Positions 1 through 64,000 of a stretch of 64,000 bases of DNA are shown here, in pieces. Within the stretch, counting starts at the first letter, position 1; each line of letters starts with the position of its first letter. Origin of the DNA: an uncultured delta proteobacterium (GTDB taxonomy: Bacteria; Desulfobacterota; Binatia; UBA9968); the NCBI GenBank assembly GCA_963816145.1, contig CAWFJP010000013.1, positions 64,001 to 128,000 on the forward strand. The letters run 5' to 3'. The position numbers were made by a program, and so were the translations under genes. The notes beneath the pieces are model-generated. The model was given only the letters and a program-made list of their open reading frames with translations. It was not told the DNA's origin and searched no databases.

Positions 1-721
1 GGCCATATTGCGGCTTGGCCTGCCAGCAATTCAACAAATGCAAAACATGCCAAACGGTCGACACCTGGTTGGTCAACACCGGCTTGCCGAATTCGGCTTC
101 GAGTTTGGTGATTACCGGCAGCGTCAGCCAAGCACCGCCGCCGATGTAGATGCCGTCGGCGTCGGGAAACTGTTCCAGCGCGCCGCGGCCGAGCTCATAG
201 GCGAGGGCGATATTATCTTGGCTGTTGATCTTGACGAAGTCGGCGGGGGGCATGGCGCGGCTGTTGACGCCGATCATCGAGACGCCGCCAGCGGCGAAGA
301 ATGCGCCGAGCGTCGCATTCATGGGCTCGGTCCATTTATTCGCCGCGGCAATTTTCTCGATGCCGAGGTGTTTTGCCGCGGCCACCACGTCGAGCACCGT
401 GGAGGTCACCGGCACTTTGCCTTTCGCGGCAATGCGCGCGAGCAGGCGTTGTAAGAATTCCTGGCCGGCCAAGACCGGCAGCGGTACGCCGGATTGGACA
501 ATGATGTCGACGCCGCGCTCGGTGAGCATGGCGACGAGCTGATCGATCGGTTCAAACACGCGTTCCACATCGGCGCGGCTGAATTCCTGCAAGCCGACCG
601 AGATCGTCACCATCATGACGCCGTCGGGCACCAGCCGATAAAATTCATAGGCCGCGTTATCGATGATCGGCAGCGGGGAGAGGACGCCGATTTTTCGCTT
701 GGGAACATATTCTTCAAACAT
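1..721 (-). CDS. Maleate isomerase / arylmalonate decarboxylase-like protein (Asp/Glu racemase superfamily); 3' end runs off the window
   Basis: Absent from the ORF track; translated by hand from ATG 721: [16 protein letters not shown]...DIIVQSGVP...VPVTST...[12 protein letters not shown]...FGKPVLTNQ...WHVL; open to the window edge. Confidence 0.75.
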
Positions 722-914
722 GATCTGTTCCTCCACCGCGTCGCAGGCGGTCGTTCGCGAAAAGAGTTGCGTGATGCTTATCGGTCTGTTTACCTCAAAC
801 GGTAACCCCCTGTCTACTTGTTGAACGTTACCCATAAGTTTCTGCTGGACTCGGTGGATGCGGGAGAATCAACGAATGGTGGTAAAGCTCTCAAGTCGCG
901 GCGAGTTTTCCGGT

Positions 915-1043
915 CCCCCCCTCTTTGGAAAAGAGGGGCTAGGGGAGATTTTTTTCTTTTATGTGGCGCCACCGTCGCAGCGGATTGCCGGTCTGCTACG
1001 AACCCCTTCGCCGCACATAATATCCCCCTTTTCCAAAGGAGGA
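915..1043. repeat. REP-like palindrome pair
   Basis: Hairpin CCCCTCTTT-GGA-AAAGAGGGG (918-938) plus a degenerate inverted copy CCCTTTTCCAAAGGAGG near 1026-1042. Confidence 0.6.
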
Positions 1044-1203
1044 ATCAGATCGCTAGCTATTTGCTTCATCAGCTCTATGTCCAGCCAACAGGTCTACTTG
1101 ACCGGGGACTGTCACTTCGACTAACGTTTGTCTGTTTCGGGAATATGGAAAAATTATCGACGCCGCAGGTCAACTGCGGCGCAAAGCTAATAAGGAGCGC
1201 GCA

Positions 1204-2892
1204 ATGTACGATCTCGTGATCACGGGCGGACGGATTTACGATGGCTCGGGGCTGCCGAGTCACCATGGCGATGTTGCCATCGCCGACGGCAAGATCGTCG
1301 AGACCGGACGTATCAACGGTAGCGCCAAGCGCACGCTGAACGTCGACGGGTTGGCGGTGGCGCCAGGCTTTATCGATCCGCACACGCATATGGACGCGCA
1401 GCTTTTCTGGGACCCGATGGGCACTTCGTCTTGTTTTCACGGCGTAACTTCGGTGGTGGTCGGCAATTGCGGTTTGAGCCTGGCGCCGGCGAAACCCGAG
1501 GACCGCGAGGCGGTGGTGAAAAGTTTCGTCCGTGTCGAGGCGATCAGCCGGCGCGTGCTCGAAGAGGGGATTCAATGGAAGTGGACATCAACCGCGGAAT
1601 ATTTGCGAGCTCTGGGCACGCGCCTGGGCATTAACGTCGGCGCGCTGGTCGGTCATATCGCCGTGCGCCATTACGTCATGGGCGAAGAAGCGGTCGAGCG
1701 CGCGGCGACGCCGGACGAGGTTACCAAAATGAAGCAGCTGGTGCGCCAGGGCATGGAAGCCGGCGCCGTGGGCTTCAGCACCAATCAGAATCCGCGCCAT
1801 ATCCGCGAAGACAAAAAGCCGGTGGCCAGCCGCCTATCTACGGATGAGGAATTAGGCTGTTTACTCGACGTTCTCGGTGAAATGAACACCGGTATCGTGC
1901 AGTTGAGCGGCGGCGGCACCGACGCCCGCGGGCGCATCGAATACGCCGCTGGGTTGGCGCGGCGCACCGGCCGGCCGGTGCTCTGGCAAAGCATCAGCCA
2001 TAGTTGGACGCGGCCCGATCATTGGCGCGGCATGCTCGAGTCGACGGCAAAAGTATTTCAAGAAGAGGGTTTGCCGATCTATGCCATGACCCAGGCCAAA
2101 CCGTTCGAGATGCGCTACAGCTTGCTCGACGCCCAATGCTTCGATGAATTTCCCACCTGGAAGACGGCGATGTTCAGCCCGGTGGAAGTGCGCAAGCAGA
2201 TGTTTGCCGACAGCGACTGCCGCAAGAAGCTGCATGCCGAAGCGATTGACGACAAATCGGCATCGGTGTTTCCGCGGCGCTGGGACGTGGTCAATGTCGA
2301 TCAGGTGAAGCTGGCGAAAAATAAATCCTTTGAACGGCAATCGGTCGAAGCGATCGCCAAGCTTCAAGGCAAAGACGGCTTGGATTGTTTCCTGGACTTA
2401 TCTCTGGAGGAAAATCTCGAAACCCGTTTCTCGCATATCACCACCCAGGGCGATCCCAAGGCGGTGTGCGAGATCCTCAAACATCCGGCGGTAGTGATCG
2501 GCCAGTCCGACGCCGGCGCGCATATGGGTTACGACGCCCGCTTCGGCTACTGCACGGCGTTCCTCGGCCGCTGGGTGCGCGATCACGGCATCATGAGCTT
2601 GGAAGAAGCGGTGTCGAAATTGACTTTCCGGGTCGCCTCGATCTTCGGCCTCAACGACCGCGGTTTGCTGCGGCCCGGCATGGCCGGCGATATCGCGGTC
2701 TTCGATCCCGCGACGATCAATACGCAGGAGCCGGAGTATGTCCAAGATTTGCCGGGCAATGAAACACGCATGATCCAGAAGGCCACTGGCGTGCCTTACA
2801 CAGTCGTGAACGGCACAGTGGTGATTGAGAACGGCGCGCCGACCGGCGAGCTCCCTGGAAAAGTGCTTAGGCCGACGGCGTGGAAAAACTAG
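1204..2892 (+). CDS. N-acyl-D-amino-acid deacylase / amidohydrolase family protein
   Basis: GG.IYDGSG, APGFIDPHTHMD, GVTSVVVGNCG, SDAGAH, RGLL.PG..GDI.VFDP; RBS AGGAG. Confidence 0.9.
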   Translation: MYDLVITGGRIYDGSGLPSHHGDVAIADGKIVETGRINGSAKRTLNVDGLAVAPGFIDPHTHMDAQLFWDPMGTSSCFHGVTSVVVGNCGLSLAPAKPEDREAVVKSFVRVEAISRRVLEEGIQWKWTSTAEYLRALGTRLGINVGALVGHIAVRHYVMGEEAVERAATPDEVTKMKQLVRQGMEAGAVGFSTNQNPRHIREDKKPVASRLSTDEELGCLLDVLGEMNTGIVQLSGGGTDARGRIEYAAGLARRTGRPVLWQSISHSWTRPDHWRGMLESTAKVFQEEGLPIYAMTQAKPFEMRYSLLDAQCFDEFPTWKTAMFSPVEVRKQMFADSDCRKKLHAEAIDDKSASVFPRRWDVVNVDQVKLAKNKSFERQSVEAIAKLQGKDGLDCFLDLSLEENLETRFSHITTQGDPKAVCEILKHPAVVIGQSDAGAHMGYDARFGYCTAFLGRWVRDHGIMSLEEAVSKLTFRVASIFGLNDRGLLRPGMAGDIAVFDPATINTQEPEYVQDLPGNETRMIQKATGVPYTVVNGTVVIENGAPTGELPGKVLRPTAWKN

Positions 2893-3036
2893 CAGGCTGC
2901 TAAAAAGACCATATACTTCGTTGCGCAATCGCCTCGCGTCAACGTACTGCCGATGTACGCCTCGCTCGTCGATATTTCGCGCGCCTCGCCTATGGATCTT
3001 TTTGAGCAGCCTGCAAGAGGCTTTTTCAGCAACCTG
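2891..3036. mobile_element. MITE/REP-like non-coding element with terminal inverted repeats
   Basis: GCAGGCTGCTAAAAAG overlapping the upstream TAG stop; inverted CTTTTTGAGCAGCCTGC at 2998-3014; second inverted end TTTTTCAGCAACCTG at 3022-3036; no transposase. Confidence 0.55.
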
Positions 3037-3070
3037 GTGTAGATTGGAATGATGGTGTGATGGAAAATTT

Positions 3071-3158
3071 GTTCAAACGTTCAAGGTTCAAAGGTTCAAC
3101 GTTCTGGCATTCTTGTTTTTCTCCGTCCTTGAACTTTTGAACCCTTTGAACCTTGAAC
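3071..3158. repeat. Inverted tandem GTTCAA/TTGAAC repeat hairpin overlapping the 5' end of the TctC gene
   Basis: 4x GTTCAA (3071-3099) and 4x TTGAAC (3129-3158). Confidence 0.8.
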
Positions 3159-4138
3159 GGGCGTCTGCCCAGACGCCCTTTTATCAGGGCAAGACGATCA
3201 CCGTTGTTGTCGGTTCGGCACCAGGCGGGCTTTACGATTTATGGGCGCGGCTGTTCGCTCGGACCATGGGGAAATATATTCCCGGCAACCCGACCATGTT
3301 GGTGCAAAACATGCCGGGCGGCGGTTCCATGATCGCGGCGAATTATCTTTACGGCATCGCCAAATCCGATGGACTGACCATCGGCATGTTTCAGACCCAC
3401 ATGTATCTCGAACAACTGATCGGCCGCCCGGAGGTCAAATACGACGTGCGCAAATTCAACTGGCTGGGCTCCCAGGAAAAAGGCCAGATGATGCTCTACA
3501 TCCGCGCCGACTCGCCGTATAAGTCAATTGACGACATCGTCAAGTCCAAAGACGTGCCCAAGTGCGGCGGCTCCGGCAGTTCCGATCAGACCGCGTTATT
3601 GACCCGTTTGATCGAAGAAACCGTCGGCGGCAAGTTTCAACGCATACTCGGCTACAAGGGCGGCGGCGACGTTGACCTAGCCATGGAGCGCGGCGAGGTG
3701 ATTTGCCGAGCGACAAGGATCACCGTCCATTTTAGCCGCGAGCCGTTTCTATCCTGGGAGAAAAAAGGTTTCGACCGCCATTTGCTTCAAGCCGGCAAGA
3801 AACGCGATGCTCGGCTGCCAGATGTGCCGACGATCTACGAATTCATGGACATGTACAAGACGCCGGACATTGGCCGCCGTTTGGCGCAGATATTCCTATC
3901 CGGCGATGATTTGGGCCGGCCGATGACGGCGCCGCCGGGCGTGCCGGCGGACCGGGTGAAAATCCTCCGCGAGGCCTATGCGCGAGCGCTCAAAGATTCA
4001 GATTTACTTGCCGAGGTCGACAGGCAAAGGTTGGACATGGAACCGTCCACCGGCGAAGAGATTCAAATTCTGCAAAGAGAATTGGTCGATCAAAAACGCG
4101 ATGTCATCGAGCGGGTTAAGAAGCTGCTCGAAAATTAG
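3113..4138 (+). CDS. Tripartite tricarboxylate transporter (TctC/Bug) substrate-binding protein; start uncertain
   Basis: FYQGKTITVVVG..PGG.YD..AR, VQNMPGGG, DGLTIG, RP..APPGVPADRV. Confidence 0.88.
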   Translation: MFFSVLELLNPLNLERASAQTPFYQGKTITVVVGSAPGGLYDLWARLFARTMGKYIPGNPTMLVQNMPGGGSMIAANYLYGIAKSDGLTIGMFQTHMYLEQLIGRPEVKYDVRKFNWLGSQEKGQMMLYIRADSPYKSIDDIVKSKDVPKCGGSGSSDQTALLTRLIEETVGGKFQRILGYKGGGDVDLAMERGEVICRATRITVHFSREPFLSWEKKGFDRHLLQAGKKRDARLPDVPTIYEFMDMYKTPDIGRRLAQIFLSGDDLGRPMTAPPGVPADRVKILREAYARALKDSDLLAEVDRQRLDMEPSTGEEIQILQRELVDQKRDVIERVKKLLEN

Positions 4139-4166
4139 ATCAAACCGGGATTGACGATCTAGCAAC

Positions 4167-5144
4167 CTACTTTTTCGCCTTTTCGGCGAAGCTCCAATCG
4201 ACCACGGTTTGGGCTTTCGCGGTAATCTTTTCTTTTGCCCGGAAAGTTCCCACGGAAATCCATTCTTCAACCACCGAGTCAGGGACCGTGAGATCGGGAT
4301 TGTATTGTTCGCGATAGAGCGCGTAATAGCGCTCGGCAACCGGACGGTCGAGCTTTAAAAGTTTTTCCACCAAGCCGGCCCCGATCTCGCGCTGATTCTG
4401 CAAAAACAAGATTGCATTGCGCAACGCCCGCAGCATGCGTACGATTTCGTCGGGTTCTCGATCAATCTTTCGCTGGGACGTGCTGAGGCCGTTTATGGGA
4501 ATACGGACGAATTCGGCCATTTCCTTAACCGCGAGAAGCGTCTTAAAACCCTTTTGCTCGGCGCGGTACTCGAAGGGGCTATTAACCACAGTCGCATCGA
4601 TCGAACCGCCGATGAGCGCCGCGAAACGGGCGTCGGGACTGCCAGTGACCGAGAGCAGCGTCACGTCCTTGTTCGGATCAAGGCCGTTACGCACAAGCAT
4701 CTGATAGATCGCGAAGTCAGCAGAGCTGCCGAACGTATTGATCGCGATTTTCTTGCCTTTGAGAGCTTTTACGCTGTCGATGTCCGGCCGTGAAATAATC
4801 GCATAGCCGCTCGATCTTGCCGTCGTCGCTACGATCTTCACAGGCAGGCCTCGTGTTGCCGCGCCGGCGATGAACGGCAAAATAGTGACGTAATCGAGCT
4901 CGTGGGACATCAAAGCGTTGAGCATCAGGTTGGTGCCCTGAAACTGAATGTAGCGCGGCTTGAGTCCCTCTTTCTCGAAGAAACCCCGCTCCATCGCGAC
5001 ACGATCGGGCAGCGCGGTCCACGCCGAACCGCCGGTCCAACCGATGTTGAGTGCTTTGGGTTCGGCGCTCTGGGCGAAATTCGCCGCATTAGCGAGCCAT
5101 AGGACCGATAGGGCGAAAAAGAAAGAGCGCAGCTTTGGTTTCAT
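4167..5144 (-). CDS. ABC substrate-binding protein, NMT1/THI5/SsuA-like
   Basis: Signal peptide; GFFEKEGL, LKGKKIAINTFGS, RFAALIGGSIDA. Confidence 0.88.
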   Translation of the reverse strand: MKPKLRSFFFALSVLWLANAANFAQSAEPKALNIGWTGGSAWTALPDRVAMERGFFEKEGLKPRYIQFQGTNLMLNALMSHELDYVTILPFIAGAATRGLPVKIVATTARSSGYAIISRPDIDSVKALKGKKIAINTFGSSADFAIYQMLVRNGLDPNKDVTLLSVTGSPDARFAALIGGSIDATVVNSPFEYRAEQKGFKTLLAVKEMAEFVRIPINGLSTSQRKIDREPDEIVRMLRALRNAILFLQNQREIGAGLVEKLLKLDRPVAERYYALYREQYNPDLTVPDSVVEEWISVGTFRAKEKITAKAQTVVDWSFAEKAKK

Positions 5145-5151
5145 GGTTTAA

Positions 5152-5889
5152 TCACGCGCCGGCGGCCTTTCTCTGATCGGTTTGGAGTAGATGTCTGGCA
5201 AAAAATTCCACGGTCCGTGCCCAAGAGGTTGCGTCATGGTCAGGCTTGTAAGTCTTCCCGCCGGCGCGATTAAAGCCATGGTGCGTGTCGGGGTAGAAGA
5301 AAAACTCATGGGCTTTGCCTAAGCGTGTGAGCTCGGCATCGAGCTTGCGCATCTCATCCGGCGGGGGATTTTTGTCGAGTTCGCCGAAATGGCCTTGGAC
5401 CGGGCAGCAAACATTGGTCGCCAAGCTTGCCGGTGTCGGGTGGTCGCCCCATTGCGAGTAACAACCGCCGCCATAGAAATCGACGGCAGCTTTGAAGAGG
5501 GTGGTCGCCGCCGCGCCGAGAAAGGCGATGCGCCCGCCCATGCAAAAGCCGACGATTCCCAGGCGCGAGGTATCCGCCGTGGCGCAGCCTTTGAGGAAGC
5601 TAACCGTCGCATTGATGTCGTTCATAACGTTGACGTCGTTGCGGCTATTTTTAATGCTCGCGGTTGCCTCTGGCGTCTTCGGCTCGCCTTCGCGGTGATA
5701 GAACTGCGGTGCGATGCCGACGTAGCCAGCGGCGGCGACCCTTCGGGTCATTTCTTGAGTAAACTCGGCGACACCGTCTTGATTTTGCACGACGATGATC
5801 GCCGGCACCGGACCGGCAACTTCGGGCTGAGCCAGGTACATGCCCATGGGGCTATTATCGACAGTGACTTTTTCCCAGGATGTTTTCAT
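5152..5889 (-). CDS. Dienelactone hydrolase family protein
   Basis: GFCMGG nucleophile elbow, FGELD, YPDTHHGF. Confidence 0.9.
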   Translation of the reverse strand: MKTSWEKVTVDNSPMGMYLAQPEVAGPVPAIIVVQNQDGVAEFTQEMTRRVAAAGYVGIAPQFYHREGEPKTPEATASIKNSRNDVNVMNDINATVSFLKGCATADTSRLGIVGFCMGGRIAFLGAAATTLFKAAVDFYGGGCYSQWGDHPTPASLATNVCCPVQGHFGELDKNPPPDEMRKLDAELTRLGKAHEFFFYPDTHHGFNRAGGKTYKPDHDATSWARTVEFFARHLLQTDQRKAAGA

Positions 5890-6067
5890 AAGAATCTTTC
5901 GTCCAACCTCTCAACAGGATTTGACTTTATTTATGCCTCCGACGGGCGAGCTGTCAAACGATTCACGAGCCATCTCTGGGCGCGGTTCGCCCGGATAAGT
6001 TCCTTGTCACCAAGATTGATGCTACTAATAAGCGCATGACACAGGTTGTTTTACAGGAGTTTCCGAA

Positions 6068-7534
6068 ATGATCGCCAAGAGCTGGAGAAATGTTACCGGG
6101 CGCCGAGCAAGGCTGGCGGTTGCGATGGCGCTGCTGTTTCTGGCGTCGGCGTTAAATGCCGACGCCGCGGAGCCCGAGCCGACCAAGCACCGGGCGCCGA
6201 ACGCCAAAGCTACGACACAGAAAACCAAGCCGGCGGACAAGACTCCTAGGGCGGAAAAGTCTTACGATATTGTTTTTGAGGAATTCAAGCTCAAGAACGG
6301 TCTGCGTGTGCTGCTTGCCGAGGATCACCACGCGCCGACTTTCTCCATCGCCATGACCTACAATGTCGGCTCCCGTGACGAGCGGCCAGGACGCACCGGG
6401 TTTGCCCACCTCTTCGAGCATATGTTGTTTCAGGGCTCGGAGAATGTCGGCAAGGGCGAGCATTTTATCCTGATCCAAAACAACGGCGGCAGCGCCAACG
6501 GCACTACCAACACCGACCGCACCAACTACTTTGAAACTCTCCCGGCCAACCAGTTGGAACTGGCTATCTTTCTCGAAGCCGACCGCATGCGCGCGCCAGC
6601 GATCAACCAAGCCAACTTCGACAATCAGCGCGCGACCGTGCAAGAGGAGCGCCGGCAGAATTACGACAACCGCGCGTACGGCAAGACCTATGAGGCGGTG
6701 ATCGATTTAGCCTATGATAATTTTCCCTACAAGCATTCAACCATCGGCTCCATGGACGATCTCAACGCGGCGACACTGGACGATGCCACGGCGTTCTTTC
6801 GCACCTATTACGCGCCGAATAATGCGGTGCTATCGATGGTCGGCAGTTTCAAAACGGAAACTGCCTTGGCAATGATCAAGAAGTATTTCGAGAATATTCC
6901 GGCGCAGCCGGCGCCGGCGCCGACGGATGCGAGCGAACCGGAGCCCAAAGCAGAGCGGCGCAAGACGCTCGAAGACGGCTTCGCGCAAACGCCGCGTCTC
7001 GACATCGTGTTCAGGATTCCGCCGGCCAATACGCCGGATTGGTACGCGTTGGAATTGCTCGGCCAGATTCTTTCCAGCGGCGTGTCGTCGCGGTTGTATC
7101 AAAAATTCGTCAAGGAAAAAGAGATGGCGTTGAGCGTTTACGCCGACGCGGAGGAAAGACGCGGGCCATCGCTGTTCTGGTTTAGCGTGATGGCGCGCCC
7201 GACCACCGATCTCAATGCCCTGGAAAAACTGCTCTACGAAGAGATCTTGCGGATTCAGAAATCATCGGTGCAAGATTCGGAGTTGAACAAAGTGCGCATG
7301 CAGCTACGCCGCCAGCGGGCGCAGCAACTCTACAGCACGCGGTCGCGGGCCAACTCGCTGGGCCATTTTGCGGTCTATTACAACGATCCCGGTTTGATCA
7401 ACAAAGTTTGGCGTGTTTACGAGCAGATTACCAACGCCGATATCCAACGAGTGGCGCAAAAGTATTTTACCGAGTCCAACCGCACCGTGGTGACCACGCT
7501 GCCTAAGACGGCCCCGGCCCCGAGCGGCAGTTAA
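6068..7534 (+). CDS. M16 zinc peptidase, catalytic subunit (exported)
   Basis: L.NGLRV, VGSRDE, GFAHLFEH (HxxEH), NGTTN.DRTNY; signal peptide. Confidence 0.93.
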   Translation: MIAKSWRNVTGRRARLAVAMALLFLASALNADAAEPEPTKHRAPNAKATTQKTKPADKTPRAEKSYDIVFEEFKLKNGLRVLLAEDHHAPTFSIAMTYNVGSRDERPGRTGFAHLFEHMLFQGSENVGKGEHFILIQNNGGSANGTTNTDRTNYFETLPANQLELAIFLEADRMRAPAINQANFDNQRATVQEERRQNYDNRAYGKTYEAVIDLAYDNFPYKHSTIGSMDDLNAATLDDATAFFRTYYAPNNAVLSMVGSFKTETALAMIKKYFENIPAQPAPAPTDASEPEPKAERRKTLEDGFAQTPRLDIVFRIPPANTPDWYALELLGQILSSGVSSRLYQKFVKEKEMALSVYADAEERRGPSLFWFSVMARPTTDLNALEKLLYEEILRIQKSSVQDSELNKVRMQLRRQRAQQLYSTRSRANSLGHFAVYYNDPGLINKVWRVYEQITNADIQRVAQKYFTESNRTVVTTLPKTAPAPSGS

Positions 7535-7544
7535 TCGTTGAGTA

Positions 7545-9050
7545 ATGATCATGAGTAAATCGATGGCGGCAATTTATCGCATTTTCTGCGCTGCACTGGC
7601 GCTGGCAACGGGCTTGACTCTGGCGGCGCCGGCGCGCGGCCAAGACGGCACCACGCCGCCACCGAGTAAAGTCGAGCGCAAGAACCGCGCGCCGGTGGCG
7701 CGGGATATTCTCAGCGTGAAACTTCCCAAACCGGTTGAAGCCAAGCTCAAGAATGGTTTGACGGTTTTGATTATCGAAGATCACCGCGCGCCTTTTGTCA
7801 GCGTGCAACTGCATGTCGGCGGCGCGGGCGGTTTGTTCGAACCAACGGCAATGACCGGCCTGGCCAGCGTCACCGCGCAAATGCTGCGGGAAGGGACCAA
7901 AACCAAAAATAGTATTCAGTTGGCCGAGGAGATCGACCGATTGGGCGCGTCGATAGGCGCCGGCTCATCGTTCGGCTCGTCGGACACGGTACTGAGCGCT
8001 TCCGGGCTGAGCGATAACTTCGACGACTGGATGGGCATCGCCTTCGAGATCCTCCTGCAACCGAGTTTTGCCGCCGATGAGTTGGAAAAGCTCAAGCAAC
8101 GCCTGCGTGTGCAGCTGCGCGAGCAGCGTTCCAACGCTAATTTTCTCTTAAGCGAACGTTTCAACCGCGCGGTGTATGGCGAGCATCCGGCGGCCAACGT
8201 ATCGGTGACGGCGGAGTCGCTCGACCGGCTCACTCAGGACGCATTGCGCAAATGGCATCGCGAGCGCTACGCGCCGCAGAATTCGATCCTCGGCATTGCT
8301 GGCGATGTGCGCGCCAAAGATCTGATCGCGAAACTAGAGAAGCGGCTCGACGCCTGGAAGAAGTCCGATCTAAAGCCGGTGTTGCCGCGCGATCCGCAGG
8401 CCGCGAGCGCACGTAAAGTCTACCTCGTGCACCGCCCTAACTCGGTGCAAACGACCGTGTCGTTGGGCAACATCGCCATCGACCGGCGCAGCCCCGATTA
8501 TATGCCGATGGTGGTGATGAACGATGTCATCGGCGGCGGCGCGTCGGCACGCTTGTTTCTCAACCTGCGCGAAGAGAAAGGCTACACTTACGGGGTGTAC
8601 AGCGACTTTACCGCATTGCGTTACCCAGGTCCCTGGCGCGCCGGCGGCAACATGCGCACCGAAGTGACCGAAGGCGCGCTGGTCGAATTCTTCAACGAGA
8701 TCCGGCGCATTCGCGACGAGAAAGTTCCGCTGGCTGAGTTGGCAGAGAGTAAACGCTCGATCGTCGCCAGTTTCGCACTGTCTTTGGAGCAGCCGTCGCG
8801 GGTGCTGGGTTTCGCCATCACGCGTAAGCTTTACGGCTTGCCGGCCGACTATTGGGACATCTACGCCGCCAAGATCGCCGCGGTGACCGTGGCGGATGTG
8901 CAGCGGGTAGCGCGCAAGTATCTCGATCCCGATAAGATTCAGATCGCTGCGGTGGGCGATGCTGGCAAGATCAAAGCGATTTTGGAGAAATACGGCGCAG
9001 TGGAAGTCTATGACAGCAACGGCGCGCCCCTGCCGCCCGGCAAGTCTTAA
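7545..9050 (+). CDS. M16 peptidase, non-catalytic partner subunit
   Basis: L.NGL.V start; no HxxEH; ARLFLNLREEKGYTY motif; adjacent to the catalytic subunit. Confidence 0.9.
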   Translation: MIMSKSMAAIYRIFCAALALATGLTLAAPARGQDGTTPPPSKVERKNRAPVARDILSVKLPKPVEAKLKNGLTVLIIEDHRAPFVSVQLHVGGAGGLFEPTAMTGLASVTAQMLREGTKTKNSIQLAEEIDRLGASIGAGSSFGSSDTVLSASGLSDNFDDWMGIAFEILLQPSFAADELEKLKQRLRVQLREQRSNANFLLSERFNRAVYGEHPAANVSVTAESLDRLTQDALRKWHRERYAPQNSILGIAGDVRAKDLIAKLEKRLDAWKKSDLKPVLPRDPQAASARKVYLVHRPNSVQTTVSLGNIAIDRRSPDYMPMVVMNDVIGGGASARLFLNLREEKGYTYGVYSDFTALRYPGPWRAGGNMRTEVTEGALVEFFNEIRRIRDEKVPLAELAESKRSIVASFALSLEQPSRVLGFAITRKLYGLPADYWDIYAAKIAAVTVADVQRVARKYLDPDKIQIAAVGDAGKIKAILEKYGAVEVYDSNGAPLPPGKS

Positions 9051-9188
9051 GTTGCGCGCCTTATCTCATCGTTTCGGGCACGGCAATTTGAATTGCCAAC
9101 TGCGCAACCGCTGGCGTCTTGTTTCCTACCGGTGAATTTAAATATACTCCGAGAGCTTTAGCGAAGACTGCTTGAATGGAGCTTCTCG

Positions 9189-11600
9189 ATGTCTGATGCC
9201 AACCGATCGACCAGTGCTTTGGCCGGCCTACGCGTGCTCGACCTGACCGGCCGCATGGGCGGCTATTGCGGATTATTGCTTGCTAATCTTGGCGCCGAAG
9301 TGTTGCTCATCGAGCCGCCAGGCGGCGATCCAATGCGGCGCGAAGGTCCGTTTAAAAATGACACTGCCCATGCGGAACGCAGCTTGTCCTTCGCTGCGTA
9401 TCATAGCAACAAACATGGTCTGGTTTTGAATCTCGAAGATGATCATGACCGCGAAAAATTTCATGAGCTCGCCGCCAACGCCGACGTGGTAATCGAAGAC
9501 ACGCCGTATGGTTGTCTCGACCAATTGCGGCTCGGCTACGCCGATTTGCAAAGGCTGAATCCTGCGCTAGTGTTGACTTCTATCAGCGGTTTTGGCCGAA
9601 CCGGACCCTATCGCGAGTTCAAAGCGCCGAGCATTGTCGCTTTTGCCATGGGCGGACTGATGAATCTCTGCGGCCATCCGGGGCGCGCGCCGCTCATGGG
9701 GCCCTGCGACGTGGCTTACCATTTGGGCTCGGTGCATGCAGCGTTTGGTACCATGGCGGCATTGTTCAACCGGCGCGCGACGGGTGTCGGCGATCATGTC
9801 GATATATCGCTGCAAGACGTGTTGGCAGCCGATCCGTTTCTGCGCATCATCAGCCGTTATAGTGTTACCGGCGAAGTGCCGGAGCGCAGCGGCCATAGCC
9901 AGTCGACTACCGTGGCGGAGACCTATCAATGCCAGGACGGCTATGCGCGCATCTTCGTCAACCAACCGGATCACTGGCGCCGTTTTGTCGAGTGGCTGGG
10001 CAATCCGGCAGAACTGCTCGATCCGAAATTGGAGAATGTCCAGAGCCGCTTCGCACTGCGCTCTCTGATCGATCGTCTGGTCGAAGCGCGCACACTTAAT
10101 TATCCGGTGAAAAAATTTTTCGAGCAATTTCAAACCAATCGTTTGGCTGCAGCGCCGATCAATCCGCCGAGCGGCTACGTTAACGACGAGCAGACCAAGC
10201 ATCGGAACTATTTTGCCGAAGTCGATCATCCTGCGATGGGCCGCCATCGATTTCCCGGCGATCCTTACAAATTCTCGGCGACCCCATGGCGCATCAGACG
10301 CGGCGCACCGTTGCTCGGCGCCGTCGGCGACAAGATTCCTGAGCCATTCACCGGCCCGTCAGCTTGGCGCGGTGGCGCGGATGCGGCGAAAAGCAATAGC
10401 GCCGCAAACCGAAGACCTCTCGAAGGCATTAGGGTGATCAGTTTCCCGACCGGTATCGTCGGTCCGGCATTGGCAGCACTATTGGCGGAGCAGGGCGCCG
10501 AGGTGATTTCCGTCGAAGCCGGCCGGGTCGTTCGCAGTCCACAGCGCGGGCAGCGCTGGCAAATCGCCTCCGATCTCGAAAGCAATCGCGAGCGCAAGCG
10601 CATTGCTCTCGACATGAAAAATCCCGAGGGACTGGCACTGGCGAAGCAATTGATCGCCAAGTCGGATGTAGTGGTGGAAAATTTCAGCGCTCGGGTGATG
10701 GCGAGTTGGGGTTTGGATTACCCGCGCATGAAAGAAATTCGTCCGGACATCATCATGGCAAGCCTGCAAGCATTCGGTCAGACCGGGCCGCGGCGCGACT
10801 ACGTCAGCTTCGGGCCAATTCTTATGGCCTATTCCGGCATGACCTATCTCTGGCGCGATCCGCAGATCGAGCGGCCAGGTGCCGGCAGCCAGACCGCCTT
10901 TCCCGACTATATCGCACCGTCCTATGGCGCTGTGGCGATCCTCGCCGCGCTGCACCACCGCGCGCGCACCGGCGAAGGACAATACATCGACATCTCGCAA
11001 GCCGAGACCGCGGCGTCGATGATCGGCCCGGCGTTATTGGAACTGCTCGTCAACGGCCGCGAGCCCGCGCCTCAGGGTAACTTCAGCGCGACGGCCGCAC
11101 CCCATGGCGCGTACCACTGCAAAGGCGACGATCGCTGGTGTGCCATCGCGATTGCCGGCCAAGAGGAGTGGAAACGCTTCTGCGAAACCATCGGCCATCG
11201 CGAATGGCTGGCCGACGCGCGATTTGCCGATCCTGCTGCGCGCATCGCCCATCGCAATGAGCTTGATGCTGCAATCGAGTCTTGGACCAGCAAGTACACG
11301 CCGCATCAGTTGATGATCATGTTACAGCGCGACGGCTTCGCCGCTGGCGTTGTCCAGACGGCTGAAGATTTATACCGCGACCCGCACCTGCGCGAGCGCG
11401 GTCTGGCACGAGAGGTTCATCACCGTGAGATCGGCTGGGTGACCCGAGCCGGCCCGACGGCACGGCTTTCTCACAATCGCGTGATCGCCGATGGCCCGGC
11501 GCATGTCGCTGGCGAGGACAACGAAGCGGTGTTGGGCGGGGTCCTCGGCATGGCGGCGGAGAATATTCGCGGTTTGTACGACCGCAAAGTGTTGCGCTAG
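9189..11600 (+). CDS. Fused two-domain family III CoA-transferase (CaiB/BaiF)
   Basis: LAGLRVLDL...LGAEV and PLEGIRV...GAEV..VE halves; VVENFS; PDY Asp in the C-terminal half; TG.GQ.IDISQ. Confidence 0.92.
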   Translation: MSDANRSTSALAGLRVLDLTGRMGGYCGLLLANLGAEVLLIEPPGGDPMRREGPFKNDTAHAERSLSFAAYHSNKHGLVLNLEDDHDREKFHELAANADVVIEDTPYGCLDQLRLGYADLQRLNPALVLTSISGFGRTGPYREFKAPSIVAFAMGGLMNLCGHPGRAPLMGPCDVAYHLGSVHAAFGTMAALFNRRATGVGDHVDISLQDVLAADPFLRIISRYSVTGEVPERSGHSQSTTVAETYQCQDGYARIFVNQPDHWRRFVEWLGNPAELLDPKLENVQSRFALRSLIDRLVEARTLNYPVKKFFEQFQTNRLAAAPINPPSGYVNDEQTKHRNYFAEVDHPAMGRHRFPGDPYKFSATPWRIRRGAPLLGAVGDKIPEPFTGPSAWRGGADAAKSNSAANRRPLEGIRVISFPTGIVGPALAALLAEQGAEVISVEAGRVVRSPQRGQRWQIASDLESNRERKRIALDMKNPEGLALAKQLIAKSDVVVENFSARVMASWGLDYPRMKEIRPDIIMASLQAFGQTGPRRDYVSFGPILMAYSGMTYLWRDPQIERPGAGSQTAFPDYIAPSYGAVAILAALHHRARTGEGQYIDISQAETAASMIGPALLELLVNGREPAPQGNFSATAAPHGAYHCKGDDRWCAIAIAGQEEWKRFCETIGHREWLADARFADPAARIAHRNELDAAIESWTSKYTPHQLMIMLQRDGFAAGVVQTAEDLYRDPHLRERGLAREVHHREIGWVTRAGPTARLSHNRVIADGPAHVAGEDNEAVLGGVLGMAAENIRGLYDRKVLR

Positions 11601-11662
11601 TGTCGCCCGTTTGATTACGAGTTCGCCGTTGCATTTGCGGCGAGCACGCTAAGGAGACCAAG

Positions 11663-12802
11663 ATGCTGCAAGGGTATCGTCTATACGATGCCGATGCTCA
11701 CGCGATGATGAGCCCGCGCATGTGGGAAACTCTGCCGCCGGAGTTCCACGCGCGCCGTCCGCGGCCGACGCGCGTGCATGACGTCGCCGACATGGGACGC
11801 TGGACCAACGGATGGCTGGTCGAGGGGCAAATCATTCCCCACGCCCTGGGACCCGGCAGCCAGCCGGGCAATGAGCCGGCGCGGGTGCTCGAAGAATTCG
11901 GCGCCGAGACCCATAGCCCGGAATTTCCCCTCAGCAGTTTTGATTTATCCGATCCGAGCGCGCGGCTGCGCGGCATGGACTTCATGGGCGTTGATCACCA
12001 GATGCTCTATCCGACGACACTCTACGCGCGCATGACCAACGATCCCGCCTTCGAAGCAGCGCTGATGCGTTCGTACAATCGTTATGTTGGCAAACAATGC
12101 GATCAAGCGCCCAAACGTTTGAAATGGGCCGGGCTCTTGCCACTGCGCAACCCGCGCCAAGGTTGTCAAGCCGTGGCCGAGATGAAAGAGCTGGGCGCCA
12201 GCGCCGCCGTGGTTTACGGCACCGCCGGCGATCGCTTGCTATGTCACCCGAGTTTTGCGCCGGTGTGGGATGAGCTGCATCGATCCGGTCTGCCCCTCTG
12301 CGTGCACATGGGCATGAGCTATCCACCCTTCGCCGAGGTTTGCAACGGCTTGCTCGCGGCCCATGGCATCGGCATGAGTCTGCCGGCGCAGATGGCGTTT
12401 GTCGCCATCGTCGGCCATGGCATGCTCGACCGCTATCCGAATTTGAAGATCGGTTTTCTCGAATTCGGCGCCGAATGGATTCTCTACATGGTGGCGCGCC
12501 TCGATCACTATCTACCCATCGACCGCAGCCAGATGCCGATCAAGACCGAAGTGCCGCAGCGCTCCATCGAAGATTATGCCAAATCGGGACGGATTTTCAT
12601 CGCCGGCGAAGCCGACGATAAACTACTGCCCCAGGAAATTAAGTTGCTCGGCGAAGACCAGATTCTCTACTCATCAGACCTGCCGCACGGCGAAGGCCGC
12701 CACAACGCAGCCAAGGAGATCATCGCCCGCAATGATATTAACGAGCGGCAGAAACATAAGATTCTCTACGATAACGCGGTTATGTTCTTCGGCGAGCCGT
12801 AA
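11663..12802 (+). CDS. Amidohydrolase_2 (ACMSD/LigW-like) family protein
   Basis: DADAH, LCVH, RYPNLKIGFLEFG, YSSDLPH. Confidence 0.88.
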   Translation: MLQGYRLYDADAHAMMSPRMWETLPPEFHARRPRPTRVHDVADMGRWTNGWLVEGQIIPHALGPGSQPGNEPARVLEEFGAETHSPEFPLSSFDLSDPSARLRGMDFMGVDHQMLYPTTLYARMTNDPAFEAALMRSYNRYVGKQCDQAPKRLKWAGLLPLRNPRQGCQAVAEMKELGASAAVVYGTAGDRLLCHPSFAPVWDELHRSGLPLCVHMGMSYPPFAEVCNGLLAAHGIGMSLPAQMAFVAIVGHGMLDRYPNLKIGFLEFGAEWILYMVARLDHYLPIDRSQMPIKTEVPQRSIEDYAKSGRIFIAGEADDKLLPQEIKLLGEDQILYSSDLPHGEGRHNAAKEIIARNDINERQKHKILYDNAVMFFGEP

Positions 12803-12814
12803 GCGGGGTGTCAT

Positions 12815-13453
12815 ATGAAAGGGCAGCTACAGATGTTGGACAAGCTTGCCGTCAACGGCGCCATTCGCAGAGCTGAACGACACCTGGCGAAGGCCGATCC
12901 AGTCATGCAACGGCTCATCGTTCGGCATGGCCACTGTGCCATGGCCGAACGCGAGTTCCAACCGTTTCATATGCTCGCCAATTCGATCATCAGCCAGCAG
13001 CTCTCGACCAGGGCGGCGGCGACAATCAAGGTTCGTGTCGGCGCCCTGGTCGGTGTGCCGTTTCAAATCGATAAAGTGCTTTCGATTGCGCCAGCAAAGC
13101 TCCGTGGCGCCGGGCTATCGCATGCCAAGACCCGCTACATTCGCACGCTCGCCGACCATGTAGACGCCGGCAAATTGGATTTCGACGAAATCATTTCTCT
13201 GGAAGATGAAGCGGTGATTGAAAGGCTCGTCATTGTCCCCGGAATTGGCCGCTGGACTGCCGAAATGTTTCTGCTCTTCGGTCTCAAACGACTGGATGTT
13301 CTCGCCGTTGGCGATGCCGGGTTGCAGCGCGCGGCGCGAAATCTTTATGGCACGAAGCGGAAGTCGGAAAGCCTATTACCGCGAGTCGCTGAAAGTTGGC
13401 GGCCGTACCGGTCGATCGCGTCGTGGTATTTGTGGCGGTCACTAGAAACTTAG
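12815..13453 (+). CDS. alkA: DNA-3-methyladenine glycosylase II (HhH-GPD)
   Basis: IISQQLS, GLS..K, GIGRWTAEMFLLF, D.L..GD.GL, WRPYRS.ASWYLW. Confidence 0.88.
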   Translation: MKGQLQMLDKLAVNGAIRRAERHLAKADPVMQRLIVRHGHCAMAEREFQPFHMLANSIISQQLSTRAAATIKVRVGALVGVPFQIDKVLSIAPAKLRGAGLSHAKTRYIRTLADHVDAGKLDFDEIISLEDEAVIERLVIVPGIGRWTAEMFLLFGLKRLDVLAVGDAGLQRAARNLYGTKRKSESLLPRVAESWRPYRSIASWYLWRSLET

Positions 13454-13457
13454 AGAT

Positions 13458-14087
13458 TCACTCAGGTTTCTTTGTATTTACCCAAGCTTGGATAATCTGG
13501 TTTGATGAGGCCACTTGCCCGTAGTGTTGCTTCACCAAAGCCACAGCTTCGTTATGCGCCTGCGGGCCATAGGTGGTGGCGCAGCAATCCTCAACCAAAG
13601 TGATGTAGTAATCGAGCATGAATCCCACTGTCAGCGTGTGGAAGACGCACATGCCGGTGCCGACACCGGTGACAAGCAGGCTTTTGACGCCGCGGGCGCG
13701 CAGCAGCAGATCCAAGTCGGTGCCGATGAAGGCGCTGTAGCGGTGTTTGGTGATGATCATGTCGCCGGGCCGCGGTTCCAGGCCGGCATGAAATTCCGCG
13801 CCCCAGCTGCCGTCGGCGCAGGCGAGCAGTTCGGGATTTTTGAACTCGGTCCAGACCGGTGAGTTGGTCCATTGGTTGCCGGAAGTTCGCACGAAGCAAA
13901 TGGGAAAGTTGTGGACGCGGGCTTGCTCTACTAAATTCACCAGGCGCGGGATCATGTTTTCGACAAACACCATGTCGCGGCCGCGCTTGCAGGCGGCGCC
14001 GTCGCGGTGGCAGAAGTCGTTTTGCATGTCGACGACGATCAACATGCCGTGCTTGGGATCGACACGTTCTTCCAGAGAAAATCCCAT
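13458..14087 (-). CDS. Isochorismatase-family cysteine hydrolase
   Basis: VDMQNDF, KHRYSAF, GVGTGMCV (D-K-C triad). Confidence 0.9.
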   Translation of the reverse strand: MGFSLEERVDPKHGMLIVVDMQNDFCHRDGAACKRGRDMVFVENMIPRLVNLVEQARVHNFPICFVRTSGNQWTNSPVWTEFKNPELLACADGSWGAEFHAGLEPRPGDMIITKHRYSAFIGTDLDLLLRARGVKSLLVTGVGTGMCVFHTLTVGFMLDYYITLVEDCCATTYGPQAHNEAVALVKQHYGQVASSNQIIQAWVNTKKPE

Positions 14088-14096
14088 GGTGATTCT

Positions 14097-15107
14097 CTAC
14101 TCGTAGAGTTTTTTGATGAAGCCGCTATCTTCGATTTCTTTGACGATGCTGCCGTCGATGAACGATCGCGGGTCAGCGGTGCGCGCTTTGGGATTATCTT
14201 TGCTCATAAACTCCAAGACACTGGTCACGCCTTTGAGCGCTGGGTAGGGGGCGGGTTCAAAGTAACCGGATGAATAGAGGGTGTGCGAGCGTTCCAAATA
14301 CTTTACCTGCGGCGGCGCGGTGCGCAGTTTCTTTTTCATAACTTCGACCGACTCAGTTCGATTCTTTTTGAAGTAGGCGATGCCCTCGATATAGGCTTTC
14401 ATGAACCTAGTTGCTAGATCGCGGTGCGTTTTCACGTAAGCGCGGGTCGTGTCGATCATGCTGTGGAGATAGTAAATATCCATGTCGGCGAGGTCGGCGA
14501 GCACGCGGTAGCCCAAATCTTCGGCGATGAAAAAAGTCGGCTCGGTGAGCACCGCGGCATCAATGGCGCCTTTTTCCAGTCCGGCCATCATGGCGGGGGA
14601 GGCGTTGAGTTGCAGCGTCTGCACGTCGTTCGGGGTCATGCCCCACTGGCGCAGCATGAGCAAGAGCACCATATGCGATGAGGCACCGATACGCGTGACG
14701 CCGACACGTTTACCGCGCAGATCTTCAGGCCGCCGAATGTCGCTGCGCGCCATGACCCGTTGGACGCCTTTGTTAACGATGGAGCCAATCATCACAACAT
14801 CCGCTCCGCTGAGCCCGGCGTTGATCACGGCGCCGCCGCCGGCGGTGAGGAACTGCACATCGCCGGCGATCAGCGCGCTGACGCCACCAGCCGAAGCGCC
14901 GGCAAGAACCACCACCTCGGCGTCAATGCCATTTTTCTTGAACAGCCCTTTGTCTTCGGCGATCCAGATCGCCGCGTTGATCGGCGTGTAAGAACTAAGG
15001 CCGACGCGGATGCGGTCGGGTGCGGTGGCCGCCTGAGCCTTGCCTGAAAAAGTTGACAGTACCAATAGGAATGTGACGAGGGCGGTGCGTAGTCCGATCT
15101 GCTTCAT
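14097..15107 (-). CDS. ABC substrate-binding protein, NMT1/SsuA-like
   Basis: Signal peptide; GLFKKNGID, DLRGKRVGVTR.G. Confidence 0.88.
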   Translation of the reverse strand: MKQIGLRTALVTFLLVLSTFSGKAQAATAPDRIRVGLSSYTPINAAIWIAEDKGLFKKNGIDAEVVVLAGASAGGVSALIAGDVQFLTAGGGAVINAGLSGADVVMIGSIVNKGVQRVMARSDIRRPEDLRGKRVGVTRIGASSHMVLLLMLRQWGMTPNDVQTLQLNASPAMMAGLEKGAIDAAVLTEPTFFIAEDLGYRVLADLADMDIYYLHSMIDTTRAYVKTHRDLATRFMKAYIEGIAYFKKNRTESVEVMKKKLRTAPPQVKYLERSHTLYSSGYFEPAPYPALKGVTSVLEFMSKDNPKARTADPRSFIDGSIVKEIEDSGFIKKLYE

Positions 15108-15131
15108 CCTGCCTCCCAGTGCGTGTTTTTT

Positions 15132-16151
15132 TCAGAGTCCGAAAATTTCGCGAAACTCCTTAGCGTACTGATCCGTATTCACCGACACTTCTTTCGGAAT
15201 ACGTTTTACCTTTAGCCGATTCTGGTCCATTTTGGCGACCAGCGGTTCGACATCCCGGCGCGACGGCACCAAACGCAGGTCGCGAATCATCTGTTGGCTT
15301 CGCTTGCTCAGCGCAAAGTCGACAAAAAGCCTGGCGGTATTGGGGTTGGCCGCTTTGCTGCTGACCCCGATGCCGTGCACTGTTGTCACTATGGGATCGA
15401 ACGTATCGGACCAATCCACCGGCGCCCCTTCCTTTTTCATGCGTTCGACGCGGAAGGTATAGGCCCAGCCCAGGGGCAATTCACCAGCGCCGATGAGTTG
15501 GGCGACCAAACCATGGCCGCGGCGCCAGGTTAAGTCCTGCCGCGCCAATTGTTTCATGTAATTGACCGCTCGGTTCTTTCCCCAAGCCAGTGCGAGGGTA
15601 CCGAACCAGTCGTAGTCAGTGGAGTCCATCAGCATTTTGCCCTTCCACTTTGTGTCCAGCAGCTCAGGATAGTCTCGAGGGGCGTCTTTATCATTGACCA
15701 GGCGGGTATTGTACATGAGCACAAGGTTGCTGTTGTACAGACTCGTCCAATGGCCACGCGGGTCTTTGAATTCATCGATGTAGGCATCGCGCTCCGGCGA
15801 AAGATAGGGCGCAAATATGCCGCGGTCGACGAAAAGCTCGGCGCTGCTTATGCTCAGCAGATCGAAGGCCCATTTGCCGGCGCGGATTTCGTTCAAGATC
15901 CGGTTGGTGATCTGTTCGTTGCCGGCACGCACCAACTCGCCTTTGGCGAACGGATATTCTTTAGTGAATGCGTCGAGCAACGGCCGGGAAAGATCGATGG
16001 CCATCGAAGTGTACCAAATGAATCGGCTCTCCTTTTTGGCGCCTTCGATCAGCTTGGACTGTGGGGTGGCCTGGGAGTGCAGATTGGACGTCTGCACGCC
16101 TATGATTGAAAGGACAACCAGGACCGAAAGGCAGCGCGAGCGAAGTTTCAT
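15132..16151 (-). CDS. Extracellular solute-binding protein (AfuA/SBP_bac_6-like)
   Basis: GAKKE...WYTS, YNT.LV, DYPELLD.KWKGK, NPNTARLFVDF. Confidence 0.88.
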   Translation of the reverse strand: MKLRSRCLSVLVVLSIIGVQTSNLHSQATPQSKLIEGAKKESRFIWYTSMAIDLSRPLLDAFTKEYPFAKGELVRAGNEQITNRILNEIRAGKWAFDLLSISSAELFVDRGIFAPYLSPERDAYIDEFKDPRGHWTSLYNSNLVLMYNTRLVNDKDAPRDYPELLDTKWKGKMLMDSTDYDWFGTLALAWGKNRAVNYMKQLARQDLTWRRGHGLVAQLIGAGELPLGWAYTFRVERMKKEGAPVDWSDTFDPIVTTVHGIGVSSKAANPNTARLFVDFALSKRSQQMIRDLRLVPSRRDVEPLVAKMDQNRLKVKRIPKEVSVNTDQYAKEFREIFGL

Positions 16152-16225
16152 CCTGCTCCTCCTTGACCGGGGGCCATATTGTCATGGACAAATCATTGGC
16201 GCCTCATCCGCGACACGACAACTCG

Positions 16226-17038
16226 TTACTTCCGATCTTCTGGCTTAACGTACTTCACCGATGCACCGCCTTTTTGCGAGTGCAGATAGCCTTCCACATC
16301 GCTGAGGGGATTAGTGTAATAGCGTAGCCGGTGCTGGACGAGATCGTCGGCTCGCAGCGCCATGTCGAATGGCAAGTCTTTTTGCATATAGGCGGCGATC
16401 TTGGCATTCTCCAGAGTCGCGCCGTTGCGGCTGGCTAGTTCCCTCGCCAGTGTGTCGACGTAGCTGTCCAAATCCTTTTCCGGCACGACATCGGAGACCA
16501 GGCCGACGCGTTCGGCTTCGACGCCGGTCAGGTTTCTCCCCGTGAGCGAAATGAAAAAGGCCTTCTTGAATGGGATGCCGGCGTGAAATAATGACGGTGT
16601 CGCAGTGGCGCCGTAGCTGCCGCGGATGACTTCGGGCATACCGAACTTCGCGGTGTCGGCGCTGATGACCAGATCATGGCCGTTGATCATGGCGAGTCCG
16701 CCGCCCAAGCACCAACCCCGCACTTTGGCGACCGTGACCTGCGGTAGTTTGCGCATGATGTCGACGATCTCGGCGACGCCGCCGAAGCCCCGGGTGCGCC
16801 GGCGGTTGTCCTGGCCGCGCATATCGTAGAGATCGCGGCCCGACGAATAGGAATCGCCGGCGCCGGTGGTGACGATGCAGCGAATCTTTTCGTTGTTGGC
16901 GAGATCGCGCAACGTACTCGAAATTTCGGCGAGTAGGGCGATGCTTAGGGCGTTTTTCTTTTCCGGACGATTTAAGGTCAGCCAGGCTATGCCTACCTTT
17001 TCATCGATGTTGGCGGTGATGTGTTTCAAGTCAGACAT
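16226..17038 (-). CDS. Enoyl-CoA hydratase/crotonase family (hydroxycinnamoyl-CoA hydratase-lyase-like)
   Basis: LNRPEKKNALS, SSGRDL, GWCLGGG, FGMPEV, EAERVGLV. Confidence 0.88.
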   Translation of the reverse strand: MSDLKHITANIDEKVGIAWLTLNRPEKKNALSIALLAEISSTLRDLANNEKIRCIVTTGAGDSYSSGRDLYDMRGQDNRRRTRGFGGVAEIVDIMRKLPQVTVAKVRGWCLGGGLAMINGHDLVISADTAKFGMPEVIRGSYGATATPSLFHAGIPFKKAFFISLTGRNLTGVEAERVGLVSDVVPEKDLDSYVDTLARELASRNGATLENAKIAAYMQKDLPFDMALRADDLVQHRLRYYTNPLSDVEGYLHSQKGGASVKYVKPEDRK

Positions 17039-17063
17039 GTAAATTCTCCGTGGGTTTAATTTC

Positions 17064-17102
17064 GTTCAAATCGTTCAAAAAGTTCAAGCCGTTCAAATCG
17101 TT
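17064..17102. repeat. Tandem 9-mer GTTCAANNN array (single arm)
   Basis: GTTCAAATC GTTCAAAAA GTTCAAGCC GTTCAAATC GTT. Confidence 0.75.
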
Positions 17103-17117
17103 GGTCGAATTCTATTC

Positions 17118-17180
17118 TGTCATTTCGAGGCACCGCCGAGAAATCTTTCGATCAGATGTCTCACTGCGTTCGAGATGACA
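17118..17180. repeat. REP-like palindromic element
   Basis: TGTCATTTCGA...GAGAAATCT...AGATGTCTC...TCGAGATGACA nested inverted repeats. Confidence 0.7.
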
Positions 17181-17208
17181 GCCTCATCGATTCCAATAAT
17201 CCGGCATA

Positions 17209-18231
17209 TCAAGAAAACCGGTAAAAGCTTTTGGCGTTGCCGGCGAGGATTTTTTGTTTCGTTTCATCCGAGATGTCTTTGCGCTCGACCACTTGGCTGA
17301 CGCTATGCGGCCATTCCATGTCCCAGTGCGGATAGTCCGACGCGTACATCATGCACTCGTCGCCGAACTGCTCAATAACCAGCGGCAGCGCCGACTCTTC
17401 GCCTTCGCAAGTGAAGTAGCAGCGATGGGCCTTGATGTATTCGCTGGGAAGCATCTTTAACGGTTCCATTTCTGATTTTCTGATCAGATATTTCTCGTCG
17501 AAACGTTCCATCCAGTAGGGCAGGAAGCCGACGCCGGCTTCGAGAAAGCCGACTTTCAGTTTGGGGAACCGGTCGAGCACGCCGTTGGAGATAATCGAGA
17601 CCACCGAGAGCATCTGCTCGAACGGATGGGACGTCATATGCACGCCGATGTATTTATGAAACCGGGTATTGCCAACGGCGACCTGGGCGGTGGCGTGAAA
17701 GCCGATGGGCACGCCGAGATCCTGCGCCGCGAAATAGATCGGATCGAACTGCGGCTGGCCCAGGTCGAGGCCTTGCTGCACATAGGTCGGCATCATGACA
17801 CCGACGGCGCCTTTCTCGGTGACGGCGCGGTGCACTTCTTTTGCCGCTTCAGCCACGACCTGGGGTGCGATGACGGCAGCGTATTTGACGCGACCGCCGC
17901 TCTGTTTGCAAAAATCACAGGCCCAGTCGTTGTAGGCTTTGGCCAATTCCACCGCAAGGTCGAGTTCGCGCACCAAACCGATGGACAGCGCGTTGCTGGG
18001 ATAGGCGACTGCGTCGCCGATCTTTTCGACGTCGAGGTCTTTGCAATATTCCTGCGGATTGGCCGGTTTTCTGCCGGTGGTGTCGTTTAAAAAAATGTCC
18101 CAACCGAAAGATGGGAAATAGGGCCCGCTGCGGGCGCAAAACTTTTCCGGCAAGTATTGTTTATAGGCCGCGCCGTCCAAATGATGGGCGTCGGCGTCGA
18201 TGATGGTAAACTGCACGGACTTGACCTCCAA
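17209..18231 (-). CDS. Amidohydrolase_2 family protein
   Basis: IIDADAH, IGFH, RFPKLKVGFLEAG, YASDYPHWD. Confidence 0.88.
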   Translation of the reverse strand: MEVKSVQFTIIDADAHHLDGAAYKQYLPEKFCARSGPYFPSFGWDIFLNDTTGRKPANPQEYCKDLDVEKIGDAVAYPSNALSIGLVRELDLAVELAKAYNDWACDFCKQSGGRVKYAAVIAPQVVAEAAKEVHRAVTEKGAVGVMMPTYVQQGLDLGQPQFDPIYFAAQDLGVPIGFHATAQVAVGNTRFHKYIGVHMTSHPFEQMLSVVSIISNGVLDRFPKLKVGFLEAGVGFLPYWMERFDEKYLIRKSEMEPLKMLPSEYIKAHRCYFTCEGEESALPLVIEQFGDECMMYASDYPHWDMEWPHSVSQVVERKDISDETKQKILAGNAKSFYRFS

Positions 18232-18247
18232 ATTCTAAGTAACAAGC

Positions 18248-18315
18248 GTTGAACTTTGAGCCCTTGAGCGTCTGAACGATAGCAGTCGTTCAAGGTTCAA
18301 AAGTTCAAAGTTCAA
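18248..18315. repeat. Inverted tandem TTGAAC/GTTCAA repeat hairpin
   Basis: TTGAAC-TTTGAG-CCCTTGAGC-GTCTGAAC / GTTCAAG-GTTCAAAA-GTTCAAA-GTTCAA. Confidence 0.78.
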
Positions 18316-18334
18316 TCGGAACCTGCGGGCGAAA

Positions 18335-20029
18335 CTAATCTTGCAGCCCGTATCGCTGGGCGACGGCGCGGAACAGCGAGCCGACACACACCGTGCCGAT
18401 GGTGATGACGATACTGAAGGCGGCCAGCTCGCCGACATGGCCGTTGTCCCATAGCTCCCAGATCGTCACGGCGACCACTTGCGAGCCGGGCGAGTAAAGC
18501 AGCAGGGCGATGGACAGCTCCTTGAACGTAATCAGGAAGATGTAGATCCATCCAGCCAGCAACGCTGGCATGATCAGCGGTATGACGACATGGCGGACCA
18601 TTTGGAACCAGGTCGCGCCGCTGGTCATGGCGCCTTCTTCGAGTTCTTTGTGCAGGCTCAGAAGCGCCGAATGGCTGAAGCGAATGCCATAGGGCAGGTA
18701 ACGGGCAACGAACGCCAGCACCAGAATCCAGATCGTGCCGTACACGGGAACCGGCAGGTAGAGGTACATTTTCAAAATCGCGATGCCCATGACGATGCCG
18801 GGAAACACTAGCGGCAGCATGGCCATATGATCGAGAATCCAACGGGCCCTGATCGACGCGCGGACAATGATCCAGGCGGCCAGGAAGGTTATGAACACTG
18901 CAATCGTCGCCGAAGAAATGCTGACGGTGAGGCTGTTCAGCACCGATCGAATGACACCGCTATCGTTGAACGCCGTCATATAATTATTGAAGGTGAGTAA
19001 CTCCAGCGCCTTACGCGATGGCACTTGGGCAAAAGGCAAGAAGGAAGACCAGGTTATCGCGATGATCGGAAAAAATTGCAGCAGTGGCAGTACCAGCATC
19101 AACAAACCGCCCAACCAGCGCCACTTGCCCAGCGCGACCCGGGTAGGCCGGAAGTTTTTGCCGCTGATGGTGGTGAACTTATAGGTCTTGCTGGTAATGC
19201 GGTAATAGGGGATCAGGCCCAATGCTACCAGGACGATGAGAATGATCGAGTAGGCGCTGGCTTCGCCGTATTTTGGGATTAATCCGCCTTTGATTTGCAG
19301 ATAGATCTTTGTCGTCAACACTTCGACTCCGGCGGGAATGCCGATCAATGCCGGAATCTCGAAAGCTTCAAGGGAGCGAATGATCGTCAGAATGAGCACT
19401 GCTAGCACACTGGGGAGGGCCAGCGGAAAGGTGACACGCTGAAAGACTTGCCAGCCGGTGCTGCCGGCAGTGGTGGCGGCCTCTTCCAGAGACGGATCCA
19501 TGGAGCGAAATGGCGTCGACATCAGCAAGAAAACGATGGGAATCCATAAAAAGCTTTCCACCAGCACCATGCCGCCCATGGAAAAAATGTTAAACAAAGG
19601 TTGGCCGGTATAGGCGATCACCGGCGCATTCAACATACCTGCTTTAGGTCCGAGCAGCATGATCCAGCCGACAACTTTGATGATACCCGGAATGGCGAAG
19701 GAGACATACGCCGAAATATAGGCAAGCTTGCGGAACGGTGCGTCACTCCGCTCGGCGAGCCAGGCCAGCGCGGTGCCGTAAACCAAGGCGACGGATGAAC
19801 TCCCAAAAGAATAAATCAACGAGTTGGTCAGCAGGGTTTTCACGTCGCCAAGCGAATCGATGATGTTGGCGAAATGCTGAATCGTGAAACTGCCGGCTTG
19901 CAGGCCGCGGTCGGTGACGAGGCTGGTATGGAGGATGAAAAAGAACGGCGGCAGAACCAAATAAGCCAGTGTCACGCCGGTGAGCAAAAACATGATCTGG
20001 GTAGGATTTCGCATCATCATAGCGAACAT
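18335..20029 (-). CDS. ABC transporter permease, FbpB/AfuB-like (two fused TM domains)
   Basis: Many hydrophobic segments; two EAA-like motifs (SLEEAATTAG, ELEEGAMTSGA); start set at ATG 20029. Confidence 0.9.
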   Translation of the reverse strand: MFAMMMRNPTQIMFLLTGVTLAYLVLPPFFFILHTSLVTDRGLQAGSFTIQHFANIIDSLGDVKTLLTNSLIYSFGSSSVALVYGTALAWLAERSDAPFRKLAYISAYVSFAIPGIIKVVGWIMLLGPKAGMLNAPVIAYTGQPLFNIFSMGGMVLVESFLWIPIVFLLMSTPFRSMDPSLEEAATTAGSTGWQVFQRVTFPLALPSVLAVLILTIIRSLEAFEIPALIGIPAGVEVLTTKIYLQIKGGLIPKYGEASAYSIILIVLVALGLIPYYRITSKTYKFTTISGKNFRPTRVALGKWRWLGGLLMLVLPLLQFFPIIAITWSSFLPFAQVPSRKALELLTFNNYMTAFNDSGVIRSVLNSLTVSISSATIAVFITFLAAWIIVRASIRARWILDHMAMLPLVFPGIVMGIAILKMYLYLPVPVYGTIWILVLAFVARYLPYGIRFSHSALLSLHKELEEGAMTSGATWFQMVRHVVIPLIMPALLAGWIYIFLITFKELSIALLLYSPGSQVVAVTIWELWDNGHVGELAAFSIVITIGTVCVGSLFRAVAQRYGLQD

Positions 20030-20144
20030 AAGAGCACCCCTTTCAAACCGGCCAATCTGGTCCCCCGGCAACGGCCAGGCGCAGTCCATCGACTGGGAGA
20101 TATATATTACAAATCGCGCACGTAAGACAATTGGCTTGCGGGAA

Positions 20145-20233
20145 GAAGTTCAGGAGTCAGTAGTTAGGAGTCAGGAGCAAAGCCGGAAGAAAACCCGACC
20201 TTCCTCACTCCTTACTTTTTAACTCCTGACTTC
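20145..20233. repeat. Inverted tandem heptamer (AGGAGTC) hairpin
   Basis: AGGAGTC AGTAGTT AGGAGTC AGGAG / CTCCTTA CTTTTTAA CTCCTGA CTTC, abutting the stop of the 20235-21431 gene. Confidence 0.75.
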
Positions 20234-20234
20234 C

Positions 20235-21431
20235 CTACGCCCACGGGCCGATGTAGGGCTCGCCGGTGTAGGTGTCGGTTAGCGGTTCGAGGATGTCCGG
20301 CCAGTGGTTCGGATCGACTTTGCGGCGCAATTCTTTGGGCCGGGGTTTTCCCTCCCAGCCTATCTGCTCCATGGCGTAATAGAGCTCGATGCAGTGGCCG
20401 TCGGGATCGAAGGCGTAGGCGGCGTAATCGATGCCGGGGTGAAGTTCCGGCGGGATAATATCGGTCTCGACGCGCACGCCGTTGTCGCGCAGGAACTTTA
20501 CCCCGTCTTTCAATTGCCGGTAGTTTGCCAATTGCAAGCCGAAGGACATGCTCGACGTGGTCTCGCTCAGGCCGAGTTTTTTGCGCCACGACTTCGGAAA
20601 AATTCCCAGAGAATGATGCTCGTTGTTGCAGCGCAGGAAGGCGCAGCGTTCGCCCTGCCACTCGACCTCTTCAGTCAGGGTGAAGCCGAGCACTTGGGTG
20701 TGCCAGCGTTTGAGTTTATCATAATCGTCGACAAACAGTTTCACCGGACCGACGCGGGTGATTTTAAACGGTTGCGGCAGCAGCAAGCCGTCGACGTTGT
20801 ATGTAAGCGGCATTTTGCTGACGTAACGGGCGCCGTCGAGGACGTTGATGCCTTGATTCAAATCATCGGTGATGAGCTGGTAGTCCGGTAGCTGGGGTTC
20901 TTTGGGCGCTACCGCGGTGCCGTGGCGCATGGCGACAGGGCGGGCGTAGCCGTTCCAGCTGATCTGTTCGATGCCATAGTAGAGCTCGAAGATCTGTTCG
21001 TCCGGCGCCCAGACGTAGAGGTGGAACTGCGAGCCGCCGCCGCCGGCGCGCCCCTCGCGCATGACCTCGACGCCGATGTCGTGAAAATACTCGGTCGCCG
21101 CGGTCATTTCGGCGACACTCTGCACTTGCCAGGTAATTTGGTTGATGTCATTTTCCGCGCGGAAATGTTTGGCGTTGTGGCCGGCGTATTGGCGCTCATT
21201 GAATTTCTTTTTCTCGAACAGCGCGAACGAGTGATGATCGCCGGCATGGCGGCCAAAGTAGCCCGCGCCGGCGGGTTCGGTAATAAAAAAGCCCAGCAGA
21301 TCGAAATAGAAGCGCCGGCTGGCTTCAAGGTCCGCGGCGTTGAATCCGAAGTGACCGAGGCGCAGGATTTTAAACGGACGATCGAGCGCTACACCGCCGA
21401 CGTTGTATTTATTTGCCTTCGTTAGGGTCAT
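20235..21431 (-). CDS. Two-domain VOC (glyoxalase / extradiol dioxygenase-like) protein
   Basis: Internal duplication: PFKILRLGHFG...HHS...ELYY..EQI.W and PFKITRVGPVK...HHS...DPDGHCIELYY..EQI.W. Confidence 0.85.
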   Translation of the reverse strand: MTLTKANKYNVGGVALDRPFKILRLGHFGFNAADLEASRRFYFDLLGFFITEPAGAGYFGRHAGDHHSFALFEKKKFNERQYAGHNAKHFRAENDINQITWQVQSVAEMTAATEYFHDIGVEVMREGRAGGGGSQFHLYVWAPDEQIFELYYGIEQISWNGYARPVAMRHGTAVAPKEPQLPDYQLITDDLNQGINVLDGARYVSKMPLTYNVDGLLLPQPFKITRVGPVKLFVDDYDKLKRWHTQVLGFTLTEEVEWQGERCAFLRCNNEHHSLGIFPKSWRKKLGLSETTSSMSFGLQLANYRQLKDGVKFLRDNGVRVETDIIPPELHPGIDYAAYAFDPDGHCIELYYAMEQIGWEGKPRPKELRRKVDPNHWPDILEPLTDTYTGEPYIGPWA

Positions 21432-21497
21432 GCTGGTCCTACTCGTTTTGGCTGCGCCGATTAAGACTTGATGTTTGTGCCTAACTTGTCATTGGGA

Positions 21498-23246
21498 TTA
21501 TTTCGGCAACTTCGCTAGATCTAGCAAAATAAGGCCGTCCTGATCAAACACCGCGGCGCTTTTTTGTAGCGCTTTATTCATCAGATACTCTTTTCCCTTG
21601 ATCTCTGCCAGTCGCGGTGGAATGCGCTCGCGCCAGGGCGCGAAGTACTCGGGCGCATGGGTGGGATCGGTGAAATCCCGTGTGTTGACCAACAGGTGAG
21701 TCACGCCGAATTCTTGCCGCAACCGCACCAGTGGTACGCTGTCGGTGCTCAAATAAGCATCGAACATTGCATTCATTCTTTCGCGTAGGGTAGTCATGTA
21801 AGTTAAATGCAGCACTTGATGCGTCGCTGCGGTAAAAAAGACATTGCGTCTAGTGACGTATTCGACGTTCCGTATCTCCGCGGCTGGCCAGCCGGCGATA
21901 ACAACATCCTTCGGCAATGTGGTGATCGCCTGGGCCAACGGTTTCGACAATTGGGTTTCAGAGGAGGCCGCGAACTCGACGTTGCCTCTGCCACCGAATA
22001 ACATGAGATAGACGGAGATGATCGCTAGAAAGATAACCCCGTGAAATGTGGCTGAGGAGCGCAGCCGCGGTATTTGGTTTAGCAATCTGTGGAGTGACCA
22101 GGGAAATAGCAACGTGATGACAAACGGCAGCGAATACATAAAAAAGCGGTTCGGAATGTACAGATATGGTGCGCCCAGCCAAGCGAGCACGTGCAGCACC
22201 ACGCAGACTAAGAAGAAGGTGATTAGCCGAGCTGCGACGCCGCAGCGATCTTCCTTGAGCAGGGATCTAATGCTGGCCCAAACGACGACGAGGACGATGA
22301 GGCCCGTGAGCGCGACCACTGATAGCAGCGTGGTGGACGACAATTTCTTATGGGCGTTAATCCATGGCACGATGGCGTCGCCGTGGCTATACGTGGGCCC
22401 GAGAAAATAGGCGATCGATTCGGTACCGAAAAGTTTATAGGGCAGTTGGTCGTAAACACGGTAATTGCCATCGGGTCCAGCCTCCGGATAAAGCCTGATG
22501 TCGGCTGCAATAACGCGCCGGCCGTAGGGCTGGCTGTCGAGCCACATCGGTAGCAGTCCCGCCAGTGTGAGAAAGCTGGTCAGGATCATGGTTGCCAAGC
22601 GGCGCGACCCGCGCCATTGTGACACCGTCCCCAGCGCGGATAAAGGTTTTAAGAGCATCCAGCACGCGAGGCACAAGCCGCCGATGGTCGCGACGATGGG
22701 ATACAGCATGCCACTGACGATCACGGTAACCGCTAGGAGTTGAGGCCGGTCGCAAATCAGCGAATAAAGAATGAGAGCGATCACCGGGTAGGCGTACATC
22801 CGCGGCGTGGCGCCGAGAAATCCCAAGCCGATGAAACACCACGCCGTGATCGTGAGCGCCATCACCGCAAAGCTCAGCGTCGCGCCGCCCAAAAGCCAGC
22901 CTAAGCGGCCCAGGATGCCGATGAAAACGGCATAGGTCAGATACAACATGGCGAGCTGAAAATGGCGTACATCGGCAAACTGGCCGCCTACCCAAATGGA
23001 CGCCTTATATAAAGGGGGAGACAACGCATTGAGATAATACTCTTTTATATAATTCGTTGGTGTCGGATCGTTGCGGTGGAATTTGAAAAAGGGCGGAATG
23101 ACATGGCTCGCATCGAAAGGAACGAAGTATGGATCTTGCGCCAATTTCCAGTGGTGCTGAATGCCGGGCCAGAACAAAACCCCGAGCGCCAGCACGACTA
23201 AAAACAACTTTGCGGCGCCACGCATCGTCAACATCGCTCCTGACAT
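21498..23246 (-). CDS. Multi-pass membrane protein of unknown function (possibly GT-C-like)
   Basis: Roughly 10-12 hydrophobic segments, a soluble loop after the first TM and a soluble C-terminal domain; start uncertain. Confidence 0.7.
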   Translation of the reverse strand: MSGAMLTMRGAAKLFLVVLALGVLFWPGIQHHWKLAQDPYFVPFDASHVIPPFFKFHRNDPTPTNYIKEYYLNALSPPLYKASIWVGGQFADVRHFQLAMLYLTYAVFIGILGRLGWLLGGATLSFAVMALTITAWCFIGLGFLGATPRMYAYPVIALILYSLICDRPQLLAVTVIVSGMLYPIVATIGGLCLACWMLLKPLSALGTVSQWRGSRRLATMILTSFLTLAGLLPMWLDSQPYGRRVIAADIRLYPEAGPDGNYRVYDQLPYKLFGTESIAYFLGPTYSHGDAIVPWINAHKKLSSTTLLSVVALTGLIVLVVVWASIRSLLKEDRCGVAARLITFFLVCVVLHVLAWLGAPYLYIPNRFFMYSLPFVITLLFPWSLHRLLNQIPRLRSSATFHGVIFLAIISVYLMLFGGRGNVEFAASSETQLSKPLAQAITTLPKDVVIAGWPAAEIRNVEYVTRRNVFFTAATHQVLHLTYMTTLRERMNAMFDAYLSTDSVPLVRLRQEFGVTHLLVNTRDFTDPTHAPEYFAPWRERIPPRLAEIKGKEYLMNKALQKSAAVFDQDGLILLDLAKLPK

Positions 23247-23524
23247 TTGCTTGAAGCTCGTGGGATCAACTCCGCCCACCTAGGCTTGCTAGGTTCTTGC
23301 AATTTATGAACCGTTGCTAATGATGTCTAGTCACCAATCCAATTTCATACGCGAACCGGCATCAACTGGCAATGACTCGCTCTTGCAGATGCGGTCAAAA
23401 GATGATTGCGGGTCGCCCTTGCGGTTGCAAGGGATTCTGAACTTTGGGATATGATCGTAGACATGAGTTCGCTATTGCGCGGTCGGACGGCGAACTTAAA
23501 AAACATCGAGTGAAGGGCAATGCA

Positions 23525-25261
23525 ATGGCGGAAACAACGGATACTAACTGGGATCTCGAGGCGGATGTCATCGTGATCGGATCGGGCGCTGCGGGGATCC
23601 CCGCAGCGATCAAGGCAGTCGACGAAGGCGTGTCGGTGATCGTCGTCGAAGCGAACTACGATGTCGGCGGCCATGCGATCATAAGCGGCGGTCATATGGC
23701 TCTCGGCGGCGGCACCAGCGCGCAGAAGAAGTATGATATTCCCGACTCACCGGACACGGTCTTCTCCGATCTCACCGATTGGTCGGTGGTCCAGCCCAAC
23801 GGGACGCCGGATTTCCGTTACAACGATCGCGCGCTGATGCGCGCCTTCGCCGATCACTGCGCCATCGCGTTCGAGTTTCTTCTTGAAAACGGCGTCGAGT
23901 TCGCCGACAAGGCGCCGGACAACCAAGGCGCGTCGACGCTTGGCAATTCCGCGCTGCGGGAGAATCATGCGATCTGGACCAAAGGGGCCGGGCTGGAGAG
24001 TCCCAACGCGGCCAACGGCACTGCGGTGATGCGGCCGTTGGAAGCGAGCGCGCGCAAGAAGGGCGTGAAATTTTTGCTCAACTACAAAATGGCCAGCATC
24101 GTGCGCGAACCATCGCTCGATGGCCGCGCTGGCCATGTCATCGGCATCACCGCCCAGTACAACCCGCACATCATGCCCGGATCGACGACGCCGCTCAAAA
24201 GTTTTCGCTCCGAAGGCAATATCGACAGCGCCAAGCCGACGATGCAATTGCGCGCGCGCAAGGCGGTCATCGTCGCCACCGGCGGCAGCACGAGCCATCT
24301 CGAGTTTCGCCGCATGTTCGATCCGCGCTTGACCGCGGAAATTCAAGTGGGCGGCGAACCCTACAGCTATCAAGATGCCAGCGGTGAACTAGCCGGCATG
24401 GCGGTGGGCGCGGCGCTTTGGGGTTTGAACCATCAAGCGCTTGAGAACGGCGCGACCATGCGCGCGCAGCGCGCGCTGGCGACCAAATACAACTACACCA
24501 CATGGAAGCTGGAAAGTCCGATCTTCCCGCTGGTGAAATCGACCGGCTTCAACGTCAAAGATTGGCAGAATTTGATTCTCGTCAACCAGGTGGGCCGGCG
24601 CTTCTACGACGAAACCAAGGGCGACCCGCCTCATGGCAACAACGGCCATCAAGTGCCGGACTACCTACCCAACGATCATCGCAACACGGCCAAGCTTGGT
24701 TACACGCCGCACAAGTATAATTTCGTCCACGCCGCGCTGGCGATGAACGAATACTCCGAACCGCCCGACTATCCCGCAGGGCCACAGTGGGCGATCTTCG
24801 ACGCCGATGCGGTGGAGCGCGAAGGCTGGAAGGTGGTGCCGCCCTATGTCGACCCTGACGGCTATTTTTTCAGCGCGAACACGCATCCAGAGTTAGCGGC
24901 AGCGATCAAAAACGAATATCAAGCCAAGCCGATGAACGGCGAAATTCTCCAGGCGACCGTGGAGCGCTACAATTCTTTCGTCGATAAAGGAGTGGACGAA
25001 GATTTCGGCAAGCCGGCGCCCAAGTACAAGATTCACAAGCCGCCGTTCTATGCCGCGTGGGGCACGGTCATCGTTCACGACACGCGCTCCGGTCTGCGCA
25101 TCAACGGGCGTTGCCAAGTGATCGACATGAACGGCCAGGTGATTCCCGGACTTTATTGTGCCGGGGAATCGGCCGGCGGTTTCAACCAGCATGGCATGGG
25201 CCGTTGCGTTACCCAGGGATATATCTGCGGAACAGATGCTGCGAAATTACCAAAACGGTAG
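23525..25261 (+). CDS. FAD-dependent oxidoreductase (FAD_binding_2; flavocytochrome c / ketosteroid dehydrogenase-like)
   Basis: DVIVIGSGAAG, GG..IISGG, VIVATGG, GLRIN...VIPGLYCAGE; start set at MAETT. Confidence 0.88.
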   Translation: MAETTDTNWDLEADVIVIGSGAAGIPAAIKAVDEGVSVIVVEANYDVGGHAIISGGHMALGGGTSAQKKYDIPDSPDTVFSDLTDWSVVQPNGTPDFRYNDRALMRAFADHCAIAFEFLLENGVEFADKAPDNQGASTLGNSALRENHAIWTKGAGLESPNAANGTAVMRPLEASARKKGVKFLLNYKMASIVREPSLDGRAGHVIGITAQYNPHIMPGSTTPLKSFRSEGNIDSAKPTMQLRARKAVIVATGGSTSHLEFRRMFDPRLTAEIQVGGEPYSYQDASGELAGMAVGAALWGLNHQALENGATMRAQRALATKYNYTTWKLESPIFPLVKSTGFNVKDWQNLILVNQVGRRFYDETKGDPPHGNNGHQVPDYLPNDHRNTAKLGYTPHKYNFVHAALAMNEYSEPPDYPAGPQWAIFDADAVEREGWKVVPPYVDPDGYFFSANTHPELAAAIKNEYQAKPMNGEILQATVERYNSFVDKGVDEDFGKPAPKYKIHKPPFYAAWGTVIVHDTRSGLRINGRCQVIDMNGQVIPGLYCAGESAGGFNQHGMGRCVTQGYICGTDAAKLPKR

Positions 25262-25265
25262 GAAC

Positions 25266-25334
25266 CGTAAGGGGTGAGGCGTCAGGGGTAAGGGGTTCCG
25301 GACACGCCTGACGCCTTACCCCTCACCCCTTACG
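25266..25334. repeat. Inverted tandem heptamer (TAAGGGG/TGAGGCG) hairpin
   Basis: CG-TAAGGGG-TGAGGCG-TCAGGGG-TAAGGGG / CGCCTGA-CGCCTTA-CCCCTCA-CCCCTTA-CG. Confidence 0.85.
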
Positions 25335-25403
25335 AGACGCGATCTACTTCCGGAGTAAAGACAGTTCGGTTACAAAGCCGATATTCGAAAGGAACTAGGG
25401 AAC

Positions 25404-27419
25404 ATGTCACGCAATCAAATCCGTCTGGAGTTCGAAAGCACGATGCCCTTTGGCGGCGGCAAATCATTTGGCAAGACTGGTCCTTACGAGTGGCTGCATG
25501 GGATGGTGTCGTTCGCCATCGATCCGAACGAAAAAGATCTGCCGTTTGTCTGCGATTTAGAGTTTGCGCCACGCAATACCGACGGCTTGGTCGAGTTCAA
25601 AGCGGTGATCGATCTGGTTAAGCCGGTCGACATGAGCAAGAGCAATCGCAAGCTGCTGTTCGATTTCTCCAATCGCGGCGGGCGCGGCGCGTTCACGCGC
25701 TTGAACGACGGCGGTGGCGATTATGCCAAGGCCGGCGCCTCGGGCAACGGCTTCCTCAACAAGGAAGGCTACACGGTGGTCACGGCGGGCTGGCAAGGTG
25801 ACTTGGTTTATACCGGCAGCAACGTCGTCGCCTTCGTGCCAGAGGCGCGCCACAACGGCCAGCCGCTGCGTGGCAGAGTGCGTCAAGAATTTATTGCCGA
25901 CAGGCGTGGCGTCATGTCGATGCCGGTGAGCGGCGCGGCGAATATACAATGCTATCCGGTTCTTAACCGGGCCACCGCCACGCTGACGCTGCGCGAGAAA
26001 GAAGCCGACCCGCGGGTTTCAATACCGGCGAGCGAGTGGGAGTTGGCCAAGGCCAAAGAGGTCGACGGCAAGGTCGAGCTCAAGCCCTCCAACGTCGATC
26101 TCTACATCAAAGGCGGATTCAAAACGGGCTGGATCTACGAGCTGATTTACGACACCGAAGGGTCGCGGGTGATGGGGCTGGGCTTTCTCGGTTTGCGCGA
26201 TTTGATTTCTTTCTTGCGCCACGGCACCAAAGATTCCGCCGGCGCGGCCAATCCGCTCGCCGGCGCCATCGATAAGATTTACGGCTACGGCGCGTCGCTT
26301 GCCGGCCGGGTGGTGCGCGAGTTCGTCTACGAGGGATGGAACCGCGACGTCGAGGGTCGCCGGGTTTTCGACGCGGTGCAGACCCATACCGGCATCGGCC
26401 GCTTGTATCTCAATATGCGCTTCGCCCAAATCGGCCGCTACCCGCGCCAGCATGAGGAGCATTCTTATCCGTCAGAGCGTTACCCATTTAATTTTGCCGC
26501 GCTCCCCGACCCTTTCACCGGCAAAAACGAAGGCGTGATGAAGCGCCCCGAGACCGACCCGCTACTCGTGCACTGCCACACCTCGAGCGAGTACTGGGAA
26601 CGGCATGGCTCGATGACCCATACCGATCCGCGCGACGGCAGCGACGCACCGATCCCGTCCAACGTGCGCATGTACATGCTCGCCGGCTCGCCGCACGCGG
26701 CGGTCGCCGCCGACAATCCCAAATGGGTCGGCCAATTGCCGCCGAGCAATTTTTCCCCGCAGCCATTTTTGCGCGCTTGCTTTGTCTTGATGGACCGCTG
26801 GGCGAGCCACGGCAAAGTCCCGCCGGCCAACCATGTGCCGCGCCGCGACGCTGGGCAATTGGTTTCGCCCGAGGAAGCGCTGAGAAATTTCCCTAGAATC
26901 CCCGGCGTGAGTTTGCCGGCGACACCGAGCCGCTTGCCGCTGTGGAACTATGGCCCCGACTTCGACGACAAGGGCATCATGAGCATCTTTCCGCCCGAGG
27001 CGGTTCGCGGAAAAGAATATCCCATCCAAGTGCCCCAGGTGGACGCCGACGGCAACGACTTTGGCGGCGTGCGCTACCCCGATATGCAGGCGCCGATCGC
27101 CACCTATATCGGCTGGGCGCTGCGCAAAGCCGGCTTCGCCGAAGGCGAGCTGATGATGACCAACGGCTGCCTCAAAGCGTTTGCGCGCACCAAAGCCGAG
27201 CGCGAAAAGACCGGCGACCCGCGCTTGTCGATCGAAGAGCGCTATCCGACCCATCAGGCCTACGTCGACATCGTCAAACGCGCCGTAGAGGAGTTGGTCA
27301 GCGAAGGATTTATGCTGCCGGAAGACGGCGAGGACTACATCGCAGCGGCGCAGCGGAAGAACCCGCTCGACCCGACGGTGATAATCGAACCACTGGTGAC
27401 GGCGGGGAAGGAGGATTAG
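25404..27419 (+). CDS. Alpha/beta-hydrolase-domain protein
   Basis: FGKTGPYE, DL..APRN..GLVEF, NRGG, GWQGD, G.SLAGR elbow, SEYW, VPQVDADGN, SIEERY. Confidence 0.8.
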   Translation: MSRNQIRLEFESTMPFGGGKSFGKTGPYEWLHGMVSFAIDPNEKDLPFVCDLEFAPRNTDGLVEFKAVIDLVKPVDMSKSNRKLLFDFSNRGGRGAFTRLNDGGGDYAKAGASGNGFLNKEGYTVVTAGWQGDLVYTGSNVVAFVPEARHNGQPLRGRVRQEFIADRRGVMSMPVSGAANIQCYPVLNRATATLTLREKEADPRVSIPASEWELAKAKEVDGKVELKPSNVDLYIKGGFKTGWIYELIYDTEGSRVMGLGFLGLRDLISFLRHGTKDSAGAANPLAGAIDKIYGYGASLAGRVVREFVYEGWNRDVEGRRVFDAVQTHTGIGRLYLNMRFAQIGRYPRQHEEHSYPSERYPFNFAALPDPFTGKNEGVMKRPETDPLLVHCHTSSEYWERHGSMTHTDPRDGSDAPIPSNVRMYMLAGSPHAAVAADNPKWVGQLPPSNFSPQPFLRACFVLMDRWASHGKVPPANHVPRRDAGQLVSPEEALRNFPRIPGVSLPATPSRLPLWNYGPDFDDKGIMSIFPPEAVRGKEYPIQVPQVDADGNDFGGVRYPDMQAPIATYIGWALRKAGFAEGELMMTNGCLKAFARTKAEREKTGDPRLSIEERYPTHQAYVDIVKRAVEELVSEGFMLPEDGEDYIAAAQRKNPLDPTVIIEPLVTAGKED

Positions 27420-27585
27420 GAGCGTCATACAAGTCGCGAACAATGCAGCGGGGGCGAGCGGCTATCGAAGTCGGAATATCTCGATCGGAATAATATCCGG
27501 ATGGCGGCGAAGCCGATTCGGTTTAGAGAATTGATGCTGCAGTGGAGAGCGCCAGTCGATAGCGCAAGTTGCTACTCGGCTCCAA

Positions 27586-28488
27586 CTAGCGGAACGCCCC
27601 GATTCCCGGCGTTCTGACTTCGAGTTTGGCGAGGGAGCCGCGCGGGGTGAGATATAGCGTGCGGAAGTCCGGGCCGCCAAAAGCGAGGTTGCGAACCACT
27701 TCCGGCATTCGGACGATGCCGATGCGCTCACCCGATGGAGCGATCACCCAGATGCCGCCGGAGCCGACGCAAAATACTCGCCCCGCGGTGTCGACTTTCA
27801 TACCGTCGGGAACGCCGGGAGCCGCCGAGGACATATCGCAGAACACGCGGTTGTTGCTCAAGGTTCCGTTCGGAGCCACGTCGAACGCTCGGATGCGCCG
27901 ATGTGGACAAACCTCGCCGCGCTCTGCCTCCCGGAAGCAGCGCTCGTCTAGCCGGCTGATCGCTACGTACAGGACTGACTCATCAGGCGAGAACGCCAGC
28001 CCATTGGGGTACTCACATTCTTCGGTGGCCAGGTGCACCTGCCCCGTGGGATCGATGCGAAACACGCCGGAAAATCCGATCTCGCGCAGCTCTGCTGGGA
28101 CGCGCAGCCCGGGGTCGGTGAAATAGATGCTACCGTCGGAGCGGCATACCACGTCGTTCGGTTTATTAAATCGTTTGCCCTGCCAACGCTCGGCAATGGC
28201 CGTGACCGTGCCGTCTGCCTCCATCCGGGTAATACGCCGGTGATCGGCGCCTTCGCACATGATGAGACGGCCCTGCCGGTCTAGGGTACAGCCATTTCCC
28301 TCCCCGGTATTCTCCCGCACTACCGTTACCGACCCGTTCGGGTCCCAGCGCAGAAGCCGGTTTCCCTCCAGATCCACGAAGGTAACATACCCTCCCGCGT
28401 GCCAGAGCGGCCCTTCAGCGCGGCCCCAGCCAGTCGTAAGCAGGATAGGCTCGGTGGATTCGAATATGTCAGAGAGGTTCTCAGCCAT
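27586..28488 (-). CDS. SMP-30/gluconolactonase family protein
   Basis: EGPLW, PNDVV, PNGLAFSPDE, PDGMKVD, NLAFGG. Confidence 0.92.
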   Translation of the reverse strand: MAENLSDIFESTEPILLTTGWGRAEGPLWHAGGYVTFVDLEGNRLLRWDPNGSVTVVRENTGEGNGCTLDRQGRLIMCEGADHRRITRMEADGTVTAIAERWQGKRFNKPNDVVCRSDGSIYFTDPGLRVPAELREIGFSGVFRIDPTGQVHLATEECEYPNGLAFSPDESVLYVAISRLDERCFREAERGEVCPHRRIRAFDVAPNGTLSNNRVFCDMSSAAPGVPDGMKVDTAGRVFCVGSGGIWVIAPSGERIGIVRMPEVVRNLAFGGPDFRTLYLTPRGSLAKLEVRTPGIGAFR

Positions 28489-28578
28489 CGTGCACCTCGT
28501 GGTTTTGCGTGATCGATATGGAACAATCCGAGAGATTACGACGATGCTCTTTACTCTCTCTCAGACACATCTGGGGCA

Positions 28579-29529
28579 TTATTTACCTCCAGGCAGCATC
28601 GAAAAATCGAGAAACTTCTGTGGGTCGAGATCGGCGGGTATGGGTCTCTCTTGGCGGAGAACATCCAGATAACCGCGGGCGAGCTTCAGCGGCAAGCGGC
28701 CGTCTTTGTTTAGCGTGCTGAGAAACGTCTCGTAGGTGCCGTTCGCTTCGGTTGCCGTGATCTTAAATTTGTTCGAGATCATATTCACCGCATCGGGCCG
28801 ATTAGCGCGTATCCATGCTATCGCGTCGAGAGCTGCGGTGATGGTCTTTTGCACTCGCTCCCGATTATTTGTCACTTCCGCTCTGGTCGTTACCAAGCCC
28901 GACGACGGAATGTCGATTAGGTCGCCGATCAAGGCGAATTTTTTGAATCCTTTGGTGACGGCTTTATCGTCGAACGGCGGTGTCAGCACGGCGCCGGCGA
29001 CTTGCTCGCTGGCAAGGGACGCGAAGCTACCGGCGGTGCCTCCAGTCATGATGAAGCCGACGTCTTTGTCGTTGAGTTCTACTTTCTTGAACCAAGCCAT
29101 CATCAAGTAGTGCCCTGTCGTTCGGATTCCAGATATTGCAACCTTCTTGCCGACGAGATCCTGAGGTTTGTTGATCTCTTTGTTGGTCACGAGCATCCAC
29201 GGCGTAATGTTGTAGAAATTGAGCACCGCGACGAGTGGCAGGCCGGCGACCGCGGCGGATATCCCGGTGGCGAGCGACGGGAAGAAGTTGATATTGCCGT
29301 TTAAGAGCGCCTGGGGCTGGATGCTGGTGTTCATCTGGATGAACTCCGCTTCGAGCCCGGCTTTTTTGAGCAAGCCTTTTTCCTGGGCGACGTAGAATGG
29401 CATGTAAGTGAGCGCCAACGAGGGCAAGCCGATGCGGATTCTTTGCAGCGCTTCCGCTCCATGGCTGGCGCGCGCATATACACACGCTACAGTTAGCGCG
29501 ATCACGATCGCTGGCAGTTGTCGTTTCAT
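28579..29529 (-). CDS. ABC substrate-binding protein, NMT1/SsuA-like
   Basis: Signal peptide MKRQLPAIVIAL; VAQEKG, DLVGKKVAIS. Confidence 0.86.
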   Translation of the reverse strand: MKRQLPAIVIALTVACVYARASHGAEALQRIRIGLPSLALTYMPFYVAQEKGLLKKAGLEAEFIQMNTSIQPQALLNGNINFFPSLATGISAAVAGLPLVAVLNFYNITPWMLVTNKEINKPQDLVGKKVAISGIRTTGHYLMMAWFKKVELNDKDVGFIMTGGTAGSFASLASEQVAGAVLTPPFDDKAVTKGFKKFALIGDLIDIPSSGLVTTRAEVTNNRERVQKTITAALDAIAWIRANRPDAVNMISNKFKITATEANGTYETFLSTLNKDGRLPLKLARGYLDVLRQERPIPADLDPQKFLDFSMLPGGK

Positions 29530-29568
29530 GTTGTGACTCCCTGACGAAAGACGGACTCCGAAGTTTTT

Positions 29569-29596
29569 ACCGCAAAGGTCGCAGAGAACGCAAAGG
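29569..29596. repeat. Tandem 9-mer array (single arm)
   Basis: ACCGCAAAG GTCGCAGAG AACGCAAAG. Confidence 0.55.
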
Positions 29597-29789
29597 GAGA
29601 TCGGACTATTCGCATGATCTGCGCGGTAACCAATAAGATGACCGGCCCCACGGCGCAGCGAATGTCGCAATGGCTCGGATAGGACAAGAGCACGACATGC
29701 CGCACCACTACGAAACCATGGTTGGACGAATATTGACAGCTGCCGACGCGGCTCTTAGAGTGGGCGGCTACATTGGGGTGAAATAAGCT

Positions 29790-30917
29790 ATGCTGACAAG
29801 GGCAATCTTACTGCTTGTATCGATATTCTTTATCAGCGTTCACAGTTATGCAGCTGATGCTCGGCCGGCGTGGCGTGTTGAGTGGGATAAGACCACAGCA
29901 GCGGCGGAGAAGGAAGGCGCTCTCAGCCTCTACGTTTTCGCAGCTGGGCCGCTGACTGAAGAAACGGTTCATGCTTTCGAGCGCGCTTATCCGAAGATTA
30001 AAGTTAACCAGCTGCGCGGCCGAGGCAACGATCTGGGTCCGCGGCTGGTGGCCGAGCGGCGCGCCGGAAAGTATCTCGCCGATCTGTTCGCCGGCGGCAA
30101 GGGGACGGCGTACACGACGCTTTACGTCGGCAAAATGCTCGATCCGATCAAACAGATCCTCGTGCTGCCCGAGGTCGTCGATGAATCGAAATGGTGGCGC
30201 GGCGAGCTGAAGTACGTCGACCCGGAGAACAAATATATCTTCGTTTATATCGGCAACGCCGGCGGCGTCGAGATCAATTACAATACCAACTTTGTCAACC
30301 CGCACGAGTTTGGCTCTTACTGGGATTTGATCCAGCCGAAGTGGAAAGGCAAAATCACCGCCACCGATCCGCGCTCCCGCGGCATGGACAATCCAGTGTT
30401 ATTTTTCTATTACCACGCCAAGCTTGGGCCCGAATTTATTCGCAAACTTTACGGCGATATGGAGGTCGCGATCGCGCGCGACTATCGCCAGCCGGTGGAT
30501 TGGCTGGCGTCGGCAAGGTACGCGCTCTGCATCCCCTGTGTTTCGGACGAAATGGACAAGGCCATGGACCAGGGGTTGCCGGTGGGGCAAATTCTTCGGC
30601 TGAAAGAGGGCGGCACCCTGAGTTCTTCCGGCGGCACTTTGAGCTTGTTGCAGAACGCGCCTCATCCCAACGCGGCGAAGGTGTTCGTCAACTGGCTCTT
30701 GTCGCGGGAAGGACAAACCATGGTGCAAAAAGGCCGTAAGGGGCGTCCGCGTACCGCATCAAATTCGCTGCGCACCGATATTGCCAAGAACGATCTGCCG
30801 GAGGAAGTACAGCGCCGGGACGGCGTTGAATACTTCGACGCCGATGATGACAGACAGGCCGACCGCCGTCCGGCAGACAAGTTGTTCGATGAGATTTTCG
30901 GCAAGGCGGGTAAATAA
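29790..30917 (+). CDS. Extracellular solute-binding protein (AfuA/SBP_bac_6-like)
   Basis: Signal peptide; AAEKEG, ERRAGKY, PKWKGKI, APHPNAAKVFVNWLLSREGQ. Confidence 0.88.
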   Translation: MLTRAILLLVSIFFISVHSYAADARPAWRVEWDKTTAAAEKEGALSLYVFAAGPLTEETVHAFERAYPKIKVNQLRGRGNDLGPRLVAERRAGKYLADLFAGGKGTAYTTLYVGKMLDPIKQILVLPEVVDESKWWRGELKYVDPENKYIFVYIGNAGGVEINYNTNFVNPHEFGSYWDLIQPKWKGKITATDPRSRGMDNPVLFFYYHAKLGPEFIRKLYGDMEVAIARDYRQPVDWLASARYALCIPCVSDEMDKAMDQGLPVGQILRLKEGGTLSSSGGTLSLLQNAPHPNAAKVFVNWLLSREGQTMVQKGRKGRPRTASNSLRTDIAKNDLPEEVQRRDGVEYFDADDDRQADRRPADKLFDEIFGKAGK

Positions 30918-30920
30918 AGA

Positions 30921-30948
30921 GTCCAAGGTTCAACGTTCAAAGTTCAAT
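30921..30948. repeat. Tandem heptamer GTTCAAN array (single arm)
   Basis: GTCCAAG GTTCAAC GTTCAAA GTTCAAT, 3 nt after a stop codon. Confidence 0.75.
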
Positions 30949-31032
30949 GTCAGAACCGGAGTCTACCGGTTCGACTATCTCCTTTGTTATAAAGAATCGA
31001 ACGAACGGCTGGTTGGCAATTGGGAGAACGCT

Positions 31033-32040
31033 ATGACGATCATCGTCAAACTGAGTCGGGTACTTACGTTAGTTCTTACGCTCCTTGGTATTGCCGCGCC
31101 GGGCGCAGCGCAGGACAAGTCCTTGAAGAAGATTTACTGGGGCGTGTCGACGCTGTCGCCGACCTTGTGGATACCGTGGATCGCCAAAGAGGCGAAGCTT
31201 TTCGAGAAGCACGGGCTTGACGTCGAGCCGGTTTTGCTCAACGGCTCAGGGCGCACCTCACAGGCGCTGTTGTCCGGCAGTTTGTTCGCCGCATCGGTGG
31301 CGTTGCCGCAGGTGATGCTGGCGGACTTGACCGGCGCCGATTTGGCAAACGTCGCCCATGGGATCGGCGTGCAGGCGAGCCGGCTGATGGTCCGGCCGGA
31401 GATACGCAAGGTCGAGGATCTCAAGGGCAAGCGCATTGGCATTTCAAGTTTGGGTTCCGCGGGCGATTTATTGTTCGGCTACGTGCTGCGCAAATACGGC
31501 ATCGACACGACGCGCGAGGTTATCTGGCTCGCGGTTGGCAACACCGCTGAACGGCTCCAGGCGTTGATGTCGGGTACGGTGGATGCTGCGGATATGACTT
31601 ACCCGGCCGATGTTGAAGCCGAGCGCAAAGGTTTTCGTGCGCTGCTCGACGCGCGCAAGGAGATCGTCTATCCGACCGCATCGGTGGTGACGCGGCGCAA
31701 GACGATCAAAGAAGAGCGCGACACGGTGATGCGCTTCGTGCGCTCGTTTGTCGAAGGCATCGCCTATCTCAAGCAGAACAAGGAGTTCAGCAAGAAGGTG
31801 CTGACCAAATACATGCGCACGACCGATGCGGAATATCTCGAAGGTTCTTACAACATCTTCCGCAACGATTTCATTTCAGTGCCCTATCCGATCACAAAAA
31901 ATCTTGACGCGATCTATGAGATAGCGGCGTTTCGCCGGCCGGAGATCCGCACGCATAAAGCCGAGGAGTTCGTCGATACTAGCTTTGTCGCTGAGCTGGA
32001 AAAGAGCGGATTTATCAAGCGACTTTATGAGGGAAAGTAG
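31033..32040 (+). CDS. ABC substrate-binding protein, NMT1/SsuA-like
   Basis: RBS GGAG then ATG 31033; signal peptide; LFEKHGLDVE, DLKGKRIGISSLGS. Confidence 0.88.
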   Translation: MTIIVKLSRVLTLVLTLLGIAAPGAAQDKSLKKIYWGVSTLSPTLWIPWIAKEAKLFEKHGLDVEPVLLNGSGRTSQALLSGSLFAASVALPQVMLADLTGADLANVAHGIGVQASRLMVRPEIRKVEDLKGKRIGISSLGSAGDLLFGYVLRKYGIDTTREVIWLAVGNTAERLQALMSGTVDAADMTYPADVEAERKGFRALLDARKEIVYPTASVVTRRKTIKEERDTVMRFVRSFVEGIAYLKQNKEFSKKVLTKYMRTTDAEYLEGSYNIFRNDFISVPYPITKNLDAIYEIAAFRRPEIRTHKAEEFVDTSFVAELEKSGFIKRLYEGK

Positions 32041-32049
32041 GATTTGCTA

Positions 32050-32138
32050 TCACCACGAAGGCACGAAGAGCACGAAGTTCGGAATTTTAATTGTCCGAAA
32101 CCTTCGTGACCTTCGTGACCTTTGCGCCTTCGTGGTGA
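32050..32138. repeat. CACGAAG/CTTCGTG inverted tandem hairpin, copy 1
   Basis: TCACCACGAAG GCACGAAG AGCACGAAG ... CTTCGTGAC CTTCGTGAC CTTTGCGC CTTCGTGGTGA between convergent genes. Confidence 0.85.
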
Positions 32139-32181
32139 AAATCTTGTTCAGTTACCCAGCGCAATAAGTCTAGCGCAAAGA

Positions 32182-33228
32182 TCACGCGCCTTTGCGGCCG
32201 GTTTCCTTCAGCAGCTTGTCCCAGCGTTCCAGCTCCTTTTCGTATTTATCCAGTGGGTAGTCGCGTTCGGGGCGCCACTTTTTGAAGCCGTAATTGGTCG
32301 ACGCGTTGCCGTAGTAATATTTTCCCAAAATCCCTTGGCCTTCGGGGCCGAGCAGGTAGTCGGCGAGCAGCAACGCGGCGTGCGGATGAGGCGGCTGGAC
32401 TGCGACGGCGACGCCGCCGACGTTGGTCGGCACGACATCCATCGGCACCCATTCGACCGGCGCCCCCTTTTGCTGCGCGACGATCACATGATTGCGAAAG
32501 ATCGCCGCGCCGGCGAGCAGTTCTCCCGACGCGATGAGATCGAGCAAGGCCGGCGGGATGATGGTATGTAGGGTAATCTCCTGGCCCTTCAATTTTTTCA
32601 GTAGCTCCGGCCCGCGCGTTTTCAAGATCGCCGCGATCACTTTGGTGCTGGTATCGTCGAGGGTGAGACCCAGGCGGCCTTTAAGCGCGGGATGAAGCAG
32701 GCCCTCGTAATTTTTCGGCACGGCATCTTTGGGCAGCAGGTTTTTATTGTAGCCGAAACCGATGTAGGACTCCCGCGCGGTGCCCCAAAAGTAGAGTCCC
32801 CGCTCGCCTCTGACCTTGGCGTCCTCAGGATAGTTGGCGAAATACGGCGAGTGGTAGGGGCGCAGCAAAAACGCTTCGCGCTGGAACATCAGATTGGCTT
32901 CGGTGGTTTCGATGGTATCGACGATTGGCTTCTTGGCCTTGGCTTCCTCGACCATTCGGTTGGTGATCTCGCCGCCGTTGGTGCGGTAGGCTTCGATCTT
33001 GACGCCCGCATACTTGGACTCAAAGGCTTTGATCATACCCTTGTAGGAGTCGCCGGCGAGCGATGTGTACCACGTTACTTTGCCCTCGGTCTTCGCCCCT
33101 GCATAAAGCACCGCTTCGCGGTCCTTGGCGTTGTAGGTGACCAGTTCGGAAATGGTCATCGGTTGGCGCTGGGCGAGCAACTCGTTGGGGAATACGATGG
33201 AGAGAATTAATAATAATAAAATCTGCAT
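32182..33228 (-). CDS. Extracellular solute-binding protein (AfuA-like), tandem paralog 1
   Basis: GAKTEGKVTWYTSL, PPHPHAALL. Confidence 0.88.
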   Translation of the reverse strand: MQILLLLILSIVFPNELLAQRQPMTISELVTYNAKDREAVLYAGAKTEGKVTWYTSLAGDSYKGMIKAFESKYAGVKIEAYRTNGGEITNRMVEEAKAKKPIVDTIETTEANLMFQREAFLLRPYHSPYFANYPEDAKVRGERGLYFWGTARESYIGFGYNKNLLPKDAVPKNYEGLLHPALKGRLGLTLDDTSTKVIAAILKTRGPELLKKLKGQEITLHTIIPPALLDLIASGELLAGAAIFRNHVIVAQQKGAPVEWVPMDVVPTNVGGVAVAVQPPHPHAALLLADYLLGPEGQGILGKYYYGNASTNYGFKKWRPERDYPLDKYEKELERWDKLLKETGRKGA

Positions 33229-33291
33229 CGTCGATGAACTCCTCCAATGACTTGTAGCGCGGTGGGTGCAGAGTCACAACCCCGGACGGCT

Positions 33292-34344
33292 TTACAGGGC
33301 GCGGCGGCTGATCTCTTTCAAGAGCTTTTCCCAGCGCTCCAGCTCTTTTTCGTATTTGTCGGTGGAGATGCCGTGGTCGGGGCGCCATTTTTTGAAGCCA
33401 AGATTTTTCGCTGCGCTGCCGTATTCATATTTGTCCAGGACCGCTTGGCCTTCAGGGCCGAGCAAATAGTCGGCCAACAGCAAGGCGGCGTGAGGGTGGG
33501 GCGGTTGCACCGCGATGGCGGCACCGCCGACGTTGGTTGGCACGATGTCCATCGGCACCCATTCCACCGGCGCGCCCTTGGCGATGGCGTTGAGCGTATG
33601 GTTGCGGAATATTCCCGGCGATGCCAGCACCTCTCCTGAAGCGATCAATTCCAACAGCGCCGGCGGAATGATCGTGTGCAGGGCGATTTCTTGCACCTTC
33701 AACTTTTTGACGAACTCTTGGCCCTTGGTGCGCAGCATGGCACCGATGACTTTGTAGGCGGGATCGCTCACGGACACGCCCATGCGGCCTTTGAGTTCGG
33801 GATGGAGCAGTCCTTCGTAGTTTTTCGGCACGGCATTCTTTGGCAGCAACTTCGTGTTGTAGGCAAAGCCGATATACGACTCGCGCGCGATGCCCCAGAA
33901 ATACAAACCGCGCTCGCCTTTTTCCTTGGCGTCTTCCGGATAACTCGCGAAGTGCGGCGAGTGGTAGGGCCGCAGGAGAAAGGCGTCGCGCATGAACATC
34001 AAATTGCCTTCGGTGGTTTCGACGGCATCGACGATGTAGCGCTTGGCCTTGGACTCCTCCATCATGCGCACGGTCATGTCGGAGCCCGATACGCGGTAAG
34101 CATCGAGCTTGACGCCGGGATATTTGGTTTCAAAGGCTTTGACCATGCCCTTGTACGAGTCGCCGGAGAGCGAGGTGTACCAGGTGACCTTGCCTTCGCT
34201 CTTGGCGCCGGCATAGAGCACCGCCTCGCGATCCTTGCCGTTGTAGGTGACCAGCTCGGCGATCGTCATCGGCTTGCGCACCTGAGCGCAGAGATGAGCC
34301 GGGTATAAGATCGATAACGCGGTTAGAATCATTAGAAAATGCAT
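33292..34344 (-). CDS. Extracellular solute-binding protein (AfuA-like), tandem paralog 2
   Basis: Start set at MHFLMIL (RBS GAGGAG); very similar to paralog 1. Confidence 0.88.
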   Translation of the reverse strand: MHFLMILTALSILYPAHLCAQVRKPMTIAELVTYNGKDREAVLYAGAKSEGKVTWYTSLSGDSYKGMVKAFETKYPGVKLDAYRVSGSDMTVRMMEESKAKRYIVDAVETTEGNLMFMRDAFLLRPYHSPHFASYPEDAKEKGERGLYFWGIARESYIGFAYNTKLLPKNAVPKNYEGLLHPELKGRMGVSVSDPAYKVIGAMLRTKGQEFVKKLKVQEIALHTIIPPALLELIASGEVLASPGIFRNHTLNAIAKGAPVEWVPMDIVPTNVGGAAIAVQPPHPHAALLLADYLLGPEGQAVLDKYEYGSAAKNLGFKKWRPDHGISTDKYEKELERWEKLLKEISRRAL

Positions 34345-34366
34345 CGCGGTGTTCTCCTCTGAGTTG

Positions 34367-35416
34367 TTAACGTTGAGTGATTTCCTTGGCGAGCTTTTCC
34401 CACTTCTCGCTGTCCTTCTCGAATTGTTCGAGAGAGCGGCCGAAGCCGGGGTGCCATCGTTTGAAGGGCAGATTGTTGGACGGATGACCGTACTGATATT
34501 TCTCCAACACTCTGCGCGCTTCGGCGCCGAGCATGAAGTCGACAAACAGTGTCGCCGCGTGCGGGTGTGGCGGCTGGGCGCTGAGACTCATGCAGCCGGA
34601 GTTGGTCGGCACCAGCTCCATCGGTACCCAGCTCGCCGGCGAGCCGCGCTCCGCCGAGACCATGGCGTGATTGCGATAGATGTGAAACGACGCGCCGAGC
34701 TCTCCCGACGCCATTAAGTCCACCAGCGCGGCGCTGCTGACGGTGTAGACGCGGATCTGCTGCGCTTTAAGTTTCTTGACGAACGCTTCGCCCTTGATCT
34801 TGATCATGGCGCCGATCATGCGCGCCGAGCTTTCATTGAGCGTGATGCCCATTTTGCCTTTGAGCTGCGGATGGAGCAGACCGTCGAAACCTTTGGGCAC
34901 TGCATTGGCCGATACTTGCTCCCTGCTGAAACCGAACCCCATGTACGACTCGCGAAAAATCGTCCAGAACGTCAGGCCGGCATCGGCCTTCTCTTTGGCT
35001 TCGCTGGGGTAGCCGGCGAGCAGCGGTGAATTGTACGGCCGGGTGAGGCCGTAGGCCTTCGACACCATTGTGAAATCGTACGTCGTTTCGAGCGTGTCCA
35101 TGGTCGACCGGCGCGCTTTGGTTTCCTCCGACATGCGCGCGACCAGGTCGCTGCCGCCGGCGCGAAAAGCTTCGACGCGCACTCCGGGATATTTTGTCTC
35201 AAATGCGCGCGACAGTGCCTTGTACGAGTCGCCTGCCAGCGAGGTGTACCAGGTGATCACACCTTCGCCCTTGGCGCCGGCGTAAAGCATCTGCTCGCGA
35301 TCGGCGCCCATGTAAGTGGAAATTTCCGACACGGTAGCGGGGGGTTTGCGCGGCTGAGATAAAAGCTCCGAGTAGGTCACTAGGAGAAGGATAAGGCTAA
35401 GGAATATCACTCCCAT
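34367..35416 (-). CDS. Extracellular solute-binding protein (AfuA-like), tandem paralog 3
   Basis: GAKGEG..TWYTSLAGDSYK, PPHPHAA. Confidence 0.88.
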   Translation of the reverse strand: MGVIFLSLILLLVTYSELLSQPRKPPATVSEISTYMGADREQMLYAGAKGEGVITWYTSLAGDSYKALSRAFETKYPGVRVEAFRAGGSDLVARMSEETKARRSTMDTLETTYDFTMVSKAYGLTRPYNSPLLAGYPSEAKEKADAGLTFWTIFRESYMGFGFSREQVSANAVPKGFDGLLHPQLKGKMGITLNESSARMIGAMIKIKGEAFVKKLKAQQIRVYTVSSAALVDLMASGELGASFHIYRNHAMVSAERGSPASWVPMELVPTNSGCMSLSAQPPHPHAATLFVDFMLGAEARRVLEKYQYGHPSNNLPFKRWHPGFGRSLEQFEKDSEKWEKLAKEITQR

Positions 35417-35983
35417 GATTTTGCCATTTGCATCGCATGTATCTTTTTATTGATTCGCTAGTCCAACCCTGGCCGCCGGTTAACTTACAACTTCAACGAC
35501 GCTGACGACAAGCGACAGTTCACTAATTCTTCAACACCTAATCAATATCCTGGCCGCTTTGGTCCCCAGTCGCGATCTCGTATGTGGTGCGATTGGCATC
35601 ATGAAGCAGTCTGGCGAGAAAATACGATCGTGCGCCATTGGCAGCAGAGCCGTGCCTGGGCGAGAACACACTTTTGGTCACATTAGGTCATTTTTGTACA
35701 AGATAAGATATGGGTGCGCATCTAAGCAAGTCTCAGGACTCCTCGAGACCTGGGTCATGGCCGGCTTTGCATAATCACTTCTGTTAGACAGAAAGAATTG
35801 GCGGTCTAAAGAGTTTTTACGCCTATTCGAGACATTGCGAGTCTCGGCTCTTGCGCGCCACTAAGGCAATCGCCGTTGGCATAGTCCACTATTCGCTGGA
35901 GACTCAGTCGGGTTTTTTACTACGCTTGCGCTCATCAACGCTGGTAGGACTCTTGCACTTCTTTCGATACTTCAAGGCGGGAT

Positions 35984-38900
35984 TTGCCGCAAAACCGACG
36001 GAAAAACTTCTTGAAGAAGTCATCTTTGTTGCTACAAAAGCGAGCCTGTTTACTAGCCACATGCTTGGTTTTGACGGCGTTCGCGTTTCTCTCTCGAGCT
36101 TATGCGGCCACCATCACTTCAGCGGCGACGGGGAACTGGGGCACTGGGGCAACCTGGGTCGGCGGCGTAGCGCCTGTGGCAGGTGACAATGCCGTGATTG
36201 CAAACGGCCATACGGTCTCATTGACCGCTGCGTCGTCCATCACCGACATCATTATCAACAATGGCGGTGTTCTGGCAGGGAGCACCCGTCGGCTGACGGC
36301 TTCGGGTAATTACACCAACAACGGTACGCATAGTGGCACCGGTGGTGTGACCCTCACCGGCACCAATACCACTATCAACGGAACCGGAACGACTTCGAAT
36401 ACCGGAACCTTCATTGTTCAAACCGGTAACAAGTCCGTTGCCGCGGCAGCCAACTTGACGATCGCCGGCGCCATCACCATTACCGGCGCGATCACGGTGA
36501 CCAACAACGGCACGATCACCGGCACCAGCACAAGCGCCATGACCGGATCAGTGGCTAGCAGCACCTGGGTCAACGCTGTCAATGCGACGCTGAATATTGC
36601 CGCATCCGCTGTATTGGCGACGGGTACACTCGACGCCGCTGCCAACCCCAATACCGTCAACTACGACCGCGGCGGCAATCAAACGATCAAGGGGACCACC
36701 TACCATCACCTCACCGTGAGCACCGGCGGCACCAAGACAGCCGGCGCCGCGCTTACGGTGAACGGCGATGTTACCATCGGCGCCGGAGCGACGCTGGCGC
36801 TTGGCAGCTTCAGTCACTCGTTCAAGGCGAGTATCACGAATAACGGAGCCTTAACCGCATCAACGAGCACCGTGACATTGAATGGCTCAGCCACACAAAC
36901 CATCAGCGGCTCTTCCGCCACATCGTTCTATAATCTCACCATCAACAACATGAACGGAATTTCACTCAGCAGAGCTGCGACTGTCACCCGTACGCTGACA
37001 TTTACCAGTGGTAACGTTATGACCGGTGTCAACGCACTGACTCTCAGCTCGACCGGCTCGGTCTCGCGCACCAGCGGACATGTGGTCGGTAATTTCCAGA
37101 AAAACATCGCAACGGGAGCTACGTCGAAAACATATGAGATCGGCGATGCAACTAATTACACGCCGGTCAGTGTGGTGTTCGGCAGCGTTACCGTTGCGGG
37201 CAATCTTACGGCATCCACAGCTGCGGGTGACCACGCAAACATCGGTGCCACGCCGATCGATAGTGCAAAGAGCGTTAATCGCACCTGGACGATGACAAAC
37301 ACCGGAATCACGTTCACCAACTATAGCGCGACGTTCACTTTCGTGCCGGGAGATATCGATGCTGGCGCAAACACGAGCAACTTCGGTGTTGGAAAATACG
37401 CCAGCGGGTCGTGGAGCTATCCAACGGTCGGTACGAAAACAGCCACGACTACACAGATGACGGGGGTCACATCATTCGGCGATTATCAGATTGGCGAATT
37501 GCCAACGGTAGCCTTCAGTGCAACGACCTCCAGTGGATCTGAATCCGTCACCGCTGTATCGATTCCGGTGTCGTTGACCCCAAGCGCGAGCCAGACAGTG
37601 ACGGTGGATTACGCTGTGACCGGCGGAACAGCCACGGGAGGCGGAGTCGACTACACGTTCGCCAACGGGACGTTAACCTTTACAGCGGGTCAGACTAGCC
37701 AGAACATTTCGCTCACAGCGGTGAACGACACTCTGGACGAAGTGAACGAGACAATTCAGATTACCTTGTCGAATCCGGTAAACGCCGTTTTGGGCGCTAA
37801 TACCGTCCATACCTACACGATCAACGATGATGATGCAGTGCCGACGGTAACGCTGTCTTTGACTGGCAGTCCGATGGCGGAGGCGGCCGGTGTGGCGACG
37901 GTCAGCGCCACTTTATCGGCTGTGTCAGGGCAAAATGTCACGGTGAATTTGAGTTTTAGCGGTACCGCCACACTGACCAGCGATTACACGCGCTCCGGCA
38001 CGTCAATCACGATTCCGGCCGGCAGCACGACGGGAAGCATCACGCTTACAGCGGTTCAAGACAGTATCGACGAGGCAAATGAGACGATTATCGTTGACAT
38101 CAGCACGGTGACCAACGGCACCGAATCGGGCACTCAGCGAGTAACCGCGACGATCACCGACGACGACCCGGTCCCAACGGTAACGCTATCTATGACTGGC
38201 GGTCCGATGGCGGAGGCTGGGGGTGTGGCGACGGTCACCGCCGCTTTATCGGCTGTATCGGGAAGAAGTGTCACGGTGAATTTGAGTTTCAGCGGGACTG
38301 CCACACTGACGAGCGACTACACGCGCTCCGGCACGTCAATCACGATTCCGGCCGGTAGCACGACGGGAAGCATCACGTTAACGGCCGTACAAGACAGCAT
38401 CGACGAGCCCAACGAGACGATCATCGTTGACATCAACACGGTGACCAACGGCACGGAATCGGGCACTCAGCAAGTAACCGCGACGATCACCGACGACGAT
38501 GCGGCGCCGACCGTGTCGCTGTCCTTGACTGGCAGTCCAATGGCGGAGGCGGCCGGTGTGGCGACGGTCATTGCGACTTTGTCTGCTGTTTCCGGGCAAG
38601 TTGTCACAGTTGATCTTTCTTTTTCCGGAACCGCTACACTGACGAGCGACTACACGCGCTCCGGCACGTCGATCACGATTCCAGCTGGCAGCACGACGGG
38701 AAGCATCACGCTTACAGCGGTTCAAGACAGCATCGACGAACCCAACGAGACGATCATCGTTGACATCAACACGGTCACCAACGGCACGGAATCGGGCACT
38801 CAGCAAGTAACCGCGACGATCACCGACGACGATGCCGTGCCGACGGTGTCGCTGTCCTTGACTGGCAGTCCGATGGCGGAGGCGGCCGGTGTGGCGACGG

Positions 38901-41900
38901 TCACTGCGACACTGTCGGCAGTGTCCGGCCAGGATGTGACGGTTAATCTCGGTTTTTCCGGAACTGCAACGATCAATACCGACTACTCGGCTAGCGCCCC
39001 GTCGATCACGATCACAGCAGGTAGCACCACGGCTTCGATCACCCTGACCGCGATCCAGGATTCCATTGATGAAACGAACGAGACTATCGTTGTCGATATA
39101 GCGACCGTGACGAATGGAACAGAGTCGGGGACTCAACAAGTCACAGCGACGATCGTGGATGATGATGCAGCGCCGACAGTGACTTTGTCACTGATTGGTA
39201 GTCCGATGGCGGAGGCAGGAGGAGTGGCGACGGTCACTGCGACACTGTCGGCAGTGTCCGGCCAGGATGTGACGGTTAATCTCGGTTTTTCCGGAACTGC
39301 AACGATCAATATCGATTATACAGCGAGTGCTTCATCGATCACGATAACGGCGGGGAATACGACCGGTTCGATCACGCTGACGGCCATCCAAGACGCGGTC
39401 AATGAGCCGATTGAGACGATCGTGGTGGATATCACCACAGTCACGAATGGGACCGAGTCCGGAACGCAGCAGGTCACCGCGACAATCACCGATGACGATG
39501 CAGCACCGACGGTGACGTTGTCGATCAGCGGCAGTACGATGGCGGAAGCGATGGGAGTGGCGACGGTCACGGCGACATTGTCGGCGGTGTCAGGTCAAAA
39601 CGTTACGGTGAATCTGCTTTTTTCTGGCACGGCCACGGTGACTTCGGACTACACACGTTCAGGAACGTCGATCGGCATCCCTGCCGGAAGCACAACCGGA
39701 AGCATTGCTTTAACGGCGGTTCAGGATTCGATCGACGAACCCAATGAAACGATCATCGTCGATATCGATACGGTAACCAACGCCACGGAGTCCGGCACGC
39801 AGCAGGTGTCGGCGACAATCACCGATGACGATCCGCCACCGAGCGTGGCGTTCGATGTCACGACTTCGAGCGGCTTGGAATCGGTGACGCCGGCGAATCT
39901 CTCGGTGTCGCTGTCGACTGCCTCTGGCCAGATGGTGACCATTGAATATGCAGTGAGTGGCGGGACGGCCACGGGAGGAGGAGTAGACTATACTCTCGCA
40001 AGCGGGACGTTGATCTTTGCAGCAGGTCAAACCAATAAAATGCTCCCGATAACGATTGTCAATGATGCCTTGGATGAAGCCAATGAGACGATTCAAGTCA
40101 CGCTGGCCAATCCAACCAACGCCACACTAGGCACGAACACGGCCCACACCTATACGATCACGGATGACGACCCGCCGCCATCTGTGGCATTCGATGCGAC
40201 GAGTTCTAGCGGCTCGGAGAACGTGACTTCGGTCAACCTACCGGTATCCTTGTCTACGGCATCAGGTCAGACGGTCATGGTTGACTATGCGGTCACCGGC
40301 GGCACCGCGACCGGTGGGGGAGTCGACTATACATTGGCTGCCGGCACGTTGATATTCACAGCCGGAACGACCACACAGAATATCGCGCTGACGGTCGCGG
40401 ACGACGCACTCGATGAGGCCAATGAAACGATTCAGATCACTTTGTCGACGCCGCTCAATGCGACCTTGGGTGCAAACACGGTGCACACGTACACCATCAG
40501 CGATGAAGATGTGACGCCAACGGTTGCGTTTAATGCTACGACTTCCAGTGGCGCTGAGTCGGTAACTGCGGTGACGATTCCGGTCTCCTTGTCTACCGCG
40601 TCAGGACAGACGGTGACTATCGATTACGCAGTAACGGGGGGCACGGCGACCGGCGGCGGGTTGGATTACACGTTGGCCGCCGGCACGTTGACTTTTACAG
40701 CGGGTACGACCTCCCATAACCTAGCGATCACGGTTGTGGACGACGCCCTCGATGAAGCGGATGAAACGATCCAGATTACCTTGACCAATCCGACCAACGC
40801 GACATTGGGCGCGAACGCAGTTCACACGTATACAATCAACGATAACGACACTGCGCCGACAGTGGCATTTAATGCGACGACATCGAGCGGGGCGGAATCC
40901 GTCACCTCGGTGACGGTCCCAGTTTCCCTCTCAGCTGCCTCGGGTCAGACTATCACGGTGGATTATGCCGTTACGGGTGGGATGGCGACCGGCGGTGGAG
41001 TTGACTACACCCTGGCCAATGGCACGCTGACGTTCACGGCAGGAATCACTGGTCAGAATATTTCGATTACAGTCGTGAACGACGCCCTCGATGAAGCGGA
41101 CGAAACGATCCAGATCACGTTGGCCAATCCGAGCAATGCGACGTTGGGAACCAACACGGCTCATACCTATACGATCACGGATGACGATCCGCCACCGAGC
41201 GTGGCGTTCGATGTCACGACTTCGAGCGGCTTGGAATCGGTGACGCCGGCGAATCTCTCGGTGTCGCTGTCGACTGCCTCTGGCCAGATGGTGACCATTG
41301 AATATGCAGTGAGTGGCGGGACGGCCACGGGAGGAGGAGTAGACTATACTCTCGCAAGCGGGACGTTGATCTTTGCAGCAGGTCAAACCAATAAAATGCT
41401 CCCGATAACGATTGTCAATGATGCCTTGGATGAAGCCAATGAGACGATTCAAGTCACGCTGGCCAATCCAACCAACGCCACACTAGGCACGAACACGGCC
41501 CACACCTATACGATCACGGATGACGATCCGCCGCCGAGCGTGGCTTTCGATGCAACCAGCTCCAGCGGTTTGGAGTCGGTAGCGTCAGTCAATATTCCGG
41601 TCAGCCTTGCCGCGGTTTCTGGTCAGACCGTAATGGTCGATTATGCGGTAACTGGTGGCACCGCCACCGGCGGGGGGGTCGACTACGCCCTGGCCAACGG
41701 CACGCTCATTTTTACAGCCGGAACGACTGTGCAGAATATTGCTTTGACGATCGCAGACGACGGACTCGATGAGACCAATGAAACGATTCAGATCACGTTG
41801 TCCAATCCGCTCAACGCAACTTTGGGAACCAACACGGATCATACCTATACGATTCTCGACGAAGACACGACGCCGACGGTGGCATTCAATGGGACGACTT

Positions 41901-44900
41901 CCAGTGCTGTCGAGTCGGTAACGTCAGTGACGATTCCACTTTCCCTATCAGCCCCTTCTGGGCTGACCGTCACGGTCGATTACGCGGTTACCGGAGGCAC
42001 GGCCACTGGTGGCGGGGTGGATTACACGTTGGCCGCGGGCACGTTGACTTTTACGCCTGGGGTAACCACGCAGAATATTCCTATCACTGTGGTGAACGAC
42101 ACGCTGGACGAATCGGACGAGACCATTCAGATTACCTTGTCCAATCCAAGCAATGCGATTCTCGGTGCCAACGCCGTTCACACCTATACGATCCTCGATG
42201 ACGACGCGACGCCGACGGTGGCTTTTAGCACGGCCAGCTCCAGCGGTTTGGAATCGGTGACATCGGTGATGTTGCCGATTACTTTATCTGGAGCATCCGG
42301 CCAAACTGTGACGGTGGATTATGCCGTTACGGGTGGGACGGCGACGGGCGGTGGAGTCGACTACACCCTGGCCAGTGGCACGTCGACGTTCACGGCAGGA
42401 ACCACTAGTCAGAATATTTCTATTACAGTGGTGAATGATGCCCTTGATGAGGCGGACGAAACCATTCAAATCACACTGGCCAATCCTACCAATGCGACGT
42501 TAGGCGTTAGTACGCTTCACACCTACACGATCACCGATGATGATACGCCGCCGTTGCTAGCTTTTGGTTCTGCTAGTTCGAACGGCTTAGAATCGGTAGC
42601 TACAGTAACTATCCCGGTAACCCTCTCTCCTGCCTCAGGTCTGACGGTGACGGTGGATTACGCTGTGAGCGGTGGCACAGCCAGCGGCGGCGGTGTCGAT
42701 TATACGCTGGTCAATGGGACGCTGACGTTCACGGCTGGAGTCACGACGCAGAATATTTCACTCACCGTGGTCAATGACACACTCGCCGAAGCCAACGAAA
42801 CCATCCAGTTGTCGTTGTCGAACCCGACCAACGGGACACTCGGAGCAACAACCGTGCATACGTATACGATTACCGACGATGACATTGCGCCGGCGCTAAC
42901 GATCGGCGATGTGACGGTCACAGAAGGAAACTCCGGCACGGTCAACGCCGTATTTACCGTAACACTGTCGGCAGCTTCGGGGCAGACCGTGACGGTGGAT
43001 TATGTCACGGCCAGCAATACTGCCACTGGCGGCGCTAGCTGCGCTGCTGGGATCGATTATGTCAGCACCAGCGGCACGCTCACGTTCACCGCAGGGCAGA
43101 CTACCAGGACGGCGACCGTGGCGGTATGCGGTGACACACTCAGTGAAGCGAATGAGACTTTCTTGGTCGATCTCAGCAATGCCGTCAATGCCACGATATC
43201 AGATAGTCACGGGCAAGGTACCATTACAGACGACGATGCGGCACCTACGGTGAGCTTATTGTTAGCGGGAGCGTCCATGGCCGAAGCCGGAGGCCTCGCG
43301 ACAGTTACCGCAACTCTGTCCGCCGTTTCTGCGCAAACGGTCACTGTCGTGCTGAGTTTCTCCGGCACAGCAACCTCGAATGTCGATTACAGTCCGTCGG
43401 CGGCCTCAATTGTCATTGGGCCGGGTAGTTTGAGCGGTAGCGTGACACTGACGGCGATACAAGATGCGCTTGTCGAAGGCAATGAAACGATAATTGTTGG
43501 CATGGGTGTGGTGACCAACGCAACGCCCACGGGCACGCAACAGGTCATGGCAACTATTATCGACGACGATACCCCGCCGATCGCCCTCAATCTCAGCATC
43601 GACGATGCACCAGATCCGGTCCAGGCCGGTGGGCAAATCACCTACATGCTAACGTACAGCAACCCGACGAGCGCCAATCAGATCGGTCCGGGCGCAACTT
43701 TGATTAGTGTATTGCCGGCGAACACGACATTCGTGTCAGCCAGCAACGGCGGGACCTACGCCACCGGGGCGGTGACATGGAGCTTGGGCGATCTGTCGCC
43801 GGGATCGGGCGGAACGCGAACGCTAGTCGTGCAAGTGGTTGCGCCGTTGGCGAATGGAACGGTGTTAACACATCAGGCAACGCTGCAGGATACCTTGGGC
43901 GATAGCGCCACGGCGAATCAAACAACCACGGTGCAAAACGCGGCGGCGCTCGCATTATCCATAAGTGACAGTCCAGACCCCGTGCCGGCGGGCGGGCAAA
44001 TCACCTACACCTATACGTTCAGTAACTTGTCGTCAGGGAATCAAACTGCGGTTGGGACGGTGATCGTGGTGACCTTGCCGAACGAGACAACTTTTGTATC
44101 GGCAAGTAATGGCGGCACGTTGGCCGCAGGCGTAATAAGTTGGCCGATCGGCAATCTCGCCCCCGGAGCCAGCGGTAGCCGAACCCTGGTGGTATTGGTC
44201 AATTCACCTTTGGCTAACGGTACATTGATAACCGAGGATGCGGCGATTCAAGACGCCGCCCTAAATAGCGCCAATGCCAACCAGACGACGACTGTTCACA
44301 GCGCGCCGTTGCTGTCGCTGACAACCAGCGATAGTCCGGACCCAGTGCAAGCCGGCGGTCAGATCACTTACACACTGACGTTCAGGAATTCGAGCAATAC
44401 CAATCAGACTGCATCGGCTGTGACGCTGACGAATACACTGCCAAAAAACACGACGTTTGTCTCGGCCAGCGACGGCGGTTCGCTGGCGGGCAACGCGGTT
44501 ACTTGGACGATCGGCAGCCTCGCTGCCGGCGCGTCGGGCAGCAGAACATTGGTGGTCAAGGTGGCTTCGCCATTGCCGAACGGCACGTTGCTTAACAATC
44601 TGGCAACCATTTCCGATAGCGCTGGTGGTAGTGCCAACTCTCAGATCATCACGACGGTGGGTGAGACGGGAGGCGTTGGTGGAGGTGGTATCGCGTCGAC
44701 ACCCACGACCTCAAGCGTGCCCAGCGCGTCGAGCTTCGCAAGTAGTGCAGCACCTACGCCATCGATTGCGCTCGAACCCTTCAGCGAAGCGCCTCCAGCT
44801 GAGCCAATTTCCAGGCCAGCGCCGGCGGTGCAGAATCAAATAACGAGTTTGCCGACTCGTACCCCAGACGCCTGTACGTCTACATCACACTTATCACTGG

Positions 44901-45646
44901 CTGCATCCCACACTCCCAAGCCGGCAATGGCCGCTGGGCAGATTACTTACACATTCACGTTCGCAAACCAAAGTTCCCGCGATACGGTTCGCAATGTTTA
45001 CTTGGTGAGCCGCTTGCCGGATGTAATGACCCCAGTCTCAGCGAGCAACGGTGGCGAAACGGCCGGCGGCGAGATTCAGTGGAACCTGGGAGACCTAATG
45101 CCCGGAGCCAGCGGCAAACGTACCCTCGTTGCGCAAATCGCGAGTCTTAACCCTGGCGCCACGATGCTCGCTAATAACCATGTTTACTTGGAGGACGGGC
45201 AAAGTCTATGCGCCCAGGCTATCGAAGCAACGACGATCAAGACTCCATCGTTGCTGGATAAAGACAACGATGGGTTCTCGGACGACGAAGAACTTAAATG
45301 CGGCTCGGATCCACGCAACAGTCAAAGCACTTGTTATGATCTCGATTTGTCCGAAAGCCATGTTCGTATACCGCGCAATTCGACTGCGACGATTACGGCG
45401 CGAGTACATACTTCGAAGCGATTTGCCGGCGCTGTCACTCTGGCGCCAGAAAACACTCTGCGCGGCGTGATGTGGCGCTTGTCGGAGCCAGTGGTGACGC
45501 TAAACACCGCGGCAAAAAATGCCTCGACGTTAATTACCCTACAAACCACCAGTACTACTAGCCTCGGGATACATCATGTGCCGATTTGGGCGCGCAGCGG
45601 CGCGATGGAGCAGATGAAGATCCTGCTTATCGAAGTCCTACCGTAA
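35984..45646 (+). CDS. Giant secreted Calx-beta/DUF11 repeat surface protein (putative adhesin)
   Basis: Signal peptide (AYA|A); T/G/N-rich beta region; about 18 Calx-beta-like repeats (GTAT...DY...D..DE..ET....TI.DDD); 4 DUF11-like repeats (D.PDPV.AGGQITY); DxDxDG.SD.EE motif near the C-terminus. Confidence 0.88.
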   Translation: MPQNRRKNFLKKSSLLLQKRACLLATCLVLTAFAFLSRAYAATITSAATGNWGTGATWVGGVAPVAGDNAVIANGHTVSLTAASSITDIIINNGGVLAGSTRRLTASGNYTNNGTHSGTGGVTLTGTNTTINGTGTTSNTGTFIVQTGNKSVAAAANLTIAGAITITGAITVTNNGTITGTSTSAMTGSVASSTWVNAVNATLNIAASAVLATGTLDAAANPNTVNYDRGGNQTIKGTTYHHLTVSTGGTKTAGAALTVNGDVTIGAGATLALGSFSHSFKASITNNGALTASTSTVTLNGSATQTISGSSATSFYNLTINNMNGISLSRAATVTRTLTFTSGNVMTGVNALTLSSTGSVSRTSGHVVGNFQKNIATGATSKTYEIGDATNYTPVSVVFGSVTVAGNLTASTAAGDHANIGATPIDSAKSVNRTWTMTNTGITFTNYSATFTFVPGDIDAGANTSNFGVGKYASGSWSYPTVGTKTATTTQMTGVTSFGDYQIGELPTVAFSATTSSGSESVTAVSIPVSLTPSASQTVTVDYAVTGGTATGGGVDYTFANGTLTFTAGQTSQNISLTAVNDTLDEVNETIQITLSNPVNAVLGANTVHTYTINDDDAVPTVTLSLTGSPMAEAAGVATVSATLSAVSGQNVTVNLSFSGTATLTSDYTRSGTSITIPAGSTTGSITLTAVQDSIDEANETIIVDISTVTNGTESGTQRVTATITDDDPVPTVTLSMTGGPMAEAGGVATVTAALSAVSGRSVTVNLSFSGTATLTSDYTRSGTSITIPAGSTTGSITLTAVQDSIDEPNETIIVDINTVTNGTESGTQQVTATITDDDAAPTVSLSLTGSPMAEAAGVATVIATLSAVSGQVVTVDLSFSGTATLTSDYTRSGTSITIPAGSTTGSITLTAVQDSIDEPNETIIVDINTVTNGTESGTQQVTATITDDDAVPTVSLSLTGSPMAEAAGVATVTATLSAVSGQDVTVNLGFSGTATINTDYSASAPSITITAGSTTASITLTAIQDSIDETNETIVVDIATVTNGTESGTQQVTATIVDDDAAPTVTLSLIGSPMAEAGGVATVTATLSAVSGQDVTVNLGFSGTATINIDYTASASSITITAGNTTGSITLTAIQDAVNEPIETIVVDITTVTNGTESGTQQVTATITDDDAAPTVTLSISGSTMAEAMGVATVTATLSAVSGQNVTVNLLFSGTATVTSDYTRSGTSIGIPAGSTTGSIALTAVQDSIDEPNETIIVDIDTVTNATESGTQQVSATITDDDPPPSVAFDVTTSSGLESVTPANLSVSLSTASGQMVTIEYAVSGGTATGGGVDYTLASGTLIFAAGQTNKMLPITIVNDALDEANETIQVTLANPTNATLGTNTAHTYTITDDDPPPSVAFDATSSSGSENVTSVNLPVSLSTASGQTVMVDYAVTGGTATGGGVDYTLAAGTLIFTAGTTTQNIALTVADDALDEANETIQITLSTPLNATLGANTVHTYTISDEDVTPTVAFNATTSSGAESVTAVTIPVSLSTASGQTVTIDYAVTGGTATGGGLDYTLAAGTLTFTAGTTSHNLAITVVDDALDEADETIQITLTNPTNATLGANAVHTYTINDNDTAPTVAFNATTSSGAESVTSVTVPVSLSAASGQTITVDYAVTGGMATGGGVDYTLANGTLTFTAGITGQNISITVVNDALDEADETIQITLANPSNATLGTNTAHTYTITDDDPPPSVAFDVTTSSGLESVTPANLSVSLSTASGQMVTIEYAVSGGTATGGGVDYTLASGTLIFAAGQTNKMLPITIVNDALDEANETIQVTLANPTNATLGTNTAHTYTITDDDPPPSVAFDATSSSGLESVASVNIPVSLAAVSGQTVMVDYAVTGGTATGGGVDYALANGTLIFTAGTTVQNIALTIADDGLDETNETIQITLSNPLNATLGTNTDHTYTILDEDTTPTVAFNGTTSSAVESVTSVTIPLSLSAPSGLTVTVDYAVTGGTATGGGVDYTLAAGTLTFTPGVTTQNIPITVVNDTLDESDETIQITLSNPSNAILGANAVHTYTILDDDATPTVAFSTASSSGLESVTSVMLPITLSGASGQTVTVDYAVTGGTATGGGVDYTLASGTSTFTAGTTSQNISITVVNDALDEADETIQITLANPTNATLGVSTLHTYTITDDDTPPLLAFGSASSNGLESVATVTIPVTLSPASGLTVTVDYAVSGGTASGGGVDYTLVNGTLTFTAGVTTQNISLTVVNDTLAEANETIQLSLSNPTNGTLGATTVHTYTITDDDIAPALTIGDVTVTEGNSGTVNAVFTVTLSAASGQTVTVDYVTASNTATGGASCAAGIDYVSTSGTLTFTAGQTTRTATVAVCGDTLSEANETFLVDLSNAVNATISDSHGQGTITDDDAAPTVSLLLAGASMAEAGGLATVTATLSAVSAQTVTVVLSFSGTATSNVDYSPSAASIVIGPGSLSGSVTLTAIQDALVEGNETIIVGMGVVTNATPTGTQQVMATIIDDDTPPIALNLSIDDAPDPVQAGGQITYMLTYSNPTSANQIGPGATLISVLPANTTFVSASNGGTYATGAVTWSLGDLSPGSGGTRTLVVQVVAPLANGTVLTHQATLQDTLGDSATANQTTTVQNAAALALSISDSPDPVPAGGQITYTYTFSNLSSGNQTAVGTVIVVTLPNETTFVSASNGGTLAAGVISWPIGNLAPGASGSRTLVVLVNSPLANGTLITEDAAIQDAALNSANANQTTTVHSAPLLSLTTSDSPDPVQAGGQITYTLTFRNSSNTNQTASAVTLTNTLPKNTTFVSASDGGSLAGNAVTWTIGSLAAGASGSRTLVVKVASPLPNGTLLNNLATISDSAGGSANSQIITTVGETGGVGGGGIASTPTTSSVPSASSFASSAAPTPSIALEPFSEAPPAEPISRPAPAVQNQITSLPTRTPDACTSTSHLSLAASHTPKPAMAAGQITYTFTFANQSSRDTVRNVYLVSRLPDVMTPVSASNGGETAGGEIQWNLGDLMPGASGKRTLVAQIASLNPGATMLANNHVYLEDGQSLCAQAIEATTIKTPSLLDKDNDGFSDDEELKCGSDPRNSQSTCYDLDLSESHVRIPRNSTATITARVHTSKRFAGAVTLAPENTLRGVMWRLSEPVVTLNTAAKNASTLITLQTTSTTSLGIHHVPIWARSGAMEQMKILLIEVLP
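39824..41526 (+). repeat. Apparently identical 347-bp direct repeat inside the giant gene (39824-40170 and 41180-41526)
   Basis: Manual comparison found no mismatches; offset 1356 bp (4 domains); two minus-strand shadow ORFs share identical N-termini. Confidence 0.85.
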
Positions 45647-45796
45647 AGTCCTGGGTAGAAACCCCGATAAAGATTGCCTCGTCCTCCCTCACGAAGAAAT
45701 ACACAGCTGACGATGGCGTGCGGCGCCGTCTTTGCGATTCGCTCTTCGGCTCGAAACCCCGCGAAGAACCGGCTCTCTACCGCGGCAAACGTGAAC

Positions 45797-45904
45797 GCGG
45801 CGATCCGTGGCGGGGTTGCTTACGTGAATATTCACGCTTTGCCGCTGAACGGTGGCGACGAAATCCGCGGCCAGATCGAAGCCACGCGCGGTGAACGGGA
45901 TTAA
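45797..45904 (+). pseudogene. C-terminal remnant of a CHRD-domain gene
   Basis: AAIRGGVAYVNIHALPLNGGDEIRGQI matches the CHRD C-terminal YVN.H....GEIRGQ motif; no N-terminal part upstream. Confidence 0.6.
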
Positions 45905-46045
45905 CGGGCGCAAGATCAATTCTGGAATTCGATTTTGGCGCGGCGATGGGGAGTGCGAAGATCCCCCCGTTGCGGCGTTGGATTTCACGACGGATAAATA
46001 AGATTAAATGCGACTGGCCGTAACTCTTTTCACGCAGGAGTTCGG

Positions 46046-47137
46046 TTATCTCGCCTCTTCGATATACTTGCGCAAGAAACTCACGATTTCAGGCGGCGTG
46101 TTTGATGCTTGACGAAACAGGCGTTCCCCGGCTTCGCCGACCTCAAAGCGCGGCTGGAAGCGCATGGCGGTGATCGCGTCCTGGAGAAAGTCTGGATCCT
46201 TTGCCAGGCTATCAAACGCTTTACGCAAGATCGCGATCGATTCAGCCGGCGCTTTGGGCGGCAACAGCACCATGCGGGTCATGTTGGTGCTCGACATGTT
46301 AGCCGCCTTGAGCGCTTCGTACTTGATGCCCGAGGGGAGCTTGCCGAAGACCTCTTTGTAATAATACGTAAACGGCAACAGTTCCGGCACGTCGCGGCTG
46401 ACCAGAATTTCACCACTCGGCGCAACCAAGTCCGTATAATAGATCGGGATGACCATACCGGTCTTGACCATCTGCGGCTCCACCTGGGTACGGTAACTGG
46501 GTAAAGTCTCATCATGATATTGCGCTTCGCCGCGCTGCACGGCGAGACGCGCGTCGGAGCTGTTGTTGTAGCCGGTGACGTAGTCGTATTTGAGTCCGAG
46601 CAGATCGAAGGACAAACGGAAGCGCACATCTTTGGAGCTGCTCACGCCCAAGCCAGCGGCGCGAAATTTTTGCGCCTTGACGAAATCCGAAGGTTTCTTC
46701 ATGCCCGGCGCCACGTCGGAGCGAATATAGGAAACCGTCACACCATGCACGCCGGTAATAAAGCCGAACTTGCCGAGATCGACGCGCAACGCTTGATCTT
46801 TGATCTGATGCTGGAACAAGCTGCCGGTAAAATACGCTGCCGTGTAACCGTCGGGCTTGGCGACCTCACCAATATAGTTCGTCGCCGTGATACCGCCGGC
46901 GCCGCCCATGGCTTGCACCGTAACCGTGGGCTGGCCGGGAATATGTTTGGGCAGATGTTTGGCAAAGATCCGGCTTTCTATATCGGTGGGGCCGCCGGCG
47001 GCGAAGTTGATGACGATGTTGAGGGTCTTGCCTTGATAGAGTGGAGGTTTTTCGGCGCTCAATGCCGCCTTCGAGTTTGCGAACCATATTGCGAGCCCAC
47101 AGAGAACGATAAACCGTCGCCAAGGTCGACGTGCCAT
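46046..47137 (-). CDS. TctC/Bug substrate-binding protein
   Basis: YQGKT...FAAGGPTD..SR, HIPGQP, AKPDGYT. Confidence 0.88.
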   Translation of the reverse strand: MARRPWRRFIVLCGLAIWFANSKAALSAEKPPLYQGKTLNIVINFAAGGPTDIESRIFAKHLPKHIPGQPTVTVQAMGGAGGITATNYIGEVAKPDGYTAAYFTGSLFQHQIKDQALRVDLGKFGFITGVHGVTVSYIRSDVAPGMKKPSDFVKAQKFRAAGLGVSSSKDVRFRLSFDLLGLKYDYVTGYNNSSDARLAVQRGEAQYHDETLPSYRTQVEPQMVKTGMVIPIYYTDLVAPSGEILVSRDVPELLPFTYYYKEVFGKLPSGIKYEALKAANMSSTNMTRMVLLPPKAPAESIAILRKAFDSLAKDPDFLQDAITAMRFQPRFEVGEAGERLFRQASNTPPEIVSFLRKYIEEAR

Positions 47138-47191
47138 CTTGATTCTCCTTGTATCGCTATTGTGAAAATATTCTCCGCGAAAAAATCTAAC

Positions 47192-47272
47192 TCACCACGA
47201 AGACACGAAGTTCACGAAGTGCGGAATCATGATAATCCGAAAACCTTCGTCTTCTTCACGCCTTCGTGGTGA
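47192..47272. repeat. CACGAAG/CTTCGTG inverted tandem hairpin, copy 2
   Basis: TCACCACGAAG ACACGAAG TTCACGAAG ... CTTCGTCTT CTTCACGC CTTCGTGGTGA; same termini as 32050-32138. Confidence 0.85.
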
Positions 47273-47312
47273 AGAATTCTGTCTCATTACGTTGTGATGC
47301 TGCCGAGTTAGC

Positions 47313-48320
47313 TTACAAACCGAATATTTTCCGAAACTCCCGTGCGTGATCGTCCAGTCCTGAGTACACCTCTTTGGGTACCGCTTTCAACCTCAATTTG
47401 CTTTGATCCATTTTCGGGGCCAGCGGTTTGACGTCGCTGCGCGCCGGGATGCGGCGCATCTCGCGGATCATCTCCTGGCCTTTGCGCGAAGTCGCGAAGT
47501 TGATCAGCAGCTTGGCGGCATTGGGGCTGGTTGCCTTGGCGCTAAGCGCTATACCGCTGATGGTCACGACGATCGGATCGAAACTTTCGATCCAATCCAC
47601 TGGCGCGCCGTCACTCTTCATTCGTTCGATGCGGAAGTTATAGGCCCATGCCAATGGCACTTCGCCGGCGCCTACGAGTTGGGCGGTCAAGCCGTGGCCG
47701 CGGCGCCAGAGCGGATCTTGTTTTGCGAGCTGCTGCATGTACTTGACGGTTCTTTCCCGCCCCCACACCGTCATCAGCGTGCCGAACCAGTCATAGTCGG
47801 TGGAATCCATCAGCATCTGGCCTTTCCACTTGGGATGGAGCAAGTCGTCATAACTTTTCGGCGCCTCTTTGGCGGCGAGCATCTTGCTGTTATAGGCGAG
47901 CACCAGATTGTTGACGAAGACACCGGTCCAGTAACCCTGAGGATCTTTGAACTGATCAATAAATAGATCGCGATCCGGAGCGAGATAAGGCACGATCACC
48001 TTGCGCTCGATCATCGTCGCGATCGAGCTTGTCGATAGGACATCGAAAGCCCAGCGACCTGCGCGGATCTCGCTCAAGATGCGGTTTACCAATTGTTCCT
48101 CGCCCAATCGAACCAGTTCCGGTCTGATGAACGGGTACTCTTTAACAAAGGCATCGAGCAACGGCTTCGAAGTATCCACCGCCATCGAAGTGTACCAGGT
48201 GAGTTTGCCTTCTTTCTTGGCGCCGTCGACGAGGACGGCTTGGGATTGAGCAAGCAGCGGGGTGGCGAAGGAGAGAATAATCAGAACCAATGGAGCGAAG
48301 GAATGTAAAGTAAATTTCAT
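47313..48320 (-). CDS. Extracellular solute-binding protein, close paralog of 15132-16151
   Basis: Shared WYTSMA, MLMDSTDYDWFGTL, WRRGHGL, KMDQ..L, EFR.IFGL. Confidence 0.88.
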   Translation of the reverse strand: MKFTLHSFAPLVLIILSFATPLLAQSQAVLVDGAKKEGKLTWYTSMAVDTSKPLLDAFVKEYPFIRPELVRLGEEQLVNRILSEIRAGRWAFDVLSTSSIATMIERKVIVPYLAPDRDLFIDQFKDPQGYWTGVFVNNLVLAYNSKMLAAKEAPKSYDDLLHPKWKGQMLMDSTDYDWFGTLMTVWGRERTVKYMQQLAKQDPLWRRGHGLTAQLVGAGEVPLAWAYNFRIERMKSDGAPVDWIESFDPIVVTISGIALSAKATSPNAAKLLINFATSRKGQEMIREMRRIPARSDVKPLAPKMDQSKLRLKAVPKEVYSGLDDHAREFRKIFGL

Positions 48321-48343
48321 GCTACTCCTCAAAACTCCTACGC

Positions 48344-48425
48344 GGTCGAGGATGGAAGATGGAGGATCGAAAATGGCGAGGATCGAAGAGGGCGATTAGC
48401 CATCCTCGATCCTCCATCCTCGACC
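48344..48425. repeat. Inverted tandem heptamer (TCGAGGA/TGGAGGA) hairpin
   Basis: GG-TCGAGGA-TGGAAGA-TGGAGGA-TCGAAAA-TGG... / CCA-TCCTCGA-TCCTCCA-TCCTCGA-CC. Confidence 0.82.
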
Positions 48426-48435
48426 CGTTCGGTTC

Positions 48436-49557
48436 TCACGCCCTTGGATACAATGCATCGATCATCAAGCGCTTATGATGTCCCGGCGTGCCGAGATACT
48501 GATAGAGCGTGTGGGCGAGCACGCTGTGCGCCATCATCGGGTGGCTGTAGTCCGTGCCCGGTCCGGCCCAAACCATATGCGCATAATTGGTGCCGTGATA
48601 GTAGCCGTCACTGGCGGTGGCTTTGGCCTCATGCGCGCCGGCGCGGGCGTCCACGCCATTCTCGATGCGCCAGATCGCTTCGTAGGTCGCCCAGCGCGCC
48701 ATGTCCAGGCAGATTGAAATATCGACGCAGTGATCCTGCACCCGTTGGAAACGGCCGATCGGTTGGCCGAAGACGACGCGGGTGCGGGTGTATTCACAGG
48801 TGAGGTCGAAAACTTCCTGGGTCGCGCCGACTTGATAGGCCGCCAGAATCGGCAAGGTCTTCGTCAACGCGGCATCGAGGGTTGCCCAGCTCGCGCCGCT
48901 GGTGCCGATCAAGCTGTCGGTCGTGACCGCGACGTTGTCGAAGCCCACTTCGAAAGCCGAAATCAAAAAGCCGATCAACGGTGTCACCGTGACGCCCGGG
49001 CTCTTGGCGTCGACTAATAAGAAGACGACGTCGCCTTCCTCGCTGCGCGCTGCGCACAAGAAGTGGGTCGCAGCGTCGGCGTCGAAGACAAACCGCTTGT
49101 TGCCTTTTAAGAGATAACCGTTGGCCATTTTGACCAGCCGGGATTCCACCGATTCCGGTCCCCAGTAGGCGGCTTTGTCGGTGATCGCCGGCACGACGAT
49201 CGAGGTGCCTTTGCACAGCGGCGGCAGCAACGCCTTGCGCTGCGCATCGGTTCCCGCGTCAAAAATCATCTGGGCGCTTAATATGCCGGACGTAAACAGC
49301 GGACCTGGCACAGGGCCGTGGCCGAGCGCTTCGAATACCACCGCGCAGTCCATTGTCGACAATCCAGCGCCGCCGAATTCCTCCGGCAACATCATGCCCA
49401 GCCAACCGAGCTCGGCGGCTTTCTTGATGATCTCCGGTCTAAAGATCTTCTTGTTTAGAAACCATTGGGTCATTTGATGCGCCGGCACTTCCGCCTTGAC
49501 GAAATCCGCCGCAACCTTTTTCAACATTTCTTGGTCTTCAGTAAGTCCTAAATCCAT
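48436..49557 (-). CDS. Acyl-CoA dehydrogenase, probable beta (non-catalytic) subunit
   Basis: LTEDQEML, ELGWLG..LPEEFGG, G.KRFV, R.VFGQPIGRFQ. Confidence 0.85.
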   Translation of the reverse strand: MDLGLTEDQEMLKKVAADFVKAEVPAHQMTQWFLNKKIFRPEIIKKAAELGWLGMMLPEEFGGAGLSTMDCAVVFEALGHGPVPGPLFTSGILSAQMIFDAGTDAQRKALLPPLCKGTSIVVPAITDKAAYWGPESVESRLVKMANGYLLKGNKRFVFDADAATHFLCAARSEEGDVVFLLVDAKSPGVTVTPLIGFLISAFEVGFDNVAVTTDSLIGTSGASWATLDAALTKTLPILAAYQVGATQEVFDLTCEYTRTRVVFGQPIGRFQRVQDHCVDISICLDMARWATYEAIWRIENGVDARAGAHEAKATASDGYYHGTNYAHMVWAGPGTDYSHPMMAHSVLAHTLYQYLGTPGHHKRLMIDALYPRA

Positions 49558-49572
49558 TTCGATTCTCCTACG

Positions 49573-49656
49573 ATTGGAACCATTGGAACCTTATGGAACC
49601 ACTGGAACGAAAGCAGACGATGTTCCAATCGTTCCAACGGTTCCAGAGGTTCCAAT
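49573..49656. repeat. Inverted tandem 9-mer (ATTGGAACC) hairpin
   Basis: ATTGGAACC ATTGGAACC TTATGGAACC ACTGGAACG / GTTCCAATC GTTCCAACG GTTCCAGAG GTTCCAAT. Confidence 0.85.
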
Positions 49657-49678
49657 TGTTGCCTGTTGCCTCATGCCA

Positions 49679-50893
49679 TTAATCGGTCTCCGGCGCTTTC
49701 TCGGTGGTCGGCCGGCCGAGGCCGAGACGACGGGCGAAGATCAACCGGTCGGTGTCCAGGGTGCCGCCGCCGTGCAGCTGGCCGGGGCCGGTGCGGACGG
49801 CATACTCGAAGTCGATAACTTCGTGCACCGACAGATTTTGCACCAGGGCGTCGGCGCCCATGATCGCCTGCAAGCGCTCGCCGTTGCGCAGGCGCAGCAT
49901 GCGCTGGTAGTAGCGCTGCTGCGGGCCGCCGTAGGGATGGGGCTTCTTGGCGAAGCGGCGCCAGTAAATCAACTGATTGAAGCGCCGCAGGGTGTTCAAC
50001 TCGATGGTCATCTCGGCGATCAGATCGCGCACGCGCGGATCTTCGATGATCGGCTTGCCGTCGACATGGGTGTTGCGGCAGTAGTCGACCACGCGCTCGA
50101 TCAGCGGGTCGGCGGCGATGCGGCCGTCGCCGCCATGTTCGAGCTCCATGTGCGTGCTGGCGACTTTCCAGCCGTTGTTCTCGCCGCCGATCAGATATTT
50201 CGCCGGCACGCGGACGTTATCGAAGAACACCGCGTTCTTGATGCCCATCATCAAGTTCATATGCTGAATCGTGATGCCGGGGAGATTGGCCGGGATATGC
50301 AGCCAGGCGAGGTTCTCGTGCCGCTTGCCCTGCGGGTTGGTGCACACCAGCGTCCAAAGAAAGTCCGGCGGCAAATGATGGCCGACCATGACCTTCTGGC
50401 CGTTGACGACATAATGATCGCCGTCGCGGATCGCTTTGGTCTGACAGTTGGCGATGTCGCTGCCGCCATGCGGTTCGGTGAGCACCTGCCAGACGCAGAT
50501 TTGCGCCCGGGTGATCGCCGGCAGAAATTCCGCCTTCTGTTCTTCGGTGCCCCAGCGGATCAACACCGGCGCGACGATGCGCGCCAAGGTGTAGAACGTG
50601 TGCGAGAGATTGAGGCCGTATTTAAACAGCTCGGTTTCGAGCACCATCTGGTGGTCGACCGTGAGCTCGGCGCCGCCATATTGTTTGGGATAGAGCGGGA
50701 ACAGCCAGCCCTTGGCGCCGAGTTTTTCGGCCAAGCCGCGGCGAAACTTGTACTCGTCGGCATCTTCGCGAGTCGACCAGGAAGCCGACCAGCGCAAGTG
50801 CTCGTTGCCTTTGAATTGCTCGGCGAGCCAAGCGCCGACCTCGTTGCGAAATTCCACGACATGGGGCGGATCTGCACTGACATTAAAATCCAT
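49679..50893 (-). CDS. Acyl-CoA dehydrogenase, probable alpha subunit (FadE26/29-like)
   Basis: FR.EV..WL, GT.EQK..FLP, TEP.GGSD, NGQK, VFFDNVRVP, GGEN.GW, GGT. Confidence 0.88.
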   Translation of the reverse strand: MDFNVSADPPHVVEFRNEVGAWLAEQFKGNEHLRWSASWSTREDADEYKFRRGLAEKLGAKGWLFPLYPKQYGGAELTVDHQMVLETELFKYGLNLSHTFYTLARIVAPVLIRWGTEEQKAEFLPAITRAQICVWQVLTEPHGGSDIANCQTKAIRDGDHYVVNGQKVMVGHHLPPDFLWTLVCTNPQGKRHENLAWLHIPANLPGITIQHMNLMMGIKNAVFFDNVRVPAKYLIGGENNGWKVASTHMELEHGGDGRIAADPLIERVVDYCRNTHVDGKPIIEDPRVRDLIAEMTIELNTLRRFNQLIYWRRFAKKPHPYGGPQQRYYQRMLRLRNGERLQAIMGADALVQNLSVHEVIDFEYAVRTGPGQLHGGGTLDTDRLIFARRLGLGRPTTEKAPETD

Positions 50894-50918
50894 GGTTCAC
50901 TCCTTTTCAGTCGTTCAC

Positions 50919-50976
50919 AGTTTCGGGTTCCAAGTTTCGAGTTGAGGCGGGGAACGCGAAACCCGTAACTCGAACC
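50919..50976. repeat. Inverted tandem heptamer (AGTTTCG) hairpin
   Basis: AGTTTCG GGTTCCA AGTTTCG AGTT / AACGCGA AACCCGT AACTCGA ACC. Confidence 0.75.
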
Positions 50977-50979
50977 AGT

Positions 50980-52161
50980 CTATATCACTCCACTTGCTGT
51001 CAATTCCTTCACAGCATCGCTGTCATAACCCAACTTCGCCAACACTTCCGCAGTATTCTCGCCGAGCAGCGGCGCGGCGCGAAAGAACTTCGGCGGCGTG
51101 CCCGACATGTTGATCGGACTGCCGACCAGATTGCTTACGCCCATCTGCGGATGTTCGATTTGTTTGGGGATGCCCAGGTGCTTGATCTGCGGGTTGTCGA
51201 ACACTTCATGAATCGTGTTGATCGGCGCGTTGGGGATGCTGTGGGCGTCGAGGCGCGCCAGCCAGTAATCGCGCGGCTTCTTGGCGAAGGCCTGGCGCAG
51301 CATCTTGACGATCTCGTCATGGCGATCGCTACGCTGCTTGCGCGTCGCGAAGCGCGGGTCACCGACCCGCTCTTCGAGTTCGCCGGCTTTGAGCAAACCT
51401 TCCCATGCCTGATTGTGGCCGGACAGATGGACCATGAAGGGTTTCTTGTCGCAATCGAGCAGGCTGTAAATTCTTCCCTTGGGGAAATTCTCCCGCGACA
51501 CCGCTTCGCCGCCGTTCAAATAATCCGAAACATGGGACTCGATGAAGGCAATGGCGACCTGCAACAGCGAGACATCGATAAACTGGCCAACACCGGTTTT
51601 GGCCCGTGCCAAGAGCGCCGCCATGATGCCGTGGGCGGCGAAAATCCCTGCGGTGTGGTCGACGAAAGAGATGCCGGCGACCTTGGGGTCGTCGAGTTCG
51701 GTAACCAGGCTCATCATGCCGCTCAACGCTTGGCCGATGGTGTCAAAGCCAGGTTTATCGCGGTAGGGTCCGCTCTGGCCATAGCCGGAGATCGAGCAAT
51801 GGATCAGTTTGGGATTCAACTTCGCCAGCTCGTTGTATTCGAGGCCTAATTGCTGGCGCGTCGGCGGCCGGAAGTTTTCCAGAAAGATATCCGCCGTGGC
51901 GATGAGCTTGCGCAGAATCTCCCGGGCCTTTGTCTCGCGCAGGTTGAGCGTGACGCTTTTCTTGTTTCTATTAAGCGCGCGGAAGCTCGGGCCGTAGCCC
52001 TCGTATTTGGGATTGCGCCCGCGGTGGGTGTCGCCGCCGTTGGGCAATTCGACTTTAATCACTTCGCAGCCCAAGTCGCCGAGCAAGCTGCCGGCGTAGG
52101 GCCCGGCCACATGGCCGCTGACATCGATGCAAGTGAAACCTTCGAGAGCGCCGGAGATCAT
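50980..52161 (-). CDS. Family III CoA-transferase (CaiB/BaiF)
   Basis: AGPY...LGDLG.EVIKVE, NRNKKS, ENFRP, SISGYGQ.GPY, catalytic Asp in FVD. Confidence 0.92.
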   Translation of the reverse strand: MISGALEGFTCIDVSGHVAGPYAGSLLGDLGCEVIKVELPNGGDTHRGRNPKYEGYGPSFRALNRNKKSVTLNLRETKAREILRKLIATADIFLENFRPPTRQQLGLEYNELAKLNPKLIHCSISGYGQSGPYRDKPGFDTIGQALSGMMSLVTELDDPKVAGISFVDHTAGIFAAHGIMAALLARAKTGVGQFIDVSLLQVAIAFIESHVSDYLNGGEAVSRENFPKGRIYSLLDCDKKPFMVHLSGHNQAWEGLLKAGELEERVGDPRFATRKQRSDRHDEIVKMLRQAFAKKPRDYWLARLDAHSIPNAPINTIHEVFDNPQIKHLGIPKQIEHPQMGVSNLVGSPINMSGTPPKFFRAAPLLGENTAEVLAKLGYDSDAVKELTASGVI

Positions 52162-52199
52162 TTATTATTCGCCAATTCCTAATCTAGAAGTTCTTTCCC

Positions 52200-52295
52200 T
52201 CGTCATGCCCGCGAACGCGGGAGTCCAGGCTCTGTTTTCGGCGTGGCAACGGCGAGCTGCGAGCGTAGAGAAACCTGACCGACCGGAAATGACGA
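52200..52295. repeat. REP-like palindromic element
   Basis: TCGTCAT-GCCCGCGAACGCGGGAGTCCAG ... ATGACGA; internal CCCGCG-AA-CGCGGG hairpin. Confidence 0.6.
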
Positions 52296-52519
52296 ACGGA
52301 TACCCTTTCACTTATCGCAATCAAAAACGGTTTTCCACCAGGCGGCGCGGGCGAGGTTGAAAACCTTCAAGCCGTTCAAGTCAGCCCAAACGCGACGGAT
52401 CGGTTTCGAAGGAGTACGGGTTGAGAACTTGGCTTGACTGATCGCCGTGAGCAGAGTTATAGCTGCCAAGTTCGTCGCGCGCGCGACGACAATATTATAA
52501 ACTTCGGAGGAATAGACCG

Positions 52520-52927
52520 ATGAACTGGCAAGAAGCACTCCCGCTGTTACAGAATAATCACACTGGTGTCGCGGCTACGGTCACGGCTAAGGGCCGTGCG
52601 CAGGCAACTATCGTATCGACGGCTGTGTTGGACGACAAAGTCGGCGTCGCGGCGCGGCCGCGCACCGTGAAAGAGAGAAACATTGCACGGACGGGCCGAG
52701 CGGCTATCACGGTCATCAAGCTCGACAACCGGCGCTATGTCACCGTCGAAGGCCCGGCGTCCATCGAGCCCTGGCAGGACACGCCGGCGCATATCAAGCG
52801 CTTGAAGGACTTTTACGTTTCGATGGGACGAGCCAAGGGGACTGATGAGGAATTTGCCAAACAGATGCGCGAGGAACAGCGCACCCTGATTCTTGTTACC
52901 CCCGAGCACCTCTATGGCAGCGTTTAA
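52520..52927 (+). CDS. PPOX-class (putative F420-dependent) split-barrel protein
   Basis: ATV...GR.Q, K.RNI.R, YVTVEG, M..EQR; RBS GGAGG. Confidence 0.8.
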   Translation: MNWQEALPLLQNNHTGVAATVTAKGRAQATIVSTAVLDDKVGVAARPRTVKERNIARTGRAAITVIKLDNRRYVTVEGPASIEPWQDTPAHIKRLKDFYVSMGRAKGTDEEFAKQMREEQRTLILVTPEHLYGSV

Positions 52928-52997
52928 GCAAGAGCCCTAACGCATTTCCGTTTCGTCCGCCGAAGGGTTTGGGTGATTGGGTATTTGACTCAAACCG

Positions 52998-53080
52998 CCG
53001 CGCCAGCAACGCTGCTGATCGCAGAGGATGTCATCGCAGGAGGCAATTCTTTAGCGAAGATCACGGCGGTTGCAGCGCGG
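52998..53080 (+). other. Long imperfect RNA hairpin upstream of the AhpD-like gene
   Basis: Nested pairings CCGCGC/GCGCGG, GCAAC/GTTGC, GCTG/CGGC, TGATC/GATCA and AGAGGAT/ATTCTTT, with several G-U pairs that form only on the + strand. Confidence 0.45.
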
Positions 53081-53115
53081 TACTTGCAGCATCGGTGGAA
53101 ACAAAGGGACAGCTT

Positions 53116-53706
53116 ATGGCCAGGATCAAAGGTGTAACCGAATCTAATGCCAATGATGACGTGCGGCAGATTATCGCCGAGCAGAAGAAACGTCATGGTT
53201 TTGTCTCAAACGCGGCGCAGGTGTCCGCCATAAGGCCGACCATTCAGCAGGGAGTTCAGGCGCTTGCCAAGGGAATTCAGGATTCAGGACTGATCGCGCA
53301 GGAACTGCGCAATTTGGTCTGCGTCAGGACCGCGCATATCAATGGTTGTCCGTATTGAATTGACAGTAATGCATCCGGGGCGATGCAAAACGGCGCAGCC
53401 GCGGAAAAGGTCGAAGCGGCTTTGGGCGATTACAAGAGGAATCCGTTGTTTTCCTTGCGCGAGCGGCTGGCGCTGGAGTTGGCGGAACGGATGACCTACA
53501 CCAGCAAGCGGGTCTCGGATAGGTTCTTCAAGCGGCTCAAAAAACATTTTAGCGACGAGGAGCTGGTCGAATTAGCCGCGGTGATCGCACTGGAGAACTT
53601 TCGCAGCAAGTTCAACCCGGTTTTTGCCATCGAGGCGAATCATTTTTGCTCTTTGCCGGGAATCATAGAAGCTGCTGCCGCCGCCACGCGGCGCTTCCAT
53701 GAGTAA
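53116..53706 (+). CDS. AhpD/carboxymuconolactone decarboxylase-like protein with CxxU; probable selenoprotein
   Basis: ...HINGCPY-TGA(53356-53358)-IDSNASGAMQNG... continues in frame into ORF 53383-53706 (FS.RERLALELAE.MT, HFSDEELVEL, NF.SKFN). Confidence 0.82.
53370..53387 (+). promoter_or_regulatory. Candidate bacterial SECIS element
   Basis: TGCATC-CGGGGC-GATGCA stem-loop starting 11 nt after the in-frame TGA. Confidence 0.65.
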
Positions 53707-53780
53707 CCCGACGTGCCCGGGCGGTAGGCGGCTGGCCAAGACTGAATGGCCAAGCCGACCTGCCGTCCGCGCCACCTGCG

Positions 53781-54899
53781 TTAGTCCCTCAATAGGAACT
53801 CACCGGAAAATTTCACTTGCTCGTTCTCCGGCAACGGGTGATAGCGTGCCGCCTGAATGTCGCGGAACAGCCGCTCGAGGCCGAAGCTACGATAAAAACC
53901 GGCACCGCCGGCGATTTCCATCGCTTTGGTGACGACAGCGATGGCGGCGTTGGCGACATTGGTTTTCCGGGTCAGAATATCCTGACCGTTTTGATCCACG
54001 GCTTCGAATTCGTAATTCTCCGCGATGCGCAGCATGTCGTTCAACTGAACCTGGGCGGCGACCAAATCGTTGTGCAAAGTGCCGATCAAACCCGCCATTT
54101 GCGGCTTGGCGCTTTTTTGCCGTCGAATATGGCCGATCGCCAATTGCGCCGCTTTCTCGGCAATGCCCACATAGACCGACATGATCAGCGGCATCGCCAC
54201 GGTCAGGACGACATTCCAAACCGGATGATAGGTGCCGCGCGGCCGCTTGAGCGCGATGGCTGCGTCGGGCACGAAGACATTTTCCAGTTTAACGGTATGG
54301 GAGCCCGTGCCTCTCATGCCGAGGGCGCGCCAGTTGTTCAGTACCGTGACACCTTTGGCGTTCATCGGCACCGGGAAATGCAGCACCTCCCAGCCCCGTT
54401 CAGGGTCCATGTATGGCGCGCTGGTGATCAGCATGTCGCCTACCGCGGACTGACTGGCAAAATGTTTCTGCGCGCTGACCAGATAACCGCCGTCGGTTTT
54501 GCTCACCGTGCCGTTGGACTCGAGCCAATCGCCGGCGCCGGTGCTGACCAGCACGAGCTGTTTGTCGGCGACGTTCTTGAGCAGCGGCTCGCCGCCCTGG
54601 CCGCGCCGCCACTTCCAAATTGTCGCGGCGATCAGGTGCTGATGCATCGACAGCGCCAGTGCCGTCGAGCCGCAGTATTGGGCGAGGGTGCGCAGCATGT
54701 CGGCGATCTGGCGATGGGAAGCGCCGCCGCCGCCCAGTTCAGCCGGGATCGCCGCGCCGAACACGCGTGCTGCTTTGAGCGCGCCGTAGTTGTCGCTGAC
54801 AAAGCTGTCGCTCTCATCGCTCAGTTCTGCCCGGCCGGCGAATTCCTTGCCGAGACTATGGGCCACCTCGGTCCATTGAATTGGGTTTAACTGATTCAT
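53781..54899 (-). CDS. Acyl-CoA dehydrogenase / flavin monooxygenase family protein
   Basis: P.ELGGGG, STALALSMH, K.FAS, W..LGMRGTGSH, LERLFRD. Confidence 0.88.
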   Translation of the reverse strand: MNQLNPIQWTEVAHSLGKEFAGRAELSDESDSFVSDNYGALKAARVFGAAIPAELGGGGASHRQIADMLRTLAQYCGSTALALSMHQHLIAATIWKWRRGQGGEPLLKNVADKQLVLVSTGAGDWLESNGTVSKTDGGYLVSAQKHFASQSAVGDMLITSAPYMDPERGWEVLHFPVPMNAKGVTVLNNWRALGMRGTGSHTVKLENVFVPDAAIALKRPRGTYHPVWNVVLTVAMPLIMSVYVGIAEKAAQLAIGHIRRQKSAKPQMAGLIGTLHNDLVAAQVQLNDMLRIAENYEFEAVDQNGQDILTRKTNVANAAIAVVTKAMEIAGGAGFYRSFGLERLFRDIQAARYHPLPENEQVKFSGEFLLRD

Positions 54900-55000
54900 A
54901 ATCGACCTCCTCAAAAATTATTCTGCCGCTGAATATAATCTCCGGCGCCGATCGGTGCTTTGTTGAAAAGGCCGGAAGTTTGACTGAGCGGCTCTTTGAA

Positions 55001-55888
55001 TTATAAAGCGACCCGGCCGGGGCTTTCCTTGCGGTAATGCGCCGGGGGCACGCCGAATTTGTCCTTGAATGCCCGGCTGAAGTGGGAGAGGTCTTCGAAG
55101 CCGCAGTCTAGAGCGACTTGGGACACATTAAGCGCGGGATTTTTCAGCAGCACAGCGGAGTAGTCCAGCCGTTTGTGCAATAGCCACCTGCCGGGCGATT
55201 GCTTGTAGTACTTCTGAAAGTCGCGTTTGAAGGTCGACAGACTGCGATGGGTTAACTTCGCGAAATCTTCGAGACCGAGGTTGTAACAAAAATTTGCCTC
55301 CATGATTTGCGACAGTGGCGGCGCAGCGCTTTTCAGCAGCGATTGAAAATAGGCCGCGAGCTCGGGATTGTTGCGCCCCAGCAATATGCTGACGATCAAT
55401 TCTTTGAGTTTGAGCGTCAGCAAGCTGTCCGCCGGCTTGGCCGTTCCGGTGAAATAGGCCAGCATCGATTGAAAATAAGCGGCCAAGGTCATGTCGCCGT
55501 TGACCAGAATCGCGCCTTGATGGAGCGGGTCGCCGTCGTGCTGGCTGCTCAGCTGGCCGGAAACTTCCTTGACCACTTCGCGGGTAAAATCATCGGAAAC
55601 GAAGAACACCAAAAGACAAAAATCTTCCCTGAAATCCTGGTGCACGATGGCGGCGCCCTTCTTGAAAAATAGCGTCTGGCCTTTTTCCAAGGTCCACGAT
55701 CCTTCGGTCGTGCGCCAGGTTTTTTTGCCGCTGACCACATGAACGAAATAATCGATCGGTGTCCATGCGCCGGCGACATCTTGCTCGATGGGGCATTTGT
55801 ACTCGACGAAAAGCAGCTCCCCAACCGAGAATTTATTGAAATGCAGATTGTCGCGAATGGTCTCGTACATATTCATCATGGGGATCAT
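55001..55888 (-). CDS. AraC-family transcriptional regulator
   Basis: RSLSTFKRDF, W....RL, VA.DCGFEDLSHFSRAFK.KFGV.P. Confidence 0.93.
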   Translation of the reverse strand: MIPMMNMYETIRDNLHFNKFSVGELLFVEYKCPIEQDVAGAWTPIDYFVHVVSGKKTWRTTEGSWTLEKGQTLFFKKGAAIVHQDFREDFCLLVFFVSDDFTREVVKEVSGQLSSQHDGDPLHQGAILVNGDMTLAAYFQSMLAYFTGTAKPADSLLTLKLKELIVSILLGRNNPELAAYFQSLLKSAAPPLSQIMEANFCYNLGLEDFAKLTHRSLSTFKRDFQKYYKQSPGRWLLHKRLDYSAVLLKNPALNVSQVALDCGFEDLSHFSRAFKDKFGVPPAHYRKESPGRVAL

Positions 55889-56136
55889 CGGCGCTAGCCT
55901 CCTGCGGATATTTACGCGTTACCTGGGAAACTCACCACTCAATTATTTTGCTCTTTTGCCGGGGGCTTTCAAGTATCGGAGATATCGATGAGCGGGCACA
56001 AGCCGATCAGGTTGACAGGATCGCGGGTTAGCGCTTACTGTCGGCAAAAGTGACGACGGTGCGGCGCAGGTTTCGCATTCGACGGTGCGCGCCCGCGCGG
56101 CGCTAAATTCAACTCGACCAAACCGGAGGTATTCCC

Positions 56137-56766
56137 ATGATGACGCTTTTTTTCAGTCCTGGTGCTTGCTCTTTGGCTTCGCATATCGGTCTCGAAGAAA
56201 CCGGCGCGCCCTATGAGCTCAAACCGATCTTGCTGACCAAGGGGCAGCAGCGCACCGCGGATTATCTGAAGATCAACCCGCGCGGTAAAGTGCCGGCGCT
56301 CAGCGTCGACGGCAAGATCCTGGTCGAGAACACCGGCATACTCACATACCTGGCGCGGAGGTTCCCGGACAAAAAGCTGCTGCCGGCCGATCCTGCCGAG
56401 GAAGGGCGCTGTGTCGGTACCATGTGCTGGTTCTCCAGTGTCGTCCATCCGTCGTACCAGCGCTTCCATCGCCCCGAGCGTTTCGCCGACAGCGAAGTGG
56501 CGCACGCCGCGGTCAAGGAAAACGGCAAGAAGTCGTTTTGGGCCAATCTCCAGGAGATCGACTCGATGATCCAGGCGAACGGCTGGGTCATGGGCAAAGA
56601 TTTCACGGTCGTCGACGGCTACGCGCTGGTCTTCTACGGCTGGGCGAGCCGCAGCGGCATGCCGGTGACAGAGCTCAAATCGTACACGGCCTGGCGCGAG
56701 CGCATGATGCAACGACCGACAGTCAAGAAGAGTGTCGAGAGTGAGGAAAGCGTTTCGACGTCATAG
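56137..56766 (+). CDS. Glutathione S-transferase (beta-class-like)
   Basis: SPGACSLASHI.LEE, YLKINPRGKVPAL, G..FT.VD. Confidence 0.92.
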   Translation: MMTLFFSPGACSLASHIGLEETGAPYELKPILLTKGQQRTADYLKINPRGKVPALSVDGKILVENTGILTYLARRFPDKKLLPADPAEEGRCVGTMCWFSSVVHPSYQRFHRPERFADSEVAHAAVKENGKKSFWANLQEIDSMIQANGWVMGKDFTVVDGYALVFYGWASRSGMPVTELKSYTAWRERMMQRPTVKKSVESEESVSTS

Positions 56767-56898
56767 TTGGGTAGCGTTTTCTCCACCTCGACGTCCGTTA
56801 AGAAATTGGCCGGGATTGCCAGATCGTCGAATTGCTTGAGTCTGACGCAGTTTGCCGGCGCAGGTTCGACGGCGATAGGCCCAAACGGAGGAAGCAAA

Positions 56899-57969
56899 AT
56901 GGCTCGGCGCAGCTGGCCGGTTTTATTCGCGGCGGTGATCGCTTCGGGTTTGTTTTTAGCAAGCCGGCCGGTGTTCGCCCAGGAGCCATTTTACAAAGGC
57001 AAGACCGTTCGCTTGCTGGTTAATTATCCTGCCGGAGGAGCCACCGATGTGGTCGCCAGGCTGGTCTCGAGATATTTGGGCAAGCATCTCGCCGGCAATC
57101 CTACGGTCGCGGTTCAGAACATGCCCGGCGGCGGGGGCAATGTCGGCGCCAACTATGTGTACGAGGTCGCCAGTGCCGACGGCTTGACCGTCGGAGTTTT
57201 CTCCGGCGGCTATTTGCCGCAGATCCTCGGCGGCGCCGGCGTGCGCTTTGATCTCAACAAAATGCCGATGATCGCGGGGGTCGGCGAGACCTCGGTGGTG
57301 TACATTCGCGCCGATACCGGGGTCAAAGGCCCCGGTGAAATTCTCAAACCGGCCAAGCCGATCGTCATCGGCGGATTCACCCGCGAGAGCAACAAAGATC
57401 TGGCGTTGCGGATGGCGCTCGATCTTCTCGGCGTGCCTTACCGTTACGTGACCGGCTACGCCGGCGAAGCCGACCTCCGGCTGGCCGTCCAGCGGGGCGA
57501 AATCAATTACACTTCCGAGGGTCTTACCGGCTATACCATGGGCGGCGCCTTGATGGCGCGAGAAGGTGTCGTGGTGCCGATCTATCAAGACGGTTTGACC
57601 GGACCCGATGGAGAGATCGTTCGCGATCTACGCGCCGACCTGCCGACGTTCAAGGAATTCTTTCGAGCGGCGAAGAAAGCCGATTTCTCTGGGCCTTTGG
57701 CCGACGCCTTCAAGATTTCCGGAGCGGTACGTAGTCTCGGCAGGTTTGTCGTCGCGCCACCGAAGACGCCGGCGACGGCAATCGAGACGCTGCATAAAGG
57801 TTTTCGCGAGACCTTTGACGATCCGGAATTCAAGGCGGAGGCGGAACGCGTGTTGCGATTCCAATTGGTGAGTTTTGTCGGCGAGGACGCGGCCAAGGTT
57901 AACACTGCGGTGTTTCGCGCCGCTACCGGACCGGTGCGGGAAGCCCTGCGAAAGATGACTCAGGAGTAA
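56899..57969 (+). CDS. TctC/Bug substrate-binding protein
   Basis: RBS GGAGG, signal peptide MARRSW; FYKGKTV, PAGGATD, QNMPGGGG. Confidence 0.88.
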   Translation: MARRSWPVLFAAVIASGLFLASRPVFAQEPFYKGKTVRLLVNYPAGGATDVVARLVSRYLGKHLAGNPTVAVQNMPGGGGNVGANYVYEVASADGLTVGVFSGGYLPQILGGAGVRFDLNKMPMIAGVGETSVVYIRADTGVKGPGEILKPAKPIVIGGFTRESNKDLALRMALDLLGVPYRYVTGYAGEADLRLAVQRGEINYTSEGLTGYTMGGALMAREGVVVPIYQDGLTGPDGEIVRDLRADLPTFKEFFRAAKKADFSGPLADAFKISGAVRSLGRFVVAPPKTPATAIETLHKGFRETFDDPEFKAEAERVLRFQLVSFVGEDAAKVNTAVFRAATGPVREALRKMTQE

Positions 57970-58171
57970 GCAGCGCACGAAAGTATCTTATCTCGGAATG
58001 TTGACGCCGGTTGAGAGATTGACTCGACGATCCAACGCGCCGGCTGGGTCATGGGTCAAGAGTTCAAATTTTGGCTCCATGATCTACCGGGCTCGATTTA
58101 TAGCGGTTCATCGGCAGGATCACGGCAAAAGACTTGCCGCAGGCAGGAAGTCTCATATCTCGGAGGTGCAT

Positions 58172-59272
58172 ATGAAACGCGACAAGCCCAAATGGCGGGT
58201 GTTTCGGCAAATATCTCTTCGCTCCGCATTTGGCGCGCCACTGCTCGGTCTTTGCTTTGATCTCTTCATGGCCGGCATTGCTTTTCCGCAAGCTTCTTTC
58301 TTCCAGGGGAAAACCGTTACCATCCTTGAGAGTAGCGCGCCAGGGGGAGTCGGCAGCATGCGGACCAAAGCCGTTGTGCCTTTTCTCCAGAAGTATATTC
58401 CGGGAAATCCCACCATTGTGATGCAGCACATGGACGGCGGCGGCGGACGCAAGGCGGCCAATCACATTTATCAATCGGTCCGTCCGGACGGCCTGACCAT
58501 TGGCCGTATGTCGACGCCATTCGTGATGCATCCCATTCTCGGAGAGAGTGGAATTCTCTATGACATCGATAAAGTGAGCTATCTGGGCACCAGCTATAGC
58601 GGCGGCTACCATGTTTTTTTCACGCGCCGGGAATCGGGCCTCGACAGTCTAGAGAAGCTTCGCGCGGCTTCAGGTTTGAGAATCGGTTCCCAGTCGGTCG
58701 GGCACCTGATCTACATCTCCGGTCGAATGTTTGCGTATCTGATCGGCCTAAAACAACCGAGATTCGTCACCGGGTACAACTCACCCGAACTCGATGTCGC
58801 CATCGAGCAGGGCGAGATCGACACTAGGTCAACCGTGGCAGACGCACTCCTGCACGAGAAACCTCAATGGGTCGACAAAGCACAGATGGACTTCCACAGT
58901 ATCATCGAGGTTCCGAAAGGGCGGAAACACAGCCACCCGCACTTTGCCAGACTCCCTGACATCGAGAGCTTTGCGAGTTCGGCCATGGACCGGAAACTCA
59001 TCGGGCTGTACCGGGCGTTCATCGGCAGCGGCAACCCGCTAATCCTGCCTCCCGGCACCCCGAAAGACCGAGTCCGCATCCTGCAGGAAGCGATGCGCAA
59101 GACTTATCGAGACCCCGAGTTTGGCAAGGAGTATGCAAAGCTCACCGGCCTAAAGGCTGAACCGCAAATGCCGGAGGAACTGGAGCAAACGATCAGAGAT
59201 ATGCCGCGCGACCGGGAAGCCGTAGAGCTGTTCAAAAAACTCACCGGCCCGGACCCGCTACCGCAGAGGTAA
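58172..59272 (+). CDS. TctC/Bug substrate-binding protein
   Basis: RBS GGAGG; FFQGKTV, YIPGNP, RPDGLTIG, PPGTPKDRV. Confidence 0.86.
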   Translation: MKRDKPKWRVFRQISLRSAFGAPLLGLCFDLFMAGIAFPQASFFQGKTVTILESSAPGGVGSMRTKAVVPFLQKYIPGNPTIVMQHMDGGGGRKAANHIYQSVRPDGLTIGRMSTPFVMHPILGESGILYDIDKVSYLGTSYSGGYHVFFTRRESGLDSLEKLRAASGLRIGSQSVGHLIYISGRMFAYLIGLKQPRFVTGYNSPELDVAIEQGEIDTRSTVADALLHEKPQWVDKAQMDFHSIIEVPKGRKHSHPHFARLPDIESFASSAMDRKLIGLYRAFIGSGNPLILPPGTPKDRVRILQEAMRKTYRDPEFGKEYAKLTGLKAEPQMPEELEQTIRDMPRDREAVELFKKLTGPDPLPQR

Positions 59273-59385
59273 AGAGCCGATAACTTTCACCCGGTGGTGT
59301 ATTCAGTCATGCGGAAGAAACCCAAAGCGCGCGAAGAAACGATTTGTTTTCTGCGGCCATCAGCGCGCGACGAGGAGGAACAAAT

Positions 59386-59943
59386 ATGACCGCCGAACCC
59401 GAAGGCCCTCGCGTAGGGACCATAGGCCCGGAGTTTCACATCGCCACGGCTGCTGGCTGGCTGCCGCTGCGTCAGTTGGCCGCGCAATATAAGAAACTGG
59501 TTCTCACGACCCAAGATAGTTACCGATATCATCCAAACTGAGCCGCCAGCATGGCTGCTTCGTTGAAGCAGGATTATGCAAAAATTCTCAAGGCGGGAGC
59601 GGACCTCGTCATGATCTCGCCCGATTCTCTTGACGAGCATCGTCAATATGGGCTGACACTCTTCGGCGAGGAACTCCCCTATCTGTTTGTTTCCGACAGC
59701 GACCTCGACATAGCGCGGCGCTACGGCCTGCTCCGTGGCGAAGAGCATCACCACGGCGGTTTTTATTATCGCTCGCTCTGGGTACTGGATCGTGACGCTG
59801 TTATTGCGCACAAGAGCGTTCCCTGGGACGGCAACGCGCAGGTTGAAGAGTACCTGAAATTATTCACACTCATTGGCAGCGAACCGGGAGAATGGCGAGC
59901 CACCTGTGGCTTGAGACAGCCAGGAAATTTGCCTGCGAGTTGA
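59386..59943 (+). CDS. Peroxiredoxin/AhpC-TSA-like protein with in-frame TGA at the peroxidatic position; probable selenoprotein
   Basis: RBS GAGGAGG; VG..GPEF...LVL...HPN-TGA(59539-59541)-AASMAA continues in frame to GADLVMISPDS, LPY..VSD.D..IARRYG, RSLWVLD. Confidence 0.78.
59549..59579 (+). promoter_or_regulatory. Candidate bacterial SECIS element
   Basis: CTGCTTC-GTT-GAAGCAG stem-loop (59555-59571) 13 nt after the TGA, with a lower GCAT/ATGC stem. Confidence 0.6.
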
Positions 59944-60008
59944 AATCGAGGGGACAAGGCAATCCCGCCTTACACGTTTGAGGGCGTGTGCGTAGCCGGG
60001 CAAATACC

Positions 60009-60683
60009 ATGTGGACATATATCGGCCAGAAGCGGCCGCCTTTCGCCATAACACCGGGGCTCGGACAGGAGTCGGTGTGGGATTATCCGCGGCCGCCAAA
60101 ACTGATTGCTGAGCAGCGGCGCATTGTCGTTCGGCGCGGCGATCTGCTGATCGCCGACTCGCGTGAAAGTTATCGCATTCTGGAGACCGCGGCGCCGCCG
60201 ACTTTTTACATTCCACCGCGCGATGTCCATGTCGAACTGCTGCAGCCGTTTCCCGGCACGTCGATTTGCGAATGGAAAGGCGCGGCGCAGTACTGGACAT
60301 TGGCAATGGCGACATCGGCGCGGGAAGCGATCGGCTGGAGTTATCCGCAGGCGCAAGCGCCGTACGGCGCGATTGCAGATTTCTTTTCCTTCTATCCCGG
60401 CCGTGTCGAGTGTTTCGTCGACGGCGAGCGCGTGCGCCCGCAGCCGGGTTATTTCTACGGCGGTTGGATAACTGATGAAATTGTCGGGCCTTGGAAGGGG
60501 GAGCCGGGGACGGTTTGGCAAAGAAGTGCCGCATGGCGGGACAACGTCCCGTGGTTACTCGTTGGAGCGGCTGCTTGTTATCTTGTCAGGCTTACTTGCG
60601 GCAATCGCCTTGAGCACCTCTTCGGCCACTACCCGGTGACCCGCTTCGTTGTAATGGCCGAAAACACCAAAAGGAAACAGTGA
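60009..60683 (+). CDS. DUF427 family protein, copy 1 (native stop lost, aberrant C-terminal extension; possibly a pseudogene)
   Basis: QESVWDYPRPP, LET...P.FYIP, CEWKG.A.YW, FYGGWIT; near-identical to 62972-63476 up to 60513. Confidence 0.7.
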   Translation: MWTYIGQKRPPFAITPGLGQESVWDYPRPPKLIAEQRRIVVRRGDLLIADSRESYRILETAAPPTFYIPPRDVHVELLQPFPGTSICEWKGAAQYWTLAMATSAREAIGWSYPQAQAPYGAIADFFSFYPGRVECFVDGERVRPQPGYFYGGWITDEIVGPWKGEPGTVWQRSAAWRDNVPWLLVGAAACYLVRLTCGNRLEHLFGHYPVTRFVVMAENTKRKQ

Positions 60684-62102
60684 CAAAGGGTCTTTCTGAG
60701 CGTAAAAGCCTTGGAGAGTATCCACAATCGAAACATTTGACGCACGCGCCGCTGTATTAATCAGCGCGCGCTCTTGGTCAAGTAGCGGTGATCTCGAACC
60801 AAATCGTTTCCAAGTGGGAAGGTAGACGAGGTGAAGCTTGCCACCCCATTCTCCGACACGTTTGTTCGCCCGGGCTAGAATATCACCGAACAGTCTTATG
60901 TTAGCATTGTCTAAGCCAGACAAGGTCTCGGCTTGCCGTCCGTAAACTAATCCTAATTTACTCCTCACCCTGTTAAACTTTATGGCGTCGACAATCGTTT
61001 TCAACTTATTATCCGGGGGACCCTCCACATGAGCCGCCTTTCCCCGGAACAGTTCCGCTTCCGAGTAGCTGGTGAGAGCTTTGTCGATGTCACTTTGACG
61101 GGATATCAGGCCCTGGTCGAAACCATCTTCCATATAGCGCATCGCTAGCTGGCTCTTGCGTTCATATTGCAAGTATTCGAGATCGATTCCTTCCAAATAA
61201 AACCAAAGAACAATCTCCGGCCTAAGATTAGTCAAGTATTCGTTAATCGCCCCGAGCTGCTTTAGGGGGCCTTCTCCAGAGAAGCCGAGATTGAGCGTGG
61301 CCGGATACTGTTTTCGAACGAGATCAACGAAATTCTTGCCTGCAGGAGCGCAAAAGCCCTGCACAAAGGATTGACCCAATGCCGTGATCTTCACCTGACG
61401 CGAAGACCAGATTCCACGAGGGTTATTAAATCCACGCTCGTCACTTTTGTAACTGGTGAAACTTCCCGTTTGATTACAGGCGATCGTTAGCTTGTCAGAG
61501 ATTCCACCCATAGGAATCAGTTCCGCATGGTTTACCTCAAGCTGCGACCGGATGCTGCCATCAGGCCGTTCTTCCATGAATCTGGTACCCACAAAGGGCG
61601 TAGCGTCGATACCCAGCGTTCGCAAGTCCGTAATTACGGTAGATATATGTCGAGTATCGAAATCAACGCCAGCCTGTCTTGCCATCATGAGGATACGTCG
61701 TTTCTGCTCTGATCCCGGTCCGAATCCCCAGTACGGCAACTCCGTTGCGACGTTTTCCCCGTGAGCCAAAAGCATTTCTCCTACCCACGCCAAAGTCAAA
61801 ACCCCGCCTAAGAAACAAGCGACTGCAAGTTTGTAAGCACGTTTAAGTCGAAGCGACAGAAAGAGCAAAACGCTGATAGAAACTGGAACAAACCGGTAAA
61901 GAAACCCACCGCCAACACCCGTAAACGACCGATTACGAAGCCAGTCATAGTGATAAAAAATATATAGAGCAACAAAAGCCGCGGCCGCGCCGCCCCCGGC
62001 CAAAACGGAATCGACTACTTTTGTCTTATTTGTCGAAACATTTCCTATTACACCATTCAGCATAGTTCGAACGAGTGATTGGGTTTTTGATGGGATATTC
62101 AT
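60555..62102 (-). CDS. Membrane-anchored SGNH/AlgX-like protein
   Basis: Three N-terminal hydrophobic segments; SDERGFNN, LGQSF..G, NLG..G.GP, GHYNE.GH; visibly lower GC. Confidence 0.7.
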   Translation of the reverse strand: MNIPSKTQSLVRTMLNGVIGNVSTNKTKVVDSVLAGGGAAAAFVALYIFYHYDWLRNRSFTGVGGGFLYRFVPVSISVLLFLSLRLKRAYKLAVACFLGGVLTLAWVGEMLLAHGENVATELPYWGFGPGSEQKRRILMMARQAGVDFDTRHISTVITDLRTLGIDATPFVGTRFMEERPDGSIRSQLEVNHAELIPMGGISDKLTIACNQTGSFTSYKSDERGFNNPRGIWSSRQVKITALGQSFVQGFCAPAGKNFVDLVRKQYPATLNLGFSGEGPLKQLGAINEYLTNLRPEIVLWFYLEGIDLEYLQYERKSQLAMRYMEDGFDQGLISRQSDIDKALTSYSEAELFRGKAAHVEGPPDNKLKTIVDAIKFNRVRSKLGLVYGRQAETLSGLDNANIRLFGDILARANKRVGEWGGKLHLVYLPTWKRFGSRSPLLDQERALINTAARASNVSIVDTLQGFYAQKDPLSLFPFGVFGHYNEAGHRVVAEEVLKAIAASKPDKITSSRSNE

Positions 62103-62971
62103 GAAGTTTAATTTATGTTTGATATTACTGACGTTCTAACCGCCTATGCGAGGGATTACATTCCATTTTGTAAGCGATCGCTTACGGGAAAGATAATGCT
62201 CAATCAAATGCAAACCTGAAACTTTCACACTAATGAAATTGCGGCTCGGCTAAAGAATCTTTTTACGGATCTAATGCGCCTGTGCTTTAACTTCCGCAGC
62301 GTCATCGAAGCGCGATCTCCGAAGCTATCAGAACGGCGATTTAACCTTTTTGGAATTGAGCCGAGCGACTGAACAAAAGCTGACAAAATCACTCCTCATT
62401 CGACGTAGCAGTCAGTTGTATCGTAAGATTCATATCATAAAATACCGTGCTGTTAAAAAGCTATCTGAAAACACAAACTGCTCGATAGTATAAATCGTCA
62501 CGTGAGGATAAATCTGGTCGGTCCGATGAGCGACTTTGTCAAGCAGCCCGCTTTCGGCTTAATGCTGACCAATGACTCCAACGTTGAAAATCTGTCTGTA
62601 TCGGCTGATATTGCAGTGCCGTCCACTTAGACTTCGGAGCTGATGCCACGCTAGTAATTTTCCAGACAGCTCGCGCTACATTTGTTGTAACGGCCTTACC
62701 TGATCTGCATACCGGCATGCTCAGGTCGGACACGAGAAATGACTTCATGATCGAGGGGTCGCGCCTGAGTATCGACTTGAACCGTCCGCCGAATCAGAAA
62801 AGTGTACAAAGAGAACAGAGCGTTTCAGCGTAATCTGAATATCGCAATTTCATGCCGCCGACGGGAGTTTAAAACATTTTGCTTGCATCGTCGTCGCCGA
62901 ATCGCCGAAGCGAAGATGCGTTCGGATTTGGCTTCCGAGGGCGTGTGAGCTAACCGCCCTAGCAATAAAAC

Positions 62972-63487
62972 ATGTGGGTTTATACCGGCCAGAAGCGGCC
63001 GCCTTTCGCCATAACACCGAGGCTCGGACAGGAGTCGGTGTGGGATTATCCGCGGCCGCCAAAACTGATTGCTGAGCAGCGGCGCATTGTCGTTCGGCGC
63101 GGCGATCTGCTGATCGCCGACTCGCGTGAAAGTTATCGCATTCTGGAGACCGCGGCGCCGCCGACTTTTTACATTCCACCGCGCGATGTCCATGTCGAAC
63201 TGCTGCAGCCGTTTCCTGGCACGTCGATTTGCGAATGGAAAGGCGCGGCGAAGTATTGGACATTGGCAATGCCGATATCGGGGCGGCAAGCGATCGGCTG
63301 GAGTTATCCGAAAGCGCGGCCGCCATACGGCGCGATTGCAGATTTCTTTTCCTTCTATCCCGGTCGCGTCGAGTGTTTCGTCGACGGCGAGCGGGTGCGC
63401 CCGCAACCGGGTTATTTCTACGGCGGTTGGATAACTGATGAAATTGTCGGGCCTTGGAAGGGGGAGCCGGGGACGGAAGGGTGGTAG
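62972..63487 (+). CDS. DUF427 family protein, copy 2 (intact)
   Basis: Same motifs as copy 1; ends GP.KGEPGTEGW-stop. Confidence 0.85.
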   Translation: MWVYTGQKRPPFAITPRLGQESVWDYPRPPKLIAEQRRIVVRRGDLLIADSRESYRILETAAPPTFYIPPRDVHVELLQPFPGTSICEWKGAAKYWTLAMPISGRQAIGWSYPKARPPYGAIADFFSFYPGRVECFVDGERVRPQPGYFYGGWITDEIVGPWKGEPGTEGW

Positions 63488-63621
63488 CCGGCGACGGTTA
63501 GAAAAATGCTGCCGCGGCTTTTTTCTTCCAGGCTATTAACTAATTCGACTCGGGCCGCGCGATAATCGAAACGAAAGTAAGTCGATACTCAGGCACGTCC
63601 GCAGTTGCCCGAAGTGGACGG

Positions 63622-63882
63622 TTACGCCGACGTGCTACGGGTCTGGAACTTCTGGTAGATCCACAGCAACAGAAACGCGCCGACAATCGAACCGATCCAA
63701 CCAGCGCCCTGGCCGGCCTCATACCAACCGATGGCCTGACCGGCGTACGTCGCGGCAACCGAACCGGCGATCCCGAGCAAGGTCGTCACAATAAATCCCA
63801 TATTCTCCTTGCCTGGCATGATGAACTTCGCAATCACGCCGACGACAAATCCGATGATAATGGTCGTTATTAAACCCCACAT
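63622..63882 (-). CDS. GlsB/YeaQ/YmgE (transglycosylase-associated) small membrane protein
   Basis: IIIGFVVG.IAK.IMPG, T.LLGIAGS, G.IGSIVGA.LLL; RBS GGAGG. Confidence 0.9.
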   Translation of the reverse strand: MWGLITTIIIGFVVGVIAKFIMPGKENMGFIVTTLLGIAGSVAATYAGQAIGWYEAGQGAGWIGSIVGAFLLLWIYQKFQTRSTSA

Positions 63883-64000
63883 GGTCGCCTCCTTTGCTGT
63901 TTACAGAGTTCTGGCGCGATAGTCTCTACCGCGCCTAAGCTCCAACCGCAATTTTAGTCTTTGCTCTTTATCGGCGCCGAACGGATTCTAACCCTGATCG

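Follow-up and report, generated by a model that had tools for sequence, protein, structure and literature searches.

A conserved in-frame UGA and a SECIS-like hairpin point to an AhpD-like CxxU selenoprotein in an uncultured Binatia bacterium

Results

A single TGA interrupts one AhpD-like reading frame

The window (the whole 64-kb stretch of DNA that was analysed) carries at 53116..53706, on the forward strand like its motif, its hairpin and its upstream neighbour described below, a candidate selenoprotein gene of the AhpD/CMD fold, related to YciW and complete with 196 codons and a TAA stop. The ATG start occupies 53116-53118 and the TAA 53704-53706, and the sole in-frame stop between them is the TGA at 53356-53358, codon 81, which we read as a putative selenocysteine codon. 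Upon read-through the frame yields 196 amino acids with the motif AHINGCPY-U-IDSNASGAMQ, in which the predicted redox motif C78-P-Y-U81 (CxxU, 53347..53358) aligns with the CxxC of Cys-containing homologues and of solved AhpD-core proteins. Translation with table 11 breaks this one frame into two ORFs, 52969..53358 (80 aa when counted from the ATG at 53116) and 53383..53706 (107 aa), the second corresponding to residues 90-196 of the full-length protein. A preliminary description of this DNA had already taken the two ORFs for one frame broken by a single TGA; its coordinates and its 196-codon frame agree with ours. The N-terminal sequence MARIKG agrees with the starts of four homologues (P0002-P0004 and P0124).

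The same description had expected standard annotation to split the gene, and public gene calls do so. Exactly the 107-aa C-terminal piece makes up 109 of the 120 best database matches, and one NCBI record names this piece 'hypothetical protein'. N-terminal pieces found in the databases stop at ...NGCPY.

The TGA is conserved among relatives and pairs with cysteine in distant homologues

The gene has 416 genome relatives in all, and the best 80 loci by similarity, drawn from 69 genome assemblies, were examined. Most of these best 80 of 416 carry the clade label Binatia or 'delta proteobacterium', and a few are labelled Chloroflexota. TGA stands at the aligned codon in 80/80 of these loci, at protein identities of 57-92%, and TGC or TGT in 0/80; Cys members thus seem to be absent from the clade among the best 80 of the 416 relatives. 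Codons +1 to +8 after the TGA are conserved across relatives, as are the N- and C-terminal halves of the protein, and the residues D83, N85, A86 and S87, all of them past the TGA but ahead of the following ATG, are invariant in all 80 distinct sequences. The invariance of these four residues together with the conservation of both halves indicates that coding constraint at the protein level flanks the TGA on both sides. A gene broken by nothing but one in-frame stop resembles one that has just suffered a nonsense mutation, and a pseudogene or a sequencing or assembly error would leave the same trace; such an event would hardly have produced the identical TGA in all 80 loci, which come from 69 assemblies and reach down to 57% identity, with both halves conserved, and we give this explanation practically no credit.

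A second explanation would be that the two pieces delivered by gene callers are real polypeptides, an 80-aa chain ending at the UGA and a 107-aa chain starting at the ATG at 53383, the two together forming an AhpD-like protein in two parts. The ATG lies eight codons past the TGA in 76/80 distinct sequences, as such a split would require. However, the eight codons that separate the TGA from this ATG show conservation of their amino acids and align with unsplit Cys homologues, and neither chain would contain the catalytic residue. Moreover, Met90, encoded by this ATG, is replaced by Ala in the four most distant loci (L077-L080, three labelled Dehalococcoidia/SAR202 and one Chloroflexota), so that the ATG at 53383 is not a conserved start. 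The sole G-rich run before this ATG ends 2 nt upstream, which we judged too near for a ribosome-binding site. Two separate chains are therefore very improbable.

The partner of the UGA in more distant proteins was sought in 28 full-length homologues with 30-41% identity. The column of residue 81 holds Cys in 27/28 and Arg in 1/28, the first Cys of the motif is retained in 25/28, and the CxxC of solved AhpD-core proteins aligns at C78/U81. The preliminary description had proposed that the TGA stands for the second Cys of a CxxC motif (NGCPY-U-ID) and had called for an alignment of homologues at this column; Cys in nearly all distant homologues and TGA in all 80 close relatives bear the proposal out. 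At residue 85 the same 28 homologues carry N in 11 and H in 7.

TGA is an ordinary stop codon in the window

TGA terminates 10/52 of the stop-ended window ORFs of at least 200 aa. Among them are six TGA-ended genes supported by Pfam (5152-5889, 13458-14087, 15132-16151, 17209-18231, 32182-33228 and 48436-49557), and in the three that were checked (5152-5889, 13458-14087 and 17209-18231) the Pfam model ends near the end of the protein. Since at least six Pfam-supported window genes stop at TGA, the codon is not globally recoded, as the preliminary description had also held. Across the loci, the only TGA positions held in common were those of the AhpD-like selenoprotein family (81/81), the other clusters being shadow frames. 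No convincing candidate for a second selenoprotein emerged from the TGA-interrupted frames of the window, and a consensus scan for promoters and terminators returned nothing over shuffle expectation.

Alternatively, a near-cognate or suppressor tRNA might decode the UGA as a standard amino acid (Trp, Cys or Gly), in a process stimulated locally by the hairpin described below and independent of selenocysteine. Consistent with this, ARAGORN found no tRNA genes in the 64-kb window and no tRNA-Sec among the 8 tRNAs of the 80 loci, whose 1.03 Mb represent a very small fraction of the genomes concerned, no Sel-type Pfam domain occurs among 44 window ORFs, and crude short motifs, a weak test on loci that amount to a tiny genome fraction, returned nothing for SelA or a SelB-type GTPase. 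Four JGI calls (P0002, P0003, P0004 and P0006) place W at the codon; we take these translations as table-4 style calls on short contigs, which carry no evidence on the biology. Against a standard amino acid stands the position itself, the catalytic Cys of CxxC, which is Cys in 27/28 distant homologues and for which Trp or Gly would be no replacement. If Cys were the residue inserted, TGC and TGT would be one mutation off, yet neither occurs in any of the best 80 of 416 relatives. Elsewhere in the window TGA serves as a stop, and the spacing and the G-containing loop of the hairpin match bacterial SECIS features. We consider read-through of this kind very improbable, and decoding of the UGA as selenocysteine very probable.

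A SECIS-like hairpin follows the UGA

The UGA is followed by an 11-nt spacer (53359..53369), which covers codons I82-D83-S84 and part of N85, two of the invariant residues (D83 and N85, 80/80) falling within it. The SECIS-like hairpin then occupies 53370..53387, with the stem TGCATC (53370-53375) pairing with GATGCA (53382-53387) around the loop CGGGGC (53376-53381). These coordinates coincide with the 6-bp stem and G-rich loop that the preliminary description had placed 11 nt after the TGA. Folded by itself, the hairpin has an energy of -7.1 kcal/mol. The minimum free energy (MFE) fold of the 50 nt after the UGA in the window is a different structure, not the hairpin at 53370-53387, and these 50 nt have a z-score of only -1.37 against shuffles, 20/200 of which fold equally well. 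From the window sequence alone, the hairpin therefore does not exceed chance.

It is through comparison across relatives, and only so, that the predicted hairpin becomes convincing. The MFE structure includes five core pairs in 46/77 distinct 54-nt sequences of relatives, and these five pairs (columns 16-31 to 20-27) can form in 74/74 distinct sequences. Over the whole hairpin, paired bases fill 87.6% of the 518 cells; with the 3' partners shifted by 1-3 columns the share drops to 20.7-55.0%. Pair 18-29 occurs as AU (58), GU (12) and GC (4) in the 74 distinct sequences. The flanking pairs are looser: pair 15-32 is UA in 24, CG in 13, UG in 2 and unpaired in 35/74, and pair 21-26 is unpaired in 29/74, the window, with C-C, among them. 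Covariation is modest, with three pairs varying on both sides, a count that 138/500 shuffles reach.

The stem of the hairpin overlaps conserved coding sequence. At the four-fold degenerate third positions within it, the entropy amounts to 0.75 (A 63 / G 17), 0.19 (C 78/80) and 0.0 bits (G 80/80), compared to 0.94-1.93 bits at the other four-fold sites between codons -40 and +44 (n at least 40). Judged from these alignments, the stem is constrained at the RNA level, its synonymous sites being nearly frozen. The apical loop reads AGUG in 61, GGGG in 14, GGUG in 3 and AGGG in 3 of 81 sequences, with G at loop positions 2 and 4 in all of them.

In E. coli fdhF, the minimal SECIS element is a 17-nt upper stem-loop located 11 nt after the UGA, with the loop GGUC and a bulged U. 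The hairpin shares with it the location inside the coding sequence, the distance of 11 nt past the UGA and G(U) in a small apical loop. It thus has the features of a bacterial SECIS, a stem-loop at +11 nt and a small apical loop with G, but it is not the MFE structure in the window. Unlike the fdhF element, the hairpin of the window clade has no bulged U, its loop is AGUG or GGGG and its stem comprises 5-7 bp, and a comparison with Rfam was negative both for the window at gathering thresholds and for 53250-53500 at E values up to 10.

The protein belongs to an AhpD/CMD-fold clade beside known selenoprotein families

Pfam PF02627 matches residues 41-104 with 41.9 bits, against a gathering cut-off of 23. 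Of the NCBIfam models, NF053654, 'YciW-related (seleno)protein' (GroundWater_YciW), scores highest; the match covers model positions 1-173 of 179 with 156.5 bits and misses its curated cut-off of 310 bits; 10/10 clade representatives score between 132 and 168 bits. TIGR01926 likewise stays below its cut-off of 81.8, with 61.8 bits for the window protein over positions 2-162 of 178; 8/10 clade representatives score 42-64 bits and the other two stay unmatched at E values up to 1e-10. By these profile scores the window clade is best placed as a sister group of NF053654, not as a member. As the clade lies below the NF053654 cut-off, none of the models in the NCBI pipeline would label its proteins as selenoproteins.

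The AF2 model (pLDDT 95.8, pTM 0.91) is an all-helical AhpD core in which helix 79-91 begins at the motif, with U81 in its first turn and C78 just ahead. Foldseek comparison with full-length structures gave TM scores of 0.78-0.81 to 2prr ('peroxidase-related'), 0.75-0.81 to D. radiodurans AhpD (6k40) and 0.77-0.78 to Bmp8 (6ohi). The all-helical AhpD core is common to PA0269, the P. aeruginosa AhpD (2o4d, 2ijc, 7xw1), Atu0492 (2gmy), 2prr, 2pfx, 2oyo and 6k40; these solved proteins use Cys whereas the window protein would use Sec, and sequence identity is 17-29%. The proton relay of classical AhpD includes a His at the fourth position past the second Cys. In PA0269 (CAYCVNMH) this His aligns with Asn85 of the window protein, and residue 85 is Asn in 80/80 clade sequences, so that the classical relay is not evident. 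Classical AhpD of the mycobacterial type differs in having this His and a linked ahpC or peroxiredoxin gene or a partner that depends on lipoamide; the window protein has Asn85, and no peroxiredoxin-type Pfam domain was found in 44 window ORFs or in the 10 recurring neighbour clusters, each scanned through one representative.

Gene neighbourhood

Around the window copy are genes for acyl-CoA dehydrogenase, CoA-transferase and PNPOx-like proteins. Its upstream neighbour is a PNPOx-like (PF01243) gene at 52520..52927, which we give as context only: it is found upstream in 5/80 loci, directly in L001, L002, L005 and L006 and, in L070, roughly 2.4 kb farther away, and being kept in so few it says little on function. 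Synteny around the window copy extends only to the 5 closest of the 80 loci. A paralogue clade with 63-67% identity has a different arrangement: in 20/80 loci the selenoprotein gene immediately follows one upstream ORF cluster that shares its strand. The scanned representative of this cluster (L044) is an Amidohydro_2 (PF04909) protein, and Asparaginase_2, cyclase or sulfotransferase genes lie farther upstream in some of the paralogue-clade loci. No clear function follows from the gene neighbourhood.

Discussion

We propose that the gene encodes a 196-residue AhpD/CMD-fold protein of the YciW/COG2128 'AhpD-like' branch, whose second active-site Cys is replaced by Sec in C78-P-Y-U81, and we assign this reading a probability of roughly 0.87. 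It is the reading of the preliminary description, a 196-aa CxxU AhpD/CMD-like selenoprotein, now borne out by the conserved TGA, by the Cys column of the distant homologues and by a stem-loop under synonymous constraint.

By analogy with the established bacterial mechanism, the UGA at 53356-53358 would enter the ribosomal A site while the hairpin 11 nt downstream recruits SelB.GTP.Sec-tRNA(Sec), so that selenocysteine would be inserted in place of termination in a SelB-dependent manner. A thiol/selenol oxidoreductase is the probable activity. In such an enzyme the U81 selenolate would attack an oxidised substrate (a peroxide, the sulfenic acid or disulfide of a partner, conceivably an organohalide), C78 would resolve the adduct as a selenenyl-sulfide, and the C78-U81 bond would then be re-reduced by a cellular reductant. 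A role specifically in hydroperoxide or peroxiredoxin-linked antioxidant defence is a tentative assignment, to which we would give slightly less than even odds.

The protein may also be a true selenoprotein that works as a metabolic reductase and not as an antioxidant, for instance a reductive dehalogenase resembling Bmp8 or a protein giving redox assistance to a catabolic enzyme. A review counts Bmp8 among the CMD homologues and credits it with removing bromine (PMC7918430). This tetrabromopyrrole debrominase (6ohi, 6ohj), a reductive dehalogenase of the CMD family, is a full-length homologue of the window protein (profile E 5.3e-30, single-sequence E 6.5e-8, TM 0.77) with CxxC at the matching position. 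Unlike the window protein it has Cys instead of Sec, it belongs to a natural-product cluster, and its identity to the window protein is just about 20%, the likeness being one of overall homology. The acyl-CoA dehydrogenase, CoA-transferase and PNPOx-like genes around the window copy, and the lack of a peroxiredoxin gene beside it, agree with a metabolic function, as does the Amidohydro_2 linkage; but that linkage belongs to the paralogue clade and not to the clade of the window, and the synteny of the window copy is confined to its few closest loci. The nearest solved relatives, moreover, are mostly 'peroxidase-related' proteins or AhpD. A metabolic reductase is thus unlikely. Its more specific form is likewise unlikely: the Sec-only clade would be a selenium-dependent metabolic reductase, either a bacterial counterpart of the Sec-deiodinases that uses the Bmp8/CMD scaffold or a protein that partners Amidohydro_2 enzymes in redox reactions. 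Were a metabolic reductase the true reading, the selenolate would make the proton-relay His of AhpD dispensable (Asn85), and selenium would be tied to carbon catabolism in an uncultured Binatia lineage.

Selenoproteins of this kind are established. Four reports (PMC1088965, PMC2398784, PMC9312934, PMC13188914) present CxxU AhpD-like (COG2128/YciW; TIGR01926) and CMD-like (PF02627) selenoproteins as recognised families. The CxxU AhpD-like (COG2128/YciW) proteins have been in print since 2005, beginning with the Sargasso Sea metagenome (PMC1088965), in keeping with the preliminary description, which had listed them as known; an 'AhpD-like 1' selenoprotein is abundant in GOS (PMC2398784), and TIGR01926, 'peroxidase-related enzyme', is the model cited for AhpD-like selenoproteins (PMC13188914). 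The window protein resembles the AhpD-like (COG2128/YciW) selenoproteins in its fold family, in a CxxU motif with Sec second, in having widespread Cys homologues and in a stem-loop directly after the UGA. Unlike the AhpD-like selenoproteins of TIGR01926, the window clade stands separate, and all 80 of its members examined (the best 80 of 416) carry TGA.

We regard the gene as a genuine selenoprotein of an already known kind, an ordinary one that leaves general knowledge of selenoproteins unchanged. Its interest lies in annotation and in the lineage. The gene is systematically mis-annotated and its clade reaches no curated NCBIfam cut-off; a dedicated clade model would mend hundreds of gene calls. 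We found no printed mention of selenocysteine or of a selenoprotein in Binatia or Binatota, one Binatota occurrence of 'seleno' being a reference-list entry. The gene implies that MAGs carrying the label Binatia or 'delta proteobacterium' use selenocysteine, and its clade, apparently without Cys members among those examined, offers a tidy case for Cys-to-Sec replacement.

A single reading frame interrupted by a conserved TGA

The selenoprotein gene is read on the forward strand from the ATG at 53116 to the TAA at 53704-53706, with a single in-frame stop, the TGA at 53356-53358 (+, codon 81). With translation table 11 the frame is broken into one ORF at 52969..53358 and another, of 107 aa, at 53383..53706 (both +). 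When the TGA is taken as a residue, translation of 53116..53706 gives a protein of 196 aa with the motif ...AHINGCPY-U-IDSNASGAMQ.... Re-reading of the window sequence showed that the preliminary description had given the frame, the TGA and the hairpin exactly, including their coordinates. TGA terminates 10 of the 52 stop-terminated ORFs of at least 200 aa in the window, and six of these are Pfam-supported genes. In the three examined for this point, encoding DLH (5152-5889), an isochorismatase (13458-14087) and Amidohydro_2 (17209-18231), the Pfam model ends near the protein end. TGA is thus an ordinary stop elsewhere in the window, as had been claimed, and global recoding does not apply.

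A genome scan with one genome per species (GTDB r232) retrieved 416 relatives, the best 80 of which were analysed. These loci, from 69 assemblies and with 57-92% identity, all carry TGA at the aligned codon (80/80). By submitters' labels, 29 of these best 80 belong to Candidatus Binatia, 34 to 'delta proteobacterium' or Deltaproteobacteria, 4 to Thermodesulfobacteriota, 3 to Syntrophobacter(aceae) and 5 to Chloroflexota, Dehalococcoidia or SAR202, and the last 5 to Verrucomicrobiia (2), Eisenbacteria (1), Acidiferrales (1) and Proteobacteria (1). Eleven assemblies among these loci hold two TGA-bearing copies (L002/L058, L003/L039, L006/L033, L001/L047, L007/L055, L008/L035, L009/L054, L011/L071, L017/L022, L042/L070 and L063/L067), so that either the family was duplicated after gaining Sec or Sec was retained by both copies. 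The pairs mostly have one member per subclade.

The prediction that standard annotation would split the gene was borne out in protein databases. A word-indexed search gave 619 matches, and 109 of the best 120, for which lengths were tallied, were exactly 107 aa long, corresponding to the C-terminal piece from Met90 to the end. An exhaustive search against 1.84 billion cluster representatives found fragments ending at residue 80 (...NGCPY) or beginning at residue 90, and the closest full-length representatives were at most 41% identical to the selenoprotein. Four 'full-length' JGI proteins (P0002, P0003, P0004 and P0006) have W at the Sec column, which we infer to be TGA translated by a table-4 style gene call. 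These four are calls on short contigs and extend beyond the usual C-terminus.

Cysteine at the TGA column and translation beyond it

In an alignment of 28 full-length homologues (30-41% identity), the U81 column is occupied by Cys in 27 and by Arg in one, and the first Cys (C78) is retained in 25. The CxxC of solved AhpD-core proteins aligns to the C78/U81 site. Among 80 distinct sequences of the clade, codons +1 to +8 after the TGA are conserved at the protein level, with D83, N85, A86 and S87 invariant (80/80) and matching the equivalent residues of unsplit Cys homologues. Residue 90 is Ala instead of Met in the four most distant of the best 80 of 416 loci (L077-L080), and the restart codon is therefore not conserved. 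Both observations argue against synthesis of two separate polypeptides, the second restarting at Met90, and the conservation pattern indicates that the stretch from the TGA to the next ATG is translated.

A hairpin under selection at the RNA level

The hairpin begins after an 11-nt spacer (53359-53369, +). Its two 6-nt arms, TGCATC (53370-53375) and GATGCA (53382-53387), are perfectly complementary and enclose the loop CGGGGC. The E. coli fdhF minimal element has the same 11-nt spacing. In isolation the window hairpin reaches -7.1 kcal/mol. The MFE of the 50 nt after the UGA is another structure (z -1.37), matched in stability by 20 of 200 shuffles, so the window sequence by itself does not set the hairpin apart from chance. 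A rival GC-rich fold at 53374-53405 (UCCG...CGGA) is the MFE and competes with the hairpin. Locus L001, with a single base change from the window across these 54 nt, does fold into the hairpin. No Rfam match was found in the window at gathering thresholds, or in 53250-53500 with E up to 10.

Because the window-only fold is unremarkable, the case for the hairpin rests on the relatives. We aligned 81 sequences (74 distinct) without gaps over 42 nt from the TGA. For the helix that joins columns 15-21 to 26-32, 87.6% of 518 cells were paired, compared to 20.7-55.0% when the 3' partners were slid by 1-3 columns as a control. The five inner pairs were intact in 74/74 distinct sequences, including pair 18-29 (AU 58, GU 12, GC 4) and pair 19-28 (UA 70, UG 4). 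The outer pair 15-32 (UA 24, CG 13, UG 2, unpaired 35) and pair 21-26 (CG 44, GC 1, unpaired 29) were weaker. Covariation was modest: double changes occurred in three pairs, and 138 of 500 shuffles reached that count. Synonymous sites make the stronger case: the three four-fold third positions in the stem are nearly frozen in 80 sequences (A 63/G 17, 0.75 bit; C 78/80, 0.19 bit; G 80/80, 0 bit), compared to 0.94-1.93 bits at each remaining four-fold site of codons -40 to +44 with at least 40 informative sequences. Selection thus acts here at the level of the RNA rather than the protein, and the proposed SECIS-like stem 11 nt after the TGA stands. The loop is AGUG in 61 of 81 sequences, GGGG in 14, GGUG in 3 and AGGG in 3, with an invariant G at positions 2 and 4. 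The five core pairs are present in the 54-nt MFE of 46 of 77 distinct sequences.

Fold and family

The protein matches PF02627 (CMD) with 41.9 bits (gathering score 23). An AlphaFold2 model built from 32 sequences (pLDDT 95.8, pTM 0.91) is all-helical and predicts an AhpD-core fold in which helix 79-91 has U81 in its first turn and CxxU at its N-terminus. Foldseek gave matches, among structures of full-length proteins, to the 'peroxidase-related' AhpD-core proteins 2prr (TM 0.78-0.81), 2pfx and 2oyo, to the debrominase Bmp8 (6ohi/6ohj, TM 0.77-0.78) and to D. radiodurans AhpD (6k40, TM 0.75-0.81), with 17-29% identity over the hits listed; the AhpD/CMD-like identity proposed earlier thus agrees in domain and fold. 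In sequence, PA0269/P. aeruginosa AhpD and Atu0492 are the solved chains nearest to the selenoprotein. PA0269 has a His four residues past the second Cys, whereas the selenoprotein has Asn85, invariant across the clade (80 distinct sequences).

The best NCBIfam model, NF053654 'YciW-related (seleno)protein', matches end to end with 156.5 bits, below its cut-off of 310, and scores 132-168 bits for 10/10 clade representatives; TIGR01926 'peroxidase-related enzyme' reaches 61.8 bits (cut-off 81.8). The clade has no curated equivalog in NCBIfam. CxxU selenoproteins of the 'AhpD-like' (COG2128/YciW) and 'CMD domain-containing' kinds were described in 2005 from Sargasso Sea sequences (PMC1088965), and both families are among the most abundant in GOS data, with 299 genes for AhpD-like 1 and 70 for AhpD-like 2 (pfam02627) (PMC2398784). 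Recent reviews list AhpD-like (TIGR01926; COG2128 YciW), CMD-like (PF02627), NF041238 and NF041047 selenoproteins (PMC13188914, PMC9312934), and in BSepDB the AhpD-like family has its own page (PMC13326102). The selenoprotein is homologous to these AhpD-like/CMD-like families and works alike; since it falls below the curated cut-offs of the two nearest NCBIfam models, it is a member of a separate clade within this known kind.

Genomic context

The gene is flanked by a PNPOx-like gene (52520-52927, +) and, on the other side, by a convergent acyl-CoA dehydrogenase gene (53781-54914). An AraC-type regulator, more acyl-CoA dehydrogenases and a CoA-transferase (Pfam) lie nearby. Among the best 80 of 416 loci, the 5 closest alone retain the PNPOx neighbour. 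In the paralogue clade (63-67% identity), 20 of these 80 loci (L031, L033, L035, L039, L040, L042-L050, L053, L058, L063, L067, L071, L073) have a same-strand ORF of one cluster directly upstream, at about -1250 to -260 as counted from the TGA; the scanned representative of that cluster, in L044, is Amidohydro_2 (PF04909). Asparaginase_2, putative cyclase or sulfotransferase genes occur farther upstream in some of them. No peroxiredoxin gene was seen by Pfam near the selenoprotein gene among window ORFs and scanned neighbour-cluster representatives.

Elsewhere in the window, a giant 3220-aa ORF (35984-45646, +) with 18 Calx-beta and three DUF11 stretches and a bacterial TSP3 repeat is probably a large adhesin-like protein, secreted or at the surface. 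Periplasmic solute-binding protein genes are unusually rich (11/44 scanned ORFs: 5 NMT1/THI5-like and 6 SBP_bac-type by Pfam, at 4167-5144, 14097-16151, 28579-35416 and 47313-48332), and their families recur around related loci. Seven consecutive ORFs of 174-515 aa (56035-63406) gave no Pfam match with an E-value of 1e-5 or lower, one of them (56767-57966) having only a weak TctC match (1.1e-4). An 803-aa ORF (9189-11600, +) with two CoA-transferase family III stretches is apparently a fused double domain.

Proposed mechanism and significance

The UGA is conserved, its column pairs with Cys, and an RNA-constrained hairpin follows at the canonical distance. By analogy with the pathway established in bacteria, a complex of SelB and Sec-tRNA(Sec) would bind the hairpin while the UGA occupies the A site, and Sec would be inserted. 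Neither the window nor the 1.03 Mb of DNA at the best 80 of 416 related loci yielded Sec machinery, and no second selenoprotein was found in the window or flanks among TGA-interrupted frames and TGA positions common to loci. In mycobacterial AhpD the attacking residue is the second Cys. On this basis, and given how CxxC/CxxU redox proteins react, the U81 selenolate would attack the oxidised substrate and C78 would resolve the adduct to a selenenyl-sulfide, then reduced by a cellular reductant. The lack of the His may be tolerated thanks to the selenol, which should be largely deprotonated at neutral pH. By default, the putative role is read as hydroperoxide or peroxiredoxin reduction; the main alternative is a selenoprotein with a metabolic role.

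Taken together, the comparative evidence indicates that 53116..53706 is a genuine selenoprotein gene of established type, as first diagnosed. Its recognition has value for annotation and some taxonomic interest, and would not surprise a specialist.

Follow-up and report, generated by a model that had tools for sequence, protein, structure and literature searches.

This work indicated that positions 59386-59943 on the plus strand of the window (the whole stretch of DNA analysed, 64 kb in length) very probably form a genuine selenoprotein gene, in which a UGA located at the peroxidatic position of a peroxiredoxin-like fold would be read as selenocysteine (Sec, U). The fuller statement, namely that the gene encodes a 185-residue single-domain peroxiredoxin-fold selenoprotein with both Sec decoding and peroxidase chemistry, is the reading that we favour, with moderate confidence. 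Sec-containing peroxiredoxins are already known; what the window gene adds to them is an unusual active site, in which the Pro and Thr are absent, together with an EHxHGG insert.

Under translation table 11, the frame opened at the first ATG ends at the internal TGA, and a second ORF of 130 aa runs from the ATG of Met56 to the terminal TGA. When TGA is translated as U, a single open frame of 185 residues (59386-59940) is obtained, with U at residue 52. An earlier note on this DNA had pointed to a strong ribosome-binding site, and a GAGGAGG sequence was indeed found 7 nt before the first ATG (Table 1). The gene was compared among 12 DNA copies, i.e., the window and 11 genome loci encoding relatives (L001-L011). 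A purine-rich stretch of the GGAG type precedes an ATG located at -51 codons in nine of the 12, and the start of L001 lies at -53. Promoter and terminator scans at the locus gave results at chance level.

Table 1. Features of the candidate selenoprotein gene and of the second TGA-containing gene; positions are those of the window.
Feature	Position	Strand	Remarks
Full coding sequence	59386-59943	+	185 codons including Sec52, and terminal TGA stop at 59941-59943
Shine-Dalgarno-like GAGGAGG	59372-59378	+	7 nt upstream of the ATG at 59386; from the sequence
Active-site loop and motif DSYRYHPNU	59515-59541	+	phmmer alignment to 5xbs/5ovq
In-frame TGA, residue 52 (peroxidatic position), probably read as selenocysteine	59539-59541	+	conservation and Sec/Cys column
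Candidate bacterial SECIS hairpin	59549-59579	+	starts 7 nt after the TGA; predicted fold and suppressed dS
Hairpin lower stem, 6 bp	59549-59554 with 59574-59579	+	2-nt bulge between the stems
Hairpin upper stem, 7 bp	59555-59561 with 59565-59571	+	CUGCUUC-GUU-GAAGCAG, 13 nt after the TGA
Apical loop GUU	59562-59564	+	UGA-to-loop spacing of 20 nt
130-aa table-11 ORF from Met56	59551-59943	+	annotated as the whole protein in databases
Insert EEHHHGG, residues 119-125	59740-59760	+	followed by FYY and Arg129
Catalytic Arg129, in YRSLW	59770-59772	+	alignment to peroxiredoxins
Cys174, candidate resolving residue	59905-59907	+	sole Cys; within the conserved tail EPGEWRATCG
Second in-frame-TGA gene	53116-53706	+	TGA at 53356-53358; about 6 kb from the peroxiredoxin-like gene

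The peroxiredoxin character of the read-through protein was established by several comparisons. Its match to Pfam AhpC-TSA covers residues 24-142 (E 4.1e-10; score of 40.1 bits, the cut-off being 26) and thus crosses the TGA; the Redoxin family matches as well. In a phmmer comparison with solved structures (5xbs/5ovq), HPNU is aligned with the TPVC of Aeropyrum pernix-type and Aquifex peroxiredoxins, which identifies U52 as the peroxidatic residue, while YRSLW is aligned with VRGVF, which identifies R129 as the catalytic Arg. This agrees with what had been proposed from the letters of the DNA, namely a TGA exactly where the peroxidatic Cys falls, followed by an in-frame continuation with peroxiredoxin motifs and the conserved Arg. 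The AlphaFold2 model, for which an alignment of 32 rows served as input (mean pLDDT 87.7, pTM 0.85), contains a helix at residues 50-69 that puts residue 52 in its first turn, where a peroxidatic residue would be expected; around Cys174 its confidence is low (pLDDT 58 for residues 171-180). The top Foldseek matches of this model are peroxiredoxins, at TM 0.60-0.71, with 3a5w_A ranking first (E 3.5e-12, TM 0.69) and the BCP-type chains 5enu and 3drn also among them. The profile of alignment A3 is closest to BCP/PrxQ-type and AhpE-type chains, 5enu again being first (E 1.4e-30).

The active site departs from the peroxiredoxin pattern. The usual PxxxTxxC had been described as replaced by QDSYRYHPNU, and this was borne out: His49 (59530-59532) stands in place of the usual Thr, and Asp44/Ser45, with a small insertion, in place of the Pro. 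The Pro and the Thr/Ser of PxxxTxxC are missing in all 12 copies and also in an uninterrupted Cys form, P0122. The EEHHHGG insert and the single Cys, C174, likewise proved to be as described. Residues H121, H123, G124, G125 and R129, as well as C174, are invariant in the 27 sequences of alignment A1, and ordinary peroxiredoxins show a gap of 3-4 residues where this family has its EHxHGG insert. A C-terminal Cys is present in P0122, P0127 and P0130, and absent in L009. The Cys form P0122 (216 aa, 50% identical to the window protein, E 2.4e-47, aligned over residues 8-180) carries the motif DSYRFHRSC, DEHDHGG before the Arg and the C-terminal Cys, so that the odd motifs belong to the family and not to the use of Sec.

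Several Sec-containing families with a related fold are in print: Sec peroxiredoxins (TxxU) and Prx-like selenoprotein families with UxxC, UxxU, UGC, UxxS and CxxU motifs, as described in the consulted parts of three sources (PMC13188914, PMC2398784, PMC1088965). The window protein resembles PrxU (NF040737; "Peroxiredoxin (Prx), PF00578, TxxU" in the family table of PMC13188914) in its AhpC/TSA fold, in having Sec at the peroxidatic position, in its conserved Arg and in a SECIS hairpin, a candidate one here, directly after the UGA. It differs from PrxU in carrying HxxU instead of TxxU, in lacking a Pro at -7, in a loop longer by about 3 residues ahead of His49 and in the EHxHGG before the Arg; its score against the PrxU model is 14.7 bits, where 270 would be required, and the alignment is confined to residues 51-142. 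In the Prx-like UxxC/UxxU selenoproteins ("Prx-like 1-3" of the GOS and Sargasso studies), a PF00578/PF08534-type fold likewise bears Sec and is often mis-annotated, according to the portions of these papers that were consulted (PMC13188914, PMC2398784, PMC1088965). In the UxxC families as presented there, however, Sec comes first in a thioredoxin-like motif, whereas in the window protein it occupies the second, peroxidatic position and the residue at +3 is Ser (Gly in L002). No match to Prx-SUH (NF045827, CxxU) was obtained at E up to 1, and the residue at -3 is here His and not Cys. The "UxxS, cd02970" entry of the same review table (PMC13188914) is also an AhpC/TSA-type selenoprotein and, compared by motif letters alone, agrees with the U-A-A-S of 11 of the 12 copies (U-A-A-G in L002).

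Among solved sequences, the closest are those of the BCP/PrxQ and AhpE types (5enu, 2ywn, 2cx3, 3drn and 1xvw, E 1.4e-30 to 1.6e-23), which share with the window protein its size class (core of 150-165 aa) and fold, and among uninterrupted environmental proteins the nearest relatives (P0145-P0175) are of the BCP type with TPxC. These proteins keep Cys and Thr, whereas the window family has Sec, His49 and an added C-terminal EPGEWRATCG tail. In many BCP/PrxQ members, the reactive residue is followed at +5 by a resolving Cys; neither this Cys nor TPxC is present in the window protein, where Ala57 and HPNU are found instead.

The suggestion, made earlier, of a possibly undescribed Sec-peroxiredoxin subfamily is plausible and falls short of proof. 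No NCBIfam model reaches its cut-off with the window protein (the best, NF009669, gives 26.5 bits for a cut-off of 261), and the family table of the 2026 review, in the part consulted, lists no peroxiredoxin-type family with a His three residues before the Sec, the HxxU entry seen in it being a sulfide:quinone reductase (PMC13188914); the "UxxS, cd02970" family was compared by letters only. Text searches of the literature returned no description of the motif or of the family, and the supplementary lists (BSepDB Table S2, GOS Dataset S1), which lay outside these searches, might name it.

In mechanistic terms, we propose that the UGA at codon 52 would be read as selenocysteine during translation, the hairpin recruiting SelB with Sec-tRNA(Sec), and that the second UGA (59941), which lacks such a hairpin, would terminate. 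In the folded protein, Sec52 is predicted to lie in the first turn of helix 2, adjoining Arg129, with the His-x-His loop (H121, H123) just before the Arg. The selenolate of Sec52 could attack a hydroperoxide or a related oxidant to give a selenenic acid, with His49 possibly acting as the proton relay, a role held by Thr in ordinary peroxiredoxins. For the resolution of the selenenic acid, Cys174 is the sole candidate; it may then form a selenenylsulfide, to be resolved in turn by a thioredoxin- or glutaredoxin-type reductant. We infer Sec insertion, the peroxide substrate and the reductant, along with the parts played by His49, His121, His123 and Cys174. In the part of a DFT study that was consulted, the proton-accepting residue is assigned to Thr in Prx and to His in OxyR and GAPDH (PMC7231847), and a His at the Thr position is on this basis chemically reasonable.

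Since Pro and Thr, two of the four residues of the canonical active site, are absent, peroxidase activity is presumptive, and a chemistry other than that of a peroxidase is a serious rival. The gene would then still encode a selenoprotein, reusing the peroxiredoxin fold, in which Sec52 and His49, His121 and His123 would reduce a disulfide, a sulfoxide or an organo-metalloid, or in which Sec and His would serve as ligands of a metal. We consider this unlikely, though by no means remotely so. The loss of Pro and Thr from PxxxTxxC, the invariant EHxHGG adjoining the Arg and the scores far under those of every curated peroxiredoxin equivalog (NF009669 and PrxU, above) all speak in its favour, and several of the published Prx-like selenoprotein families are thought, in the consulted part of the review, to be thiol:disulfide oxidoreductases (PMC13188914). 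The neighbouring genes moreover vary between loci, and no conserved redox partner was found in the neighbourhoods of the window and loci, where thioredoxin, thioredoxin reductase and AhpF are absent. However, Sec stands at the peroxidatic position and not first in a CxxC-type motif, and a Cys is found neither at +3 nor at -3; at least 90% of the A3 rows retain the catalytic Arg; and the nearest Cys relatives are ordinary BCP-type peroxiredoxins with TPxC. Peroxidase chemistry remains our preferred reading.

A bolder proposal concerns the clade as a whole, which would be almost always Sec-dependent (a single Cys form was found, compared with hundreds of Sec forms) and would have had its centre rebuilt, a U52-H49 pair and a His-x-His loop replacing Pro and Thr. 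The outcome would be a proton relay of the OxyR/GAPDH type on a peroxiredoxin scaffold, or else a non-peroxide or metal-dependent chemistry undescribed for this fold. Taken as a whole, this is a speculation that we regard as improbable. The Thr of the peroxiredoxin active site is held to be essential. A family in which the peroxiredoxin scaffold has His in place of this Thr, and Sec almost exclusively, amounts to a natural experiment that bears on how peroxidatic chalcogens are activated.

The case for Sec decoding starts from the codon itself. At column 52, all 12 DNA copies carry TGA, and TAA or TAG was never found. The codon is embedded in conserved flanks, LT[TS]QDSYR[YF]HPN before it and AA[SG][MV]AASL[KR] after it, and the motif is identical in the 12 copies except for Y/F at residue 48. 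It had been asked earlier whether homologs carry Cys in this column, and they do: Cys stands under U52 in all 11 full-length TGA-free rows of A3 and also in P0146 and P0153, i.e., in 13 of the 13 uninterrupted homologs examined, which in sequence terms is the pattern of Sec/Cys pairs. Among close relatives P0122 was the only Cys form found, and a search started from it returned only itself. The 12 copies belong to one lineage, their shared flanking genes being 73-95% identical to those of the window, and they are consequently not independent witnesses; the MAGs from which they come are labelled Binatia, "delta proteobacterium", Syntrophobacter sp. and Chloroflexota.

A hairpin directly downstream may supply the decoding signal. 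A 7-bp stem with a G-starting loop, 13 nt after the TGA, had been noticed earlier and was recovered here as the upper stem of a longer predicted structure (Table 1), with an MFE of -12.4 kcal/mol in the window and of -8.7 to -14.5 over all 12 copies. The bSECIS model, as given in the legend of Fig. 2 of PMC13188914, specifies a loop of 3-9 nt with a G within its first two positions, an upper stem of 4-16 bp, a UGA spacing of 16-37 nt and an MFE of -7.5 or lower. The hairpin fits this published legend, with a 3-nt loop opening with G then U, a 7-bp upper stem, a spacing of 20 nt and an MFE of -12.4 (PMC13188914). Its stability is ordinary, since the 81-nt fold has a z of -0.90 and 38 of 200 shuffled sequences fold at least as well. 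Neither does covariation exceed the controls in the 12 copies (both sides changed in one of 13 pairs; observed value reached by 258 of 500 shuffles), and it is uninformative here because the stem barely varies: 94.9% of the cells of the hairpin alignment are paired and six pairs are invariant, among 12 copies whose stem hardly varies. The RNAalifold consensus prefers another fold, in which the UGA itself is paired; this alternative was set aside, its covariation term being next to nil (+0.09). An Rfam search of positions 50000-64000, run up to an E of 10, yielded four matches, all at chance level, and none to a SECIS family.

The nucleotide sequence after the TGA is nevertheless under constraint. 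Third-position entropy averages 0.258 over codons +1 to +10, compared with 0.893 over the remaining 106 informative codons; among 107 sliding windows, these ten codons rank lowest in synonymous variation, and only one in 100000 random draws was as low. The dS value falls to 0.39 in the hairpin stretch after the TGA, from about 1.3-1.5 in the flanking parts (1.27 and 1.46), and the constraint coincides with the hairpin at 59549-59579. The high flanking dS also indicates that the copies are well diverged and that the "stop" has nevertheless been kept.

As to the decoding apparatus, none of selA, selB, selD and tRNA-Sec was found within the 64-kb window or the 11 loci. A second gene with an in-frame TGA is present in the window (Table 1), which confirms that there are two candidates within 7 kb. 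Its TGA occupies the second position of the CxxC site, C-P-Y-U, of a CMD/AhpD-type (AhpD/YciW-type) domain and is followed, 12 nt further on, by a 5-bp stem capped by a G-rich loop. When read through, its product matches NCBIfam NF053654, "YciW-related (seleno)protein", over the whole length (E 5.7e-46; 156.5 bits, below the cut-off of 310), and this match to a (seleno)protein family suggests that the source organism decodes Sec. A crude scan of the window and loci for genes with an in-frame TGA and Cys, Ser or Thr near it gave 133 candidates, nearly all of which, beyond the two genes reported here, resemble out-of-frame noise. We also considered a global reassignment of TGA and discarded it: of the 10 copies whose frame downstream of Sec is intact, eight themselves end in TGA, and the neighbouring genes close normally under table 11.

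It is in this context that passage of the UGA without Sec has to be weighed, whereby near-cognate insertion of Trp or Cys, or leaky termination, would yield a full-length protein devoid of selenium. The absence of Sec machinery from the window and loci would allow it, as would the statistically unexceptional hairpin. Against it, however, stand the Cys found in the column in every uninterrupted homolog examined, a conserved hairpin that fits a SelB-type model, a nucleotide-level constraint that begins just after the UGA, the second TGA gene with its match to a named (seleno)protein family, and the use of the terminal TGA of the same gene as a stop. We regard readthrough without Sec as very improbable, and Sec decoding is the reading retained below.

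Both halves of the gene evolve as coding sequence. With L006, L010 and L011 set apart, nine intact copies (36 pairs) gave a dN/dS of 0.153 for the 43 codons upstream of the TGA and of 0.102 for codons +11 to +120 downstream. The upstream 43 codons are thus under purifying selection; when the same stretch is read one base out of frame, the ratio is 1.15 (three pairs without stops), and the remaining frame is closed. The excluded copies are frameshifted downstream (L010 and L011) or have a disrupted N-terminus upstream of the TGA (L006). It had also been asked whether the two halves occur separately in other genomes; at each of the 11 genome loci, the N-terminal part was located immediately upstream of the rest, in the same frame, and the halves were not found apart.

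Databases present a different picture. With the read-through protein as query, 470 candidates were obtained, 371 of them clusters matching at E up to 0.001. The best 120 of these 371 are proteins of 125-139 aa, with a query coverage of 65-70%, called peroxiredoxin or AhpC if they are named. Met56 is the start of all 26 matches that were aligned. Ten clusters that were looked up hold 23 members of 128-135 aa, named, where named at all, peroxiredoxin or redoxin domain protein. An exhaustive search of the cluster representatives yielded 61 matches, with P0122 as the best. Nine representatives of 51-78 aa match residues 1-52 only, and the two of these that were inspected end in ...HPN, which indicates that gene callers stop at the TGA; more distant matches, of about 150 aa and 23-33% identity, are ordinary TPxC peroxiredoxins. 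Full-length entries of 102-326 aa were sought with residues 1-55 and none was found within the word-sharing limits of the search, which we read, within those same limits, as the lack of any correctly annotated full-length entry. The gene is widespread, and split at the TGA in every annotation examined.

Such annotations take the TGA as a true stop, leaving a 51-aa peptide and a 130-aa truncated redoxin from Met56, or a decaying pseudogene. In keeping with them, a start codon lies four codons 3' of the TGA in all 12 copies (ATG, or GTG in L008), the best 120 of the 371 matches all start at Met56, and three copies are frameshifted or disrupted, as stated above. The start at Met56 is, however, partly an artefact, as gene callers need a start codon; Met56 has no Shine-Dalgarno sequence and its AUG sits within the hairpin stem. 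A true stop is scarcely credible, the least so of the readings weighed here, given that neither the reactive residue nor the first three strands of the fold would be present in the 130-aa product, that the upstream codons are under purifying selection in this frame while the others are closed or unconstrained, that the codon is TGA in every copy and that the Cys form P0122 is a single uninterrupted protein.

With 371 clusters from one search, the family is well represented in public data, where it is recorded as a "peroxiredoxin" of about 130 aa without its reactive residue. Such stub annotation, as seen in the 120 matches listed and in the 23 members of the 10 clusters, implies that counts of peroxiredoxins and of selenoproteins are wrong for these lineages from soil and sediment (MAGs labelled Binatia and "delta proteobacterium"). 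As regards gene order, the window and L001 have the arrangement AraC-GST-TctC-TctC-gene-DUF427 in common, and in L002, L003, L006 and L010 a cupin-like ORF is located upstream instead.

The metagenome-assembled genomes (MAGs) that carry the selenoprotein gene bear labels as different as Binatia, 'delta proteobacterium', Syntrophobacter sp. and Chloroflexota (L001–L011, the 11 genome loci encoding its relatives). Despite these labels, the flanking genes compared with those of the window, namely CoA-transferase, PNPOx, acyl-CoA dehydrogenase, AraC, GST and TctC-like genes, are 73–95% identical to them. It seems more likely that the window and the 11 loci belong to one unevenly labelled lineage than that the gene has been widely transferred.

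Ten copies retain an unbroken reading frame after the Sec codon. In 8 of them, including the window, where the stop lies at 59941-59943, the gene also terminates on TGA, the other terminators being TAG in L004 and TAA in L009. Where the Sec codon and the terminator are both TGA, one mRNA would thus bear two UGAs with different fates. The reading frame is broken in 3 of the 11 loci, all of them on MFD-labelled MAG contigs, by an upstream stop in L006 and by a downstream frameshift in L010 and L011, which could reflect either assembly indels or genuine decay. In P0144, a relative of 90 aa, an N-terminal part ending in YRYHPD is fused directly to a C-terminal HKMLPWKGN part; approximately 85 residues, including the Sec column, are absent, and this protein could be a deletion variant or the product of a chimeric assembly. 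Four of the 11 loci have a conserved 202-aa ORF immediately 5' of the selenoprotein gene, with 83–87% identity among these four, whereas the window lacks it. This ORF matched no Pfam family, cupin and JmjC matches being sub-threshold only.

Positions of features in the window and in the related loci
Sequence	Feature	Position	Strand
Window	Regions dense in solute-binding protein genes	1-35500; 47313-59272	
Window	Giant ORF, 3220 aa	35984-45646	+
Window	CMD/AhpD-type candidate selenoprotein	53116-53706	+
Window	In-frame TGA of this candidate	53356-53358	
Window	DUF427 (PF04248) genes	59988-60683; 62972-63487	
Window	Direct repeat	60008-60307; 62971-63270	
L002	202-aa ORF	5252-5857	
L003	202-aa ORF	2802-3407	
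L006	202-aa ORF	5295-5900	
L010	202-aa ORF	5250-5855	
L006	Upstream stop	about 5990-6050	
L010	Downstream frameshift	after 6220	
L011	Downstream frameshift	after 6330	

The window holds a second candidate selenoprotein gene, of the CMD/AhpD type, for which no counterpart was found in any of the 11 loci. Its product presents C-P-Y-U at the CxxC position, and a 5-bp stem with the loop CGGGGC starts 12 nt past the in-frame TGA. When read through, it matched NCBIfam NF053654, 'YciW-related (seleno)protein', with an E-value of 5.7e-46 and 156.5 bits, under the cut-off of 310.

Other features of the window were also recorded. The 5' parts of two DUF427 genes are covered by a direct repeat, with copies of at least 300 nt that are 2963 nt apart and 97% identical. 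Between these two genes, the minus strand carries an ORF of 515 aa that weakly matches GDSL lipase. Genes for periplasmic solute-binding proteins are unusually dense (at least 12, of the TctC-like, NMT1/THI5-like and SBP_bac types), interspersed with genes for CoA-transferases, acyl-CoA dehydrogenases and amidohydrolases. The giant ORF, which contains 18 Calx-beta stretches, DUF11 repeats and a bacterial TSP3 repeat, probably encodes a large surface or adhesion protein.
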